A DNA stretch of 64,000 bases, from sequence record AB897757.1; one strand, 5' to 3'. Origin of the DNA: Klebsiella phage K64-1. Positions 1-64,000 of this stretch are shown in pieces. A program made the position numbers and the translations under genes. Position 1 is the stretch's first letter; each line of letters opens with the position of its first letter. The notes beneath the pieces are model-generated. The model saw only the letters and a list, made by a program, of their open reading frames with translations. It was not told where the DNA came from and ran no database searches.

Positions 1-391
1 TAATTCAGATCGTCATGAAACAGTACTTGCAGTACAGAAATATATTGAAAGCAATCTTCACAAACCGGTTTGGTGTATGGTAAGCACTGAAGAACAACTT
101 GGAATTACTTTTGGTAGTGAAGATGGTTATGTTGCACAATTGATTATGGATTTTAGTACTGAAGAAAAATTCATTTCTTATCGTGATAAAATTTATCAAG
201 CACTATTACGCAGTGGTATCAGTGAAGATCAAGTACCAGAAATTGCACCAATGAAAGATTTTTTCCTTATCCCAAGTGATGAAAAATATGATGCAATGTT
301 TTATAAAATGAATGTGCCAGGTGTTATTGTTGAACATTTTGATGATGATAATACTGAGTGGTTGGACTTGGGTGATGACGAAGACTATTGA
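1..391 (+). CDS. hypothetical protein, 5' partial (first in-window ATG at 77; frame open to window edge)
   Basis: ORF track 77..391; in-frame codons 2..76 have no stop; acidic C-terminus (DLGDDEDY). Confidence 0.4.
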   Translation, partial: NSDRHETVLAVQKYIESNLHKPVWCMVSTEEQLGITFGSEDGYVAQLIMDFSTEEKFISYRDKIYQALLRSGISEDQVPEIAPMKDFFLIPSDEKYDAMFYKMNVPGVIVEHFDDDNTEWLDLGDDEDY

Positions 392-477
392 TGATTTTTA
401 TTGCTTTATAGAAAATACAACTGCACTATTAGAGTATTTTGACAATACTCCTTATCATAAAATATTAGTGCAGGTTT

Positions 478-804
478 ATGATGATCTTTTTTATGAATAT
501 GGTAACTATTTTGATTGGTTCGCACATCTTAGTACATAACTTTTTATTACTTCTTAATAACAAAATACAAATTAACTATATTTTCAGAGATGATCCTTTA
601 TATAAAAATGAAATCTCTGATATATACAAGAATATGACAACTGAAATCTATCATTATTACATGAATAAAAAATTCAAGTGCTATTATATCAAAGGAATTG
701 TAAAACCAGCAAGGTTATATATATGCACTAAAAATGATATGGTGAGTAAAGTTATAGATATCAAAGATTTAAAAGATGAGGTTCTTAGGGATGAGTGGTG
801 TTGA
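478..804 (+). CDS. hypothetical protein (weak; low-complexity N-terminus, start uncertain)
   Basis: ORF track only; alternative ATG at 634. Confidence 0.2.
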   Translation: MMIFFMNMVTILIGSHILVHNFLLLLNNKIQINYIFRDDPLYKNEISDIYKNMTTEIYHYYMNKKFKCYYIKGIVKPARLYICTKNDMVSKVIDIKDLKDEVLRDEWC

Positions 805-1108
805 ATGTGTGAAAAAGAAAATCGAATTTATACAAATGACATGTAAGGTAATTTTCGATTTAGCACACAGTAACAACATGCCAACAGCATTTAAAGAAGT
901 ACTATTATTAAGTACTGAGATTATTTTTGAAGAATATTTCAGTACTAAATTGTATTTATATTATGGTAATTTTTGCAAAATTCACGGCTTTACTATAAGT
1001 AGTTCAAATGGAAGTGTTTATATTTTAACTTCATTTGGTCATTTCGAATTAACAGAAAGTGCTGTAAAAAATTTATATGAATATCCATCAAAAATGAGAG
1101 TAAATTAA
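776..1108 (+). CDS. hypothetical protein
   Basis: ORF track; stop overlaps next start (TAATG at 1106-1110). Confidence 0.3.
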   Translation: MRFLGMSGVECVKKKIEFIQMTCKVIFDLAHSNNMPTAFKEVLLLSTEIIFEEYFSTKLYLYYGNFCKIHGFTISSSNGSVYILTSFGHFELTESAVKNLYEYPSKMRVN

Positions 1109-1308
1109 TGAAAAAATGTTCGTGTTGTGGATCTACTCAAATTGCACGTTTTCGATTAGATTCTGATTGGGCCGTTGGTTGTGGTGATTTCTACCCAGTT
1201 AATGATGATTCAGAATATACTGAAGAACAACTGAAAGATTTTGATAATAGTTGGAGACCAGATTTTGAGTTTCTATATTGTTTGAATTGTAATTCGGTAC
1301 AGGAATGA
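1108..1308 (+). CDS. hypothetical Cys-rich protein (CSCCG ... CLNCNS, zinc-ribbon-like)
   Basis: ORF track; two CxxC-like pairs; ATGA overlap with next gene. Confidence 0.4.
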   Translation: MKKCSCCGSTQIARFRLDSDWAVGCGDFYPVNDDSEYTEEQLKDFDNSWRPDFEFLYCLNCNSVQE

Positions 1309-1574
1309 TTAAACCACATTATCATTGTATTCACTACTTAGGAACGACTATTTGTAATGAATTTACGAAAAATAAACATCATCAATTCAGTACTGTAATA
1401 CGTGATATATTGTTATACATTGAAAAAGAATTAACATTATTTTATAAAAATACCGTATATACTTATTGTAATAAAAAGTACAAAATACTCAATTTATCAT
1501 TTGATGATAGAGGATTTTTATATGTAATGAGTACTGAATATTATACTCATTTGGTTCTGCATACGGATTTATAA
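1305..1574 (+). CDS. hypothetical protein, tandem paralog A
   Basis: ORF track; shares IR.IL..IE.EL..Y core with 1574..1843. Confidence 0.4.
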   Translation: MIKPHYHCIHYLGTTICNEFTKNKHHQFSTVIRDILLYIEKELTLFYKNTVYTYCNKKYKILNLSFDDRGFLYVMSTEYYTHLVLHTDL

Positions 1575-1843
1575 TGAACAAACAATTATTATACTGTAAA
1601 GTGGTTTATTACTTGACTAATTCAGTACTGAATATGAATAACACACATTTTAACTATTCACTATGTATTAGAAGTATTTTAGATAACATAGAAGATGAAC
1701 TAAATGTGTTATATACTGGAAAAACATTCACAAAAAACAATATCCGACACAAATGTAATGGTATTGTTATAACATATGGGCGTATATTTGCTTTATACGG
1801 TATACGTTACACTTGCTATTTTCATAGGGCTAAATTTAAATGA
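1574..1843 (+). CDS. hypothetical protein, tandem paralog B
   Basis: ORF track; similar to 1305..1574; ATGA coupling on both sides. Confidence 0.4.
   Translation: MNKQLLYCKVVYYLTNSVLNMNNTHFNYSLCIRSILDNIEDELNVLYTGKTFTKNNIRHKCNGIVITYGRIFALYGIRYTCYFHRAKFK
1621..1632. repeat. perfect 12-bp palindrome TTCAGTACTGAA (example copy)
   Basis: exact match; other exact copies at 2296-2307, 17426-17437, 23703-23714, 26430-26441, 31466-31477, 33512-33523. Confidence 0.9.
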
Positions 1844-2457
1844 AAACAGATTATTCAAAACTAAGAACAAAACTTTATGGAATTATAGAGGGGCTATCTC
1901 TAATCGATCCAAAGTACTATGAATTGCGTCGTTTACTTGCATTCGCCGAACAATATCATTGTAATACACGAAAAGATGGTTCTGAAGAATTCTCTCATCA
2001 ATTACAAATGCTTGGATTGGCTCTTACGCTTCATGAATCGATGTGTAAGCCGTTTGAAGTATACATGGCAATTGTATCTCATGATTTAATCGAAGACTAT
2101 CCAGAAGCTTCTGAAACGCTTGAGATGTTATTCCCTGATGTAATCCAATATAGTCGCAAACTGGCTAAATTTAAAGATTCAAATACTGATGAAGATTCGT
2201 ACTATGGATACTTTAATCAGCTTTCTAATTGTCAAGTATGTTCAATTGTAAAACTCGTAGATAGAGTGCACAATTTGAGTACCGCACCTGGTGTATTCAG
2301 TACTGAAAAAATTATAAGTTATTGTGATGAAACTGATAAGTATTTCTTTGATATGATAAAAAAATCCAAAGTTATGTTCAATCAACGTTCAGCATATGAA
2401 GTTCTAAAATTCATGTTGAATACCGAAGTCAGTACTATCAGGAATTTATTAAAATGA
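1840..2457 (+). CDS. putative HD-domain phosphohydrolase
   Basis: H...HD...D-like arrangement (FSHQLQM, VSHDLIEDYP, LVDRVHN); 205 aa. Confidence 0.4.
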   Translation: MKTDYSKLRTKLYGIIEGLSLIDPKYYELRRLLAFAEQYHCNTRKDGSEEFSHQLQMLGLALTLHESMCKPFEVYMAIVSHDLIEDYPEASETLEMLFPDVIQYSRKLAKFKDSNTDEDSYYGYFNQLSNCQVCSIVKLVDRVHNLSTAPGVFSTEKIISYCDETDKYFFDMIKKSKVMFNQRSAYEVLKFMLNTEVSTIRNLLK

Positions 2458-2660
2458 AAATAGTTTTAGAATTTGCATTTATTATTTTTGGTTTCATTTG
2501 GTTCACTGCTATTTCAATTTTTGCTGGATATCTCATTATTAAACCGGATATGTTGATTTTCTACTGGATTTTGACTTTAATTGCATTCATCAGTGTTGTC
2601 TATTTGTCTTATAAACTGGTATATCTATATGCAGATGAAATCAAAAAATATAACACTTAG
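2454..2660 (+). CDS. small membrane protein (two predicted TM helices)
   Basis: hydrophobic 68-aa ORF, ATGA overlap with upstream gene. Confidence 0.4.
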   Translation: MKIVLEFAFIIFGFIWFTAISIFAGYLIIKPDMLIFYWILTLIAFISVVYLSYKLVYLYADEIKKYNT

Positions 2661-2693
2661 TTGGTTTTATGTTGAAAAGATTTAAAATCGATA

Positions 2694-2723
2694 TTGAATA
2701 AACATTTCTCCTTGTGATATAAT
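2694..2723 (+). promoter_or_regulatory. sigma70-like early promoter, TTGAAT-18-TGtgaTATAAT
   Basis: -35 ttgaat 2694-2699, extended -10 tgtgatataat 2713-2723, RBS aaggaga 2754-2760 before ATG 2768. Confidence 0.5.
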
Positions 2724-2767
2724 ACTATATGTAAAAGGATTTTACATAAGCACAAGGAGAGTCAAAG

Positions 2768-3496
2768 ATGATAGATAATTTAGCATTTGCATCCGAAATG
2801 GCTAATCAGTTGAACATGAGTAATTTTCAGAGTCTTACACCAGTGATGGCGGAATATGCTGTTGCTCATGCCACCTGTGGTGAACAAGTTGGATCAGCAA
2901 ATTTATTAGCTGATGTATTCAGTACTGTACAAAGTACCCAATACAGTGTTAAAATGTATAGGGATAAGTTTGTACAGTTGTATATGCTTGATGTAATAAA
3001 AGAAGAACCAGAATGGACTGATTTTATTATTGAACGTAGGATTAGTGGTGTTTCTAATCCAGATAAAGATGCAGTACAAGTATTTGATGAAATACTTCAA
3101 GATGTATATAGTAATGAACAAAAAAGTCTAAATCAATACAATGTACGTTCTACCAAGACAGTGCTCGTGGGATTTGATGAAGATGAAGAATATTACTATT
3201 TTCGTTGTACTGAAGTAGATTTTAAATACGAAACTCCCAGTACAGTTAAAGTTAAAGAATTTACTGAAAAGAGTAAAAACTTCAAAAAACATTCTTCTAA
3301 TATTAGTAATATAGTTGGTTATAATAAAGATGGTATTGACATATATCAATGGGTACACCCAAATAACTCAACTTATACCAGATGTTTAAAGAAACGTTAT
3401 AATTTAAAACAAGAAGAATCATTTTATTTTAAGATAAAGAAGCATTCCTATCAACGACCTGATGAATCAGTGTTACTTGGTATGATTTACTTCTGA
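2768..3496 (+). CDS. hypothetical protein
   Basis: 242-aa ORF with its own promoter, strong RBS and terminator. Confidence 0.5.
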   Translation: MIDNLAFASEMANQLNMSNFQSLTPVMAEYAVAHATCGEQVGSANLLADVFSTVQSTQYSVKMYRDKFVQLYMLDVIKEEPEWTDFIIERRISGVSNPDKDAVQVFDEILQDVYSNEQKSLNQYNVRSTKTVLVGFDEDEEYYYFRCTEVDFKYETPSTVKVKEFTEKSKNFKKHSSNISNIVGYNKDGIDIYQWVHPNNSTYTRCLKKRYNLKQEESFYFKIKKHSYQRPDESVLLGMIYF

Positions 3497-3497
3497 T

Positions 3498-3530
3498 TTT
3501 AGTCGTCCAGTACAATATAAGTACTGGACA
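3498..3530 (+). terminator. intrinsic terminator, stem gtccagtac/gtactggac plus T7
   Basis: perfect 9-bp stem, 7-nt loop, T-run 3524-3530; stem arms carry CAGTAC/GTACTG halves of the genome-wide motif. Confidence 0.6.
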
Positions 3531-3547
3531 TTTTTTTAAGGTAAAAA

Positions 3548-3826
3548 ATGAATATATTACAAAAAGTTAATCTATTTGGAAAAGCGTATACAAATGCTTT
3601 TTATGGTATTGATAAACGTTATGAATATGCTAATTTTTTAAATAGAGAAATTGAATTTAGTGGAATGAATAGGTTATTGTCTGGTAAACGTGTAACTATT
3701 GTTTTTAATGGTTATCAGGGATATATTAATCAAATTCGTCATCTAGATGAGAAAATTTTTGCATACGTTTATACTAATAATGGAAATTTATTGATTAATT
3801 TATCTTTTTTGGAATTGATTGAATGA
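3548..3826 (+). CDS. hypothetical protein
   Basis: ORF track; RBS aaggtaaaaaATG. Confidence 0.4.
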   Translation: MNILQKVNLFGKAYTNAFYGIDKRYEYANFLNREIEFSGMNRLLSGKRVTIVFNGYQGYINQIRHLDEKIFAYVYTNNGNLLINLSFLELIE

Positions 3827-4107
3827 AATTAATAGACCAAGTTATTCTTTATAAGAAAGTATTTGATTATATGGAAGATTTTCTTGATGGTACACATTAT
3901 GAATGTTGCATTTATGTTACATGGAAAAAGAATGTAATGGAAATAGAAAAAGCTACCATTTCTAAAATAGTGCGTATAAAAAGCCTTGATACTATTGGTA
4001 CTATTATTGAACTTAATATAGGAAGATATTTTGCATTTTTTGGTGTAAAAGTACCTGAAAACGATTTTGCTCTTATAATTTCATTAGATGATATTGAGTT
4101 TCTTTGA
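3823..4107 (+). CDS. hypothetical protein
   Basis: ORF track; ATGA coupling. Confidence 0.4.
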   Translation: MKLIDQVILYKKVFDYMEDFLDGTHYECCIYVTWKKNVMEIEKATISKIVRIKSLDTIGTIIELNIGRYFAFFGVKVPENDFALIISLDDIEFL

Positions 4108-4136
4108 GTTTTATCTATTTGGTAATATAAAATATT

Positions 4137-4448
4137 ATGGATAAATTACACAAAGCAGTATTATTTTTAAAAGCATATAGCTATGAGTACTTACAAAGTC
4201 ATGGAAAATGGAATGGTAGTTATAAGGATTTATATTCATCTGTTTTTCTTAATGAAGTAAATCTTGTGATATCAGAAGTACAAAAATTATATGAAAGAAA
4301 ACTTGTGCATACGAGATTTGGTATTGGAATTATTATTAGTATATTTTGCTTCACATACGGTTCCTTTTTAGTCGCAATAGAAACAATAGTAGAAGGCAAA
4401 CCACAAACAATAGTATTAGAATTAAGTGAGATATATCTGGATGAATGA
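4137..4448 (+). CDS. hypothetical protein
   Basis: ORF track. Confidence 0.4.
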   Translation: MDKLHKAVLFLKAYSYEYLQSHGKWNGSYKDLYSSVFLNEVNLVISEVQKLYERKLVHTRFGIGIIISIFCFTYGSFLVAIETIVEGKPQTIVLELSEIYLDE

Positions 4449-4713
4449 ACATTTTAATAGAATACAATTAATCACCCAACTTCTACAAATGGTTGATGAC
4501 ACATTTGATGAATTAAAAAATAATCTTATGAATAAGAAAATCAAATGTAAGGTATATATGAATGATGGTGATTATTTCGATATGCGAGAAGTTGAAGTAA
4601 CTGGAATTGTTACTAATATTACTTTATATGAATATGATCTAACTATTACAGTGAAAATCGACGAAGGTCGTGAATATTACGTTTGTAATCAACATATTGA
4701 GGTGGTTGAATGA
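4441..4713 (+). CDS. hypothetical protein (start moved to ATG 4441, 8-nt overlap with upstream gene)
   Basis: ORF 4426..4713; internal Met MNEHF gives a typical coupled start. Confidence 0.35.
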   Translation: MNEHFNRIQLITQLLQMVDDTFDELKNNLMNKKIKCKVYMNDGDYFDMREVEVTGIVTNITLYEYDLTITVKIDEGREYYVCNQHIEVVE

Positions 4714-5855
4714 GTTTAGTAGAAATCTATAATGATTTAATGAATTTAGTACAAAATAATGAAGCATTTGAATATAAAGATCAGCGTTCAATTGGTGGTG
4801 GTTTGTATAGAATCTTTTCTTATCGAATGGCCTCATATACTGATTTCTGTGAACCTAATGCCAAAGAAACACGAGGTTCAATGTGGGAAATCAATGAAGA
4901 TGGTACTATGATTCGTTGTGCAGCCCGTACTATGAATAAATTTTTTAACGCATATGAAAACCCATTCACAATGTTTGATAAAAATATGCTTAGTACTGAA
5001 ATTGAAGTGGCGATGGATAAACGAGACGGTTCTATTATCAGTACTTTCAAGGATAATGACGGAATTATTCGTTGTAAATCTCACACTTCTCTATCTTCAG
5101 AACACGCAATTAATAGTAATGCTATCATGCGTCCTGGTTCTAGTTTATATCAATACGTAGAAGAAGCTGAACTTCAACAATATACCGTGAACCTCGAATA
5201 TACTTCACCTGAATATCGTATTGTATTGCCATATCAGAGCGAGAAACTGACTGTATTGAACGTTCGTCATCGAATCACTGGTGAACTACTGTGTGGTGAA
5301 AAACTGCGTCAGAAGTTTCCTATGCTCGCTATGCGTAGCACTAATATGATAAATGGTCAGAACATTGCAAGTAATTTTCCAATGCGTACTACAGTACTTG
5401 AAACGGTGGAAGCAGTAAAAGGAATGCGAGACATTGAAGGATTTGTGGCAGTACTGAAAGATGGCACAATGTTTAAAATTAAAACAGATTGGTACTGTGC
5501 TTTGCATTTCAATAAGGATAGTATTAATGTTGATTCTAGACTTTACGAATCAGTGCTACAAGGTGCAAGTGATGATTTAAGGCAAATGTTCTCTAATGAT
5601 CAGTATTGTCTTGATAAGATTAAAAGGATGGAAGATTTAGTATTCAGTACTTATAATTCTTTTGAAAAATTTGTTAATGATTTTTACAATGAATTTAAAC
5701 ATTTAGAACGCAAAGAATATGCACTAAAAGTACAGAAACTTCTACCAAAAGAATTAAATCATCAGGGTTATGCTTTCTCTTTGTATAACAATAAACCGTT
5801 TGATTTAAAGGAAAACATGATCAAATACAGCAAAGAAGTATTAAAAGATTTCTAA
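4710..5855 (+). CDS. rnlA: RNA ligase 1 (T4 RnlA family)
   Basis: Blocks recalled from T4 Rnl1: YRIFSY, KFFN.YENPFTM, EGFVAVLKDGTMFKIKTDWY, GASDDLRQMF; 381 aa. Confidence 0.85.
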   Translation: MSLVEIYNDLMNLVQNNEAFEYKDQRSIGGGLYRIFSYRMASYTDFCEPNAKETRGSMWEINEDGTMIRCAARTMNKFFNAYENPFTMFDKNMLSTEIEVAMDKRDGSIISTFKDNDGIIRCKSHTSLSSEHAINSNAIMRPGSSLYQYVEEAELQQYTVNLEYTSPEYRIVLPYQSEKLTVLNVRHRITGELLCGEKLRQKFPMLAMRSTNMINGQNIASNFPMRTTVLETVEAVKGMRDIEGFVAVLKDGTMFKIKTDWYCALHFNKDSINVDSRLYESVLQGASDDLRQMFSNDQYCLDKIKRMEDLVFSTYNSFEKFVNDFYNEFKHLERKEYALKVQKLLPKELNHQGYAFSLYNNKPFDLKENMIKYSKEVLKDF

Positions 5856-5867
5856 TAAGGACACCAA

Positions 5868-6041
5868 ATGAAGAAAAGGAATTCGTGGAGTACTCCTGAA
5901 GAATATAGGAAGATTCAGTGTTATTTTGATACAATACACAAAGAAAAATCCAGTTCAGGAGTACGAAAAAACAGAAATAAAATTAATACTAAAAAGAAAG
6001 AACGTATATATTCTTTAGAACGTCATACAAGAGAAGCTTAA
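5868..6041 (+). CDS. small basic protein (57 aa), sub-threshold ORF
   Basis: ATG 5868 after RBS aagga; K/R-rich; fills the 200-bp gap after rnlA. Confidence 0.3.
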   Translation: MKKRNSWSTPEEYRKIQCYFDTIHKEKSSSGVRKNRNKINTKKKERIYSLERHTREA

Positions 6042-6054
6042 ACGGGAGATTATT

Positions 6055-6267
6055 ATGAAAGTACAAATTCAGCACAGTATTGTTCAAGACATGTCAGTGA
6101 TTAAATTTAACAATCTTCATGATTTTTTTAGATGCATTGACTTTCTCGATAATTCATGTTTAGAATATGATATGATAAAATACAGTTCAGTTCTTGATAC
6201 TGCCAGTATCAGAGTGAATGAATTGGTACTACATAAATTTAGCAAACGTTTCGGGATTGGGAAATGA
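6055..6267 (+). CDS. hypothetical protein
   Basis: ORF track; RBS gggagattattATG. Confidence 0.4.
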   Translation: MKVQIQHSIVQDMSVIKFNNLHDFFRCIDFLDNSCLEYDMIKYSSVLDTASIRVNELVLHKFSKRFGIGK

Positions 6268-6530
6268 TTATGTATGAAAAATTTATATCAACTAAAGAAA
6301 TGCTTCATAGGTTGATTGACGACACTGACAAAGAAATTATAAGGTATTACACTGGAAAAAAAGTACAAATTTCTGCTGAACTCCTTGAGGAACTCGAATT
6401 GGAATCAGAGGATGATATTGTATGGACTATATATGCAGTCACTGTATTCGATGATTGCCTATTTTTTGATGTAGAGCACGGTGATGATGACTTACAAGAT
6501 TTAGAAATAGATGATCTTATATTTCTTTGA
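6264..6530 (+). CDS. hypothetical acidic protein
   Basis: ORF track; ATGA coupling. Confidence 0.4.
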   Translation: MIMYEKFISTKEMLHRLIDDTDKEIIRYYTGKKVQISAELLEELELESEDDIVWTIYAVTVFDDCLFFDVEHGDDDLQDLEIDDLIFL

Positions 6531-6805
6531 GAATAAAAATGAATACAGAACAAGCTATTAGTACTATTGAAAATTTAAATAACACTTTAGTAATTCTTGA
6601 AAAAATTAAGTTAGATGTTGAATATCAAGTACAAAGTTTATTTTTGAATAAGAAAGCATTATTTAAGGATGGCACAGAAGGATATATTGTCGAGTTGTTT
6701 TCTGAAAATGTAAATCTACCTTATGATTTTCAATTTCTTGTTCGTTCAGAAGGTGGATACCTAGATTATATATATGAGGTAAAAGATTTTGTGCAATTCA
6801 TCTAA
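6527..6805 (+). CDS. hypothetical protein
   Basis: ORF track. Confidence 0.4.
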   Translation: MRIKMNTEQAISTIENLNNTLVILEKIKLDVEYQVQSLFLNKKALFKDGTEGYIVELFSENVNLPYDFQFLVRSEGGYLDYIYEVKDFVQFI

Positions 6806-7031
6806 AATAATTAAGCAGTACGAACAATACGTAACTATGCTTGAAACCATGAATGCGGAATTAGAAGTTTCTGCATTTAATTCTGTACATAGATACTTTA
6901 TAAATCGTCCAGTGTTATATAAAAACAATGAATATAAAATTCAAAATGTATTCAGAGATGAAGAAAGTACCATAATTTTCCTACTGTATAATAATATATA
7001 TGTGGATTATACTGAAGTAACGTTTATTTAA
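6789..7031 (+). CDS. hypothetical protein (apparent TTG start after RBS gaggt; alternative ATG 6837)
   Basis: ORF track start 6789 is TTG; gaggt 6776-6780 sits 8 nt upstream. Confidence 0.3.
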   Translation: MCNSSKIIKQYEQYVTMLETMNAELEVSAFNSVHRYFINRPVLYKNNEYKIQNVFRDEESTIIFLLYNNIYVDYTEVTFI

Positions 7032-7042
7032 AGGACATAATA

Positions 7043-7987
7043 ATGCCAACAATCACATTAACAGTTGGACTTCCCGGATGTGGCAAGACTACATGGGCTG
7101 TTGAAGAAGTTCGAAGATCTAAAAGTAAAACAGTAAACATCAACCGTGATGATATGCGAGAAAGCATGGCTGGTTCTCATGAGAATTATAAGTTCAAAGA
7201 TGATAATGAGAAGTACATAGACGCTATGCAAATTGCAGCAGCAGATACAGCAGCAAAGAATAAGTGGAATATTATTATTTCAGATACCAACCTAAAGTTA
7301 TCTATCCGAAAGAAATGGAAAGATTGGGCTAAAGCCAATGGCTATGATTACAAAGAAAAGAATTTCTTTGATGACTTTGTAGCAAAAAGTACTTCAGGTG
7401 CAGATGTTCATCAGTACTTTAAAATTAAAGAATTTGTTAAACAATGCAAATACTATAATTTACTTCGATATAAATCAGTACCGGAATCGGTAATTGATAC
7501 AATGGCAGATTCTTATTTGTATAGTACTATGCCAGTTCCTTCTATTCAGAAAGATTCGATGTACGATTTTAGTACTGAATATATCATTGTTGATATTGAT
7601 GGTACTTTAGCACATAGGGGAAATCGCAACCCATATGATGAAAGTACTGTACTGGAAGATACACCAGATCTTGAAGTTATTCGTTCAGTACTTGCTGAAG
7701 TGAACCATCATAAACGAAAGGTTATTATCATGAGTGGTCGTCATGAAACTTGTGCAAAAGACACTCGTTTGTGGCTTCATGAAAATGGAGTTCCATTTGA
7801 ATATCTTTTTATGCGTTCAGAAAATGATAATCGCCCTGATGATGTGGTAAAATATGAATTGTACATGAAACATGTTGCACCATATTATAATGTTGTTAAA
7901 GTTTATGATGACCGACAACAAGTGTGTACGATGTGGCGTAAATTACTGAAATTGAAAGTTTTTCAAGTTGATTTTGGTAATTTTTGA
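7043..7987 (+). CDS. pseT: polynucleotide 5'-kinase/3'-phosphatase (T4 PseT family)
   Basis: Walker A GLPGCGKTT, NINRDD, ISDTNL, HAD motif DIDGTLA, C-terminal DDVVK..DDR; collinear with T4 Pnk. Confidence 0.85.
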   Translation: MPTITLTVGLPGCGKTTWAVEEVRRSKSKTVNINRDDMRESMAGSHENYKFKDDNEKYIDAMQIAAADTAAKNKWNIIISDTNLKLSIRKKWKDWAKANGYDYKEKNFFDDFVAKSTSGADVHQYFKIKEFVKQCKYYNLLRYKSVPESVIDTMADSYLYSTMPVPSIQKDSMYDFSTEYIIVDIDGTLAHRGNRNPYDESTVLEDTPDLEVIRSVLAEVNHHKRKVIIMSGRHETCAKDTRLWLHENGVPFEYLFMRSENDNRPDDVVKYELYMKHVAPYYNVVKVYDDRQQVCTMWRKLLKLKVFQVDFGNF

Positions 7988-7995
7988 TAATTATT

Positions 7996-8029
7996 GAAGG
8001 GGAACACTTGATCCCCTTCTTTTCTTTTG
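7996..8029 (+). terminator. intrinsic terminator (gaagggga/tccccttc plus T-run)
   Basis: 8-bp stem, 8-nt loop, tttcttttt. Confidence 0.6.
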
Positions 8030-8098
8030 TTAAAATAGAAATACAAATAGAAAAATAACATTCATCTAGATTCAGTAGTTGGGCTTGGGGATAAGAAA

Positions 8099-8365
8099 AT
8101 GAGACAATTTTATGAACACTGGAAAATGTTGTTTAATAGTACAGAGTCGTTGTACTGGAATAGATATTATTCCGTTTGTATCAATGAATTGTATAATCAT
8201 TTTTTATATGAAGCTACTTCATCATTAAAAGGACAAACAGTTCAACACAACGTACTCGGCGAATGTAGAATTACAAGAGTTTATTCTTTTTATGATGATG
8301 AATTATTTTGTACAATATATTCGAATTTATACAGAATGGATGTAAAATTGCGAGATTTAATTTAA
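8099..8365 (+). CDS. hypothetical protein
   Basis: ORF track. Confidence 0.35.
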   Translation: MRQFYEHWKMLFNSTESLYWNRYYSVCINELYNHFLYEATSSLKGQTVQHNVLGECRITRVYSFYDDELFCTIYSNLYRMDVKLRDLI

Positions 8366-8667
8366 TGAATTTATCAGAATGTGTAAAATTGACTAAATTT
8401 TTAGATTCAGTGAATGATCGTATGTTTGAGGAATTTTGTGATAATTCTGAATATTTAAATATAGTAATGGGTATTTTTCATAAACATCTAAATTTGTATA
8501 TTGATGAACTGAATAAAAAACTAAAAAACAGAGAACTTTTCGTGTATGGTTTAGGTTACTGTGTAATTTATGATGTTTATCGTTCGATACGCGGTGAATT
8601 AAAATGTACAGTAACATTTGAAAATGATTATCATAATGTCTATATGAAATACTCAAAACTCGTATGA
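8365..8667 (+). CDS. hypothetical protein (start moved to TAATG-coupled ATG 8365)
   Basis: ORF 8308..8667 has in-frame Met at 8365 overlapping the upstream stop. Confidence 0.35.
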   Translation: MNLSECVKLTKFLDSVNDRMFEEFCDNSEYLNIVMGIFHKHLNLYIDELNKKLKNRELFVYGLGYCVIYDVYRSIRGELKCTVTFENDYHNVYMKYSKLV

Positions 8668-8957
8668 ATAAAATAAAGTCACTTGATATTGTTTATACCC
8701 TATTTTATATCAAAGATCATACAGATGACTCTTTTTATAAAGTTATAGTCGATTATACAGAGAATTTAATACAAGAACTTAATACAATACTTATTGGTAG
8801 TGACTGTATTGTTAAACCATCTGGTGTTGAATTCAAAGCTACAATTGATTCAATATTGTTTAGTTCTATTTCTGGTTTAGTATATAAAGTGACTGAAAAT
8901 ACTAAATCATTTTATAGTTATCGTTATGTTAATCCATTAAAAATTGAGTTCTTATGA
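8664..8957 (+). CDS. hypothetical protein
   Basis: ORF track; ATGA coupling. Confidence 0.35.
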   Translation: MNKIKSLDIVYTLFYIKDHTDDSFYKVIVDYTENLIQELNTILIGSDCIVKPSGVEFKATIDSILFSSISGLVYKVTENTKSFYSYRYVNPLKIEFL

Positions 8958-9229
8958 AATCACTCAAAGAAGATATTAATTTCAAATTATTATCAGTACT
9001 GAAAGAACATACTATTTATAACCAAATATGTCAAGATTTACTTAATTCAATATATTATAATAAAATTACCAAATATGTTGATAGTAAATGTTATTTTATC
9101 CATGACAAAGAAAAAGTATGCTCAACCATAAATGGGTTTTATGTATCAAAAAACGGTGATGTTTTATGTTATTTGTATCATAATAAAACATACAATTTTA
9201 TAGAATTAAAGGATGTATATATTGAATAG
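8954..9229 (+). CDS. hypothetical protein
   Basis: ORF track; ATGA coupling. Confidence 0.35.
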   Translation: MKSLKEDINFKLLSVLKEHTIYNQICQDLLNSIYYNKITKYVDSKCYFIHDKEKVCSTINGFYVSKNGDVLCYLYHNKTYNFIELKDVYIE

Positions 9230-9507
9230 TATTCAGGATGATATAGAAAGGAGAATATACTTCATTGTAGTGTGTTATAAAAGAAAATACACTACGCAGT
9301 ACTATAATTTCTGGAATGCAAGATTAAATTTAGAAATTAAAAACATATTATACTATCAGAGGATATTGTGATGGATTCTTATTTAGATGAATTGATTGCT
9401 GATTTACTAGTTTCTTCAGTACTATCACGTCGCGGCGAACAAAAAGAACGCAAATATAATAAAGAAAAATTTGATGATTATTTGCGTGGTTTTCTGGGAA
9501 GATTCAG

Positions 9508-9693
9508 ATGAATCAACATCAAGATTACAAATATCATAAGCTGCTTGATGAATTCACAGAAAACACAAAAATGTATGGGGTGCTAAAACAGATAGCAACA
9601 AAACATAAAAAAGGAGACTATTTCAATAAAAGATATAATTCAATTATAAATCGATTTGTTACAGAAAGTAATTTTATTATTAAAGGAAAATAA
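9508..9693 (+). CDS. hypothetical protein
   Basis: ORF track. Confidence 0.3.
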   Translation: MNQHQDYKYHKLLDEFTENTKMYGVLKQIATKHKKGDYFNKRYNSIINRFVTESNFIIKGK

Positions 9694-9900
9694 TTTATGG
9701 ATATTGATGATACGTATTTATATAATCTTGAATTAGTGAGAGTTGGTGTATTATTAGTAACTTATTATACTAACTACAAATGTATTAATTCTGTTATAAA
9801 TTCTATACTTGATTCATGGGTACATTATAGTTCCAGATTACTATAATGATTAATTTAAATTTAAGTTACAAAACACATAACTTCGAAAGTATAAAATTTG

Positions 9901-10200
9901 ATGAATAAAATAAATGTTGCATACCATACTTGGGAAATGCTTTTTGACTTAACTGATGATTTTTATCCAAGTAACTATTCAAATGTTTATTATGAAGTAT
10001 ATAAAAATTATTATTCAGAACTTAATAATTATGTCAAAGGAACTAAAGTTGAACTTATATTATTATATTCAGTGAGTCCTTCAAAACTAGGAACTGTTAA
10101 TTCAATAAATGTGACACCATTTGGATTACACTTTGAAATAGAACTGTGCCATAATTCAGTAATCGTTTTCCGTGAATATTGTGAAATAAAAGAATATTAA
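9901..10200 (+). CDS. hypothetical protein (ATG 9901 preferred over TTG 9898)
   Basis: ORF track 9898..10200. Confidence 0.35.
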   Translation: MNKINVAYHTWEMLFDLTDDFYPSNYSNVYYEVYKNYYSELNNYVKGTKVELILLYSVSPSKLGTVNSINVTPFGLHFEIELCHNSVIVFREYCEIKEY

Positions 10201-10214
10201 TATGTGGGGTTATC

Positions 10215-10475
10215 ATGAATTTAAAAACTGATATAGAATATTTCAATTTACTTATGTCATTAGTAAATGAACAATTGGAGCACATGAATAATACTTATAA
10301 AAACACCAATGTATTAATAGATTCACATAAACAGAATTTATATGATGAAGAGGGAAATATTTTATTATTTGATATTTCGGATAAAGACGCTACATTAATG
10401 ATAAGTGTTCAGTACAGTAACGGTTGGTTTGGTCATTTAAACTCAGAATATCATGATTTTGTGATCAAAAAATAA
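10215..10475 (+). CDS. hypothetical protein
   Basis: ORF track. Confidence 0.35.
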   Translation: MNLKTDIEYFNLLMSLVNEQLEHMNNTYKNTNVLIDSHKQNLYDEEGNILLFDISDKDATLMISVQYSNGWFGHLNSEYHDFVIKK

Positions 10476-10550
10476 CAAAAAATATTGCAATGGCTTCTAT
10501 TGTGTTGTATAGTCTGTGTATCGGTCTCACCGGTGGATGTAAAATAAAAA

Positions 10551-10579
10551 TTGAATATTTTTCGTATCAATGATATAGT
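10551..10579 (+). promoter_or_regulatory. sigma70-like early promoter TTGAAT-17-TATAGT
   Basis: ttgaat 10551-10556, tatagt 10574-10579, RBS aaagagga before ATG 10609. Confidence 0.5.
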
Positions 10580-10608
10580 GTTATAAACATATAAAAGAGG
10601 AAATAAAA

Positions 10609-11280
10609 ATGATCGCTATCTGGTTTATTATGGTTATTCTTGTCGGTGTTTGGGCTAATGCATGGGGTCGTAGTGGTATTTTATTCGGTCTGTTGTCACT
10701 AATTTTATCACCACTGATTGGTGCAATCGTGCTTCTTTGTGCTGGTAAAAAAGTTGTTGCAACACAACCACAAAATATGCAACCAATTCAGAACATCGTA
10801 ATTCATACTAACGGTACTGCTCCACCAGAAGTACAAGTAACAACTGATACTACTGTACTGGAAAAAGAAGACGAATCTGATAAAAAAAAAGATCAAAGTC
10901 TTGAACCCGTAGAAGCAACCGAAGTATCTGAAGTAGTAAATGAGGTTGTTGAATCTTCCCCAAAAGAAGATAATACGAAACCAGTACCAGTTACTAAACA
11001 AAAGAGAGCACAACAAGCGAAAAAAGCACGTACTGTTAAAAAGAAATCAAGTACTGTTGGTGCAACTAAACAAACAAAAACAACTAAAACTGTTGTTGAT
11101 GATTTCAGTAATAAAAATACATCAAACAACAATGATATTATTGATAGTACTTCAATCGTACCTGGTGTGGCCGCCGCTGTTATTACAACCCAAATCCTAA
11201 CGGAGAGTAGTTCAGTGGATAGTATCTCTTCATACGATTCTGGAAGTTGTGACAGTTCTTCAAGTTCTTCATGTGATTAA
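10609..11280 (+). CDS. membrane protein with K/S/T-rich low-complexity tail
   Basis: two N-terminal TM helices; own promoter and terminator (monocistronic). Confidence 0.45.
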   Translation: MIAIWFIMVILVGVWANAWGRSGILFGLLSLILSPLIGAIVLLCAGKKVVATQPQNMQPIQNIVIHTNGTAPPEVQVTTDTTVLEKEDESDKKKDQSLEPVEATEVSEVVNEVVESSPKEDNTKPVPVTKQKRAQQAKKARTVKKKSSTVGATKQTKTTKTVVDDFSNKNTSNNNDIIDSTSIVPGVAAAVITTQILTESSSVDSISSYDSGSCDSSSSSSCD

Positions 11281-11288
11281 TAAACAAA

Positions 11289-11316
11289 AGAAGCCCAAAT
11301 AAGGGCTTCTTTTTAT
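11289..11316 (+). terminator. intrinsic terminator (gaagccc/gggcttc plus T5)
   Basis: 7-bp stem, loop aaataa, T-run. Confidence 0.6.
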
Positions 11317-11342
11317 TTAAGTAAAATATATTAAGGATTAAT

Positions 11343-12089
11343 ATGAGACATTATTTACAAGTAACAGTACCGGATGAAAAGGAATTATATATTGTTGGTG
11401 ATATTCATGGTAATGCAAGACTGTGGGATTTAACTAAAAAAGAATTTGGAATCACTGATAATGATGTAGTATTCAGCCTAGGTGATATTGTGGATCGTGG
11501 TAAAAATAATTCCAAATTACTATTTGAATTTCTTTTTCAAGACAATCGTTATATGATTAACGGTAATCACGAATCCATGCTCGTTGATGGATTGACTAAT
11601 CGTGAATGGTATCATTGTCATATGAGTAATGGTGGAGACAAACTATACGAAGAACTTGGTCATACTGGTGTAGAATTCTTTGCTCAGTACTTAAAAGATT
11701 TACCCATGATCATAGAAATACATTATCGTGGTATGAAAATTGGATTAGTACACGGTTGCTGTCCTTTACGTTATACAGACTGGAACGAATTTTTAACTGA
11801 TAGTTCAACGTTATCTCCAAAAATTGTTGAAGAATGCATTTGGTCCAGAAATGATTTTGACTATGCAAAACAAAACAACACTTATCATTCACCAAGAATT
11901 TCCAATATTGATTATGTCATTTCAGGACATTCCCCTGTATTTGATCCACTAATTTATGGAAACCGATGGTGGATTGATTCACAATTTAGTACTGGAGATT
12001 TGACTGTAGTACAACCAAACAGTGGAAAACTGAGATATTTTAGAAGAGAAAAGGATGCATATTCTTTTGATCGTAAACGTGGTTATTAA
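11343..12089 (+). CDS. Ser/Thr protein phosphatase (calcineurin-like metallophosphoesterase)
   Basis: GDIHG, GDIVDRG, GNHE motifs in canonical order. Confidence 0.7.
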   Translation: MRHYLQVTVPDEKELYIVGDIHGNARLWDLTKKEFGITDNDVVFSLGDIVDRGKNNSKLLFEFLFQDNRYMINGNHESMLVDGLTNREWYHCHMSNGGDKLYEELGHTGVEFFAQYLKDLPMIIEIHYRGMKIGLVHGCCPLRYTDWNEFLTDSSTLSPKIVEECIWSRNDFDYAKQNNTYHSPRISNIDYVISGHSPVFDPLIYGNRWWIDSQFSTGDLTVVQPNSGKLRYFRREKDAYSFDRKRGY

Positions 12090-12101
12090 TAAGGATAAAA
12101 T

Positions 12102-12539
12102 ATGAAACTATATCTATTAGTTAACAGTTATTGTACTGGTAAACAAGCATATATTCAGGCAATGCACGCTGGTTTTGATCTACTCATGAAATACCATGAT
12201 GATTCAACCTATGGTACCAAATGTGTTGATATGATCACCGATTGGTACAATAATCATAAAACAGTAGTAGTACTGAATGCTGGTAATTCAGATATGCTTC
12301 ATTATTATGAGACCATTCTTGACGCACAACAAACAGTTCCATACGATGTTTTCTGTGAACCCGGACTGGATGGTGCCATGACTGCAATTGCAGTACTCGC
12401 CAGTACTGAAATGGTGGAAGATATGAAACACATGCGTGATGGTTTATATGATGATGTTCCTGGATTTTTTGGTGTAAAATATGGTTGTGAATTAGAAGAA
12501 ATCCTAACTGACATGAGTACCATGAGAACTGCGGATTAA
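12102..12539 (+). CDS. hypothetical protein
   Basis: ORF track. Confidence 0.4.
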   Translation: MKLYLLVNSYCTGKQAYIQAMHAGFDLLMKYHDDSTYGTKCVDMITDWYNNHKTVVVLNAGNSDMLHYYETILDAQQTVPYDVFCEPGLDGAMTAIAVLASTEMVEDMKHMRDGLYDDVPGFFGVKYGCELEEILTDMSTMRTAD

Positions 12540-13210
12540 TGAAAATTTATAATAAAGAAACTAAACTTTATAATAATGTTATAAAATTGTATAATTCTGA
12601 AATTAATTACTTAAAAAGCAAAGTTAAGAAACTCAAAAACAATCCAGTACTTAGAAATGAAATAAAACGAACCAACGAATTATACATCAAAAAGGCAAAA
12701 ACTGAATTATCAAAAGAACATTACACCGCTTACAGTAACTGGATGGAAGCATCCTTAAATGTAAACAAAATAAAGCACAATTTGGGAATAAAAAGTTATT
12801 TACAACTAATAACCGATTTAGAAACACAAAAGGAATTTGTATTAAAAGAAATAGAAAACCAGTTAGGTTCAGTTTTATTTCATTTGTGTGAATTAGATGG
12901 TAATTCCTCAACGCATTATTCTTTCTTTAGTATGAATGGTGTATACATTTGGATTACCAACATCGCAACATCATATATTTTATATGATAATTTTGATTAT
13001 TACAGTACTGAATTATTTGAGGAACTTATAAAGTACCTTCCCAAGAAAAATTCTGAACTGAAATTCATTTTGCATGGTAAAAATAAGCATATAATTGTAA
13101 AAGATGATATTTTTATTCTTTTTGATGAAGTAAATTTTAACCATTTTAGTACAGGATCACTACAGGAACTATTTGAAGAAATTATAAGGATTAATAATGA
13201 GTATACCTAG
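12539..13210 (+). CDS. hypothetical protein
   Basis: ORF track; TAATG coupling. Confidence 0.4.
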   Translation: MKIYNKETKLYNNVIKLYNSEINYLKSKVKKLKNNPVLRNEIKRTNELYIKKAKTELSKEHYTAYSNWMEASLNVNKIKHNLGIKSYLQLITDLETQKEFVLKEIENQLGSVLFHLCELDGNSSTHYSFFSMNGVYIWITNIATSYILYDNFDYYSTELFEELIKYLPKKNSELKFILHGKNKHIIVKDDIFILFDEVNFNHFSTGSLQELFEEIIRINNEYT

Positions 13211-14411
13211 TAAATTATACGTAGCACGTTCATATGCTGGAACAGATAAAATAAATGGAAGTATAATCGATGCAACAAAAGATCATACTAAAGCATATCA
13301 GGATAAAAAATCCAGAGTAGATCAACGCCACCGACATAATACACTGGCTTCACTTGAACTGGATAATGTCCCAACAAAGGGGTTCAGCGTAGTCAAACAA
13401 TATAGTTATGTCAGCCGTGAATGTTTTTTTTCTATTCATCACCCAAGAGGTTTTGAATTTAATATTTCAGTACAAAATATGATCGATTTGATTGCTAATA
13501 ATAATATAATCAATGGTTCATTTGTTGATGAAATGTACTTCGATGATAAATTACAGCTAATCAACAGTAATACTGAAGCGTTTGAAAAAATGAAAAAACG
13601 CGAAGAAATCAAAGAAAAGAACAAAAATACAAAAGAAAATCTTAAATGTGGTAGTGGTTTTGTTTATCTGAAAAATGAATTCTATTACTGCGGTAAAGTT
13701 CATGCAATTAGTGTTCATGCAAACAAAGATTATGCATTAACTGATAAAAGTCGTTCATATGATTTAGTATATGATATTGGCAAGAAACTCTATTCTTTGT
13801 GTAATGATTTGAGTAAGTACCAAATTGAACAAAGAGCACTTCTTAATACAAAAACTGATTTAGAAACAGAAGTACAGAAAGCAAATACATATTTTCAAAG
13901 TACAGTCAAAAAAGAATATGCACCTCTTTCCGACCAAAGAGAACCAGTACTAATTCATACCAAATCATTCAAGAAATCCGACTTACGTATTCAGTACAAT
14001 GATATTTCTTATTCAGAAATGTCAAACGGTGTAAATTATTTTTGTTCTAATTTATTATACTTAGCAGAATATAATAATAACACATATAGAGTGTTCTTTG
14101 GTCTTAATAAAAACTATAAGCCAGGTGTATACCGACATTATAGTAATGATTATGATATAATCAATTCTGGTAATTTTGAGATTTACTGTGCATACCCATG
14201 TACTGTGTCAGAAAATACATTAGAAATGGATGTTGACATTAATAGTCATTATTCTTTTGCTATGTGGGGTGCATATAAATCACCATTCTATCCACCATCC
14301 AAGCGTTATGACGCATATAGTACCAGTTATAAAAACAAAAAGGAACTAATTCATCTTGATCCATCTAATACAGTACTAAAAGTTGGTCGTTATTATCTAC
14401 AAGGAAAGTAA
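13197..14411 (+). CDS. hypothetical protein (404 aa)
   Basis: ORF track. Confidence 0.45.
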   Translation: MSIPSKLYVARSYAGTDKINGSIIDATKDHTKAYQDKKSRVDQRHRHNTLASLELDNVPTKGFSVVKQYSYVSRECFFSIHHPRGFEFNISVQNMIDLIANNNIINGSFVDEMYFDDKLQLINSNTEAFEKMKKREEIKEKNKNTKENLKCGSGFVYLKNEFYYCGKVHAISVHANKDYALTDKSRSYDLVYDIGKKLYSLCNDLSKYQIEQRALLNTKTDLETEVQKANTYFQSTVKKEYAPLSDQREPVLIHTKSFKKSDLRIQYNDISYSEMSNGVNYFCSNLLYLAEYNNNTYRVFFGLNKNYKPGVYRHYSNDYDIINSGNFEIYCAYPCTVSENTLEMDVDINSHYSFAMWGAYKSPFYPPSKRYDAYSTSYKNKKELIHLDPSNTVLKVGRYYLQGK

Positions 14412-14413
14412 AA

Positions 14414-15817
14414 ATGAGCATTCTGTCCATTCTAAATGAAATTAAAAATACCAGCAGTACTAATGCAAAAAAAGATATCCTAAGAGAAAATAAAAATAAT
14501 ATTTTACTACAAAAGGTAATCAAATACGCATTGGATCCTCTTAAAGTTTATGGATATAAAAAGCTTCCAGAACCAGTCTCAGACGGTTTCAAAATGAGCC
14601 TTAATGATGCACTGGACGCACTTGACCGTATTGCTAGTCGTGAATTTACTGGTCATACTGGCCGTGATTTTATTGCATCAGTCCTTGGTTCAGTTAATGA
14701 AGATGATGCTGAAGTACTACGTAAAGTATTGGTTAAAAATCTAGATAATGGTATTCAAGCAAAAATGGCAAATGCTGTTTTTGGTAATATCGTTCTCGAT
14801 GAAAGTTATATGCGTTGTGATCTACTTACTGCAAAAACGGCAAAAAAAATTAATTTTAAAAAGTTTGGTTATGCAGTTAGTGAATTAAAACATGATGGTC
14901 AATATCTTTCGCATATTATCAAAGATGGAAAAGTCACGAGTACCAGTCGCAACTCCAAAATATATGACTTTTATGGAACTAAAGATGATGATATGCTAAA
15001 ACTTGCTGAACTTATTCAAAGTTCCGACTCTCGTTTTAGTTCCGGTGTTGTTGTGATGGGTGAAGCATTAGTATACAGTACTGACATGATTAACCCAGAA
15101 CCACGAACTACTGGTAATGGTATTATTCAGAAATTTGGTAAAAATGGTGGTACTATTGACGAAGCCCACAGGGTATTCTTTAAACTATGGGATGTTGTTC
15201 CATATGATGCGTTCATTGAAGGTGAGTGGGATGTTATTAGAAAGGAACGCCGAGAACTATTAGAAAATACATTAAATGAATTAAATTCTAACTTTGTTAA
15301 AATGACTGAGTACAGAATCGTTCATTCATTTAAAGAAGCATTTGATTATAATACAGAAGTGATGACACAAGGTTCCGAAGGTACTATCATCAAGTCTGAA
15401 GACAATATTTTCAAATCACATACATCACCAACACAACTTAAAGTCAAACTCAAGATGGAAGTTGATTTGAAAATTGTTGGATTTGAAAAAGGTGTAGGAA
15501 AACGTAAAGGAACACTTGGTTCTATTATTCTACAAAGTGATGATGGTCAATTAGTGACCAACTGTGGGACTGGTTTCACTGATAAAATGCTTGACGAAAT
15601 CTGGAAAAACAGAGATAATCTTCTTTACAAAATCGTAGCAGTTGAAGCAAATGATATAGTACTTGATAAGCGTACAAAAGTTCCAAGTTTATTCTTACCA
15701 GTATTTGTGGAAATTCGTGAAGATAAGGATACTGCTGATACTTATAGTAGAATTCAAGAAATCAAAGAAAGTAGTATTGAAGTATTCAGTACTAAACTAT
15801 TAGAATCAATCAAATAA
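14414..15817 (+). CDS. ATP-dependent DNA ligase (T4 gp30 family)
   Basis: N-terminus ILNEIKNTSSTNAKKDILREN collinear with T4 ligase; adenylation motif KHDG; 467 aa. Confidence 0.85.
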   Translation: MSILSILNEIKNTSSTNAKKDILRENKNNILLQKVIKYALDPLKVYGYKKLPEPVSDGFKMSLNDALDALDRIASREFTGHTGRDFIASVLGSVNEDDAEVLRKVLVKNLDNGIQAKMANAVFGNIVLDESYMRCDLLTAKTAKKINFKKFGYAVSELKHDGQYLSHIIKDGKVTSTSRNSKIYDFYGTKDDDMLKLAELIQSSDSRFSSGVVVMGEALVYSTDMINPEPRTTGNGIIQKFGKNGGTIDEAHRVFFKLWDVVPYDAFIEGEWDVIRKERRELLENTLNELNSNFVKMTEYRIVHSFKEAFDYNTEVMTQGSEGTIIKSEDNIFKSHTSPTQLKVKLKMEVDLKIVGFEKGVGKRKGTLGSIILQSDDGQLVTNCGTGFTDKMLDEIWKNRDNLLYKIVAVEANDIVLDKRTKVPSLFLPVFVEIREDKDTADTYSRIQEIKESSIEVFSTKLLESIK

Positions 15818-15825
15818 GGTATATT

Positions 15826-16119
15826 ATGAAAATTAAATCACTAATTGCAGGTTTTTCATTGGCATCTATTATTTTCATTACTGGTTGTACTGACGCAACT
15901 CAATCACAAATCATGTCACTTGGTAATATTCATCAAGTTAAATGTTATAGTGGTGGAGTAGAAATCTTTAATGATTACAGTACTGGTAAAGTGAATGATG
16001 AAAGTGGTAATGGTATTGGATATGAATCTTACTATACTAAACAATATGTAAACACATATGCAGATTGTATTGTACATACTATGCCAAATAATTTTGTGCC
16101 TCCTTCTAAATCAGAATAA
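15826..16119 (+). CDS. putative lipoprotein
   Basis: signal peptide plus lipobox ITGC. Confidence 0.5.
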   Translation: MKIKSLIAGFSLASIIFITGCTDATQSQIMSLGNIHQVKCYSGGVEIFNDYSTGKVNDESGNGIGYESYYTKQYVNTYADCIVHTMPNNFVPPSKSE

Positions 16120-16132
16120 GGAATATTAAAAT

Positions 16133-16158
16133 AGAGCACTTTGTGCTCTCTAATTTTT
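16133..16158 (+). terminator. intrinsic terminator (agagcac/gtgctct plus T5)
   Basis: 7-bp stem, ttt loop, T-run 16154-16158. Confidence 0.5.
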
Positions 16159-16170
16159 ATGTACATAAAA

Positions 16171-16554
16171 ATGCTAAATTTTAGGAATAATGATTTTATA
16201 TTTACATCAACTGCATCACCACAGTCGTATTTGAATATGAATAATCTACCTTATGGTATTATGTACCATTGTGATGTATCTACAATTTTTGATTCCAATA
16301 ATCCTGAATTTCATTTCGTTGAAAAATCAAGATATAATAACAATGTTGGTATTATCAATGGTGGATTATATGAGTATGCATTTGATTACGATAAAAATTA
16401 TTATGTAGCAATACCAAATAGTAGTTTAGTGTATTCATATATGCTGACTGATATAATTGGATTACCATTCAGTACTAAATTATTGAAATTTGATTTGAGG
16501 GTGATTGAACCAGTACTATTATGGGATTTTATTTTTGCAATGAAATCGCTTTAA
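16171..16554 (+). CDS. hypothetical protein (start uncertain: 16171 or 16237)
   Basis: ORF 16141..16554, but the first codons overlap the terminator hairpin. Confidence 0.3.
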   Translation: MLNFRNNDFIFTSTASPQSYLNMNNLPYGIMYHCDVSTIFDSNNPEFHFVEKSRYNNNVGIINGGLYEYAFDYDKNYYVAIPNSSLVYSYMLTDIIGLPFSTKLLKFDLRVIEPVLLWDFIFAMKSL

Positions 16555-16557
16555 TTC

Positions 16558-16586
16558 TTGACAAATGTAAAAATTTGTGATATAGT
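16558..16586 (+). promoter_or_regulatory. sigma70-like promoter TTGACA-17-TATAGT
   Basis: ttgaca 16558-16563, tatagt 16581-16586; a second TTGACA-17-TATTAT lies at about 16653-16681. Confidence 0.5.
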
Positions 16587-16694
16587 GATTGTAATGATTG
16601 CAGTATTAAAATACGTATATGTAAAATGGAGAATATACTATGATTAATTTGACATAAGAAGAAACTGCTGTTATTATAAAAAAAATAATCAATA

Positions 16695-16718
16695 AGCTCA
16701 CCATAAGGTGAGCATTTT
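16695..16718 (+). terminator. terminator or attenuator hairpin (gctcacc/ggtgagc plus T5) between promoter and next gene
   Basis: 7-bp stem, loop ataa, T-run; sits about 110 nt downstream of the 16558 promoter and 50 nt upstream of ATG 16769. Confidence 0.5.
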
Positions 16719-16768
16719 TGTCTCAAAATACTTACAATTTAATAGATTAAAATATACAAAGGATTTGT

Positions 16769-17593
16769 ATGAAAGTAACAGGAAAGGGAAATCAGAAGGA
16801 TGACCTATTTCATATAGATAAGTTTTTAAATACTGGTAAATTTTTACCAGGAACAATATTTTCTCGTTCAACTACTAGACAAAAGAACAATAAAGGTGTA
16901 ATATCATATCCATATTGGAATTATAAATGCCCCAAATGTTCACATGATGAATTCGTTGAACATGGTTTATGTTCTGGTGTATTCGAAGGTGAATGTCAAA
17001 AACTAAAATTAGGAAAACGTAATTGTAGATGTGCTCCGACATATAGGTGGACACAAGAACAACGAGAATATCAAATACAAAAAGAAATCGATGAACGTGG
17101 TCTAGAAAATTATTTTATTGGATGGGTTGATCCTGAAGGATATAAAAATAATGGAAGTAAAATTATAATTGGATGTATAAATTCAGATGATGATGGTACC
17201 CAACATAAAAGTTATACTATAGCAATAAATGATTTTCTCCATGGACATAAAGGTTGTGCTAAATGTGCCGGTCAAACACAAAAACATGCATATATAAATG
17301 TTGTATATAATGAAAATAAACCAGTAGCTATAAAATTTGGAATTGCAAATGCACCACACATAAGGATTGAATTTCAAAATAGTAAAAATTTATATAAGAT
17401 GGTTCAAACGCACATTTACAAATTTTTCAGTACTGAACAATGTAAAGATGCTGAACGATATTGTAAATCAATTTATAAAAATGTTTTAACAAAAGAACAA
17501 CTATTTGATGGTTATACTGAAACCACACTATTGGAAAATATAGAAAATATTATTCAAATCTATGAAAAATATGGTGGAATCAGAACAAAATAA
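16769..17593 (+). CDS. Cys-rich hypothetical protein (CPKCSHDE, CRCAP, GCAKCAG)
   Basis: 274-aa ORF, several CxxC-like pairs; function unknown. Confidence 0.45.
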   Translation: MKVTGKGNQKDDLFHIDKFLNTGKFLPGTIFSRSTTRQKNNKGVISYPYWNYKCPKCSHDEFVEHGLCSGVFEGECQKLKLGKRNCRCAPTYRWTQEQREYQIQKEIDERGLENYFIGWVDPEGYKNNGSKIIIGCINSDDDGTQHKSYTIAINDFLHGHKGCAKCAGQTQKHAYINVVYNENKPVAIKFGIANAPHIRIEFQNSKNLYKMVQTHIYKFFSTEQCKDAERYCKSIYKNVLTKEQLFDGYTETTLLENIENIIQIYEKYGGIRTK

Positions 17594-17596
17594 TGA

Positions 17597-17624
17597 TTGA
17601 CATTTTATTTGTTTATGTTACAAT
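17597..17624 (+). promoter_or_regulatory. sigma70-like promoter TTGACA-16-TACAAT
   Basis: ttgaca 17597-17602, tacaat 17619-17624; RBS gagga before ATG 17663. Confidence 0.45.
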
Positions 17625-17662
17625 GTCTCTATAAATTGATTAATAAACACGAGGAAATACAA

Positions 17663-18364
17663 ATGCTAGATCAATTCACATTCGGTGGTTACTCATCCGG
17701 TACACAAATTACTAACTACAGTGTTCCAATTGTGGTAGAAAAAGAAAATGGGCAAGAGCGTTCTTATGACTTGTCTTCTCGTATGATGAAAGAACGTATT
17801 ATTTTCATCGATTCTGATTTCAATCCACAAATGGCACACATTCTAAAAATGCAACTACTTTGGCTTGACTCACAGGATGATGCACCAATTGTATTGTATG
17901 TATCATCACCTGGTGGTTCTGTTCATGATGGTCTAGGTATTGCTGACGTTGCGAAATACTGTCGCTCTCCAATTCGTACTATTGTAATGGGATACGCCGC
18001 CAGTATGGGTGCGTTTACACAAAGTACAGTAGGTACTCCAGGTCATCGTTTTGCTGGTGAATCTGCTATGATTATGTGTCACCAAGTATCTTCAGGCACT
18101 AAAGGTCTAATTACTGATCAGAAGATTGCTCTAAAGCATACTGAACGCCTTAATGAACTACTGATGAAACGCATTGCTGAAAGTGTTGGTGTTTCATATG
18201 AACAACTACTTGAAGATGCTGACCGTGACTTGTGGCTAAATGCTGAAGAGTCACTAAATTATGGTACTAAAGGTTTCATTGATGGTATTATTCTTAGTGC
18301 TAAAAATGAAAAAGGTGAATTCCTAGTTCGTCGTCGCGGTGGCGTAGAAGAGTGGGTCAAATAA
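17663..18364 (+). CDS. ClpP-family serine protease
   Basis: SSPGGSV and GYAASMGA motifs, catalytic His region MIMCHQ; start moved from 17597 to 17663 (promoter lies inside the longer ORF). Confidence 0.7.
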   Translation: MLDQFTFGGYSSGTQITNYSVPIVVEKENGQERSYDLSSRMMKERIIFIDSDFNPQMAHILKMQLLWLDSQDDAPIVLYVSSPGGSVHDGLGIADVAKYCRSPIRTIVMGYAASMGAFTQSTVGTPGHRFAGESAMIMCHQVSSGTKGLITDQKIALKHTERLNELLMKRIAESVGVSYEQLLEDADRDLWLNAEESLNYGTKGFIDGIILSAKNEKGEFLVRRRGGVEEWVK

Positions 18365-18385
18365 TTTAGTACTGAATAATTAAAA

Positions 18386-18407
18386 CCCTCCAATTGGAGG
18401 GTATTTT
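18386..18407 (+). terminator. intrinsic terminator (ccctcc/ggaggg plus T-run)
   Basis: 6-bp GC stem, loop aatt, tatttt. Confidence 0.55.
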
Positions 18408-18421
18408 GTATAGAGAGTAAT

Positions 18422-18703
18422 ATGAAACAATTAATTCGAAACAATACAAATGAAGAATCCGAAATTCTAGATGATACTGAATTTCTCAGTACTGCATTAG
18501 AACAGATCAGTACTACTGCATTAAATCTCAAAGAAGTTGATGCAACTGATAAATTGCTTGATGGTTTTTCAGATATTCTTGAACTTCTTAGTGAAGTACT
18601 TCTTAAAAATAATATCAATCCAAAAAATGCTTTTATTCATGCAGAAAATCTACGTCAAGAAAAGGGGACTTTTCATGACAAGAAAGCAATTAATAAAGAC
18701 TAA
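18422..18703 (+). CDS. hypothetical acidic protein
   Basis: ORF track. Confidence 0.35.
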   Translation: MKQLIRNNTNEESEILDDTEFLSTALEQISTTALNLKEVDATDKLLDGFSDILELLSEVLLKNNINPKNAFIHAENLRQEKGTFHDKKAINKD

Positions 18704-18726
18704 CATCAATTAAAAGGAATTAGAAT

Positions 18727-19191
18727 ATGTCACAACAAGAACAATATGAACTAGGTAAAGTATCTTTCAACAACGGTATTGTATATACTCAGGAAGAACT
18801 TAAACAATGTAATCCACTATTTCGTACTGGATATAAGGCTGCACAACAAGCAGCGATGCTACGAAATAACAACATTTTCCCCACTGTACTCTTCGATGTT
18901 CCAAAACGTCCAGAAATTTTCAAACCAACATGGGTTGATATCATGAGTGCAATGAAACGCCCACGATACCATCGCTTACATAGTAATGAAGGCCGTTGGT
19001 TGATGTTTGGTATTGCTAAGCATATTGAAACACGTACAAGTGAAATCAAGCGTTATAAAGACGTGCTCACTATGGTGGATGAAGCATTTGACTATGTTCT
19101 CCAATATGGTTATGATGAAGGTGTATTAACGGCACAGGATTGTGAGCAATATAATTACACACCAAAGCCAGTAATTGCAAATAAAGAATAA
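18727..19191 (+). CDS. hypothetical protein
   Basis: ORF track; RBS aaggaattagaatATG. Confidence 0.4.
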   Translation: MSQQEQYELGKVSFNNGIVYTQEELKQCNPLFRTGYKAAQQAAMLRNNNIFPTVLFDVPKRPEIFKPTWVDIMSAMKRPRYHRLHSNEGRWLMFGIAKHIETRTSEIKRYKDVLTMVDEAFDYVLQYGYDEGVLTAQDCEQYNYTPKPVIANKE

Positions 19192-19240
19192 AATAGATCC
19201 AGTACTACACTCTATGTGGTATTTTTGAGGTAATTGTAAT

Positions 19241-19600
19241 ATGCGTAAAATTATTTGTGTTGATATGGATTATTCCGCTGACCCTCTGTGGTTAGGAATT
19301 GAAGATGTAGATGAACCAGAAAGTATTTCATTCATCAATGAATGTTTGACTGATTACGAGGATGTTTTGAGTAATGAAGTACTACACAGTTTAACTCTAT
19401 TCCAATCCACATGGGAAAGTTTTCACAGTTCAAAATACAAATCTGTATTTTCTGCATATTCTTTTCCTGGATCATTCAGTACCAAAGAATACCTGAGTAC
19501 TTTAGCTTTTTTGTGTGCTTCACAAATTAAAAAAGAACACCCAGAATGGCGTGTATTTTATACCTCAATGTATGATTATGAAAGGACTGAATTAAAATGA
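19241..19600 (+). CDS. hypothetical protein
   Basis: ORF track. Confidence 0.4.
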   Translation: MRKIICVDMDYSADPLWLGIEDVDEPESISFINECLTDYEDVLSNEVLHSLTLFQSTWESFHSSKYKSVFSAYSFPGSFSTKEYLSTLAFLCASQIKKEHPEWRVFYTSMYDYERTELK

Positions 19601-20145
19601 AATTAAAAAATGCAGATGTAAAAAACATTAGTACTAAAATTGAATACTTGCATAAGCGTAGAATTGAACTTGCATATGAAATTAGTACTAAAGCATATAA
19701 TTTAGTTAAAGGGTTATATGCCGAATATGAAAAAAATTTCAAATATAGTATTTTAAATACACTTCAATTCAAACCACAATCTTTTGATAGTTTTGAGAAA
19801 GATTTGTTTGGTGGTGGAGGATTCTATAGTACCAAAAAGAAAATTGTACTTGATGTAGTTAATCAGACCAATCCAGGTGTTACTAGGGTGATATTTGTTG
19901 ATGCTTTGTGGTTTAAAGTCAAATATACTATAACCAACGAAAAGGATGATGATTTTATTCATCGTGCTGATACAGTAGGTCAAATTTTTGTAGATCACAA
20001 TAAAGACTTTGATTTTTATAAAAAATTCCGTATTATTTCTGAATTGGGTGATATCGTATATGAAGATTCAGATTTATCCCGAATTACACGTTGGGAAAGA
20101 GAGATTGATAATATGGAATCAATTTTAGCGGATTACAATAAATGA
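19597..20145 (+). CDS. hypothetical protein
   Basis: ORF track; ATGA coupling. Confidence 0.4.
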   Translation: MKLKNADVKNISTKIEYLHKRRIELAYEISTKAYNLVKGLYAEYEKNFKYSILNTLQFKPQSFDSFEKDLFGGGGFYSTKKKIVLDVVNQTNPGVTRVIFVDALWFKVKYTITNEKDDDFIHRADTVGQIFVDHNKDFDFYKKFRIISELGDIVYEDSDLSRITRWEREIDNMESILADYNK

Positions 20146-20669
20146 TATATCATTTAACTGAAGAACAAAGTACTGAATACTTTAACAATTTAGAAGCGGT
20201 TCTGGACTATCATAAAAAAATTCATACAGATGCATGTAATATTTTAAATTCTTGGTATACTTTTTATAAATTGAATTTTAATAACCTACCGTGGTATATG
20301 AAATTTGGTGTTTTATCATATAAAAAGTTTTTAGCATCTATTGCTAACGATACTGGGTTAGAAATAAGAAATAAAATGTATCAATATGTAACACCACGCA
20401 ATATGTCTGGATGGGTTTATAAATTAAAAATTAATAAAATCCAAAAATTAACTGGTATTGATTTAAGTACCGAAAGTATAAATTTGGTAATTCATGCAAT
20501 GCATTTTGGTTTACAATATGATAGTATGTATGATTTGTATAGAACATTAGAAAAAATAAAAAAATATGGTTCAATTCCATATACTATTGATGAATATGAT
20601 TTGAAAATTTTTGAACATGTATCATTTTTAGTACAACATTATAATATAGAGAAATATAATGAAGCATAA
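20142..20669 (+). CDS. hypothetical protein
   Basis: ORF track; ATGA coupling. Confidence 0.4.
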   Translation: MIYHLTEEQSTEYFNNLEAVLDYHKKIHTDACNILNSWYTFYKLNFNNLPWYMKFGVLSYKKFLASIANDTGLEIRNKMYQYVTPRNMSGWVYKLKINKIQKLTGIDLSTESINLVIHAMHFGLQYDSMYDLYRTLEKIKKYGSIPYTIDEYDLKIFEHVSFLVQHYNIEKYNEA

Positions 20670-21129
20670 AACATGGTTAAATATTGCTAAAGCGGTTGCC
20701 GAGGAAAGTAAATGTATTTCACACAAAGTTGGTGCAGTAATTGTAAAGAATAACAGGATTCTCAGTACTGGGTATAATGGTACAAGTTCTGGAGCAGTTA
20801 ATTGTTGTGATGCGAATAGTCATTTAATTCATAATAATGAATTTCAAAATTGGGTATCAGATGAAGCTAAACATGAACATCATGAGTGGAGTAATATTCA
20901 TGAAATTCACGCAGAAATGAATGCTTTATTATATAGCTCTCCACAAGAACGACAGGGTGCAACTCTTTATAGTACAATGCAACCCTGCTATACCTGTTCT
21001 AAATTAATTGCAGGGAGTGGTATTACTAATGTAATTTATGAAAAAGAATACCCACGTACACCACCCGAAGCAATTGAAGTTTTAAAAGATGCTGGTATTA
21101 CAGTTAATAAATTATCAGATTTGGAATAA
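20659..21129 (+). CDS. cd: dCMP deaminase
   Basis: zinc motifs HAEMNAL and PCYTCSKLI; 156 aa. Confidence 0.8.
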   Translation: MKHKTWLNIAKAVAEESKCISHKVGAVIVKNNRILSTGYNGTSSGAVNCCDANSHLIHNNEFQNWVSDEAKHEHHEWSNIHEIHAEMNALLYSSPQERQGATLYSTMQPCYTCSKLIAGSGITNVIYEKEYPRTPPEAIEVLKDAGITVNKLSDLE

Positions 21130-21201
21130 TTATTTTAACATAATAAATGCACTTTTGGATTATATACAATTAGTATCTTTTGAGTTAAAATAATACAAAA
21201 A

Positions 21202-21230
21202 AGGAGAACTATAAAGTTCTCCTTAATTTT
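21202..21230. terminator. bidirectional terminator (aggagaac/gttctcct) between convergent cd and minus-strand gene
   Basis: 8-bp stem, loop tataaa, T-run on plus strand and A-run upstream. Confidence 0.55.
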
Positions 21231-21234
21231 TAAA

Positions 21235-21873
21235 TTATTCTACTGTGACTTCAACAGTATCAGTTTTGTTTCCATCATTGGTGGTTACAGTTATAGTTGC
21301 AGTACCAGCAGCTACATATGAAACTAGTCCAGTACTATCTACAGTACAAACACCCACTGCACTGGAAGACCATGTAACAGATTTATCGGTTGCATCCAAT
21401 GGTAGTACTGAAACGCTTAGTTGCTCGGTACCACCGACTGCACCAGTAAGAGTTTTTGGTGAAACAGTAACGCTTTCTACATGAACGACTGGTGGTTTTA
21501 CGTTAGTGCGTCTAAAGATAAATCCACCATTATCCAACTTGACTTTGTTGAGTTGGTAGAGTATACTGAATCCCTCGACACCGGTTTTTGGGTCAGATTC
21601 TTTGATACAAAAGGTATTTACTGCTAGTGAATCAGCAATATCTTCGTCAGCATCGGAATATTTTAGTGCTACCAGATTTGAATCGCGGTGAACTAGTCTA
21701 ATAAATGTATAAACAGTTCCATCTGTGGAAATCAAATCATACACATCAAAAGTTCTTTGTTTGTATACAAATAGGTCGCCAACATGAACTGTACCATTAA
21801 CATTTGCCGCAGTGACTTTCAATCCATCAACAACAAACGGATAATGGTTTTGTTTTGCGATAACACGTGCCAT
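21235..21873 (-). CDS. bacterial Ig-like (BIG2-type) domain protein; likely virion decoration or fibre protein
   Basis: C-terminal VTVSP..GGTEQL..V.P..AT...V.W.SS....TVD..G.V..VAAGTATITV pattern typical of Ig-like group 2; only minus-strand gene in the early block; TATAAAAG about 12 nt upstream. Confidence 0.55.
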   Translation of the reverse strand: MARVIAKQNHYPFVVDGLKVTAANVNGTVHVGDLFVYKQRTFDVYDLISTDGTVYTFIRLVHRDSNLVALKYSDADEDIADSLAVNTFCIKESDPKTGVEGFSILYQLNKVKLDNGGFIFRRTNVKPPVVHVESVTVSPKTLTGAVGGTEQLSVSVLPLDATDKSVTWSSSAVGVCTVDSTGLVSYVAAGTATITVTTNDGNKTDTVEVTVE

Positions 21874-21972
21874 TATTTTCTCCCTTTTATAAAAACTTGT
21901 AAACGTTATTAAATTTATGTTTATTATAAAATTTTATATAACCTTACTATTATTTACCAATTTAGAGGAAAT

Positions 21973-22569
21973 ATGTTTATTGTACTAAAAGAATTTTTAT
22001 ATAATACATTAATTGCTTTTTCACTTATTTTCCCATCACATGATATTCAACAGAATGTAACTGTAAACGATAGTAACGTGTTAATTTTTAATACTAAAAT
22101 AAACGACGAATCAGTACAAAGAGCGGAAACATTATATAAGAAATATAAGTACAAAACCATTTCTATTACCTCACCTGGAGGTGATGTGAATTCTGGTTTT
22201 GAATTAGCAGTCTTTGCTTCTGACCATAATATTAAAGTTAATGTACCGAAGTACTGTGCAAGTGCATGTACAGTTATATTTTTTGCTGCTGATAAACAAA
22301 ACAGAGTTATGGATAAAGATGCTATTATTGCTATTCATAATGTTTCGGTTGTGGCTAATAATGATATTTCTGGTAATGAAACCATATCTATCAATACTGC
22401 CATGGATTTAATGAAAGATACATCAGAAATTGTAGCAGCTATGTATAGTTTATATGCATATGTTGGTATTCCAGGTGAAATCCTGATGAGAACAAGCACT
22501 ATGCACGGAGCTGATTCTTATCAAATAACAAAAAAACAACTCCAAATGTGGGGCATTTTAGAAAAATAA
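21973..22569 (+). CDS. secreted ClpP/SppA-like serine protease homolog
   Basis: N-terminal hydrophobic segment; TSPGGDVNSG and CASACT motifs resemble the ClpP/S49 fold. Confidence 0.4.
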   Translation: MFIVLKEFLYNTLIAFSLIFPSHDIQQNVTVNDSNVLIFNTKINDESVQRAETLYKKYKYKTISITSPGGDVNSGFELAVFASDHNIKVNVPKYCASACTVIFFAADKQNRVMDKDAIIAIHNVSVVANNDISGNETISINTAMDLMKDTSEIVAAMYSLYAYVGIPGEILMRTSTMHGADSYQITKKQLQMWGILEK

Positions 22570-22572
22570 ATC

Positions 22573-22600
22573 TGTACAAGAATATCATTTGTGATATAAT
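22573..22600 (+). promoter_or_regulatory. promoter with extended -10 (tttgTGATATAAT), weak -35
   Basis: same TGTGATATAAT element as at 2713-2723. Confidence 0.4.
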
Positions 22601-22656
22601 AATTAAACAGAGAGTGATGTAGCTCTCTTTTATATAGCTTAGGGAGTACTAAGACA

Positions 22657-23721
22657 ATGAAAGAAAAAGTTTATGTATATATTGGACGTTTCCAAATTCC
22701 ACATATTGGTCATGAAGAAGTCCTCAAACATGCGATCAAAATTGCAGATCGTGTTATCATTCAGGTCGGTTCAAGTGAACTGGCTCGTGATCCAAAAAAT
22801 CCATTCACGTTTGAAGAACGTAAGTCAGTACTAGAAGAAATTACAAAACGTGTAGCTCAAGATGAATGGAATAAAGGTCGAACTGTTAAAATCGATATTA
22901 TGCCATTACATGATTATGTATATGATAATAATGCATGGCTAAAAGAAGTACAGGATAATGTTAAAACATGTACTTCAAGTAATGATATTACTATTACCGG
23001 TTGTCGTAAAAATGGTGATACTAGTACTGAATATCTTAACTATTTTCCTCAATGGAAAAATGACTTCATTAACGAAGTACAAAGTAATGCAAAGGGTACT
23101 ATTAGTAGTACTGAACTACGCGAAGCTTTCTTTGTCTCTGGTAAAGTTCCAACTGAATTTGTTTCAAAAGAAACAACAGAATTTCTAGAAAATTTTGTCA
23201 GTACTAAACCGGATGTATTCGATAATCTTATTAAAGAATATGAATTCATTAATCGTTATATTGAACAAATGAAAGAAGCACTACCTTATGATATTCCATT
23301 TTTAACAGCAGATAACATCGTCGTCAGTTGTGGTCACGTTCTTCTTATTCGTAGAAGAACATATCCAGGAAAAGGATTATTAGCTATGCCGGGTGGATAT
23401 TTTCAATGTTGGGATGATAAAGACCAGATTGATACTGCAATTCGTGAATTAAAAGAAGAAACTAAAATCGATGTACCTGAAAAAGTGCTTCGTGGTAATA
23501 TTGTTAGTGCAACAGACTTTACTGACATGAATAGAAGTCTTCGCTGGCGAATTCTAACTAAAGCTGTTCATATTCAATTACCTGACGTCACTCTACCTAA
23601 AGTTAAAGGAAGTGATGATGCAGAAAAAGCTCAGTGGATTCCACTAAGCGATGTAGAAAAATATCGTGATCAGTTCTTTGAGGACCATTATTCTATTTTG
23701 GCTTCAGTACTGAAACTATAA
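22657..23721 (+). CDS. natV: bifunctional NMN adenylyltransferase / Nudix ADP-ribose pyrophosphatase (NatV/NadM-Nudix type)
   Basis: N-terminal GRFQIPHIGH nucleotidyltransferase motif; C-terminal Nudix box GGYFQ...IRELKEETKID. Confidence 0.8.
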   Translation: MKEKVYVYIGRFQIPHIGHEEVLKHAIKIADRVIIQVGSSELARDPKNPFTFEERKSVLEEITKRVAQDEWNKGRTVKIDIMPLHDYVYDNNAWLKEVQDNVKTCTSSNDITITGCRKNGDTSTEYLNYFPQWKNDFINEVQSNAKGTISSTELREAFFVSGKVPTEFVSKETTEFLENFVSTKPDVFDNLIKEYEFINRYIEQMKEALPYDIPFLTADNIVVSCGHVLLIRRRTYPGKGLLAMPGGYFQCWDDKDQIDTAIRELKEETKIDVPEKVLRGNIVSATDFTDMNRSLRWRILTKAVHIQLPDVTLPKVKGSDDAEKAQWIPLSDVEKYRDQFFEDHYSILASVLKL

Positions 23722-23796
23722 AGAATTATTACACAGAGTAATAATAAATCAGAGAACGTAGTAGTTCTCTAACTTAAACTAAGGGAGTCTTAGAAA

Positions 23797-25269
23797 ATGA
23801 AAAACGTAAATCCAAATGTAAACTTTATTTTAAACTGCGACAGCTATAAGATTCAACACAGAAAAATGCTCAAAAAGCATGTTGATGGTTATTACAGTAC
23901 TATTGTACCTCGTAAAAGCTCTCCACATAGCAACCATGTAGTTGTGGCTGGTTTGCAATACACAATTAATACCTATATCAATATTCAGATTACCAAAGAA
24001 GATGTTGATGAAGCTGAAATTGAAATTCGTGAACAAGGTTCACGTTTTGATAGAACTATTTGGGATAAAATCGTCAATGAGTTTGGTGGTAAAGTTCCAG
24101 TAAAAATTAGTGCTATTAAAGAAGGTACAGTTGTTCCAGTTCAATCAGTAGTTTGTGTTGTTGAAGCTAAAGATGAGTTTGCATTTTTGGCTAGTTATAT
24201 TGAAACTTGTATTCAACGTGGTGTATGGTATAGCAGTACTGTAGCATCTGAATGTCGTGCAATGAAAAAAATTCTTGCTGATGTAATGCAACGTCATGCT
24301 GGTCATAAGAATGTAGATTATCATTTCCACAACTTTGGAGATCGTAGTGCAACTTGTTTTGAACATGCATATGTAGCTGGTATGGCACATGCAATTATGT
24401 TCAATGGTTCGGATAGTTTAACTTCAAATCGTTATATTAAAGCTCACTATAATACTACCAAAGCGTATCTGAGTTCAGTTGACGCTACTGAACATAGCGT
24501 TATGTGCAGTAATAGTGATGCTGAACATCGCAATGATTATGGTGCAGCAGTAATGGCGGTAGATCATTGGGAAGAACAAGTTACAATGTGGGAAGAAGAT
24601 GGATTAGGTGTACCAGTAACTTCATGTGTTATTGATACTTATAATGATTATCGCTTTGTCCGTGACTTTATCGGTACTAAATTAAAAGACCGTATTGTTG
24701 AAATTGGCAAACGAGGTGGTCGCTTTGTTCTTCGTCCTGATTCACGAATTCCTAAAGAAATTTGTATTGATGTAATCGAAATTCTAATGGAAAAGTTTGG
24801 TTATACTATTAACGAACATGGTTACAAAGTACTACCACCATATATTGGAGTAATTCAAGGTGATGGTGTTAATTTCGATAGTATTCATGAAATTCTAGAT
24901 ATTCTTGATGAAAAGAAATTATCCCTTGAAAACATTGTATTTGGTTGTGGTACCAAATTGGTTAACCCTGAACGTGGTCGTGATCTTTATAGTTGGTCAA
25001 TGAAAGGTACTGCACAACATGTCGAAGATGAACGTGAATGGCAAGACCTATTCAAAGATCCAGCAGGTGAACCAGGCAAACGTTCACATAAAGGGCGTGT
25101 AGTAACCTGGAAATGTAAAGTATCTGGTAAGATTTTTGTTGATCGTGATGATCTTGATAAAATTAATCATTTCATTGAAAATCTACTTGTACCAATGTAT
25201 GACTGCGGTAAAATTATGAATTTCAGTACTTTTGATGAAGTTCGTGAGCGTGCTAACGCAGGTATCTAA
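23797..25269 (+). CDS. nadV: nicotinamide phosphoribosyltransferase (Nampt/NadV)
   Basis: 490-aa NAPRTase-family protein; size, position next to NMNAT and overall similarity to T4-like phage NadV. Confidence 0.75.
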   Translation: MKNVNPNVNFILNCDSYKIQHRKMLKKHVDGYYSTIVPRKSSPHSNHVVVAGLQYTINTYINIQITKEDVDEAEIEIREQGSRFDRTIWDKIVNEFGGKVPVKISAIKEGTVVPVQSVVCVVEAKDEFAFLASYIETCIQRGVWYSSTVASECRAMKKILADVMQRHAGHKNVDYHFHNFGDRSATCFEHAYVAGMAHAIMFNGSDSLTSNRYIKAHYNTTKAYLSSVDATEHSVMCSNSDAEHRNDYGAAVMAVDHWEEQVTMWEEDGLGVPVTSCVIDTYNDYRFVRDFIGTKLKDRIVEIGKRGGRFVLRPDSRIPKEICIDVIEILMEKFGYTINEHGYKVLPPYIGVIQGDGVNFDSIHEILDILDEKKLSLENIVFGCGTKLVNPERGRDLYSWSMKGTAQHVEDEREWQDLFKDPAGEPGKRSHKGRVVTWKCKVSGKIFVDRDDLDKINHFIENLLVPMYDCGKIMNFSTFDEVRERANAGI

Positions 25270-25277
25270 TATATTTT

Positions 25278-25307
25278 GGAGAGTCATTATGGCTCTCCAT
25301 TCTTTTT
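25278..25307 (+). terminator. terminator hairpin after nadV (ggagag/ctctcc plus T5)
   Basis: 6-bp stem, 9-nt loop, T-run 25303-25307. Confidence 0.45.
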
Positions 25308-25332
25308 AATTAAAGTAATAAAGGTATATAAT

Positions 25333-25509
25333 GTGCTTATTGGTTTTAAAATAGTTATTATCTTCTTTATATGGTTTATTACATATCAAATAATTGAAGA
25401 AATCAGTACTAAATTCTCTTCAAATAATTTCTTAGTAGACGTTTGTTTATTATCCATTGCGGTACTGGGATTTTTGATCATACCGGTTATATTTTCATAT
25501 TTTATATGA
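25333..25509 (+). CDS. small membrane protein (start uncertain, GTG 25333 assumed)
   Basis: ORF 25276..25509, but the first codons lie inside the nadV terminator hairpin. Confidence 0.25.
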   Translation: MLIGFKIVIIFFIWFITYQIIEEISTKFSSNNFLVDVCLLSIAVLGFLIIPVIFSYFI

Positions 25510-25515
25510 AAAATG

Positions 25516-25544
25516 TTGACATTTTTTTCTTCATAAGATATAGT
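25516..25544 (+). promoter_or_regulatory. sigma70-like promoter TTGACA-17-TATAGT
   Basis: ttgaca 25516-25521, tatagt 25539-25544. Confidence 0.5.
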
Positions 25545-25577
25545 ATAGATATTAACAATTAATAACGGATATCAAAA

Positions 25578-25844
25578 ATGTTCCAACATCTTTTGGATTT
25601 TTTCTGTACTGTAAACATTGAAAAACAAGCTAAGTTCATTATTGTAGAACTGGTCTGGTTTTACTTAGGTGGCCTGGTAATTACACTGTGTGCATTTTTA
25701 CATAGTGATATTAATCTTGGTATTTCCTATGCAAAAAGTGAGAATAAACCATCATTACTACTCAAGTTTATTAGATGTTTATTGTACTTAGCGTATATCT
25801 TATATATTGTTGGATTTTTTGGTGTATATTATGTAATTCATTAG
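25578..25844 (+). CDS. small membrane protein
   Basis: hydrophobic 88-aa ORF. Confidence 0.35.
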   Translation: MFQHLLDFFCTVNIEKQAKFIIVELVWFYLGGLVITLCAFLHSDINLGISYAKSENKPSLLLKFIRCLLYLAYILYIVGFFGVYYVIH

Positions 25845-25854
25845 GAATTAATCG

Positions 25855-26592
25855 ATGATTAGTACTAAATTCATTAAAAAAGCTGGTGATAAAAGATTAC
25901 TAATCATTTCTGGAAATGGATTGTCAATGGATAGTGGTTTTGACTTATATGACATTCCTGATAATTTTCAGATAAATGATGTATGTAATATTGCCAGTTT
26001 AGGTACAAAATATCACGTAGTTCATTCTTATTATAATACTCTTAGAGTTAAATTAAAAGATATTGAACCAAACGAAATGCATTACTATATTAAATCATTA
26101 CAAGATGAGTATGGTGATAACTTTTTACACATGACCAGTAATGTAGATGATTTATATACAAGAATTGGTGGCACTGAATTAAAATTACATGGTAATATTA
26201 AAGAGGTTATAGAAAACTACACCGCTGATGGTTCTGAAATAGAAATAAAAGAATTAGGTTATGAACCATATATTCCATGTAGTGGTATTTTTTCTAAACC
26301 AGGTGTTACATTAATTGGTGAGTTCCATAGTTATTTTTATGGATATAAAATCCCAATTTATGAAGAACGAAATGAAATACTAAAATCATTAAATGAAAAT
26401 GATACTGTAGTAGTAATTGGAAGTTCTGATTCAGTACTGAAATGGAGCCATTTAATAAATGAGAAATGTTACACAGTACTAATCAATATAAGAAAAAATG
26501 AAAACGATCATCGTTTCAATGAACGAATTTATAAATCTTGTTCCAAATCTGTATTAGATTTATCTGGAATAATTTCAAAAAGGATGGTATAG
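25855..26592 (+). CDS. Sir2-like (sirtuin fold) protein lacking the Zn ribbon
   Basis: LIISGNGLSMDSGF (compare GAGIS.ESGIP), NVDDLYTRIGGTELKLHGN (compare N.D.LH.RAG...ELHG), VVVIGSSDSV (compare IGTSL.V); no CxxC pairs. Confidence 0.55.
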   Translation: MISTKFIKKAGDKRLLIISGNGLSMDSGFDLYDIPDNFQINDVCNIASLGTKYHVVHSYYNTLRVKLKDIEPNEMHYYIKSLQDEYGDNFLHMTSNVDDLYTRIGGTELKLHGNIKEVIENYTADGSEIEIKELGYEPYIPCSGIFSKPGVTLIGEFHSYFYGYKIPIYEERNEILKSLNENDTVVVIGSSDSVLKWSHLINEKCYTVLINIRKNENDHRFNERIYKSCSKSVLDLSGIISKRMV

Positions 26593-27146
26593 TGGAAAAA
26601 ATTGATTTCGGTACAAGAAGTACCAGAGCCGATTTTGCTTTTTGTTGGATTTTTGCCCGAGATTGTACTCCATACTCTGGATATGATGATCAACTTGGAA
26701 TTGATAAAGTAAATTTAGTACTAGCACAATTACGTTTTGATGGTTGCATTGGGGCGTGTGGTGGTATGGTGGAAAGTGATGATAATTCATTAGAAGAAGC
26801 TGTACAGCGTGAAGTACTGGAAGAAATTGGTTATACTGTTGATTTAACACATTTAAAACCACTTCTAAGCTTGCGTTTACCATCAGGCAGCCATTGCCAT
26901 AGCTATAGTTATGAAGTTGATTACAATGAATTACAAAGCATTAGAGATGGTGCTTATAGAGGAATACATTTCAATCCAGAATGTGCTGGTGTGAATCTTT
27001 TACATATTTCAAGATACACAAAAGGTTATGGAAACGAATGTGGATATAATGTATTATTAGAACAACACTGGAGTGGTACATCAAAAGAAGAATTTATGTA
27101 CCTTGTAGAGACAGAAAATCTATTAATTAGTTATTTGAAGGAATGA
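26538..27146 (+). CDS. Nudix hydrolase (true start may be GTG 26592 overlapping the upstream TAG)
   Basis: Nudix box GGMVESDDNSLEEAVQREVLEEIGY; ORF-track start at 26538 is TTG. Confidence 0.6.
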   Translation: MFQICIRFIWNNFKKDGIVEKIDFGTRSTRADFAFCWIFARDCTPYSGYDDQLGIDKVNLVLAQLRFDGCIGACGGMVESDDNSLEEAVQREVLEEIGYTVDLTHLKPLLSLRLPSGSHCHSYSYEVDYNELQSIRDGAYRGIHFNPECAGVNLLHISRYTKGYGNECGYNVLLEQHWSGTSKEEFMYLVETENLLISYLKE

Positions 27147-27478
27147 TAATGGGATACCAGTTATTTTTAGATGATATTCGTTACCCATCAAAATATTATA
27201 GTACTGAAATGGTACTATGTAGATCTTATGATGAAGCTGTCAAATATGTAGAAGAACATGGAATTCCAGAATTTATCAGTTTTGACCATGACCTTGGAGA
27301 TACTTCTGATAATGAAAAAACTGGTTATTCATTTGCTAAATTTTTGATTGATTATATGATTGATAATGGCATCAGTAATGAATTCAAATATAATATTCAT
27401 AGCTCAAATCCAGTAGGTGCAGATAATATCGATTCTTATCTAAAAGCTGGTTTTAAATATCTAAGAGAAAATATGTAA
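27143..27478 (+). CDS. hypothetical protein (LFLDDIRYP ... ISFDHDLGD motif)
   Basis: ORF track; ATGA coupling. Confidence 0.4.
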   Translation: MIMGYQLFLDDIRYPSKYYSTEMVLCRSYDEAVKYVEEHGIPEFISFDHDLGDTSDNEKTGYSFAKFLIDYMIDNGISNEFKYNIHSSNPVGADNIDSYLKAGFKYLRENM

Positions 27479-27795
27479 TGAAGATTGGTAATCATATTTT
27501 TGCATGTTTTATTAGTATATGTATCTGTTCGGTTGTTGCTGGATTGTGGTATAATTCAATGAGGTACGAAAAACACAATATTAGATATAATTCAGTTAAA
27601 GTTGTTGGTATTGGTCAATGTTCTAATAAAAGTTCGAGTACCGAGTGTTCTTTTTGGTACGAAGATGGAAATTCTACCCAATTTGCAATTTCAGATAATC
27701 CAGTTTCAATTGGTCAAATTGTTTATCAAATGTGCTGGACAGAAAAGGCTCGTGGTGATAGATGTTATGTAAATTACCAAACGAGTAAGCAGTAA
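27478..27795 (+). CDS. small membrane or secreted protein
   Basis: N-terminal hydrophobic helix, several Cys. Confidence 0.4.
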   Translation: MKIGNHIFACFISICICSVVAGLWYNSMRYEKHNIRYNSVKVVGIGQCSNKSSSTECSFWYEDGNSTQFAISDNPVSIGQIVYQMCWTEKARGDRCYVNYQTSKQ

Positions 27796-27872
27796 AAAAG
27801 TTGTATTTTAGCAGTTCTAAATACATATGAGAACAACATAATATTCTCCCCAACTAAGATAAGGAATATCTT

Positions 27873-29312
27873 ATGAAAAAATATACTATTGACACTAACG
27901 TAGTACTTTCTGATCCAAATGCAATCACTGCGTTTGATGGTACATCTGTTATTCTTCCATTTAAAGTACTAGAAGAACTAGATTCTATTAAAAGTCGCAA
28001 TGTTGACGTATCTCGTGATGCACGTTTTGCAATCCGAAATATTGATGCAATTCTAGCTGATGCAACTTATGAAGAGATTAGAAATACTGGTGTTGATATT
28101 TCAAAAGTACATACGAATATGAGTGCTTCCAGTAAATTATTTGTAATTACCGATGAAGAAGCAGAAGCTTTAATTCGTACACAAGATAAAGAAGAAAAAT
28201 TAGTCACTCTTCTAAAAAGTACAGTTCCTGATGATAAAATCATTTTAGTAGCACTAGCAACTGATTCAGTACTAGTTACAAAAGATATCAATATGCGTCT
28301 AAAAGCACTATCTTATGGTGTTGAGGTTCAAGATTATCGTCATGATGTAGTACTAGAAGATAGTGATCTTATTCATGTCGGTCAACATCATCTTGACATT
28401 GATTTTTGGGAAATGTTTAAAGATATTCCTGATGCAGAAATTAAATCCAATCAAATTGGTAGAAAATTGTATCACTATATCAGTACTGAACTATTAAAAG
28501 ATTCGTTACCAACAAATATGTATATTGGTGATTATTTGTATGATAATTCTGATGTATTGTTTGTATATGATGGTATTGTTGAGCTTGATGATTCAGAAGG
28601 TAATGCAATTGAAGGTGAGTTTTTTGTATTTCAAGATGTAGGACAATCGGTTGCTTTACGTGCTAAAGTTTGGGATATTAAATCAAAAAATATCCAACAA
28701 TCATTAGCAATTAATAGTATTCTCGATCCTGACGTACATCTTACTGTACTTCTTGGTTCTGCTGGTACTGGTAAAACACTAATTACAATTGCAAGTGCAC
28801 TTGAATTAGTACTAGAGAAGAAAAAATATTCTCGTATTATTTTCTCAAAAACTCAAGATTCACAGTTTGAAGATATTGGTTTCCTACCAGGATCAGAAAG
28901 TGAAAAAGTAATTCCTTTCTGTGGTGCAGCAATTGATGCATTAGAGTTTTTACATCGTGATGACCGCGATCCACAAGGTAGTATTGAAGAAATTATGAAA
29001 CGTAATGTTATTCAATTTAAAGCATTGAACTTCGTTCGTGGTCGTAGTTTCACTGATACAATTCTTGTTATCGACGAATTCCAAAATATTTCACCCGCAC
29101 AAGCGAAGACAATCTTGACACGTGCTGGACAAAACTGTAAAGTAATCATTATGGGAAACCTATCACAAATTGATAATAAATTTATTAGTGCAGTGAATAG
29201 TGGTTTAACATATGTTACTGAAAAATTTAAAGATTGGTCCGGTTGTCGTATCATCGAGTTAGAAGGTGTTGTGCGTTCACCATTAGCCGAATTTGCTGAG
29301 AAAAATATGTAA
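27873..29312 (+). CDS. phoH: PhoH-like ATPase with N-terminal PIN domain
   Basis: PIN acidic residues (IDTNVVLSD ... EELD); Walker A LLGSAGTGKT; Walker B ILVIDEFQN. Confidence 0.8.
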   Translation: MKKYTIDTNVVLSDPNAITAFDGTSVILPFKVLEELDSIKSRNVDVSRDARFAIRNIDAILADATYEEIRNTGVDISKVHTNMSASSKLFVITDEEAEALIRTQDKEEKLVTLLKSTVPDDKIILVALATDSVLVTKDINMRLKALSYGVEVQDYRHDVVLEDSDLIHVGQHHLDIDFWEMFKDIPDAEIKSNQIGRKLYHYISTELLKDSLPTNMYIGDYLYDNSDVLFVYDGIVELDDSEGNAIEGEFFVFQDVGQSVALRAKVWDIKSKNIQQSLAINSILDPDVHLTVLLGSAGTGKTLITIASALELVLEKKKYSRIIFSKTQDSQFEDIGFLPGSESEKVIPFCGAAIDALEFLHRDDRDPQGSIEEIMKRNVIQFKALNFVRGRSFTDTILVIDEFQNISPAQAKTILTRAGQNCKVIIMGNLSQIDNKFISAVNSGLTYVTEKFKDWSGCRIIELEGVVRSPLAEFAEKNM

Positions 29313-29317
29313 TAATA

Positions 29318-29349
29318 TTTTCGGTACTGAACAACACTCAGTACCGAAA
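29318..29349 (+). terminator. hairpin (tttcggtactga/tcagtaccgaaa) after phoH, weak U-tract
   Basis: 12-bp perfect stem, 7-nt loop; arms are TTCGGTACTGA variants of the genome-wide motif. Confidence 0.4.
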
Positions 29350-29372
29350 TTTAAAATAATTAAAAAAAACAT

Positions 29373-29401
29373 TTGACATATCAATCGTTGTATCCTATAA
29401 T
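29373..29401 (+). promoter_or_regulatory. consensus sigma70-like promoter TTGACA-17-TATAAT
   Basis: ttgaca 29373-29378, tataat 29396-29401; RBS aaagagga before ATG 29449. Confidence 0.6.
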
Positions 29402-29448
29402 AATCTCATCAACACGAAACACAGAAACAATAAAAGAGGAAATAAAAA

Positions 29449-29745
29449 ATGGCTAAACAAGCAAAGAAAAAAGTTCAAGAAGCTCCAGTTAAAGTTAAAA
29501 AAGCAAAAACCGAAAAACTGTCCAAAGAAGAACGCGTAAGTGCACTGTACAAAGCCGAAGCACAAACAACTCTCCAAACCCTACGTAAGAAAGGTGTGTT
29601 GACCCGCCGCCAACAACGCATGATTGCGTACACAAAAGGTCTTGGTGGTGTCAAAGGTGTACCACTGGTAAATACCTATGAAGTGGAGAAAAAAGGCGAC
29701 AAAAAAGTTGTAGTTCACAAACTCCAACAATGGCATCGTATCTAA
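29449..29745 (+). CDS. small lysine-rich basic protein, compositionally GC-richer than its neighbours
   Basis: monocistronic: consensus promoter, strong RBS, terminator; KKK-rich N-terminus; no AGTACT copies inside. Confidence 0.5.
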   Translation: MAKQAKKKVQEAPVKVKKAKTEKLSKEERVSALYKAEAQTTLQTLRKKGVLTRRQQRMIAYTKGLGGVKGVPLVNTYEVEKKGDKKVVVHKLQQWHRI

Positions 29746-29790
29746 TATAATTTTATAGTACTGTAATTATATTACAATACTTCACATTAA

Positions 29791-29813
29791 ATCCCCACTT
29801 TGTGGGGATTTTC
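29791..29813 (+). terminator. intrinsic terminator (atccccac/gtggggat plus T-run)
   Basis: 8-bp stem, ttt loop, tttcc. Confidence 0.55.
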
Positions 29814-30036
29814 CTTATATAAGGACAATGAGTATGCACCATTTATTTGAAGCTTTTTTGGATATTGTTACCTGTGTTATTCCATCTACTAAGAAAGGTA
29901 CTATCATTTTTCTTGGTATTATCCTATTATTGACAATTGGCTATTTCCTCACTGCATAAGGAGTTATAATGAAAAAATTAATCAGAGGTAGAATGACATT
30001 TCATTAAGTTAAACTAACTTAATGGAGATCATATAC

Positions 30037-30585
30037 ATGTTTTTCAACCAAACTTTCGTTTTGTATCATGACAACGGTAATGTAGAAATTACTGATGATT
30101 TATTAAAAACAGTACAGAAATATGGTGGCTCAGAAAAATTTCATAGTCTAATGAAATTTAATCTAGGTTCTTTTGAAGAACGAAAAAGAAAGTATTATCG
30201 TCCTAACGGATATTTTGATTATGAATTCACAAATCATATAGGCTTTTTTCTTTGTAATGAAAAAGGATTACTTATTTCTCCTGATTTATTTTATGGTGAA
30301 TATGAAGTAATCTGGAATAAGTACTGGGAACAGAGAAATCATACTCGTACTATGCATTTCAAACATAATAGATCATGGGTTCATAAACACAATAACACTC
30401 GTTATAAACACCCGCAAACAATGAATGCTCGTAGAGCATCATGTGCAGTATTAAAAGAAGAAGGTGAACCTGAATTTCGAGGTAAACGTAAGGTACGTTC
30501 TATTCCAACGTTGTGGGATGATAAAAAAACTCGTCACGGTACTGGATGGAAGTATAGTACAAAACGCAAACATCAATACAAATAA
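30037..30585 (+). CDS. hypothetical protein with basic C-terminus (start ATG 30037 after RBS ggaga)
   Basis: ORF 30022..30585; ATG 30022 has no RBS. Confidence 0.4.
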   Translation: MFFNQTFVLYHDNGNVEITDDLLKTVQKYGGSEKFHSLMKFNLGSFEERKRKYYRPNGYFDYEFTNHIGFFLCNEKGLLISPDLFYGEYEVIWNKYWEQRNHTRTMHFKHNRSWVHKHNNTRYKHPQTMNARRASCAVLKEEGEPEFRGKRKVRSIPTLWDDKKTRHGTGWKYSTKRKHQYK

Positions 30586-30620
30586 TCCAAAAGGAGAACA
30601 TTTACGTTCTCCTTTTTCTA

Positions 30621-30986
30621 TTGGACAATTCAATGTCAAAATATAAAAAGAAAATTTTATCAAAAATAATTCATACTGAATCACTTGAAGATGATAATTT
30701 GGATGATATTATTTCAGTACTACTACACTGGAAAGAACAATACCCAAATGAAGAATTACGTGTTGAATATGGTTCTTGTGGTTTAGACCCTTATGGTGGA
30801 TATGATGAATATTATATTATCCGTGATTGTTTAGAAACTGATGAAGAATTTAATACAAGAGTTCAGTACGAAGAAGATAAATTAAGAACTAAAGAACAAA
30901 AAGAAATGGAACGTTTATTAAGATGTAAAACTTTAAACGAATCAAACAAAGAAAAGTTAATCAAATATATCGAGAAATATAAATGA
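30621..30986 (+). CDS. hypothetical acidic protein
   Basis: ORF track. Confidence 0.4.
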   Translation: MDNSMSKYKKKILSKIIHTESLEDDNLDDIISVLLHWKEQYPNEELRVEYGSCGLDPYGGYDEYYIIRDCLETDEEFNTRVQYEEDKLRTKEQKEMERLLRCKTLNESNKEKLIKYIEKYK

Positions 30987-31843
30987 ATCATATTACTGAA
31001 GAAAAAATTCTATATCACGCATTACATAATGGATCATTTACTTTACAAAGTTGTGATTATATTGGTCATACTCAGACATGTATTGATAATCTTTTGAAGT
31101 GTAAATTTCTTACATGGGAAACTAATAGTTTATGGAGTGATTATAAACATAATGATAGTTCTGAATATTATGACATAGCATTTCATCAGTATAAAATCAC
31201 CGAAACAGGTGAAGTTCGTTTAGCCATTTATCGTTTAGCTTATGCACATAAGAATCACAGAGATACTTCTAAACATGTGAAAAGGATGGAACAATTAACA
31301 AAAGTATTGAAACAGTATTCTCTGGATATTGATAACTTCAAAAAGAATTGTACTAAAAATGAAGTGAAAGCAATTAATTATTATAAAGAAAACTATAATA
31401 AAACGGTTGATATTGAAGAAGCGAAAGCTGTCGGTGATGCATTAAAACAAGCTATTCATCCAGTATTCAGTACTGAAAAAATTCAATACAAAAATTCTCA
31501 TCTAAATGATATTGATTTCGGTGATGCAGTACTTAATAATATGTTCCAAATGAGTTCTATGCTTGGTGAAAAAGGTTATGATAAATCCAGAACATGGGAT
31601 TATGTTCTTCGTAAAATTAATGAAGAATTAGGTGAAATGACACTTGAAATGAATGTAGCAGATGGGTTATCATATAAAGAAGCAGGGAAAGATGGCGTAA
31701 AAGGTGAAGCCGTTGATTTAGCAATTTGTGCTATGGATATGTTTGCGTTAGAATGTCCAGGTATGAGTGCTGAAGAAATTGAGCGTGAATTTTTAACATA
31801 CATGAACATCAAACTAGCTAAATGGAGAAAATCAATACAATGA
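30983..31843 (+). CDS. hypothetical protein with MazG-like NTP-pyrophosphohydrolase C-terminal region
   Basis: EELGEMTLEMNVADG...GEAVDLAICAMDMFA resembles the MazG EExxE/ExxD helix pair. Confidence 0.4.
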   Translation: MNHITEEKILYHALHNGSFTLQSCDYIGHTQTCIDNLLKCKFLTWETNSLWSDYKHNDSSEYYDIAFHQYKITETGEVRLAIYRLAYAHKNHRDTSKHVKRMEQLTKVLKQYSLDIDNFKKNCTKNEVKAINYYKENYNKTVDIEEAKAVGDALKQAIHPVFSTEKIQYKNSHLNDIDFGDAVLNNMFQMSSMLGEKGYDKSRTWDYVLRKINEELGEMTLEMNVADGLSYKEAGKDGVKGEAVDLAICAMDMFALECPGMSAEEIEREFLTYMNIKLAKWRKSIQ

Positions 31844-32142
31844 ATAAATTTATTTTTGGCATGGTCTTGATTGGTACAGTACTGTTAAGTGGTTGTGTTA
31901 GTTATTTTGAATGTGATACTTATACACAATACTTACCATTTACTGCTAATGTTCCAGAAAATTGTTATCTTGTGAATAGCGAGATTACTGTTATTAATGG
32001 TATTCCTTCGTTTGAATATATTTGCAATAAAGGAGAAGAATTACAAGAAGGTTCATCTCGTTCTCAATATTTAACTGGTTCTACCCCATATAAATGGCCT
32101 GTAAGTACTAAAGATATTATATTCATAGGTGGTGAAGAATAA
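31840..32142 (+). CDS. putative lipoprotein (ATGA-coupled start 31840)
   Basis: MNKFIFGMVLIGTVLLSGC signal peptide plus lipobox; ORF 31822..32142. Confidence 0.45.
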   Translation: MNKFIFGMVLIGTVLLSGCVSYFECDTYTQYLPFTANVPENCYLVNSEITVINGIPSFEYICNKGEELQEGSSRSQYLTGSTPYKWPVSTKDIIFIGGEE

Positions 32143-32516
32143 TGCGTAAAATTGATTATGTAGCATTTTTATTAAAGGATGGTACTGTAATTGAAAAGCA
32201 CATTATTCGTATGCCAGCGTATAATGAGAAGGGATGGTATAATAGTGTAGTTAGTATTGATGCATTCAACAATCGTGAGTCCGAACGATTTTATCAAATT
32301 AGATGCGTTAAAAAGAAACCACTTCTTGGTTTATTATGCCATTTATATAGATTAACTGAATGGGAACGTGATACACAGTTATCAACTAATCGTATGAAAA
32401 AGTATGATCCTTCATATGAACACCCTTACAATTTAGTACCATGCATTGAGCATCAAAATGTGTTTGACTTTTATAAACACATCGGGTATGATTATAAAAA
32501 GAAGCGATACATTTAA
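32142..32516 (+). CDS. hypothetical protein
   Basis: ORF track; TAATG coupling. Confidence 0.4.
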   Translation: MRKIDYVAFLLKDGTVIEKHIIRMPAYNEKGWYNSVVSIDAFNNRESERFYQIRCVKKKPLLGLLCHLYRLTEWERDTQLSTNRMKKYDPSYEHPYNLVPCIEHQNVFDFYKHIGYDYKKKRYI

Positions 32517-32527
32517 AGGTAAATTTA

Positions 32528-33730
32528 ATGAAACTTTGTAAGCATTGCCAGAAACCAAAATTCAAACATCAACGTGAAACACTGAATTGTCCAAGTCCAA
32601 CTCGTTCATTGGCTGCGAATTTTAATAGTACAACTGTATATGATGAATATGAATCCGATCCAGTACATTATGCTATTGCACAAGTACAATTGAAAGCTGA
32701 TATTGCTGAAATTACTGCTGGTCTTGATGAACTTCTTGCTAAAGGTGATATTAACGAACAATCATATAAAATGAATTTAGCAAATGCAACTGCCAATCTT
32801 ACTCGTATTGCTGAAAATAGTAAGCGACCAGAAATTACAGAATCTAATTCAGTACTGTATGTTTCTTTTAACGATGTGGTGTATTTTTATGATGCACAAT
32901 GGGAAGGAAATGCAGTACTAGAAGGTGAAAAAGCAGTAGAAGATTTATATTTTTCTAATAAATTCAAAGAATATTATGATGCTGGTATTGTACCAGTATT
33001 AGAAGTGCTAGATAATGAAAGCACTGAAATGATTAAAGTAATTTATAATGAAGAACGTGCTGAATTTATTTCTGATATTAGTCGTGATGAACATTTGAAA
33101 GAAAGAGATACAAAACAAGAAGAAGTATCTTTATCTGATTTGAATAATGATGATTTTGTACTTCCATTGCATGATAAACAATGGGTACTAAATACTATTC
33201 GAAAAAATTCTGACGATGATTGTGATGTTGAAGAACTTGAATGTGCATTGAAAAGCTGTGATGGATCTGTTGTTCTTGGTAAACCAGATACAGAAAACGA
33301 TGGAACTTATCTAATGCTTGGTATGAAAACCAACGATGGTTTCCTTGAAAATGATTACTGTCTTCTTGATAGCATTTTGCTTAAAGAATGGAGTGTACTT
33401 GAAAATTCAGGGTTGATTGAAATTGGTACTTTTGAAAGCCACATTGACATTGATGAAAGCAAAAATAAAGGCATTACTACTTTTATGTCTGAAGTAATTG
33501 CACGTTCATTATTCAGTACTGAAGCATTGGATATCAAAAGTACTTCTGATTGTAAAGAATTCTTGAAATCAGAATACAATGTACAAAAAGCAAAACGCAT
33601 CAAGAAAGAAAAATGGGGTAAAATTGAGTACCGAATCTTTGAAGATGATAATGGTGAACAGTATACTATTGTCACTTACTGTGATAAGTTGATTTCACAT
33701 TATCCATTTGCTTACAATGAGGATTATTAA
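32528..33730 (+). CDS. hypothetical acidic protein (400 aa), N-terminal CxxC...C
   Basis: ORF track. Confidence 0.45.
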   Translation: MKLCKHCQKPKFKHQRETLNCPSPTRSLAANFNSTTVYDEYESDPVHYAIAQVQLKADIAEITAGLDELLAKGDINEQSYKMNLANATANLTRIAENSKRPEITESNSVLYVSFNDVVYFYDAQWEGNAVLEGEKAVEDLYFSNKFKEYYDAGIVPVLEVLDNESTEMIKVIYNEERAEFISDISRDEHLKERDTKQEEVSLSDLNNDDFVLPLHDKQWVLNTIRKNSDDDCDVEELECALKSCDGSVVLGKPDTENDGTYLMLGMKTNDGFLENDYCLLDSILLKEWSVLENSGLIEIGTFESHIDIDESKNKGITTFMSEVIARSLFSTEALDIKSTSDCKEFLKSEYNVQKAKRIKKEKWGKIEYRIFEDDNGEQYTIVTYCDKLISHYPFAYNEDY

Positions 33731-33948
33731 TGATCATCTATGCTGTTCAGGAAATTGATTTTTATACTGAAGAATACGACAATCAAAAAATTCGTAAATT
33801 ATTTTTAAATTTAGACGATGCACTTAATTATGTAAAAACTACATATGATATTAAAATTACTAACGTTAATACATGTAAAACATATATAGAAAATGATGAA
33901 GAACGTGGAGAAGTTTCCGTTGGTATTTATGAAATGAGTGTGTTATAA
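33730..33948 (+). CDS. hypothetical protein
   Basis: ORF track. Confidence 0.35.
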   Translation: MIIYAVQEIDFYTEEYDNQKIRKLFLNLDDALNYVKTTYDIKITNVNTCKTYIENDEERGEVSVGIYEMSVL

Positions 33949-33969
33949 TTAAATAATTTTTAACAAACA

Positions 33970-34095
33970 AGAAAGTACTGTCGCCGTGCATCTGGGTAAA
34001 ATCAGTATAAGTCCGTAAAGCACAATGCCAATACTCAACCATCTCCCTACTCCTTGAGATCTACCAAAGTTGAGGGTGGTAGTACTTTCACCTTT
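33970..34095 (+). ncRNA. candidate structured small RNA or regulatory element in a GC-rich 150-bp gap
   Basis: no ORF of 60 aa or more on either strand; GC-richer than flanks; bounded by inverted gaaagtact...agtactttc (9 bp) followed by a T-run. Confidence 0.2.
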
Positions 34096-34099
34096 TTAG

Positions 34100-34345
34100 A
34101 TGAGAAATATTATGATTTTATTAATTATTACAGTACTGTTAGGATTTTTTAATTGTTTGATTTATTTAAGAATTGAAAAGAAAGAAGGATATTGCTTTCA
34201 TAGTACAAAAGATGGTAAATTAGTTTCAATGTTTAGTATAGAATCTCCATCAATTTGTAAATTCTTTATTCTTTTACAATTCATCCCGTTTGTTAATATT
34301 GTTTTCGCACTTTTATATTTCGTAGATATTCTTAATGGACATTAA
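34100..34345 (+). CDS. small membrane protein
   Basis: hydrophobic ORF. Confidence 0.35.
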   Translation: MRNIMILLIITVLLGFFNCLIYLRIEKKEGYCFHSTKDGKLVSMFSIESPSICKFFILLQFIPFVNIVFALLYFVDILNGH

Positions 34346-34347
34346 TA

Positions 34348-35004
34348 ATGAATATTAAAACAACAGCAGATAAGTACTGGTTCATTATGAACCACCCAAA
34401 ATTTGTAAATAAAAATTACATTGTACCAAAAATCGAAATTGAACCACATAACGTATGTCCACAAACCAACAGAATTGAATCGTATGAATATTTGAATACA
34501 AAAGTCCAGTACTGGATTGAATTTTATATCCCAGTGCAAGAAGATGGGAAATGGGAAATTGCACATGATTACAAACTCGATTGTGGTGGCGACACCATAG
34601 ATGAAGCAATTGACTGCTTATATAATTCAGTACTAAATGAATATGGAAATTATACACAAGAAGAACTTGACAAAAAGGAGGATGAAGTATATAATTACAA
34701 CAAATCCAAGTTTGGTAGTGCAACAATGTCATATATTTTATCTAAAATTCATGAAGACATGTTTGAATACGTAAATGATAAAATTTTGCCAGATGAAGAA
34801 GCGGAATGCTATAATCATAACACGGTTGGTTATTATGAAAAAAAAATTAAAGAATTAAAAGGAACTTTAAATTCATTGATCGAATTCAAAAGAAATTCAC
34901 CAAAAGAAATGCACAAAGTAATTGACAAAGATATAAAAAACGTAGAACATGACATTTTTGCGAATGAAATGAGTATTAAATTTATGGTGGATTTGGATCT
35001 ATGA
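34348..35004 (+). CDS. hypothetical protein
   Basis: ORF track. Confidence 0.4.
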   Translation: MNIKTTADKYWFIMNHPKFVNKNYIVPKIEIEPHNVCPQTNRIESYEYLNTKVQYWIEFYIPVQEDGKWEIAHDYKLDCGGDTIDEAIDCLYNSVLNEYGNYTQEELDKKEDEVYNYNKSKFGSATMSYILSKIHEDMFEYVNDKILPDEEAECYNHNTVGYYEKKIKELKGTLNSLIEFKRNSPKEMHKVIDKDIKNVEHDIFANEMSIKFMVDLDL

Positions 35005-35369
35005 ATAAAGATCTTTCAAAATTAGTTGAAGACCTACGGAATATGCCGAAAATTGAACAAGTTGGTTCGTTTAAACGTTTCTTAGTTATTGCACGTGCAT
35101 TAGATAAAAAGGGACGTGTACTCAGTACCAAAACCAATTCATACACACAAACACATCCAGTACAGAAGAAGTTTGCAGTTAGGGCTGGACGGTGTGAAGC
35201 TGTATGGCTCCATGCAGAAATTCGTTGTTTGTTAGCTGCAAGAAAAGATGTTCATACATTACTAATTGCCAGAATTAACAAAGAAGGTCTTCCTGTTCCC
35301 GCAAAGCCATGTTCTGTTTGTGAACTGGCTATAAAAGAATATGGTGTAAAAAGGGTGATTTATACATGA
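35001..35369 (+). CDS. cytidine/deoxycytidylate deaminase-fold protein (second CDA-like gene)
   Basis: zinc ligand motifs HAEIRCL and PCSVCELAI; 122 aa. Confidence 0.55.
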   Translation: MNKDLSKLVEDLRNMPKIEQVGSFKRFLVIARALDKKGRVLSTKTNSYTQTHPVQKKFAVRAGRCEAVWLHAEIRCLLAARKDVHTLLIARINKEGLPVPAKPCSVCELAIKEYGVKRVIYT

Positions 35370-35539
35370 AAAATATTTTTAAAAAAGAATATGATGGTGA
35401 AAGCCTTTGTGATGTTCAACGAGATGTTGTTGAAGCATTCAGTACAGTATTCAATCCAGAAATGATTGATATCCCAGTCGATGAATACGGATTTCAGGAA
35501 GGTACATTTGTTGTAAGTATTAAATGGAAGCCAGAATAA
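35366..35539 (+). CDS. small hypothetical protein (57 aa, sub-threshold)
   Basis: ATGA coupling to the upstream gene; the next 42-aa membrane peptide (35539..35667) is TAATG-coupled. Confidence 0.3.
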   Translation: MKNIFKKEYDGESLCDVQRDVVEAFSTVFNPEMIDIPVDEYGFQEGTFVVSIKWKPE

Positions 35540-35666
35540 TGCGTGATCTTATTATGTTCTTTTCTGCAATCATAGGATTATGTACTTATTATTTTTCCAA
35601 TCATTATATTATAGCTATGGTATTTGCTATTATATATATTGCACTTTACAGTACTGACGACGAATA

Positions 35667-35690
35667 AAAGCACCCCAGCGGTGCTTTTTG
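35667..35690 (+). terminator. intrinsic terminator (aaagcacc...ggtgcttttt)
   Basis: GC stem plus T5. Confidence 0.5.
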
Positions 35691-35822
35691 TATTTGTACA
35701 AAATATAATCTAAGTGACTTTTTATTGATTTAAATCAAGAATAAAATCACCTTTTAGTGATATAATATGTTACGTAGCATTTAAATAAATCTACCACATA
35801 ATAAAAAAATCAAGGAAGAAAA

Positions 35823-37628
35823 ATGAATTCAAATAAATTATATGAAGATATTGAAAATTTTATTAATAATACAAATAAAGATATTACTACTGAAAATGCT
35901 AATAAAGATGCCAAAGTAGTTAATACACATAGAGATTTATTTGCTGGTATCCTTTCTAAACATTACGCCCAAGATACTATCCCAGAAGAATTTATTAAAT
36001 GGCACAATGATGGTTATGGACACTGCCACGATTTAGATTACTGGATCTCACCACTAACAAATTGCTGCCTTATTAATTATCCAGATATGCTTAGAAATGG
36101 TTTTAAAATTGGTAGTGCTAACATTGAAGAACCAAAAAGTTTTTCTGTGGCTTGTACGGTACTAACACAGATTGTGCAAGCGGTTGCAAGTTCACAATAT
36201 GGTGGACAATCATTAGCTCACATTGACAAATATTTAGAACCATATGTTCAAATGTCATGGAATAAACTATTAGAAAAACAAAAGAAATATAATTTAAGTA
36301 CCGAATTCATTGAAGACGAATTAAAAAAAGAAGTTTATGATGGGTGTCAAACATTTTTATATCAATTAAACAGTACTGTGTCCGTGTCAGGTCAAACCCC
36401 TTTCATATCTATTAGTTTAGGTTTAAGTACTACTAAATTTGGACGTTTAATTACTGAACAATATTTAAAAGTTCATGAAAAAGGTTTAGGTAAAGATGGC
36501 ATTACTCCAGTATTTCCGAAAGTTATTTTCTTTTTAGAAGATGGTATTAATACTAATAGTACTGATCCAAATTATGATTTAAAACAACAAGCATTACATT
36601 GTAGTTCTAAAAGAATTTATCCTGATTTCGTTAGTGTTACATTGAATAAAGAAACCACAGGTAGTACTTCTGAAGCTGTTACTCCAATGGGTTGTCGTTC
36701 ATTCCTTTCCAAATGGATAAATGAAGATGGTGAAGAGCAATATAATGGCCGTTGTAATTTAGGGGTGGCATCAATCAACCTACCGTTAATTGCTCTTGAA
36801 AGTACGTCAGACGCCGTTTTCTTTGACAAGTTACACCATCACATGGACATGGCATACCGCTTCTTATCACTTCGTGTAGAGCGTTTAAAAGACACAAAAG
36901 CCCGACAGAATCCAGTACTGTACATGTACGGAGCCTTAGCTCGTTTAGATCCAGATGAGACTATTGAGCAACTATTTTACAATGGTAGAAGTTCCATTAG
37001 TATTGGGTATGTTGGTTTATCTGAATGTTCTGAAATTCTTAAAGGAAAAATAGACAAAGATTTTGGATTAAAAGTACTAAAATATATGCAAATGAAATGC
37101 AATCAATATAAAGAAGAAACTAATATCGCATATAGTTTATATGGAACACCAGCCGAGAGTTTGTGTTATAAATTTGCAAAAGCTATAAATGAGAAATACC
37201 CCTCTGTATTGAATAGAGATTACATTAGTAATTCATTCCATTATCCAGTTCATTATGATATTTCAATTTTTGATAAATTTCAATATGAAAGTTTATTTGG
37301 AAATATCAGTTCAGGTGGTAATATTAGTTATGTTGAAACTCCAAATCTTTCTAATAATTTAAAAGCATTAGAAACAATAGTTGATTATGCTAGTACGAAA
37401 GTACAATATTTCGGTATAAATCAACCAGTGGATCACTGCTATGAATGTGGATATGATGGACAATTCAACGTAGATAAAAATGGATATAATTGCCCACACT
37501 GTGGTAATAATGATGAAAGTACTATATCAGTTATTAGACGTGTTTCAGGTTATCTTGGTGCACCAAATAGTCGTCCGTTCAATAAGGGAAAACAAGCCGA
37601 AGTAATTGAAAGAATTAAACACCAATAA
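35823..37628 (+). CDS. nrdD: anaerobic ribonucleoside-triphosphate reductase
   Basis: 601 aa; C-terminal Zn ribbon CYECGY...CPHCG and glycyl-radical motif RRVSGYLG. Confidence 0.9.
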
Positions 37629-37638
37629 GGAGTCAATT

Positions 37639-38001
37639 ATGACAATTAAAGCAAAACAAATTTTATCCGGCGAACATACTGGAACAATCTTTTTACACGA
37701 TGATGAATATGCACGTATTTTAGTATCAAAAACATTTTCAGAAGATGATGAAGTATTATTCAGTACTTTTGAAAATGAAGAAATGCGTGAAGTTGATATT
37801 CAAGAACAACCAAAAATTGAAGGTGGTCAACATTTAAATGTAAATGTATTATCACGTTCTCAATTAGAAGAAGCACAGAAATTTCCTGAAAAATATCCTC
37901 AACTTACTATTCGTGTTTCTGGATATGCAGTTCGTTTTAATTCTCTTACGAAAGAACAACAAAATGATGTAATTTCACGAACTTTCACTACTAAGTTCTA
38001 A
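37639..38001 (+). CDS. grcA: autonomous glycyl-radical cofactor (GrcA/YfiD-like spare-part protein)
   Basis: C-terminal half [11 protein letters not shown]...[30 protein letters not shown] is nearly identical to E. coli GrcA; start moved to ATG 37639 (RBS ggag). Confidence 0.75.
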
Positions 38002-38005
38002 TCTA

Positions 38006-38353
38006 ATGTTTTTTGAATATGATGATGAAAATATATATCCAATTGTGGTTAATAAGTATAAAGAACCATATGATGTATATATTGGAAGAGGTTCAAAATG
38101 GGGTAATCCGTTTACTCACATAAAAAATCGTGATACGAAAGCTGAGTTTATTGTCAATACCAGAGAAGAATCTATTTCAAAATATAGAGAATGGATATTT
38201 AATAAAATTGAAAATGGTGAAATTACCATTGATGAGTTACTAGAATTATCTGGTAAAAAATTAGGATGTTTTTGTAAGCCTAAATCATGTCATGGTGATG
38301 TTCTTGTGGAAATAGTGAGTGCGTTATTAGATGAATTATCAAACAATAATTAA
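38006..38353 (+). CDS. DUF4326-like conserved hypothetical protein
   Basis: YDVYIGRGSKWGNPF ... LGCFCKP..CHGDVL signature. Confidence 0.4.
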   Translation: MFFEYDDENIYPIVVNKYKEPYDVYIGRGSKWGNPFTHIKNRDTKAEFIVNTREESISKYREWIFNKIENGEITIDELLELSGKKLGCFCKPKSCHGDVLVEIVSALLDELSNNN

Positions 38354-38801
38354 AGATGACTTAATAAATGGGGAGGGAGTTAGATGCTCCCTTTTTGTTT
38401 CGGGTTGTTCAATGGGTTGTAAAAATTGCTACAATGAAAAAGCATGGGATTATAGAAGCGGTACTGAATTCGGTACTGAACATGTCGAGCTTATACTAAA
38501 CGAATTATCTAAATCATATATATCAGGATTATCATTACTTGGTGGTGATCCACTTATGCCTAAAAATTTCAGTACTGTGATTGAACTTTGTAAAATTGTT
38601 AAAGAACAGTATCCTGACAAAAATATTTGGTGTTGGAGTGGTTACACACTTGATGAAATTATAAATAATCATGCGGCCCCTGTATTAGAATATATTGATG
38701 TTCTAATTGATGGAAAATTCAAAGAAGAACTAAAAGATTTATCTCTACCATATAGAGGCTCTAGAAATCAACGTATTTTATATAAAGGGAAAGATTTTTG
38801 A
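38331..38801 (+). CDS. nrdG: anaerobic RNR activating enzyme (radical SAM)
   Basis: CSLFVSGCSMGCKNCYN radical-SAM cysteine motif; size 156 aa. Confidence 0.8.
   Translation: MNYQTIIKDDLINGEGVRCSLFVSGCSMGCKNCYNEKAWDYRSGTEFGTEHVELILNELSKSYISGLSLLGGDPLMPKNFSTVIELCKIVKEQYPDKNIWCWSGYTLDEIINNHAAPVLEYIDVLIDGKFKEELKDLSLPYRGSRNQRILYKGKDF
38460..38480. repeat. tandem variant GGTACTGAA-TTC-GGTACTGAA
   Basis: direct duplication of the TTCGGTACTGAA variant (also forms the 29318-29349 hairpin arms), inside nrdG. Confidence 0.8.
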
Positions 38802-38962
38802 TGAAATATAGTGATCTAATTACTGAAAAAATTCGTAAACGTGGTGATAAATGGGAAGTGACCGATAGTACTGGTAAAAAGGTATTAGGTACACACCCAA
38901 CACGTGAAGAAGCACTTAAACAACTCCGTGCAGTAGAATGGTCTAAGCACAGTGGTAAATAA
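38801..38962 (+). CDS. small hypothetical protein (53 aa, sub-threshold)
   Basis: TGATG coupling to nrdG; ends just before the bidirectional terminator. Confidence 0.3.
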   Translation: MKYSDLITEKIRKRGDKWEVTDSTGKKVLGTHPTREEALKQLRAVEWSKHSGK

Positions 38963-38966
38963 TAAA

Positions 38967-38990
38967 AGCCTCCATATGGAGGCTTTTTTA
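38967..38990. terminator. bidirectional terminator (agcctcc/ggaggct plus T6) between early block and convergent tailspike block
   Basis: 7-bp stem, atat loop, A-run upstream and T-run downstream. Confidence 0.65.
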
Positions 38991-41201
38991 TTAGCTATTG
39001 AATGATATTACATAATCAAAATCAGCGTGGAAAGAAAAATCAAAAGTTCCTGCTGGATGTGAAAATGAGGTTCCTGCACTATCTTTTAAAATTGTTAATA
39101 CATCAGTACTTGGAGTAACTAATGGTATTAATGTCACACCAGTTGCCTGTGGAGTAAACACACTACCTTTTGTATATCCAGTTTGAATTGAGCTTGAAAT
39201 AAATGGTAAACCAGATATTCTAAATGGTCCAGCCGTATTAATAGTCAAATTACTATTTCTCAATCTTATATGTATTCTGATTATATCACCGAATCTGTGA
39301 TATATACCAGTTGCTTCCGTTAGAGTTATATAACTTCCTGCAATTTGAAGTACAGGAGTAAATGTTCCATAATCATATTTAAATTGTGCATTTGATGAAG
39401 TGAATACCAACGGTTGAACAAATGCATATGAACTATTGAAAACGTATTTGCTTACCCAACTATTTTTAAACTCCTGAAGGGTTAACATTGAATAACTACT
39501 AGTATCATCTGATCTTCTATATTGTCTATGTATTTGACCACCAGTAACAATTGGGTTTATTTCATTTGAGACTGATTGTTGAACATGTCCAGATCTAGTA
39601 ACATCCATACAACCAATATTACCTCTACATACCATTGCTGGGAAGAAATTTTGTGAAGGATCCCAAGGGTCTACGTTATCTACATTAAAACGATTACCGG
39701 TTGTATTACCGGCAGCATAATTGATTATACCAACTCTTTCTAAAATTACATTTCCTATTTTACTATTACCTACCCATGAACCTGATTGTGATGTATGATA
39801 AAATGGAGTTCTCGGAGACCACATTATTTTGGCTTCTAAAATATTACAATTTAATATTTCACGACCATATCTTGAATATACAGTTTTGGCACGACCTGTT
39901 ATTCCTTTATATTCACCCAACGGCCATACACCAGTTTGTTTATTATTTGATAATCTACCACCATTTGCGGTTGTTATGGAATTAGCAGTTTTAAAAAAAT
40001 ATGTATTAAAAAAATTATCCAGTGAAGAATATGCAGTATGCGTGAAATTAAGACTTGTATCACCATAATAGTGATATTTTTCAGTGAAACTAGAATCATT
40101 CCATCCTGCTCTATAAATGTCTGATGCAGGATATGGTGGTAAATAAGTTGATGCATAAGCATAGTTTCTTGTTAGCCATTGCCCACCAAATACATCACCT
40201 GCTATATTATACCATAATTTAATAAATCCTCTTTCAACTGCGTCTTCACCTTGAAATATCCCGGTTATTCCACAACTTGAAATTTGTAAATTATCCTCAG
40301 TTGAAAATGCACTAATTCCTTCACATAATCTACCAATCATAAATCCTGATATATTTAAATCATGCATATGATATCTTACATAACCATCTTTTCCAGAATC
40401 ACCAGAAATAAAAACACCAATTGTTCCATTTAAATCATATGGCCCACTAGTTTTGCTCCAATTACCACGAATACCAGTAGTTTGCATATTTGTTCCAATT
40501 ATAACAGAATCGTTGTATAGTCTAATTGCTGCCCTCATTGTATAAATTGGTTCTGGATCTATATTTTGATCAGTTCCGGCAGTTATCCATCCCGGATAAA
40601 CAGTACCGTCATCTCTTGGTAATTCATAAGTTTGTGGAAATGTTATACATGGATATCTTTGTGACAATACAACTGGTAAATTATTAGTTTTTCCATAATC
40701 AATTGCCGCTTGTAAATAAGGAACTGCATCTAATGTAGTTCCATGTATATATTTTTCATTATTAATGACAAACATTTCTGGAGTTATAAATTTTAATGCA
40801 TCTTTTAATACTCCACCAGTATCAAGTGTTATATTATTTGAAATATTATCCAAATTTTTTTGTACTGATAACCCGTTACTAGTTCCAATTTTACCAGCAG
40901 CATCATCATTAGAAAGAATAATTTGTTCTAAAATATTAATTTGATATGATGATATATTAGTTACTATAATAATAGTTGATTCATCTACAATATTCCAAGA
41001 ATCAACCATCCCTGTTTCATTCCCATTAAGTTTCCAAATTGTTTCAGTACTGGAATCATATACAAATTTTAAACCAGCAATATCTAGTCCATCTTCTAAA
41101 TATTTTACTTCCTCAATTTTTGACCCAGTAATTCTTGCTATGCTTTGTATATTAGTTTCTTTAGAAACTGAACCTTTCGGTTGTATTAAACTATTTGTCA
41201 T
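38991..41201 (-). CDS. tailspike/tail fibre protein, anchor family A (N-terminal LIQPKGSVSKETN)
   Basis: conserved N-terminal 55 aa shared with four other minus-strand genes; G/N/T-rich beta-helix-like body; TATAAATA late promoter upstream. Confidence 0.75.
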   Translation of the reverse strand: MTNSLIQPKGSVSKETNIQSIARITGSKIEEVKYLEDGLDIAGLKFVYDSSTETIWKLNGNETGMVDSWNIVDESTIIIVTNISSYQINILEQIILSNDDAAGKIGTSNGLSVQKNLDNISNNITLDTGGVLKDALKFITPEMFVINNEKYIHGTTLDAVPYLQAAIDYGKTNNLPVVLSQRYPCITFPQTYELPRDDGTVYPGWITAGTDQNIDPEPIYTMRAAIRLYNDSVIIGTNMQTTGIRGNWSKTSGPYDLNGTIGVFISGDSGKDGYVRYHMHDLNISGFMIGRLCEGISAFSTEDNLQISSCGITGIFQGEDAVERGFIKLWYNIAGDVFGGQWLTRNYAYASTYLPPYPASDIYRAGWNDSSFTEKYHYYGDTSLNFTHTAYSSLDNFFNTYFFKTANSITTANGGRLSNNKQTGVWPLGEYKGITGRAKTVYSRYGREILNCNILEAKIMWSPRTPFYHTSQSGSWVGNSKIGNVILERVGIINYAAGNTTGNRFNVDNVDPWDPSQNFFPAMVCRGNIGCMDVTRSGHVQQSVSNEINPIVTGGQIHRQYRRSDDTSSYSMLTLQEFKNSWVSKYVFNSSYAFVQPLVFTSSNAQFKYDYGTFTPVLQIAGSYITLTEATGIYHRFGDIIRIHIRLRNSNLTINTAGPFRISGLPFISSSIQTGYTKGSVFTPQATGVTLIPLVTPSTDVLTILKDSAGTSFSHPAGTFDFSFHADFDYVISFNS

Positions 41202-41227
41202 CTACTTAACCTCATATGTAATTGCAA

Positions 41228-41235
41228 TATTTATA
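41228..41235 (-). promoter_or_regulatory. T4-type late promoter TATAAATA (minus strand)
   Basis: tatttata on plus equals TATAAATA on minus, about 26 nt upstream of ATG 41201 with RBS gaggt. Confidence 0.55.
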
Positions 41236-41252
41236 ATTCATCAAAACCTTAA

Positions 41253-43208
41253 TTATATTAAAAATAGTCTAATATAACATCTTGTTATTGTTGGTGTTAT
41301 TGGTGATGCTGTTGGATTATATAATGTTACATAAAAAGAGCCATTAATATTATTAGAAACAACTGAACATAGTAAACCATTAATATTTCCATCAAATTTA
41401 GGTTGTGAAAATGATTGTATTAAACCAGTGACACCAATCGTATCAGTGTAACTTTGTAATGCAGATGTGATGGATGCACCAGCGGCAATAGCCCCTGGAT
41501 TAAATGCAAAGTTCCAATCAATATATTTTGAACGTTGTATATATATGCCATCAAATAATATAGAAACGGTACCTGAATTTATGAAACGTAAACTTCCTGC
41601 TCCAATTTGTGATGGTTTTAACTGAAATGTTATAAGTTGCCAACCAGTAGATGCTGTTATAGTACTAGAACCAATATCAGTCGTACCATCAATATTTAAT
41701 TTTAATTCACCATTAGTTCCAGCAGTATCTACACATTTTACACGAGCTTGAATTGTCAATACTGTGTTAGAATCTAAATATTGTTTACCCAATTGAAATC
41801 TTCTAATTTCAACCAATGATGGTACATTCATTGTCGTGTACAATGATGCCATGGTGTCAGTTTGAAACATATTATTACTAGTACCAAACATGTTATGTGC
41901 TGAAATAAAATTTGGATCAATATAATCACCAACAGATGTTATGTTTCCATTACTAGTAAAACAAATAACAGGCTCTATACTTTGCGGTCTAGTACTTGTA
42001 ACATTAAATTGCATATTACCGCTGGCGACCACACCTCTATTATAAAAATTTCCAGATGCTTGTAATTTTCCACCTTCAACTGAACCAAAATATCCAGAAC
42101 AAGATAATGCGTCATTATCAATTAATTTAGTAAGATAAGCACATCCCGAACGCATACGTAATATGCCTTCATAATTATTATGATCAGTTGTGAAATGTGT
42201 AAAACCATTATTTGTTATTCTACATCTTGACATTTGCCCAAAGTCAATAACCGCTTTAGGGGTAATATTAGCACTTGTTGGTGTACCATCCCATTCGAAC
42301 TTATTACGTTCAATCCATATTAAATCTGGATTTGAATTAGTTGATGATTTAATCCAATTCCCACTACTATAACCTAATGTATTATTAGAAAAATGAAAAT
42401 TATTTACATTACTATTTGGAGTTCCAATATAATCATCCATTAATAAAATACCAGTAGTATCACTACCTATTCTTCTGAATAATGTATATTCACATGATGA
42501 TTCCATCATATCACGAGCAATAATTCCCCAGTCAGATATATTTTGAATAGCACAATTATTGATTCTCATATACGACCACGAAGTAACTTTAATTAAAGGT
42601 CCAGTATCAGTACTTGATTCACCTCGAACTTGTAAATTAAATAAACCACCACCCATTGGCCTTGTAGTTTGACCAGTACCATTAAAATGTATACCATAAC
42701 TTGCTGATGCTATTTTTTTAATAGTACTGCCGCCCGTATTAATATTAGAACCAGAATCTCCCCACAAACGTAATGTAGATGTAATATCTAATTCACCTAT
42801 CATAACATCTTTATAAATTTCACGAGGAGGAATATATAAAGATTCTGTCCCAGCTAAAATAGCTTTTTTAAATCTAGTGCTATCATCCGTAGCTGAATCT
42901 GAATCATAATCTAATAAATTTGGTATATTTTTAGTTAAACCATATGAAAATAGAGTATATGTCCCACTTGATGTTGTTAATATACATTTTACTGGATCTG
43001 AAACCCATGAAATCACATTACCATTAATAAAATTTCCGACATATGGTATTTGTGTATTATTATCAATAAAAACTTTTATGGTGGATGTATCAAGTCCAAC
43101 ACTAATATATTGTACTTCATCTATTTTAGTATTAAATTCAATTGCACATGATTTTCTAGATGTGTATCTTGATGTTGAACCTTTTGCTTGTGTTAATTCA
43201 GTAGACAT
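41253..43208 (-). CDS. tailspike/tail fibre protein, anchor family A (divergent N-terminus MSTELTQAKGSTS)
   Basis: N-terminal similarity to the IQPKGS family; beta-helix-like repeats. Confidence 0.7.
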   Translation of the reverse strand: MSTELTQAKGSTSRYTSRKSCAIEFNTKIDEVQYISVGLDTSTIKVFIDNNTQIPYVGNFINGNVISWVSDPVKCILTTSSGTYTLFSYGLTKNIPNLLDYDSDSATDDSTRFKKAILAGTESLYIPPREIYKDVMIGELDITSTLRLWGDSGSNINTGGSTIKKIASASYGIHFNGTGQTTRPMGGGLFNLQVRGESSTDTGPLIKVTSWSYMRINNCAIQNISDWGIIARDMMESSCEYTLFRRIGSDTTGILLMDDYIGTPNSNVNNFHFSNNTLGYSSGNWIKSSTNSNPDLIWIERNKFEWDGTPTSANITPKAVIDFGQMSRCRITNNGFTHFTTDHNNYEGILRMRSGCAYLTKLIDNDALSCSGYFGSVEGGKLQASGNFYNRGVVASGNMQFNVTSTRPQSIEPVICFTSNGNITSVGDYIDPNFISAHNMFGTSNNMFQTDTMASLYTTMNVPSLVEIRRFQLGKQYLDSNTVLTIQARVKCVDTAGTNGELKLNIDGTTDIGSSTITASTGWQLITFQLKPSQIGAGSLRFINSGTVSILFDGIYIQRSKYIDWNFAFNPGAIAAGASITSALQSYTDTIGVTGLIQSFSQPKFDGNINGLLCSVVSNNINGSFYVTLYNPTASPITPTITRCYIRLFLI

Positions 43209-43239
43209 TATATAATTTCTCCAAATATAATCTTAATAA

Positions 43240-43247
43240 TATTTATA
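43240..43247 (-). promoter_or_regulatory. late promoter TATAAATA (minus strand)
   Basis: inside a conserved 38-bp promoter/UTR cassette also present at 45394-45431. Confidence 0.55.
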
Positions 43248-43249
43248 AA

Positions 43250-43278
43250 GAAAAAGCCCCCAGAGAGGGGGCTTTATT
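43250..43278. terminator. terminator hairpin (agccccc/gggggct)
   Basis: 7-bp GC stem flanked by A/T runs. Confidence 0.55.
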
Positions 43279-43284
43279 GTTAGT

Positions 43285-45393
43285 TTATCCAGCTAATATA
43301 AAAGAAACCATTCTAGAAACATTAATATTTCCAGTAAATCCAGATACTTGCCATCTTGGTTTACATTTTACAGCACCCACTGGGGCATTGAATGTCCTAG
43401 ATGGTGTAGCAATATATCTACTATTACCATCTGAATAGTTTGGTAATGTTGTATCATTAAAAACAGTTCTCATATTTATTGATGAAGCAGATGAAGTTGA
43501 AATTAAATTGTCATTTACATCATACCAAGCAACTGAAAAAGTACACTGAATATTTCCAGTACTATCTAGTGCCGACAATGATAAATATAGACCTAATCTA
43601 TTTTTTACTGTAACAGGAATAAATGATTTAGTGGCTAAGTTAAAATAACCACCGGCACCAGTGACTTGTAATTGAGTTCCAGCAGTTCCACCTGTTATAA
43701 CTGTAGCAGACATGGCATTTCTATCTACACATGTATAACGTGTGAGTGCATCTAATGTTGCAGTACTGTTTACCACGGTGCCTACAACTTCATCACCCAT
43801 ATTATAACCTTTATTAAGTATCATTGTGTTAGATGGTAGTTGGAAGTAAGGATCTTTAATATATCCATTAATATATAATATAGTTTCATCTGAACACATT
43901 AAACAATCTTCTAGGTAAGGAGTTACTTCATGTCTTTGGTCTAGCCCATTGATATATACTGGGGTAGATTTTGCATCAATATGCAATCTACTAGATGAGT
44001 TAGTTCCAGTCGTATTGCTTCTTAACCTACTCAAATTAGTTATATTGTTCATAATAATAGATCTGTTGGAACCTACACTAGAACTTTGTGGACTTTCTGC
44101 TGAAAGAAGTAAACCATTGTATCCTTCCATATGACAACTCGTAAAGCTTACTTTAGAATATCCCCAAGTTGAAGTTCCATAAAAAACATTACCACTCGTA
44201 AAATCAAAAGAGCAATTAGTGAAATTTACATCAAAACCAGGCTGACTAATTTGAATGTGATTAGTTCTAGAACCACCAATTGTACAATCATTAAAAGTCA
44301 TCCTTTCGCCAGAGTTAGAACTCGTAGTATTAGGTACATAAATTCCAATTATTGTACTTTCTATATGGCAATCGGTTGCTGTAAATAAATAGGTATTTAT
44401 TGAACCAAAGGTTAAACCGTATCTTACCCCTCCTATAGATACACCATATAGAATGACATTTCTAACATCACTCATATTACTGGTATTACCAACAAAAATA
44501 CCATCTACATTTCCATCAAGGGTATTACCTAATACGCGGAAAGTACCTCCAATAGAACCTAGATTCCAACCTTTGTGATATGTTGTACTTATTCCTGACA
44601 CCTTATTTATTATTCTTATAACATAACTATTATCAGGCATACCTGAGCCATCAATTGTCACATTACCAATAGCAACAACAGAAACATAAGAGGGAATATC
44701 AAGTTGTCTTGATGGTTTGTAGGTTCCAGCCTTTAAATAAATAGCTTTTCTCCCATAAAAACCAACATTGGATACATAATTACTAACAATGGCAACAGCA
44801 GCATCCCATGCATCTGAAAAATCAACTGCTGGATTAAGAGCACCAAACCAAGCCATATCGATATAGTTCTCTGGTCTTTTCCATCTTTTTCCTGTTGCAG
44901 TGACAATAACAGTATATCCATCATCGATGGAAGTTACATCAGAAGAATCATAACAAAATATACCACCAGTAGTTGTACCTAATGTTGAATTTATTTGATT
45001 TAAAATAATTTGTTGACCATTTGTGGTTGGTTCTATTGAACGCAGCGAAGTTACAGATGATACTTTTCCTATATTACTATATCCTACTTCTCCTGTAATT
45101 TCTTGTCGCAAGTTAATATCTACTTGAGTTTTAATCAAAGCGAATTGCCCAGATGTAGTTTGTAATGTCAGTGAACCATTAGTAATAATCCATGAAATTG
45201 GAGTTCCAGTGGCTGTACCACGATACCAACAAGTTTCTGTACTTTCATCATATAAAATTGTATAAGGATCTATAAGTACTGAAGTAGATATATATCCTAC
45301 CGCAGTTTTTTTAATTCCAAAAAGACGAGCTATCGCTTCTTTATTTGTTTCTTTTGATATAGAACCTTTTGGCTGTGTTAATTTATTTGCCAT
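43285..45393 (-). CDS. tailspike protein, anchor family A (MANKLTQPKGSISKETN)
   Basis: conserved N-terminus; beta-helix-type repeats rich in N/G/T/S. Confidence 0.75.
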   Translation of the reverse strand: MANKLTQPKGSISKETNKEAIARLFGIKKTAVGYISTSVLIDPYTILYDESTETCWYRGTATGTPISWIITNGSLTLQTTSGQFALIKTQVDINLRQEITGEVGYSNIGKVSSVTSLRSIEPTTNGQQIILNQINSTLGTTTGGIFCYDSSDVTSIDDGYTVIVTATGKRWKRPENYIDMAWFGALNPAVDFSDAWDAAVAIVSNYVSNVGFYGRKAIYLKAGTYKPSRQLDIPSYVSVVAIGNVTIDGSGMPDNSYVIRIINKVSGISTTYHKGWNLGSIGGTFRVLGNTLDGNVDGIFVGNTSNMSDVRNVILYGVSIGGVRYGLTFGSINTYLFTATDCHIESTIIGIYVPNTTSSNSGERMTFNDCTIGGSRTNHIQISQPGFDVNFTNCSFDFTSGNVFYGTSTWGYSKVSFTSCHMEGYNGLLLSAESPQSSSVGSNRSIIMNNITNLSRLRSNTTGTNSSSRLHIDAKSTPVYINGLDQRHEVTPYLEDCLMCSDETILYINGYIKDPYFQLPSNTMILNKGYNMGDEVVGTVVNSTATLDALTRYTCVDRNAMSATVITGGTAGTQLQVTGAGGYFNLATKSFIPVTVKNRLGLYLSLSALDSTGNIQCTFSVAWYDVNDNLISTSSASSINMRTVFNDTTLPNYSDGNSRYIATPSRTFNAPVGAVKCKPRWQVSGFTGNINVSRMVSFILAG

Positions 45394-45421
45394 TATAATT
45401 CTCCAAATATAATTATAATAA

Positions 45422-45429
45422 TATTTATA
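45422..45429 (-). promoter_or_regulatory. late promoter TATAAATA (minus strand)
   Basis: in the conserved cassette; RBS ggag. Confidence 0.55.
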
Positions 45430-45432
45430 AAT

Positions 45433-45459
45433 AAAAAGCCCCGATATTGGGGCTTTTTA
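45433..45459. terminator. terminator hairpin (aagcccc/ggggctt plus T5)
   Basis: GC stem plus T-run. Confidence 0.55.
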
Positions 45460-45464
45460 TTTAA

Positions 45465-48400
45465 TTAACCAGACACTTGAATATTAAATGTCATATTAGT
45501 AGTCGGTGCAACATCAACATATATAGTAACTGTAGTTCCAGAAACAACCGTCCAATATTTTGTTGGGCCACTATATGTTCCTTGTGGGGTTACTTGAACA
45601 GAAAATGCAGAAATAGAACCAATAAAAGTTGATGATAAATCATATCCAATACTAGTTTGACCAGCAGGAATTGACCATTGATTTCTATAAAAAGAATAAT
45701 CTCTTCCAGTAGATGTATTAATTACATTTGATAACATTTTCATCGTTATGGATGTTGCAGTTACTGGTGTCGTTGTTCCATCAAATTCGGTATTAGCTAT
45801 TTTCAATTTATTAATTGATGTTGAATTTCTAGCATATATTTTTTTAATTATGCCATAACAATTAGTCATAGATAAATTAACTAAATTGTTAAATGTCCCA
45901 ATAGTATAATTTGTTGTCGAATTAAATTTACAATTATTAAAACTAACTCTAGTATTTGATGTATATTCGTTTTGACCAATATAGTCAACAACCGCACTAT
46001 TACCTGTTATAGTTGAATCAAATTGACAATTATCAAATGATATATCACGCAATACATATGTTAACTGTAATCCAGTCGTTGGTAATGTAAACTTACAATT
46101 AATATATTTTAATGTCTTACCATCTTTAAACACAGTATTAGATTGATCATTACTTACATCTATTCTACCAAAATGACAATCTCTATATACATCAAACAAT
46201 TGTGAATTTATTTGTGAATATGCATTTGGCATTATAATATTTTCAGCAACCCAATATGTTTGTACTATATTAGATGAATTTGGGTATGTATATACCAATG
46301 GAACACCACTAGTAGTGTCAAGTGAATATCCATTTGACACTTTCATATATTCACATGTACCAAGTGGTGAAATTATACCACCTACATTTTTTCCAACTTG
46401 AAAATTCTTGATATCAAAATGGACACAATCACCATTAACTACTACAATAACAGCATATCCAGGAGTTTGAGTTTGTTTAAAAGTCAATCCATCAATACAA
46501 AAATAATCATTAAGACCAATTGTTTGTGATGATTTAACAACTGCACATGCATGACTAGCAATAGAATTATTTGGATTAACTCCAATAGAATCAATCATCA
46601 TATTTTTAAATAAAATATTTTTATTATTTCCACCACCATTCCCAGAAATATAAAATAAATGTTCACCTATATTATCTGCATATATTCCATCTAATACAAT
46701 ATTAGATATATTATTACCCCATTGACTTCCACAATATAAAGAATTAACCATAGTAGTATTTTGAAAATATACAAACGTTGAATTATTTCCCAATCTCCAA
46801 TTTATCACTCTACCATACCAAGGATTCGTTCCTGATGTATCAATAATATTACTTCTATTACCATCAGTATATAATCCTGATACGGTAGAATAACTTAAAC
46901 TGTTAAAACGAATCATATCGCTATCTAATGGAGTTGCTCCATCAGGTAATTTAAATATAGTTCCATCAAATTTAAAAGTCATACCTTTTAATGTAGGTAT
47001 TACTACTGTTGTTATTAAAATTGTTCCAGTTGGTGTTATATATGTCATTCCAGACGTTAATGAATTAACTTCACTTTGCATTAGTGCTGTTTGATCTTGT
47101 GTTGAATTTGGTATTAATTTACTTATCAATACTTTACTATCAGTAAATTGTTTTTTTATATTATCTATTTCTGCTTGAACACTTAGACCACTTGAAGTAC
47201 CTACAATGCTAGATCCATTATTTGATGATAATAGTACTGAATTTACTTTATTGTTAAGAGTTTGCTGTAAATTGTTTCCATCAGATGTACCAACCATTAA
47301 TGAACCAGTATTTGATGATAAATCAGATTTACTAACAAATTGACCATTAGCAGTTTCATAAGTCAAATATGGATTAGTATTAAGAATTAATTTTCCTAAT
47401 ATTGCAACTAAATTATCTCCAATATTCAACGAACCATTAAGATCTATGTATTGACCATTATAAGTATAATGTCCTAATTCGATATTTTGTAATACACCAT
47501 TAATAAAAATATTAATACTTCCAAAATTATATGGAACAAAAATTCTGTTAATATTATCACTAGTTGCGGTATATGTCCAAGTAATAACATCTTTATTGGA
47601 GTCCAATTTATAAAACGGAGTAGAAGGTACATTTCCTAATGTACCAATACCAGACCAGACTGTACCATCTACCGGATATAACCAGTACTGATTTATTGTT
47701 GAAGTATTACCTGCTTTCCAAATTTTTAATGATCTTCGTGGTAATCCAAATGCTACTTCAATACTAGGTAAATGTGGTTGCCATTTTAAATTAATACCCT
47801 CAGCTTTTAATGAATCTTTTAATAAGTTCAATTCAGTAATTGATGCATAAGAACTTAAATCAGCTTTAGTAACTATATTGTCATCTTGTATAGGAGAATT
47901 ATATACAATAACGTGTATATCATCACCTTCTTGTAGTGGTGAACTTAATGTTACTTCTGTTCCATTTAAATCATAAGCTCCATTATCTGGATTTTGTAGA
48001 ATACCATTAATAAAAACCTGTAATTCACTAAAATGGAAATAAGGAATATTTATTTTATTACTGTTATTTACATCATCAATTACACTATTATACTCGGTAT
48101 TAATATTGTCAATTAAATTTAAACTATCCAAGAAAACTAATACTTCATCTCCTGCAAAAAGCTTACTTACGAATGATAATGTATTTCCTGATATTGTATA
48201 ATGTGTATCATATTGTAAAACCCCATTAATATATACAACTGGATCTATTATTGTACCTGTTATAGTAAAATCAGTTTGGTCTTGTATTGCTACTGCTGTG
48301 TAATTAGGCACAATCTTATCATTACTTAATACAAATATATTATCATCTTGTTGCATTGAAGAATTCAATGTAATAGTATTGTTTACTATTGTAAATGAAT

Positions 48401-49046
48401 TTGGGTATTGTAAAACACCATTTATGAATAAGTAATTACTATTTTTTTCATATGGTAAAATAATAGTTGTTTGATTATCTAATGCAGTACTAATATATTG
48501 TGTGTTAGTTGTATTATCTGAATCTTCACCAACAACAATATAAACATTATCACCAGCTTGTAGAGAATTCGAGAATGTTACAGTACCACCAAATGTTTGA
48601 TATGATATACCAGGATATTGCAAAATTCCATTAATATAAATTATTGCTTTTTTGAAATCCAAATTAGGAACAGTAAAAACAGTTTGTCCGGCTGATGCAA
48701 TTGAACTCCATGTGACGGTTGTTTTAGTAGAATCAAATATAGTAACCCAGTCAGAATCATTACTATTATTAACCACTCGCATCATAAGTTTAACTGGTGC
48801 TGAATTATTATTTTCCCAATCACCTGTGTTAAAAGATAGCATCCCAGCAACATTATCTTGTTTTCCAAAATTTGTCACTAATGTATTACTAGCAAGATCA
48901 GTAGTACTTGAATTATCAATTTCATTAATTGTGAATTTACCTTCAGGCATATTTTTAGAATCTGGTAATTTTTCATTATCAAATTTCACACCACCTTTAA
49001 GTGTAGCATCAACCGCTGATAGTGAGCCTTTAAATTTAAATGCCAT
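45465..49046 (-). CDS. large tail fibre protein (1193 aa) with tandem FINGVLQ-type modules and the HLP.VEVA.GL shared module
   Basis: at least five about 75-aa repeats containing [IV][FY]ING[VI]LQ ... GD.[IV].V; internal module [16 protein letters not shown]...YWLY.DGTVW shared with 53300, 56315 and 59378 genes. Confidence 0.7.
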
Positions 49047-49095
49047 GTCATAATTCCTTTTAAATTAAAAATCTATAAAGTATTTAATAAAAAAT

Positions 49096-49120
49096 AAAGC
49101 CCAAGCTGGGCTTTATTTTT
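49096..49120. terminator. terminator hairpin (agccca/tgggct plus T-run)
   Basis: 6-bp stem plus tttattttt. Confidence 0.45.
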
Positions 49121-49126
49121 AATCTT

Positions 49127-50881
49127 TTATGCACCTCTAATATAAGCTTGTATTTGTCTATTTCTTGTATCCATAGATACTAAGTTGATAGTAATAGTAG
49201 AACCATCAGATGTTGTACTAACAGATACTTGAACCCCAGTAGGTGTATTTGTACTTGGACCCCATACATTGTCTGGATATGTATCTAATTTCGATGATAT
49301 CATATTAATTACGGGTACGGTGCTTTCCCATGAACACAATAGAGGTACTGTAAAATATTCAGCTCTTCCACCTATAGTATCTCTTGCTGATATCTCAAGA
49401 ACTATTTTTTGTGGAATCATATATTGTGTCATTGCTGGTCTGCTTAATGATAATGTTAATGTTCCATTTGATGCTGCTGGCGGTAATGTTCCAGTAGATG
49501 TATTCCCCATTTTAACCAAACCAGATGATTTTTGATATGTCCCTGTATTAACTATATCAGGTAAACCATAGTTTCCGGTTATTACTTTATTAGCTATAGT
49601 TACTTCTTTCATATAGCCTAAGTTTCCACCCGAAAACGAATTTCCTGAAGCAATAAGGATTTTTCCAGTACCACCAGCACATATAATATCATAATCTGGT
49701 GTTAATACACCAGTACCACCGTCATCTACACCAGAAGTAAATCTATTACCATTTAATAAAATTATCCCAGAATCATTAATTAATATATTAGCCCCATTAT
49801 TTGTATTAGAGGATATTCTTCCGTTTCGTTGTATTGAGCAGGTTGTAACTGATACACTTGCACCATCGGCAACAGTAATTCCTGCATATCCGTTACGGTC
49901 AATCAATTCCCCAGTAATTACATTACCTACTGATTGATAAAAATAAAAACCATCGGTTCCATTCCATTCTACTCGGCACCCAACCCATGCATTATTATTA
50001 GCTCCTGTTCGCATCGCAATGCCACGAGAGACTTGTGCATTTATTGTACAATCGACTGCACGAGAGTCAATCCAGTCTTGCATTGCTGTATTATTACCAC
50101 TAAAATTACAACCACGAGCATAAACGGTTGCTACATACCCACTAGTTCTTCCTAAACCAATACCCCATCTATAAAATCCACATTTTTCGAATCTACACCC
50201 AGAAACTTGTGATGTAGCATTCATAGAACCCACTGTGTTGTTTCTACCATCAAATACAATATTGTCGAAAGTATGTCTCCCTGAAAGAACAAAAATACCA
50301 GGCGAACCAGATGCTAATCTAATAACAGTACCGCAATTATTAAATGATGCATCATTCGAAACAGTGTATGGTTTTCTACTTTGACCATACATATTGAATC
50401 CTGATGGTAATGTACATACATTACTATGTACATATATACCTTTAGATGGTGGATAATAAATTGACATTAATCCAGAATTTATTGCTTTTTGTAAAGCATA
50501 ATCAACATTAATTTCAATCCCAACTACATTTTTTATGTTGTAAATATCATCAGATGTCATAAAATTATATATAGAATTTGCGGTTGTTGTTGAAGTAGAA
50601 ACAGAAATTTTTCTTAATGTTAAAGTGCCATTAGTAGTTAATACAGTCATAATTTCGCCAGTACTATCTATACTCCATGATGAAATTGTTCCAGTTTCTA
50701 AACTTGAAATAGTTCCCCATATATATTGAGTATTTGGATCAATAAGAAGTTTTAAACCATTAACTGAAAGATTTTGTTTTATAAAATCTATTTCAGAATA
50801 ATTTATTGAATAAGTTTTAGATAAAATTTCTCTAGCGATTTCAGTAGAAGTTGAACCTTTAGGTTGTATAAAATTTCCCAT
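49127..50881 (-). CDS. tailspike protein, anchor family A (MGNFIQPKGSTSTE), right-handed beta-helix
   Basis: PbH1-like repeats (GCRFEKCGF..GCNFSGN..CTINAQ..GCRVEWNG); translationally coupled to the upstream gene (9-nt gap). Confidence 0.75.
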   Translation of the reverse strand: MGNFIQPKGSTSTEIAREILSKTYSINYSEIDFIKQNLSVNGLKLLIDPNTQYIWGTISSLETGTISSWSIDSTGEIMTVLTTNGTLTLRKISVSTSTTTANSIYNFMTSDDIYNIKNVVGIEINVDYALQKAINSGLMSIYYPPSKGIYVHSNVCTLPSGFNMYGQSRKPYTVSNDASFNNCGTVIRLASGSPGIFVLSGRHTFDNIVFDGRNNTVGSMNATSQVSGCRFEKCGFYRWGIGLGRTSGYVATVYARGCNFSGNNTAMQDWIDSRAVDCTINAQVSRGIAMRTGANNNAWVGCRVEWNGTDGFYFYQSVGNVITGELIDRNGYAGITVADGASVSVTTCSIQRNGRISSNTNNGANILINDSGIILLNGNRFTSGVDDGGTGVLTPDYDIICAGGTGKILIASGNSFSGGNLGYMKEVTIANKVITGNYGLPDIVNTGTYQKSSGLVKMGNTSTGTLPPAASNGTLTLSLSRPAMTQYMIPQKIVLEISARDTIGGRAEYFTVPLLCSWESTVPVINMISSKLDTYPDNVWGPSTNTPTGVQVSVSTTSDGSTITINLVSMDTRNRQIQAYIRGA

Positions 50882-50890
50882 ATTTTAATC

Positions 50891-53230
50891 CTATTTTTGT
50901 AATTGTTTTTCAATTCTATCAAGTTTTCTACGCTGATAGGCCATTTCCACTGCTAAACACTCTTCCATTCTGAGCATATATATTTCTCCCTCGGCTTTAT
51001 ATGGAGATAATACATTACCATTTTGATCATATGTTTCTTCTGATTCTATCCATGATTCATAAGTTATTAAGCCATAATCTTGCCAATTTAATCCTGCATT
51101 TTCTAACACTGATTTAATTTTTTGTGCTATATACCCAACATGCCATCTTGCATCGGTTATCCCTTTTACATTGATTGCAGCTTTCATTTTCCACATATTA
51201 AATTCAACATTTTCCCATGCATCAAGAAGTTCATCTGGTATTTTTTGTATATTGGATTTGTAATTTTCATCTGAAACAACAGTTACTGGATTTTGAACAT
51301 ATAAATTGTTAACCGTCAATGATGGTGAACCTATTGAATAAACAGATGTTGTTGTTGGTGTTATTGCATTACTACCAAAGACCCATTCTTGTGAACCATT
51401 AAATGAACGTATATATAATCTTCCTGAGCTATCAACCAAAATCCTAGCCATTGATGTTGTTTTGTCACCATTAGAATAAAAATCAATACTTTTTGAACCG
51501 GCGGTTCCGTTATAAATTCCAAGCTGAATACTACCATTGGTTTTTATTTGTCCGGTATTAGTAAAAGACAAAATATCTGTAGGTGTAACACTATAATCAG
51601 TTGATGTAGTGTAACTGACAACCAATTCACCATTATCATTCACAGTTAATATATGATTTTTATTGCATATATTTTTATTCGAAATTGAAATCTTTGAAGT
51701 TATATTTCTATTTGTATATGTATTAAATGTGCAATTAATTACCAAATAAGAATCATCCAGTACAGTTGCGGTGTCTGAATCGATATTATACGATGGTCCT
51801 TTATTGTATGTGTTAAGACTGTAATACGGGTTAATAAAATGGTTATTATCAAAAATGATGTTTTTACTGTTTCCTGTTATTTTAATTGATTTAACGTCAG
51901 TACTTGAATAAGCAGTTAAGCGATTCGTTGTTACTTGGCGGCAATTTTTGAAATTTATATTATAACAAGCTTCGATATAACCTAATCGATAATTGGTATC
52001 AACTGCCGAACCATTTTGTGAAAATATAGTTCCATAAAAATTAACATTAAAACAGTTTTTTAAATTATAACATTTAGCTTTTAAATTATGAGTTTCTATA
52101 TGCCCACCAAATACATTTATTGCATGATGTGGATAAGTACTATTAATTGATGAAGCATTGAATAAAATTGCATTATCAGCATTCGAGGTTTCAATTGTTG
52201 GTCTAATAAACGTTATTTGGTTTGAATCATCTCCACTACCATCACCAGTTGTACCACCATTTGCTGGGCCAGTATAAACTTCAAAAGTAAATCCATAAGA
52301 AACATCAGATGTTGATTGCATATTTGAAATATTTTGTATAAAGATATCTTCAAAAGTACTATCAAATAATAAATTAGCTACTACACCTCGTGCAAATCCA
52401 GAAAAACCTACACAACGCCAATTACTATGTACCACTGGCAGCCAGGCAGTTGAACTTCCTAGTACTGCACCAGTTTGATATGAAGCACCAGATCTAAATC
52501 CAATATTAATTAAATTTATTTTACATTGTGTTGCAGTAAAAGCATTTTGACCTTGTGTAATTGGTTGTAGAACAGTAGAAGTCATACCAGAACCAATTAA
52601 AGTATAACATGTACTCAAAGATCCAGTACTGTTTAAATATTTTGTGAATTTCATTTCAGTACTGTACTGAAAAACTCCAGGAGGAAAAACGATTGGCATT
52701 ACACCGTACATTTGTGAATTCACCGCTGTTTGTGGAATATATGATTGTACATAAGAAATAGCAGCATCCAATGCAGGAGACCAATCCCAAGTTTCCATAT
52801 CATTTAAATTTGGTTTACTTGTAATTAAATGTTGGAATTCCATAATAGACACAAAATTGCTATTCATATAACCAGCAACTGATTCGATTGATGATAAAGA
52901 ATCATTAATTTTTTTTCTTTGGTATCCTATTTTAAGGGAAGTATCTGGATTACTTAATCCTATTTTTAATAAAGTATAAGTACTGAAATCAGTGGTTAAT
53001 ATCAAATTACCATCACTATTCAGATTCCATGTTTGTGGATTTCCTTTAGCATTCCCAACATAAAAAACCATCTCAGAAATAGGATCAAAAACAACAATAT
53101 ATGTATCAATTAATATTTCAGTACTTAAATATTCAACTTCGGAAAATTTTAATCCCAAACTTAATGCTATGCTATTTTTATTTGTTTCTTTAGAAACAGA
53201 GCCTTTTGGTTGAATTAATCCGTTTATCAT
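50891..53230 (-). CDS. tailspike protein, anchor family A, with C-terminal intramolecular chaperone (peptidase S74-like) domain
   Basis: N-terminus MINGLIQPKGSVSKETN; C-terminal VSDENYKSNIQKIP ... YGLITYESWIE ... LRMEECLAVEMAYQRRKL resembles the endosialidase/T5 L-fibre autocleaving chaperone. Confidence 0.75.
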   Translation of the reverse strand: MINGLIQPKGSVSKETNKNSIALSLGLKFSEVEYLSTEILIDTYIVVFDPISEMVFYVGNAKGNPQTWNLNSDGNLILTTDFSTYTLLKIGLSNPDTSLKIGYQRKKINDSLSSIESVAGYMNSNFVSIMEFQHLITSKPNLNDMETWDWSPALDAAISYVQSYIPQTAVNSQMYGVMPIVFPPGVFQYSTEMKFTKYLNSTGSLSTCYTLIGSGMTSTVLQPITQGQNAFTATQCKINLINIGFRSGASYQTGAVLGSSTAWLPVVHSNWRCVGFSGFARGVVANLLFDSTFEDIFIQNISNMQSTSDVSYGFTFEVYTGPANGGTTGDGSGDDSNQITFIRPTIETSNADNAILFNASSINSTYPHHAINVFGGHIETHNLKAKCYNLKNCFNVNFYGTIFSQNGSAVDTNYRLGYIEACYNINFKNCRQVTTNRLTAYSSTDVKSIKITGNSKNIIFDNNHFINPYYSLNTYNKGPSYNIDSDTATVLDDSYLVINCTFNTYTNRNITSKISISNKNICNKNHILTVNDNGELVVSYTTSTDYSVTPTDILSFTNTGQIKTNGSIQLGIYNGTAGSKSIDFYSNGDKTTSMARILVDSSGRLYIRSFNGSQEWVFGSNAITPTTTSVYSIGSPSLTVNNLYVQNPVTVVSDENYKSNIQKIPDELLDAWENVEFNMWKMKAAINVKGITDARWHVGYIAQKIKSVLENAGLNWQDYGLITYESWIESEETYDQNGNVLSPYKAEGEIYMLRMEECLAVEMAYQRRKLDRIEKQLQK
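52655..52671. repeat. compound 17-bp palindrome TTCAGTAC-T-GTACTGAA
   Basis: two overlapping motif halves around a central T, inside the tailspike gene 50891..53230. Confidence 0.85.
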
Positions 53231-53259
53231 TACATTAACCTCAATTTACAATATACTAA

Positions 53260-53267
53260 TATTTATA
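53260..53267 (-). promoter_or_regulatory. late promoter TATAAATA (minus strand)
   Basis: about 30 nt upstream of ATG 53230, RBS gaggt. Confidence 0.5.
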
Positions 53268-53270
53268 ATA

Positions 53271-53299
53271 AAAAAGCCCCCATAAGGAGGCTTTTTTTA
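53271..53299. terminator. terminator hairpin (agccccc/ggaggct, one mismatch) plus T7
   Basis: GC stem plus T-run. Confidence 0.45.
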
Positions 53300-56220
53300 T
53301 TATAATGATATTTGCCAATATATAGTAGATGCATCTAAATTATTAGAACTTGTTATAGTGAAAGATACACCATTAACGATATTAGAAATTGATAATGTTC
53401 CTATATTAGAAGATGATAATATTCTTTTAAGATCTATATTAGATACATATCTTAAAGTGCTCGCTGTACTAGATGTAGATAATTTAACAGCAGATGTATT
53501 AATGGTGGCAGTGCCTGCTGTTAATGTTACCATACCAGATGTTGGTGCGGTTGTTGAATTTATATCTAAAGTGTTGTTATTTAACATTGGTGACAATGGC
53601 TGTGATGAATATCCACCCAACAAATACCATAAGTTCCCATATCCTGCCATATTAGTATTTTTAACACTAACTAGTTCTGGTCTAATACCAGACGAGCCTC
53701 TAAAATATAAACATCTTGTTTGAATCGTACTGTAAGGAAAATCACAATTGTCAATATAAAGTGAAAATTGATTTGCAGGATCTGAATTAGAGCCACAATC
53801 GACACATGCACTTGAATTATCAATTCCTCTTGAATTTATAATCCTTCCGCCCAACATAGCATATCCATATTGATTGTTAAGAGCTTCACAATCTTCAATA
53901 TTTCCACCTTCCCATACTAAACTGAATCCGTTTCTACCATTATTAGTTGCTTTGCACCCAATGAGTCTAGTATTGATCGCACCGTCACCCTGACCGAATC
54001 CATCTAATGTTGAATAATCAGCCAAACAATTAATATATTTTACATTTCTTGCTCTTATTTGGAATCCATCATCACCAGATTTATATGCACGACAATTTGA
54101 AAATGTTATATTTCTTCCAATATCATGAGTATCAAAACCTGACAATGTTGACGACGTTGAAGTACAATCATTTATTAATATACCATTTGGTTCTCCATAT
54201 ATGGATGACCAATTTATAGAAACTCCATGTCTACAATCATCAAAAAAGCATTTATCAACAGTAACTTCTTCTGAATATCCTAAGATTTCTACACCATACC
54301 ACCCCTGATGATATGCATTACAATTTTCAATTAATACATTTCTACAACTGTTTATTTTTAATGCAGTTCTTCCGCTAACATCACCTGTGTATTTTTCTTT
54401 AGAACCATATAATTGTGTATTTTTAATAACGATATTATCACAATATACCATATTCATTGTTATTGGGAATAACGTAGTATAATTGATATTATTGAATGTT
54501 AAACCATCAATATTTACATTTTTCACAATATCCATTTTAGAAATTAATGTATTATCACTTATTGTAAAATCATAAAGGGCAATTTTATCAATATATAATT
54601 GATTAGCATCAATCTTCGTTATTTGTCTCATTATTCCAATTTTAACACCTTGAGCATTAACCCCTTCAACCAATTTTTCAGAACGAATTTCTACATAATC
54701 ACCAACTGAAAATTTAGATGCATCAGTAACATTAACAATAAAAGATGAACTAGACACGTCACTTGTTAATGTTGTTGTTATTGTAGTTGATACTGAACCA
54801 GAACAAATCAGACCTTGAATCGTTGGTCCAGATGGGAAAAGGAAAACATCTTTATTAAAATATAAATTTGTATTACTTTTTATAGTTAGTGCTTTAGTTA
54901 AAGTTAAATTAGAATCAAATCTCAACGATACGTTACCAGTAGATAAAAATGTATTAATACCATCAATAGTAGTAAACCATGATGATAATGCTGGACCAAT
55001 ATATCTTCTTTTAATCCTTTTATTATTAATGACGAAACATGTTCCACCATCTTCAACGGTAATGGTGTCATTATTGTCATAATAAAAATAACCAGCACCC
55101 TCCGTTGTGTTTAATGTTTTACCACAAACGAAAATCTCATTAATTTCATCCCAATTTATATTTTTTATATCTGAATAAATTATTTTAGATATACTATTAC
55201 TATTATATAATATATCAAATTCTTCTTGTATAGAATTTCCAGATTTAGTATTAATATATGAAGATGCATTTACATCCAATAATTCTTGTTTTAAAACATA
55301 TTCATCACTTTGGATAATAATATCACCAAGCATTATAATAATTTCGTCATCTTGATATAATTCTTCAGAAAAAGTGATGATTCTATCAGCACCAATACTA
55401 TAAGCAGTAATGGGATTCTGCAAAACACCATTAATATAAACAATTGCAGTACTGAAATCATATGGCACTTGAATTGTTGTTTGGCCTTGCATTGCATTAG
55501 CTGTATAAATTCTATTAAGTTTATCATTAGTACTGATATTCGGATTGCCAATAAAAACATATAATAAATCACCAGCTTCTAATTCAGTAGTGAATGTTAA
55601 TGTGCTACCAGATACGGTGTAATTCAACCCAGGTAATTGAATTGAACCATTAACAAATACAGTTATAGTACTGAATGTGAATGGAATATTAAAATCAGTT
55701 TGACCATCAGTTGCTGATGCAGAATATGTTTTAATACTTGCATTAAAATTCGGAGTAATTTTTTCAAAACCAGTACTGGTTTCGGGATTATTACCAAGGA
55801 CACCAACCCCATTCCACACTGTACCATCAGTGTATAACCAATAATCATCTGATGTTGCAGTAGTACCAGATTTCCACATTTTTAATGAATTTTTAGTTAG
55901 TCCATAAGCAACTTCAACAGTAGGTAGATGTGCGTTCCAGTCCAGAGTTAAACCCTCTGTTTCCATTTTTTCTTTTAATTTGCTGTATATAACCGGAACC
56001 CAAGCAGTATCTGAAATACCACCATCAGTATTTGGATTATTAGTACTGGTAATATGAGGTAATGTACCTTTCCATACATATCCAGTTTTAATTGAAGTTA
56101 CTGGATCTGTATAATATAAAATTTGGTTGTTTGATACTAATCGTTTGTTAATAACAAAGTCACCAGCATCAATTAGTGCACCTGAAATATTTGTTGCAAA
56201 CTTAAATTGTTCAATGACAT
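53300..56220 (-). CDS. tailspike protein, anchor family B, with apparent frameshift in the first about 15 codons
   Basis: ORF track 53300..55966 starts at an internal Met; the same frame stays open to 56221 and encodes the family-B N-terminal domain (QILYYTD...GYVWKGTLPH...NPNTDGGISDTAW), but ATG 56220-56218 (MSLNNLS...) is in another frame and stops after 15 codons; pectate-lyase-like beta-helix body. Confidence 0.55.
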
Positions 56221-56274
56221 ATTAAACCTCATCTAAAAGTTTATGTATAGTATTATTTATGATGCACATTAGAA

Positions 56275-56282
56275 CTAAATAC
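56275..56282 (+). promoter_or_regulatory. putative late promoter variant CTAAATAC
   Basis: same CTAAATACAT element precedes the 59378 gene; about 30 nt upstream of ATG 56315 with RBS agagg. Confidence 0.35.
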
Positions 56283-56314
56283 ATGAAAGCAAATGCAAAC
56301 TAAGAGGTTTTGAC

Positions 56315-59305
56315 ATGTCTTTAAGTAATTTAAGCTCAAGTAACAGTAATGGGGCATTTCTTGATTATGGAGAATTCAGAAGTGGTGTTTACATCCAAAC
56401 ATCAAATCAGATTTTATACTTCACTGATGAAAATGGAAATAAAGTAGGTTATCAGTGGAAGGGACTTTTGCCTCACACAACAACAACAAATGATCCAAGC
56501 ACGGATGGTGGTATTTCGGATACTGCTTGGTGTAGTATTGTTGGCAGTGGATTTATTGAAAAATTATCAAAAGAGGGGATTGATTTAAGTTGGAAAGCAC
56601 ACTTACCAACAGTTGAAGTTTCTTACAATTTACCGCATAAATCACTAAAAATATGGGAAGAAGGTACGAATAGTACTGATAATGATTATTGGTTATACCC
56701 AGGTGATGGTACCGTGTGGAATGGGATTGGTGTTCTTGGTGATATACCAGATGCACCTTTTAAGCAAATTGTACCACAAAATAATGTAATAGAATGGAGT
56801 GCAATTGCAACAGAAGGACAAAACCAATTTACTGTACCGTATGAATTCACAAATATATCAGTTTTTATTAATGGATTATTACAGAATAAAAGTACTGGTG
56901 GATATGTAGTTAATGGTAGTACTGTTACATTAAATGGTTCATTAAAAGCTGGTGATGACATTCACGTAGTAATATCAAATATCCCTATTAAAAATATAAA
57001 TTATATTACTGATGTTGAATTATCACAACCCGATGCAGCACAAAAAATTGGATTATTGCATGGTGGAAATATACAAAATTTACAAAATTTTCTTTCTTTT
57101 GATATGTTTAATATTGATAAAACTGGTTCAACTGATGTAACTAGTCAAATAAATAATATTTTTTCATTAGCAAATCAATTAAATATTCCAATAAAACAAC
57201 ATGATGGTACATATTTAGTTTCTGGCTCCACTATATTTACAATAAACACGGATTGTGATCTATCCGGCGTAACAATTTTACCATCTTCTAATTTTACTGG
57301 ATATTTTCTATATACACAAAATGAACAGCCAACAACATATAATTCATCTTCATCATTGGTCACTTTAATAAATTCAGCAACAATTAATGCAAATGATTCA
57401 ATATTATATGGATTAATAAATGATACCACATTGGATGGTAATGCTATTTTTATGAAAGGCAATGATCCTCTATATGTTGCTCGTGGCACAACAAAAAATT
57501 GGTGGTGTAATACGAGAATATCAAATCGAGGTAAAATGGATGATTATTTAAAATATGGGGTATCAGGTATAAATGAAGTTATTTCATTACCTATATCAAA
57601 AAAAGTAACTACAATAAAATTACCAAATTGGGATTTTATAAATCAACCTGCTAATAATGGCGTAATAAGATTTAATAATATTTCTAGATATAGAATACAC
57701 GGTGGTAGTGTTTTTAATAGGCCACTTAATGATATAAATAAAGATCCAGTTATAATTAGTATAAATTATGCATATGATATAATACTTCAAGATTTTTATG
57801 ATGAATATCCATCTTGGCCATTAGTAGGTGGCTCTATTGCTTATGCATATACTATAAATTTCAACTATATTAATCGTGTTACATTTAAAGATATTAATTC
57901 ACAAGGTTATGGTTGGGGAATTGTTGGGGGGCAACTAGCAACTAATATTACATATCTTCGTTGTAATATTAATAGAGTTGATATGCATGATCCATTTATG
58001 GGGTATTTAAAAATTTTAGACTGTGATTTGGGATATTATGGCGTATCTGCAACTGGTATGGGAGATATGTATATTGAAAGAACTACTTTTAATATTGATG
58101 ATCTAGCATTTAATGGTTGGAGAGAAGTTGATGGTATAATAAACACTAGACCGGATTTTGGTGGGTGGTTTGATGGTGGTGTATATATAAAAGATATTAC
58201 AATTATTGGAGATGCATCCAAATTTAGAGAAATTAATAATCGCGGAGTTTCTTTATTTTCAGCATATTCATATAATGCAACATTAAGTTATATTCCGAAT
58301 GGATCACCAGTCGAACCGTGGGGATTTAAAGAAATTATAGTTAATGGATTACGATGCACTAAACCTATAACAGGAAAAAGATTTTCATCACTAGTATATG
58401 CTGCTTCTGTACAAAATGTAGATTATTTTCCAAGACATGTAAAATTTAATAATTGTGATTTTAATTCTTCTGATGTTGAATGTATAGATTTACATGGATG
58501 GAAAATAACACCAGACAATTCAAGTAAAACATCAATATCAAATACTATGAATTTTAAATCAACAAATTTTATAGAATTCACTGATTGTTCATTTGTGGGG
58601 TTAGAAATTTTAAGACCATATTCTTCATATGATTATATGAATTTAGAGTTAAAACTTAATAATTGTAAATATATTGGTTCAAACATTTCTCCTATTAGTT
58701 TTTACACTGATCAAGTTGGAAATTACGAGTTTACAAACTGTGATATCAATTTTATTAGTGATACTACAAAGAGTACTTCAAGTTTATCAAATAGACAGTC
58801 ATCATTTGTAATAAATGGTGGTCAGATAAATTCTGTATCAGTACCATTTTCAATATTATATAATAGTGGTTATTCGACTCCAGTTTTAGTTAATAATACA
58901 ATTTTTAAAGGTTCATTTTCACAATCATCAGTGACTTCTATTAATTTAAATGTGGCAGAATTCGCACAATTATCAAATTGTAGATTTTATAGTAATGTGA
59001 ATAATTCTTATATATCACCAGCATTATGGCTAGGTAGTACTTCGAACTCAGCAACATCAATAACTGTTATGCGTGGAAATAAAATTAATACAGTTATAAC
59101 CAATACCACAACTGTTAGTGGTATATCCATAAAAACTGATATAATTCCATTTGGAGTTGCATCTGGACACATAAATGGGTCTTTTTATGTTGATGCTACT
59201 GGAACAACTGGAACATACCAATTGTATTTAAATTCGTTGAATTTGAAATCACAAATTGGAAAAATTGTTTCAAATGGTACAATATCAGGAATTTATTTAC
59301 AGTAA
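56315..59305 (+). CDS. tailspike/tail fibre protein, anchor family B (996 aa)
   Basis: N-terminus MSLSNLSS...QILYFTD...GYQWKGLLPH...TDGGISDTAW shared with 53300, 59378 and 61710; HLPTVEVSYNL module; one FINGLLQ module. Confidence 0.75.
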   Translation: MSLSNLSSSNSNGAFLDYGEFRSGVYIQTSNQILYFTDENGNKVGYQWKGLLPHTTTTNDPSTDGGISDTAWCSIVGSGFIEKLSKEGIDLSWKAHLPTVEVSYNLPHKSLKIWEEGTNSTDNDYWLYPGDGTVWNGIGVLGDIPDAPFKQIVPQNNVIEWSAIATEGQNQFTVPYEFTNISVFINGLLQNKSTGGYVVNGSTVTLNGSLKAGDDIHVVISNIPIKNINYITDVELSQPDAAQKIGLLHGGNIQNLQNFLSFDMFNIDKTGSTDVTSQINNIFSLANQLNIPIKQHDGTYLVSGSTIFTINTDCDLSGVTILPSSNFTGYFLYTQNEQPTTYNSSSSLVTLINSATINANDSILYGLINDTTLDGNAIFMKGNDPLYVARGTTKNWWCNTRISNRGKMDDYLKYGVSGINEVISLPISKKVTTIKLPNWDFINQPANNGVIRFNNISRYRIHGGSVFNRPLNDINKDPVIISINYAYDIILQDFYDEYPSWPLVGGSIAYAYTINFNYINRVTFKDINSQGYGWGIVGGQLATNITYLRCNINRVDMHDPFMGYLKILDCDLGYYGVSATGMGDMYIERTTFNIDDLAFNGWREVDGIINTRPDFGGWFDGGVYIKDITIIGDASKFREINNRGVSLFSAYSYNATLSYIPNGSPVEPWGFKEIIVNGLRCTKPITGKRFSSLVYAASVQNVDYFPRHVKFNNCDFNSSDVECIDLHGWKITPDNSSKTSISNTMNFKSTNFIEFTDCSFVGLEILRPYSSYDYMNLELKLNNCKYIGSNISPISFYTDQVGNYEFTNCDINFISDTTKSTSSLSNRQSSFVINGGQINSVSVPFSILYNSGYSTPVLVNNTIFKGSFSQSSVTSINLNVAEFAQLSNCRFYSNVNNSYISPALWLGSTSNSATSITVMRGNKINTVITNTTTVSGISIKTDIIPFGVASGHINGSFYVDATGTTGTYQLYLNSLNLKSQIGKIVSNGTISGIYLQ

Positions 59306-59334
59306 AAATAAAAGCACCTTCGGGTGCTTTTATT
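59306..59334 (+). terminator. intrinsic terminator (aaagcacc ttcg ggtgcttt)
   Basis: 8-bp stem, 4-nt loop, T-run. Confidence 0.6.
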
Positions 59335-59338
59335 TTTA

Positions 59339-59346
59339 CTAAATAC
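59339..59346 (+). promoter_or_regulatory. putative late promoter variant CTAAATAC
   Basis: between terminator and ATG 59378 (RBS cgagg). Confidence 0.35.
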
Positions 59347-59377
59347 ATAATAAAATCTTTATAACGAGGTTTATTAA

Positions 59378-61681
59378 ATGTCATTAATTCAACTTTCACC
59401 AAGTAATGGTGATTTATTATTAATAAATTCCGGCTCATTTAGTACTGGTAAAGTTATAAGAACTAGAAATGAACTTGTTTTTTATACTGATCAATATGGT
59501 AACAGCACTGGATATCGCTGGTTAGGTAATTTACCTCACGTGATTAATGGTAATTCACCACAAACTGATGGTGGTATTTCAAGTACATCATGGGAATCTT
59601 ATATTACTTCAAATTTATATGATAAATTAAAATCAGAAAATATAACTCTATCAGGTACCGCCCATTTACCTACTGTTGAAGTTGCTTATGGACTGAAAAA
59701 AGGATCATTAAAAGTTTGGTCTGCTGGATTAGTCAGTTCATCATCACAGTACTGGTTATATACCGATGGGACTGTATGGAGTGGTGTTGGTGTGTTAGGA
59801 ACTGAACCAGATGTTCCATTCACACAAATACATCTACAACGAGATATTATAAAATATAATTATATTGTTCAAACAGATGGTGAAACACTAATTAATATAC
59901 CATATGATTTTACATCTATCGATGTTTTTATTAATGGTGTATTACAAAATTCGAATTCAGGTTCTTATAAAATTATTCAAAGTACAATTCAGTTTAGCGA
60001 CGTATTGAATAAAGGTGATAATATTCAATTCTATCTTTCTAATGTTCCAATTTCGAGTGTTCGCTTTGCTTTATCTAGTGATTTAACTAATTATGTTTTA
60101 AAATCAGACCTTTCTAATACATCAGGTGCGAATAACGTTGGGTTTTATCCAGGCGGGACTGTTCAAGATGCAATCGTATATACTACACCTGAAATGTTTG
60201 GTGCAATTGGAGATGGTATTACAGATGATACTAATGCATTACAAAATGCAATTAATTTTTCAAAAAATAAAACATTACTTTTTAGTAATGGTAAAAAATA
60301 TAGAACAAAAAATTTAATAGTACCACATCCAATGACATTTAAAGGTTTAGGTAGAAGACAAGATGGTGCTATTATTCCATACGGAAATGTTTCATCTGAA
60401 TCATTCATTCATACTGGAACATTAATATTATTAACTACTTCTAGTACAGTAACATTCTATGATCTTACAGTTGATGCAAGAGGAATAACTCTATCATTCG
60501 TTGATGGACAAAGATTAACTGGAGTTGGTGCAGCAGACAATAACAGTGGTGTATATCAATCTGGTCTTCAAATGTATAATTGTAATGTTTCTGGATTTAG
60601 TGGGAATAATTTATACGGCGGCGGGTCAAAATCATTTGGTATCCTAAAAGATTGCCAATTTGAAAGTTCGGGTAAATCATGTGTTAGAATAGATGGTGTA
60701 GATTGGAGAATTTCACATTGTGCAATTGGTAGATCATTAGAATCTTATGGTATTGAAATTCTAAATGAGAATAACTTTGTTTCTAATTGTGATTCTTATT
60801 TCAATAAACTTTCTGGTATTTTTTATCAACAACCAACTGGAATGGCTTTTATTAAATTAATAGGGAACACTATTAACAGTAATGGTCAACATGGTATTTC
60901 TTGTTCATTACCATATGCCCAGCCAGCAGGTACCGTAATTACGAACAATATTTTTTGGAATAATAGTACAGAATTGACAGGAACTTATCATAATATTGAT
61001 TTAAATTATGGTCGAGGACATATAGTTGAAAATAATGTTCATAAAGCATATCAAGCCACTGCTGGTTCTGATTCTGCGAGATGTGGTTACTGCATAAATT
61101 TGAGAAACGGGGCAACACTATCTGGATTCATTAATGATGCAATAGATCCATTATACTCATATGTTATCGATAAGATAAATGTAAATTCCCAAAATTTTGC
61201 TAACCAAAATGAAATATCAATTGGTACAGGTTTATCATTAACAAAAACCGTATCTTCAGATACATCAATAGGAATAAAACTTAATATAAATTCAGAAAGC
61301 TATGATAGAGTTCAAATAAATCCTGGTAAAATTTTATTAGGAAATGGTTCAGCAGAACCAACACATGGTATACAACAATTAGCAGCGTATCCTGGAATAA
61401 CAATGGGAGTACTAGGATTAGGTGTTGTTGGAAATTATTCTTCATCAGTTTTTCGTATAGGGACACATCGTATATGGTCTGGTGGCGATAACACACTGAG
61501 AACCAAATATGGGGCAGATCCTACATCAGCAACAGATGGAAATATATTATCAGTAAAAGTGTCAGTCCCATCTACCGCTACAAGTACTGGTATAGTTGGA
61601 CAATGGGCAGCCGATGATACATATTTATATATATGTACAGCAGCTAACACATGGAAGAGGGTATCTATAAATACTTGGTAA
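59378..61681 (+). CDS. tailspike protein, anchor family B, pectate-lyase-fold depolymerase-like
   Basis: family-B N-terminus; HLPTVEVAYGL module; FINGVLQ module; MFGAIGDGITDDTNALQNAIN pectate-lyase-3-type motif; beta-helix repeats. Confidence 0.75.
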   Translation: MSLIQLSPSNGDLLLINSGSFSTGKVIRTRNELVFYTDQYGNSTGYRWLGNLPHVINGNSPQTDGGISSTSWESYITSNLYDKLKSENITLSGTAHLPTVEVAYGLKKGSLKVWSAGLVSSSSQYWLYTDGTVWSGVGVLGTEPDVPFTQIHLQRDIIKYNYIVQTDGETLINIPYDFTSIDVFINGVLQNSNSGSYKIIQSTIQFSDVLNKGDNIQFYLSNVPISSVRFALSSDLTNYVLKSDLSNTSGANNVGFYPGGTVQDAIVYTTPEMFGAIGDGITDDTNALQNAINFSKNKTLLFSNGKKYRTKNLIVPHPMTFKGLGRRQDGAIIPYGNVSSESFIHTGTLILLTTSSTVTFYDLTVDARGITLSFVDGQRLTGVGAADNNSGVYQSGLQMYNCNVSGFSGNNLYGGGSKSFGILKDCQFESSGKSCVRIDGVDWRISHCAIGRSLESYGIEILNENNFVSNCDSYFNKLSGIFYQQPTGMAFIKLIGNTINSNGQHGISCSLPYAQPAGTVITNNIFWNNSTELTGTYHNIDLNYGRGHIVENNVHKAYQATAGSDSARCGYCINLRNGATLSGFINDAIDPLYSYVIDKINVNSQNFANQNEISIGTGLSLTKTVSSDTSIGIKLNINSESYDRVQINPGKILLGNGSAEPTHGIQQLAAYPGITMGVLGLGVVGNYSSSVFRIGTHRIWSGGDNTLRTKYGADPTSATDGNILSVKVSVPSTATSTGIVGQWAADDTYLYICTAANTWKRVSINTW

Positions 61682-61709
61682 TTAATAAAATAAATAGGAT
61701 TTATCAATT

Positions 61710-63869
61710 ATGTCATTAACTAATTTAAACTCAACAAACTCAAAAAGTATGTTGATTAATTCAGGAACATTTAGAAGTGGGGTGTATATAACCTCACCTA
61801 ATCAATTTCTATCATATACTGATAATAATGGAATGAATGCTGCATATTATTATACTGGTGTTTTGCCATATACAACTTCATCAAATACCCCAACATCAGA
61901 TAGTCCATTATGGAAAATATTATACATCGCCGATAAGTTTTCTTATCTTAAAACCGATATTGTACCAATTACAAGTGGTGGTACTGGTGCAAACACTGCA
62001 CAAAATGCAAGAACTAATTTAGGATTAGGAACTGCAAATACTCCTACATTTTCAAATATTGAATTAAGTTCTTTAACACCATATATAGATTTTCATTTTA
62101 ATAACAGTTCATCTGATTATACTACTAGGTTAATAGAGAATTCAAGCGGTGAATTAACATTAGTTGGTTCATTAAGATTGAATAACAATTTGGTGGTTAC
62201 AGGAAACACCACACTAGTAAATGCATTACCTATAGCAAGTGGTGGTACTGGTTCTAATACAGTTGCTGCCGCCAATACTGCATTTGGATTAGGAACAGGA
62301 GACAGTCCAACATTCCAAGGATTAAATATTCAATACGTTGGAAATGAACCAAGAATAAATTTGAATAATTCAGTGTTTAGATCTAATGCAGGTAATGCAC
62401 TGGTTATAAGTGCTTTACAAGGAATTTATTTAAGGCCAGCAGGTGATAATGTATCAACACCACAAATTTTATATTCAACGGCTGGTACATTGACAATGAC
62501 TGGTACTAATGTAAGTATAAGTGGTAGTTTGACACTTGGTACTGCATTGTCTATATCAAGTGGTGGTACCGGAGCAATCGATGCACCAACAGCAAGAACT
62601 AATTTAGGATTAGGAACATCAGCTACTGTAAATACTGGAACATCTGGTGCAACGATACCTTTATTAAATGCGGCAAATACATGGTCATCTACACAAACAA
62701 TACAGGGAAATCTTGCAGTAGGTACTGTTGGTACTACTTCTACTATTACCCTTGGAGGTTCTTCATTTGCACGAGATAATGGTTCAAAAGCATTAATAAT
62801 CACTTCATCCTCGGCGTCAGATGCATCACCTGCCGGAATTTATTTAAGACCAATGGGCGATACTGTAAGTACTGTACAAATTTATGGTAATTCAACTGGA
62901 TGGTCTATTAATGGAAATACGTTAGTTTCTGGTACTTTGTCCAACACCGGTGCTGCTAGTTTTCTTAATAATGTGTATACTGTGGATAGTACTGGATTTT
63001 ATTCATCTACTACAGGTAAAGTACTAGGTTCATCAACTAACCCTTGGTCAACAAATTATAGTAATTCAGTTACATCAGGTACTTCAACTGCATTATCATT
63101 AAATGGTACATCAAATAGTATAAATTTACAAATTGGAGGCACAACATTAATTCAACTTGGAACATCTGGATTTGTATCAAACAACAATGTAAGTTATCGT
63201 TCTAAAAATACTACTGGAACATCATTGGATATTTGTAAAATTGATACTAGTAATATTACACAAATTGGTAATATTACTATACCAACTAACATAAATTCTT
63301 CAGTACATCCAACAGTAAACGTGGCTGGTACTTCTTATACACTTTATAGTACTGGAAACAAACCTACGGTAAGTGCATTTAGAGCAAGTTATTTAACCAC
63401 CGCTGGTTCTGATTCTAAACAAACATTAACTGCATCTAATACACCACAGACTTTATTGGTCAATACCATAACTGCTGCATCGAGTATCATAACTGCTAAC
63501 ACCAGTACTGGAACATTCTTATCAAATGTCACACAAGGAATGATGTTATGTATAAGTGCTCAAATCATTAGAGAAGTAACTGGTGGTGGTGATGTTTATT
63601 GGATGATGTTTTTGGAAACAAGTCCTGATGGAACGACATGGACACCAGTTACAGGTTCAAATAGAATAGTTACATTAAGTTCTAGTACTACAAATGAAAT
63701 GAAACAAGTAGATTTTTCAGTAGCAATACAATCTACAGCGGGAACATATCTTAGAATTCGACATGCATGTACAGATAGTACTAAAACCGTTTCTGTAATT
63801 TCTAAAGATTCGTTATTTGCAGGTGTTCCAATTTCATCTGGTTTGATAGTAAGTTTCTTAACTATATAA
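61710..63869 (+). CDS. tail fibre protein, anchor family B, with phage tail-fibre repeats (SGGTGA..A..AR.NLGLG)
   Basis: three copies of the [PS]I[AST]SGGTG[AS] ... NLGLGT repeat typical of distal tail fibres; family-B N-terminus. Confidence 0.75.
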   Translation: MSLTNLNSTNSKSMLINSGTFRSGVYITSPNQFLSYTDNNGMNAAYYYTGVLPYTTSSNTPTSDSPLWKILYIADKFSYLKTDIVPITSGGTGANTAQNARTNLGLGTANTPTFSNIELSSLTPYIDFHFNNSSSDYTTRLIENSSGELTLVGSLRLNNNLVVTGNTTLVNALPIASGGTGSNTVAAANTAFGLGTGDSPTFQGLNIQYVGNEPRINLNNSVFRSNAGNALVISALQGIYLRPAGDNVSTPQILYSTAGTLTMTGTNVSISGSLTLGTALSISSGGTGAIDAPTARTNLGLGTSATVNTGTSGATIPLLNAANTWSSTQTIQGNLAVGTVGTTSTITLGGSSFARDNGSKALIITSSSASDASPAGIYLRPMGDTVSTVQIYGNSTGWSINGNTLVSGTLSNTGAASFLNNVYTVDSTGFYSSTTGKVLGSSTNPWSTNYSNSVTSGTSTALSLNGTSNSINLQIGGTTLIQLGTSGFVSNNNVSYRSKNTTGTSLDICKIDTSNITQIGNITIPTNINSSVHPTVNVAGTSYTLYSTGNKPTVSAFRASYLTTAGSDSKQTLTASNTPQTLLVNTITAASSIITANTSTGTFLSNVTQGMMLCISAQIIREVTGGGDVYWMMFLETSPDGTTWTPVTGSNRIVTLSSSTTNEMKQVDFSVAIQSTAGTYLRIRHACTDSTKTVSVISKDSLFAGVPISSGLIVSFLTI

Positions 63870-63872
63870 TAA

Positions 63873-63905
63873 TAAAAAAAAGCCGCAATTTATGTTGCGG
63901 CTTTT
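63873..63905 (+). terminator. intrinsic terminator (agccgcaa/ttgcggct plus T7)
   Basis: 8-bp stem, 6-nt loop, T-run. Confidence 0.65.
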
Positions 63906-63956
63906 TTTACATTATGATATTATTACATCATTCTAAATCCATTTAAAAATCTTTTA

Positions 63957-63985
63957 TTGACAAAGGATCTATTTTAAGTTAAAAT
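63957..63985 (+). promoter_or_regulatory. sigma70-like promoter TTGACA-17-TAAAAT
   Basis: ttgaca 63957-63962, taaaat 63980-63985. Confidence 0.4.
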
Positions 63986-64000
63986 GCAAAAATAACTATC

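What the first reader, a model, noticed from the sequence alone, without database searches (positions are those of the whole stretch)
53300..56224. Tailspike gene with family-B N-terminus split between two frames (frameshift, programmed slip or pseudogene)
On the minus strand, ATG 56220-56218 opens MSLNNLSLQQIFQVH and then hits a stop. Those first residues match the paralog N-termini MSLSNLS and MSLTNLN.

The -1 frame, open from 56221 down to 53300, continues the same paralogous domain without interruption: ATNISGALIDAGDFVINKRLVSNNQILYYTDPVTSIKTGYVWKGTLPHITSTNNPNTDGGISDTAW, then METEG. The first Met in that frame is 85 codons downstream.

The switch falls around plus-strand 56195-56206, within C-AAT-TTA-AGT-TTG, a weak slippery-like stretch. 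So either a -1 ribosomal frameshift or transcriptional slip makes the full-length protein, or a 1-nt indel (possibly a sequencing error) is present, or the gene expresses an N-terminally truncated spike lacking its anchor.
Basis: seen in the sequence. Interest (0 to 1): 0.6.

Follow-up and report, generated by a model that had tools for sequence, protein, structure and literature searches.

The report
Two-base insertion splits K64-1 tailspike gene
The split start of this phage tailspike gene is caused by two extra bases found only in the deposited Klebsiella phage K64-1 sequence, so it is most likely a sequence error or a private mutation, not a programmed frameshift.

Summary
The window is the tail-fibre/depolymerase cluster of Klebsiella jumbo phage K64-1. 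The gene is S2-4, the known K1-capsule depolymerase. ATG 56220 (minus strand) opens MSLNNLSLQQIFQVH*, and the frame starting at 56221 carries the rest of the conserved N-terminal domain. The first canonical start in that frame is ATG 55966, which begins the annotated 888-aa protein.

The cause is a 2-nt insertion, not 1 nt. The window reads AAGT[TT]GCAAC at 56198-56199, where six related phage genomes read AAGTGCAAC, and 12 orthologous proteins start in one frame with an MSLNNLSATN-type N-terminus.

Independent Logan assemblies of two public runs (ERR7847573, ERR7847535) give 13,484 bp with zero mismatches to the window. The only difference is that the TT is missing, which gives one continuous frame, assembled through residue 472. 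The TT allele occurs in no searched collection.

There is no canonical slippery heptamer, no homopolymer run and no suitably placed stimulatory structure. The "frameshift" is therefore private to the deposit. It is most likely a sequence or finishing error (about 0.7), otherwise a stock-specific lesion (about 0.25).

The real gene most likely encodes 972 aa. The 84 residues missing from the database entries form most of a CBA120-tailspike-like head domain. Interest is low and mainly concerns annotation.

The parts
53300..56220 (-). Whole S2-4 gene of phage K64-1 (K1 capsule depolymerase tail-fibre protein). It encodes 972 aa once the 2-nt insertion is removed. It is the positional ortholog of RaK2 gp531.
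   Evidence: 100% identity to LC121104 (S2-4). Repaired translation. Orthologs and synteny.
56198..56199 (-). The 2-nt insertion that breaks the frame (TT on the minus strand). The window reads AAGTTTGCAAC where all other sequences read AAGTGCAAC.
   Evidence: blastn against RaK2. Junction comparison of 7 other sequences. Logan contig L009 is identical except for this 2-nt gap. The TT allele was not found in the viral, genome or metagenome collections.
56173..56220 (-). The short 15-codon ORF MSLNNLSLQQIFQVH* created by the insertion. Its first 7 codons are the true start of S2-4.
56227..56230 (-). Shine-Dalgarno sequence GAGG, 6 nt upstream of ATG 56220. A T4-late-promoter-like CATAAATA lies further upstream.
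   Evidence: Upstream sequences of all tail-fibre genes. The junction is identical in relatives. The Muenster record annotates a ribosome-binding site here.
55961..56170 (-). Coding sequence for the N-terminal head domain (repaired residues about 17-86; CBA120 tailspike head-like, Pfam Tail_spike_N-like). Almost all of it lies upstream of the annotated start and is missing from the 888-aa database protein.
   Evidence: Profile search against PDB: 5w6h TSP4 E 2.6e-9, 4oj5 TSP1 E 3.9e-6, 5w6f/6nw9 TSP3. Weak PF18668 hit at aa 20-76. Conserved in 31 of 32 homologs that carry this N-terminal region.
53300..55966 (-). The ORF as annotated in the databases (888 aa, starting METEG). This is the construct used for the activity tests and for the solved structure.
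   Evidence: P0001; PDB 9k4a/9k4b, residues 34-265 identical to query residues 84-315
54530..54778 (-). K1-lyase Rider domain (repaired residues 481-563)
   Evidence: Pfam PF24149, E 5.5e-32
54032..54442 (-). Right-handed beta-helix, best-matching stretch (repaired residues 593-729); the catalytic body
   Evidence: Pfam PF13229, E 6.7e-11
53309..53542 (-). K1-lyase C-terminal domain (repaired residues 893-970)
   Evidence: Pfam PF24146, E 9.4e-20
53277..53289 (-). Terminator-like hairpin followed by a T run, just downstream of the S2-4 stop codon
   Evidence: consensus scan only
56315..59305 (+). Divergently transcribed paralog S2-5 (K64 depolymerase, 996 aa) with the same N-terminal module. 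It served as the anchor for finding the independent Logan contig.

Best explanation
The window is phage K64-1, and the gene is S2-4, its K1-capsule depolymerase tail-fibre protein. The functional gene starts at ATG 56220, behind a GAGG Shine-Dalgarno sequence. It encodes one 972-aa protein made of four parts:
- an N-terminal CBA120-tailspike-like head domain (about aa 17-86);
- further conserved N-terminal assembly domains, up to about aa 320;
- the K1-lyase Rider domain and beta-helix;
- the K1-lyase C-terminal domain.

The deposited sequence carries two extra bases (TT, 56198-56199) after codon 7. They push the rest of the gene into another frame, so gene callers fell back on the first in-frame ATG (55966, METEG, 888 aa).

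The two bases are private to this deposit. They are most likely an error of sequencing, assembly or finishing. No frameshifting mechanism is involved.

Shown: the insertion, its absence from every other sequence examined, and the domain content. Inferred: that it is an error rather than a real lesion in the sequenced stock, and that the head domain is needed to mount the spike on the branched fibre.
For: 1. **Identity of the window.** It is 100% identical to the K64-1 entries for S2-4, S2-3 and S2-5.
2. **Related genomes.** Six related Alcyoneusvirus genomes (RaK2, Muenster, KP13-7, RCIP0023, phiKp_21, OU509535) read AAGTGCAAC and translate MSLNNLSATNISG... in one frame. The flanking DNA is otherwise identical, apart from one substitution in OU509535.
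3. **Orthologous proteins.** All 12 orthologous proteins from genomes and metagenomes, down to 67% identity, start in one frame with an MSLNNLSATN-type N-terminus. Of the 32 homologs aligned over this N-terminal region, only K64-1 S2-4 starts at METEG.
4. **Independent assemblies.** Contigs from runs ERR7847573 and ERR7847535 (L009, L011, L012, L013; 13,484 bp) have 0 mismatches to the window. RaK2 differs from them by 0.3-13%.
   - The single difference is the 2-nt gap at this site.
   - In L009 the gene is called from the MSLNNLS ATG. It runs in one frame into the K1-specific body, 472 aa to the contig end.
5. **TT allele.** It was absent from viral contigs, genome contigs and metagenome contigs.
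6. **Rest of the window.** Compared with RaK2, this is the only uncompensated frame-breaking indel in a conserved coding stretch of the 64-kb window.
7. **Expression signals.** They sit before ATG 56220 and not before ATG 55966.
8. **Function, from the literature.** K64-1 is reported to infect hosts of 10 capsular types. S2-4 is the one K64-1 protein reported active against K1, one of those ten types, so a virion-mounted S2-4 is expected (PMC6872550). In RaK2 the N-terminal domains of gp531-gp533 are proposed to mediate fibre assembly (PMC10253068).
Against: - No raw reads of the original K64-1 sequencing could be inspected.
- Going from one T to three is not a typical homopolymer error, and the deposit is otherwise error-free over the 13.5 kb that could be compared. 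An isolated error is therefore not especially likely a priori.
- The origin of the ERR runs is unknown. They could come from a sub-stock that never had, or has since lost, a real insertion.
- The 84 upstream codons show no decay. That fits an error, but it fits a very recent mutation equally well.
- The primary host-range paper (Pan et al. 2017) could not be read here; its content is taken from citing papers.
Confidence: 0.7

Rival explanations
1. The TT insertion is a real mutation in the K64-1 stock that was sequenced. S2-4 would then be a fresh pseudogene, or would be expressed only as an N-terminally truncated product from ATG 55966. That product lacks most of the head domain and is probably not mounted on the fibre. 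Such a lesion would be tolerated because the phage was propagated on a K64 host, where the K1 spike is dispensable.
For: - The deposit is otherwise perfectly concordant with independent contigs over 13.5 kb, so its base-calling is good.
- A 1-to-3 T change is not a classic sequencing artefact.
- From memory, unverified here: Pan 2017 describes phage mutants that lost single depolymerases and remained viable.
- The 888-aa recombinant product is active and folds (PDB 9k4a; PMC11652154).
Against: - An otherwise identical genome lacks the insertion.
- K64-1 is reported to infect hosts of all ten capsular types, and K1 is listed among them (PMC6872550). That should require a virion-bound S2-4.
- ATG 55966 has no Shine-Dalgarno sequence, and the Met is not conserved.
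- The 84 bypassed codons show no decay.
Confidence: 0.25
2. The insertion is real, and full-length S2-4 is still made by recoding. One route is a -1 (or +2) ribosomal slip around AGU-UUG, where tRNA-Leu re-pairs from UUG to UUU and gives MSLNNLSL-ATNISG.... Another is initiation at a non-canonical codon (ATT 56215) in the downstream frame.
For: - The frames overlap for 16 codons, so a shift anywhere between 56221 and 56173 would work.
- A P-site slip from UUG to UUU keeps two of three base pairs (inference).
- A moderately stable hairpin lies downstream, z -2.2.
- K1 infectivity is reported despite the deposited frameshift (PMC6872550).
Against: - The frameshift is not conserved in any of the 6 related genomes, 12 orthologous proteins or the K64-1-identical contig. 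It cannot be an evolved feature.
- There is no X XXY YYZ heptamer.
- The T run of 3 is far too short for transcriptional slippage.
- The hairpin starts about 28 nt downstream rather than 5-9 nt, and the same sequence is present in the in-frame orthologs.
- 5 of 200 shuffles fold at least as well.
Confidence: 0.03

Closest known systems
Klebsiella phage K64-1 S2-4, the K1 capsule-specific depolymerase (BAW85698 / YP_009153201; PDB 9k4a, 9k4b)
   Same: It is the same gene. There is 100% nucleotide identity over the annotated 2667 nt. The PDB chain is identical from METEG onwards over the 232 residues compared. K1-lyase Rider, beta-helix and C-terminal domains are present.
   Different: The database protein and the solved construct start at METEG. 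The gene as repaired here has 84 more N-terminal residues, which include most of a head domain.
RaK2 gp531 (ORF531, K54-host depolymerase and primary receptor-binding protein) and its positional orthologs in Muenster, KP13-7, RCIP0023, phiKp_21 and OU509535
   Same: They share the same locus and orientation, and the same divergent arrangement with the next fibre gene. The N-terminal roughly 320 aa are about 90-97% identical, and the 5' end is identical at the DNA level.
   Different: The catalytic bodies are unrelated, with different capsule specificities. These genes are in one frame, and only the K64-1 deposit has the TT.
N-terminal head domains of the E. coli phage CBA120 tailspikes TSP1-4 (PDB 4oj5, 5w6f/6nw9, 5w6h; Pfam PF18668 Tail_spike_N)
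   Same: A profile of the first 88 residues matches TSP4 (E 2.6e-9), TSP1 and TSP3 head domains. In CBA120 and in the RaK2 model these N-terminal domains build the branched fibre (PMC10253068).
   Different: Sequence similarity is low, and the single-sequence Pfam score (22.4 bits) is below the family cut-off of 25. The binding partner in K64-1 has not been tested.
Programmed -1 frameshifts in phage tail genes (for example lambda G/GT, on a slippery heptamer)
   Same: Only that two overlapping frames both carry parts of one tail protein.
   Different: There is no slippery heptamer, no conservation of the two-frame arrangement and no alternative product of evident use. The frame break is absent in all relatives.

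Membership tests
Programmed -1 ribosomal frameshift site | Slippery heptamer X XXY YYZ in the zero frame within the overlap of the two frames | tested here: not met
   The overlap region ATG TCA TTG AAC AAT TTA AGT TTG CAA CAA ATA TTT CAG GTG CAC TAA was read directly. No heptamer of that form is present.
Programmed -1 ribosomal frameshift site | Stimulatory stem-loop or pseudoknot 5-9 nt downstream of the slip site | tested here: not met
   The first stable hairpin starts about 28 nt downstream of UUUG. The z-score is -2.2, and 5 of 200 shuffles fold at least as well. The same sequence is present in the in-frame orthologs.
Programmed -1 ribosomal frameshift site | The two-frame arrangement is conserved in related genomes | tested here: not met
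   6 related genomes, 12 orthologous proteins and a K64-1-identical Logan contig are all in one frame.
Transcriptional slippage site | Homopolymer run of about 7 or more A or T at the shift point | tested here: not met
   The run is TTT, 3 nt.
Alcyoneusvirus branched tail-fibre depolymerase (RaK2 gp531 / K64-1 S2-4 position) | Synteny: located between the S2-3/gp530 lyase gene and the divergently transcribed S2-5/gp532 gene | tested here: met
Alcyoneusvirus branched tail-fibre depolymerase (RaK2 gp531 / K64-1 S2-4 position) | Conserved N-terminal assembly region beginning MSLNNLSATN..., including a CBA120-like head domain | tested here: met
   Met only after the TT is removed. The N-terminal region, about 310-340 aa, is 88-97% identical to the closest orthologs P0002-P0004, P0006, P0007, P0009 and P0010. 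PDB profile hits to CBA120 TSP head domains.
Alcyoneusvirus branched tail-fibre depolymerase (RaK2 gp531 / K64-1 S2-4 position) | Presence in the virion fibre and attachment through the N-terminal domains | not testable with these tools
   Shown for RaK2 gp531 by immunogold labelling and mass spectrometry (PMC10253068). Not shown here for K64-1 S2-4.
K1 capsule-specific polysaccharide lyase (K1-lyase fold) | K1-lyase Rider domain, beta-helix and K1-lyase C-terminal domain | tested here: met
   PF24149 at 110 bits, PF13229 at 42.5 bits and PF24146 at 71 bits, all above their cut-offs.
K1 capsule-specific polysaccharide lyase (K1-lyase fold) | Degrades K1 capsule | not testable with these tools
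   Reported for the recombinant 888-aa S2-4 (Pan et al. 2017, as cited in PMC11652154, and PMC6872550). The PDB entry 9k4a is named as K1-specific.

The most novel reading that the evidence does not exclude
The TT is really present in K64-1 virion DNA, and enough full-length S2-4 is still made to mount a K1 spike on the fibre. This would happen by unprogrammed low-level -1/+2 slippage at AGU-UUG, or by initiation at a non-AUG codon in the downstream frame. It would show that a multi-spike phage can keep a host type with a frameshifted spike gene through leaky decoding.
Probability: 0.03. Interest if true: 0.45.

Novelty: not a real feature. Interest (0 to 1): 0.12.

Why it matters
The main value is as a correction to the record.

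- **What is affected.** The K1 depolymerase S2-4 of K64-1 is widely cited and has been solved structurally. Every database entry (GenBank, RefSeq, UniProt, PDB 9k4a) starts at METEG and lacks 84 residues, which hold most of a head domain.
- **Who should care.** Anyone modelling how the eleven K64-1 receptor-binding proteins assemble into the branched fibre, or swapping spikes between phages, should use the 972-aa form. Otherwise S2-4 looks as if it had no docking end.
- **What is unaffected.** The catalytic part, and therefore therapeutic use of the enzyme.
- **What it does not reveal.** No new recoding mechanism.

Tried and rejected
- **Exact-protein look-ups.** Look-ups of the 888-aa S2-4, S2-3, S2-6 and S2-2 in public assemblies found nothing on record. 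Only S2-5, NrdD, the NAMPT-like protein and a 404-aa protein gave Logan contigs.
- **A second phage with the K1-type S2-4 body.** None was found in IMG/VR or in JGI metagenomes. No protein in the 5.8-billion-sequence set covers more than 48% of the repaired protein, apart from K64-1's own entry. The intact allele is therefore confirmed only by the ERR7847573 contig, and only up to residue 472.
- **The TT allele.** It was absent from the viral, genome and metagenome collections.
- **Literature.** Pan et al. 2017 (J Virol) is not held. No paper mentions ERR7847573. No paper on the 9k4a structure was found. The sequencing platform used for the original deposit could not be established.
- **Sigma-70 promoter scan.** Uninformative: 24 sites found against 26 expected.
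- **Programmed frameshift and transcriptional slippage.** Both were considered and rejected (see the membership tests).
- **Chance resemblance of MSLNNLS to the paralog N-termini.** Rejected, because the DNA on both sides of the break is identical to the orthologs.

Full report
**What the window is.** The region has about 31% G+C. It holds ten large tail-fibre-like ORFs in two divergent blocks.
- A megablast of 53000-56500 against GenBank phages gives 100% identity to three Klebsiella phage K64-1 gene entries: LC121104 (S2-4, 2667 nt), LC121103 (S2-3) and AB897513 (S2-5/K64dep).
- The same search gives 92-97% identity over the 5' third of the gene to RaK2, Muenster, KP13-7, RCIP0023, phiKp_21 and OU509535, all of them Alcyoneusvirus jumbo phages.
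- The finding therefore concerns S2-4, the K1-capsule depolymerase of K64-1. It is listed as 888 aa (BAW85698, YP_009153201) in reviews (PMC11652154; PMC6872550).

**The observation.** It holds at the stated coordinates.
- On the minus strand, ATG 56220 follows a GAGG Shine-Dalgarno sequence with a 6-nt spacer. It reads MSLNNLSLQQIFQVH and then TAA.
- The frame starting at 56221 is closed upstream by a TAA. Downstream it is open to 53300 and continues ATNISGALIDAGDFVINKRL...KLKEKMETEG.
- Its first ATG/GTG/TTG is ATG 55966, which begins the annotated 888-aa ORF.
- The paralogs S2-5, S2-6 and S2-7 begin MSLSNLS, MSLIQLS and MSLTNLN. They align with the repaired N-terminus at 57%, 51% and 30% identity.

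**What the lesion is.** The annotated orthologs in RaK2 (gp531), Muenster (gp231), KP13-7, RCIP0023 and phiKp_21, and the unannotated OU509535, all read GAGGTTTAATATGTCATTGAACAATTTAAGT-GCAACAAATATTTCA... This translates MSLNNLSATNISG... in a single frame.
- The window reads ...AAGTTTGCAAC...: two extra T on the minus strand, at 56198-56199.
A -1 (or +2) shift would be needed to bypass it.
- A protein search with the repaired 972-aa sequence found 12 positional orthologs, down to 67% identity. Each starts with an MSLNNLSATN-type N-terminus and runs 827-992 aa.
- Of the 32 hits aligned over this N-terminal region, counting the paralog families, only the K64-1 S2-4 entry starts at METEG.
- The Met used as the annotated start is not conserved: P0011 has Leu there. 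It also has no ribosome-binding site, unlike most of the other fibre genes.

**Independent sequence of the same phage.** An exact-product look-up of the neighbouring S2-5 protein returned a 6142-bp contig from the Logan assembly of public run ERR7847573.
- It aligns to window 54801-60944 with 0 mismatches and a single gap of 2 nt, at exactly this site.
- In it the S2-4 gene is called from the MSLNNLS ATG. It runs in one frame through the conserved head region into the K1-specific body, 472 aa to the contig end.
- Three further contigs are 100% identical to the window: two from the same run and one from ERR7847535, of 3195, 2401 and 1746 bp.
- RaK2 differs from these contigs by 0.3-13%.
- In total, 13,484 bp of independently assembled sequence differ from the window only by the TT. 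These runs therefore contain K64-1, or a clone of it, with an intact S2-4 start.
- The TT allele was not found in IMG/VR, in the GTDB species genomes or in JGI metagenomes.

**Is there a recoding signal?**
- The 16-codon overlap contains no X XXY YYZ heptamer.
- The T run is 3 nt, far too short for transcriptional slippage.
- The only notable downstream hairpin begins about 28 nt after UUUG. The 121-nt stretch folds with z = -2.2, and 5 of 200 shuffles fold as well. The same sequence is present in the orthologs, which need no shift.
- A frameshift absent from every relative, and from an otherwise identical genome, cannot be an evolved programmed event.

**How good is the deposit elsewhere?** The whole 64-kb window was aligned to RaK2.
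- Every other indel inside a large ORF that is not a multiple of 3 is either one of a compensating pair in a divergent stretch or lies at the edge of the alignment in divergent sequence. The exception is an A9/A10 tract at 10891, where it is RaK2 that looks broken.
- The TT is therefore an isolated anomaly. This cuts both ways: the deposit is generally accurate, so neither an error nor a mutation is expected a priori.

**What the missing 84 residues are.**
- Pfam gives a sub-threshold Tail_spike_N (PF18668) match at aa 20-76.
- A profile of ten diverse N-termini hits the head domains of CBA120 TSP4 (5w6h, E 2.6e-9), TSP1 (4oj5) and TSP3 (5w6f/6nw9), and of other tailspikes.
- The RaK2 study places four N-terminal domains in the first 310 aa of gp531. 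It proposes that gp531-gp533 dock to gp528 through their head domains. It also shows that gp531 is in the fibre and is the primary receptor-binding protein (PMC10253068).
- The rest of S2-4 carries a K1-lyase Rider domain, a beta-helix and a K1-lyase C-terminal domain.
- S2-4 is identical from METEG on, over the 232 residues compared, to PDB 9k4a/9k4b, "Depolymerase, capsule K1-specific". That structure was solved from the 888-aa construct.

**Weighing error against real mutation.**
- K64-1 is reported to infect hosts of ten capsular types. S2-4 is the one K64-1 protein reported active against K1, which is one of those ten types (PMC6872550).
- Infection should need S2-4 on the virion. By analogy with RaK2 and CBA120, that needs the N-terminal domains. 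This step is an inference.
- A stock with a fixed TT would be expected to lose K1 hosts.
- Together with the TT-less, otherwise identical contigs, this favours an error in the deposit (about 0.7) over a real lesion private to the sequenced stock (about 0.25). Leaky or programmed recoding is a remote possibility (about 0.03).
- The raw reads could not be inspected, the primary paper could not be read, and the ERR runs could not be identified.

**Verdict.** The known K1 depolymerase gene of K64-1 is split by a 2-nt insertion found only in the deposited sequence.
- The real gene is most likely a single 972-aa ORF spanning 53300-56220.
- The practical consequence is an annotation correction for a much-used protein.
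- Interest is low, and nothing here is new in kind.

Noticed in passing
window 10880-10895 (ORF 10609-11280, +); RaK2 locus L007 12394-12959: At a poly-A tract the window has A9 and RaK2 has A10. The window has one intact 223-aa ORF, while RaK2 annotates two small ORFs (ORF480, ORF481) over the same stretch. Here it is RaK2 that looks frameshifted. Alternatively, the tract could be a slippage-prone site.
   Followed up: partly
window about 23699-23714; RaK2 locus L007 25187-26246: RaK2 carries about 1 kb more DNA, including an HNH endonuclease gene (ORF499), between the cytidyltransferase and NAMPT genes. It is absent from the window, which looks like a presence/absence polymorphism of a homing endonuclease.
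   Followed up: no
window 15818-16108: About 290 bp after the DNA ligase gene has no counterpart in RaK2. The two flanking alignments abut in RaK2.
   Followed up: no
window 41228-41235, 43240-43247, 45422-45429, 53260-53267 (all -) and 61666-61673 (+): The T4-late-promoter-like octamer TATAAATA sits 27-37 nt upstream of the start codons of S1-2, S1-3, S1-1, S2-3 and S2-7. The motif is not enriched in the window overall (12 found, 20.8 expected). S2-4 has the one-mismatch form CATAAATA upstream of ATG 56220.
   Followed up: partly
L001 4468-4480 (RaK2 gp531 start); window 56220-56232: RaK2 annotates gp531 from an ATG four codons further upstream (MRFNMSLNN...). That ATG overlaps the GAGG ribosome-binding site used by the MSLNNLS start, which the other genomes annotate. 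The RaK2 start is probably called too far upstream.
   Followed up: no
L009, L011, L013 (run ERR7847573) and L012 (run ERR7847535): Two public sequencing runs of unknown origin contain DNA 100% identical to K64-1, in short contigs of 1.7-6 kb. This suggests K64-1 itself at low coverage in those samples.
   Followed up: partly
window 38991-47361: This stretch covers the S1-2, S1-3 and S1-1 depolymerase genes and the 3' part of S2-1. It has no long (over 300 bp) alignment to the corresponding RaK2 stretch. The flanks are 94-99% identical, which indicates cassette-like replacement of spike bodies.
   Followed up: no
PDB 9k4a/9k4b versus window 53300-55966: The solved structure of the K1-specific depolymerase was made from the METEG-start construct with a 33-residue tag. 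It therefore lacks the first 84 native residues inferred here.
   Followed up: partly
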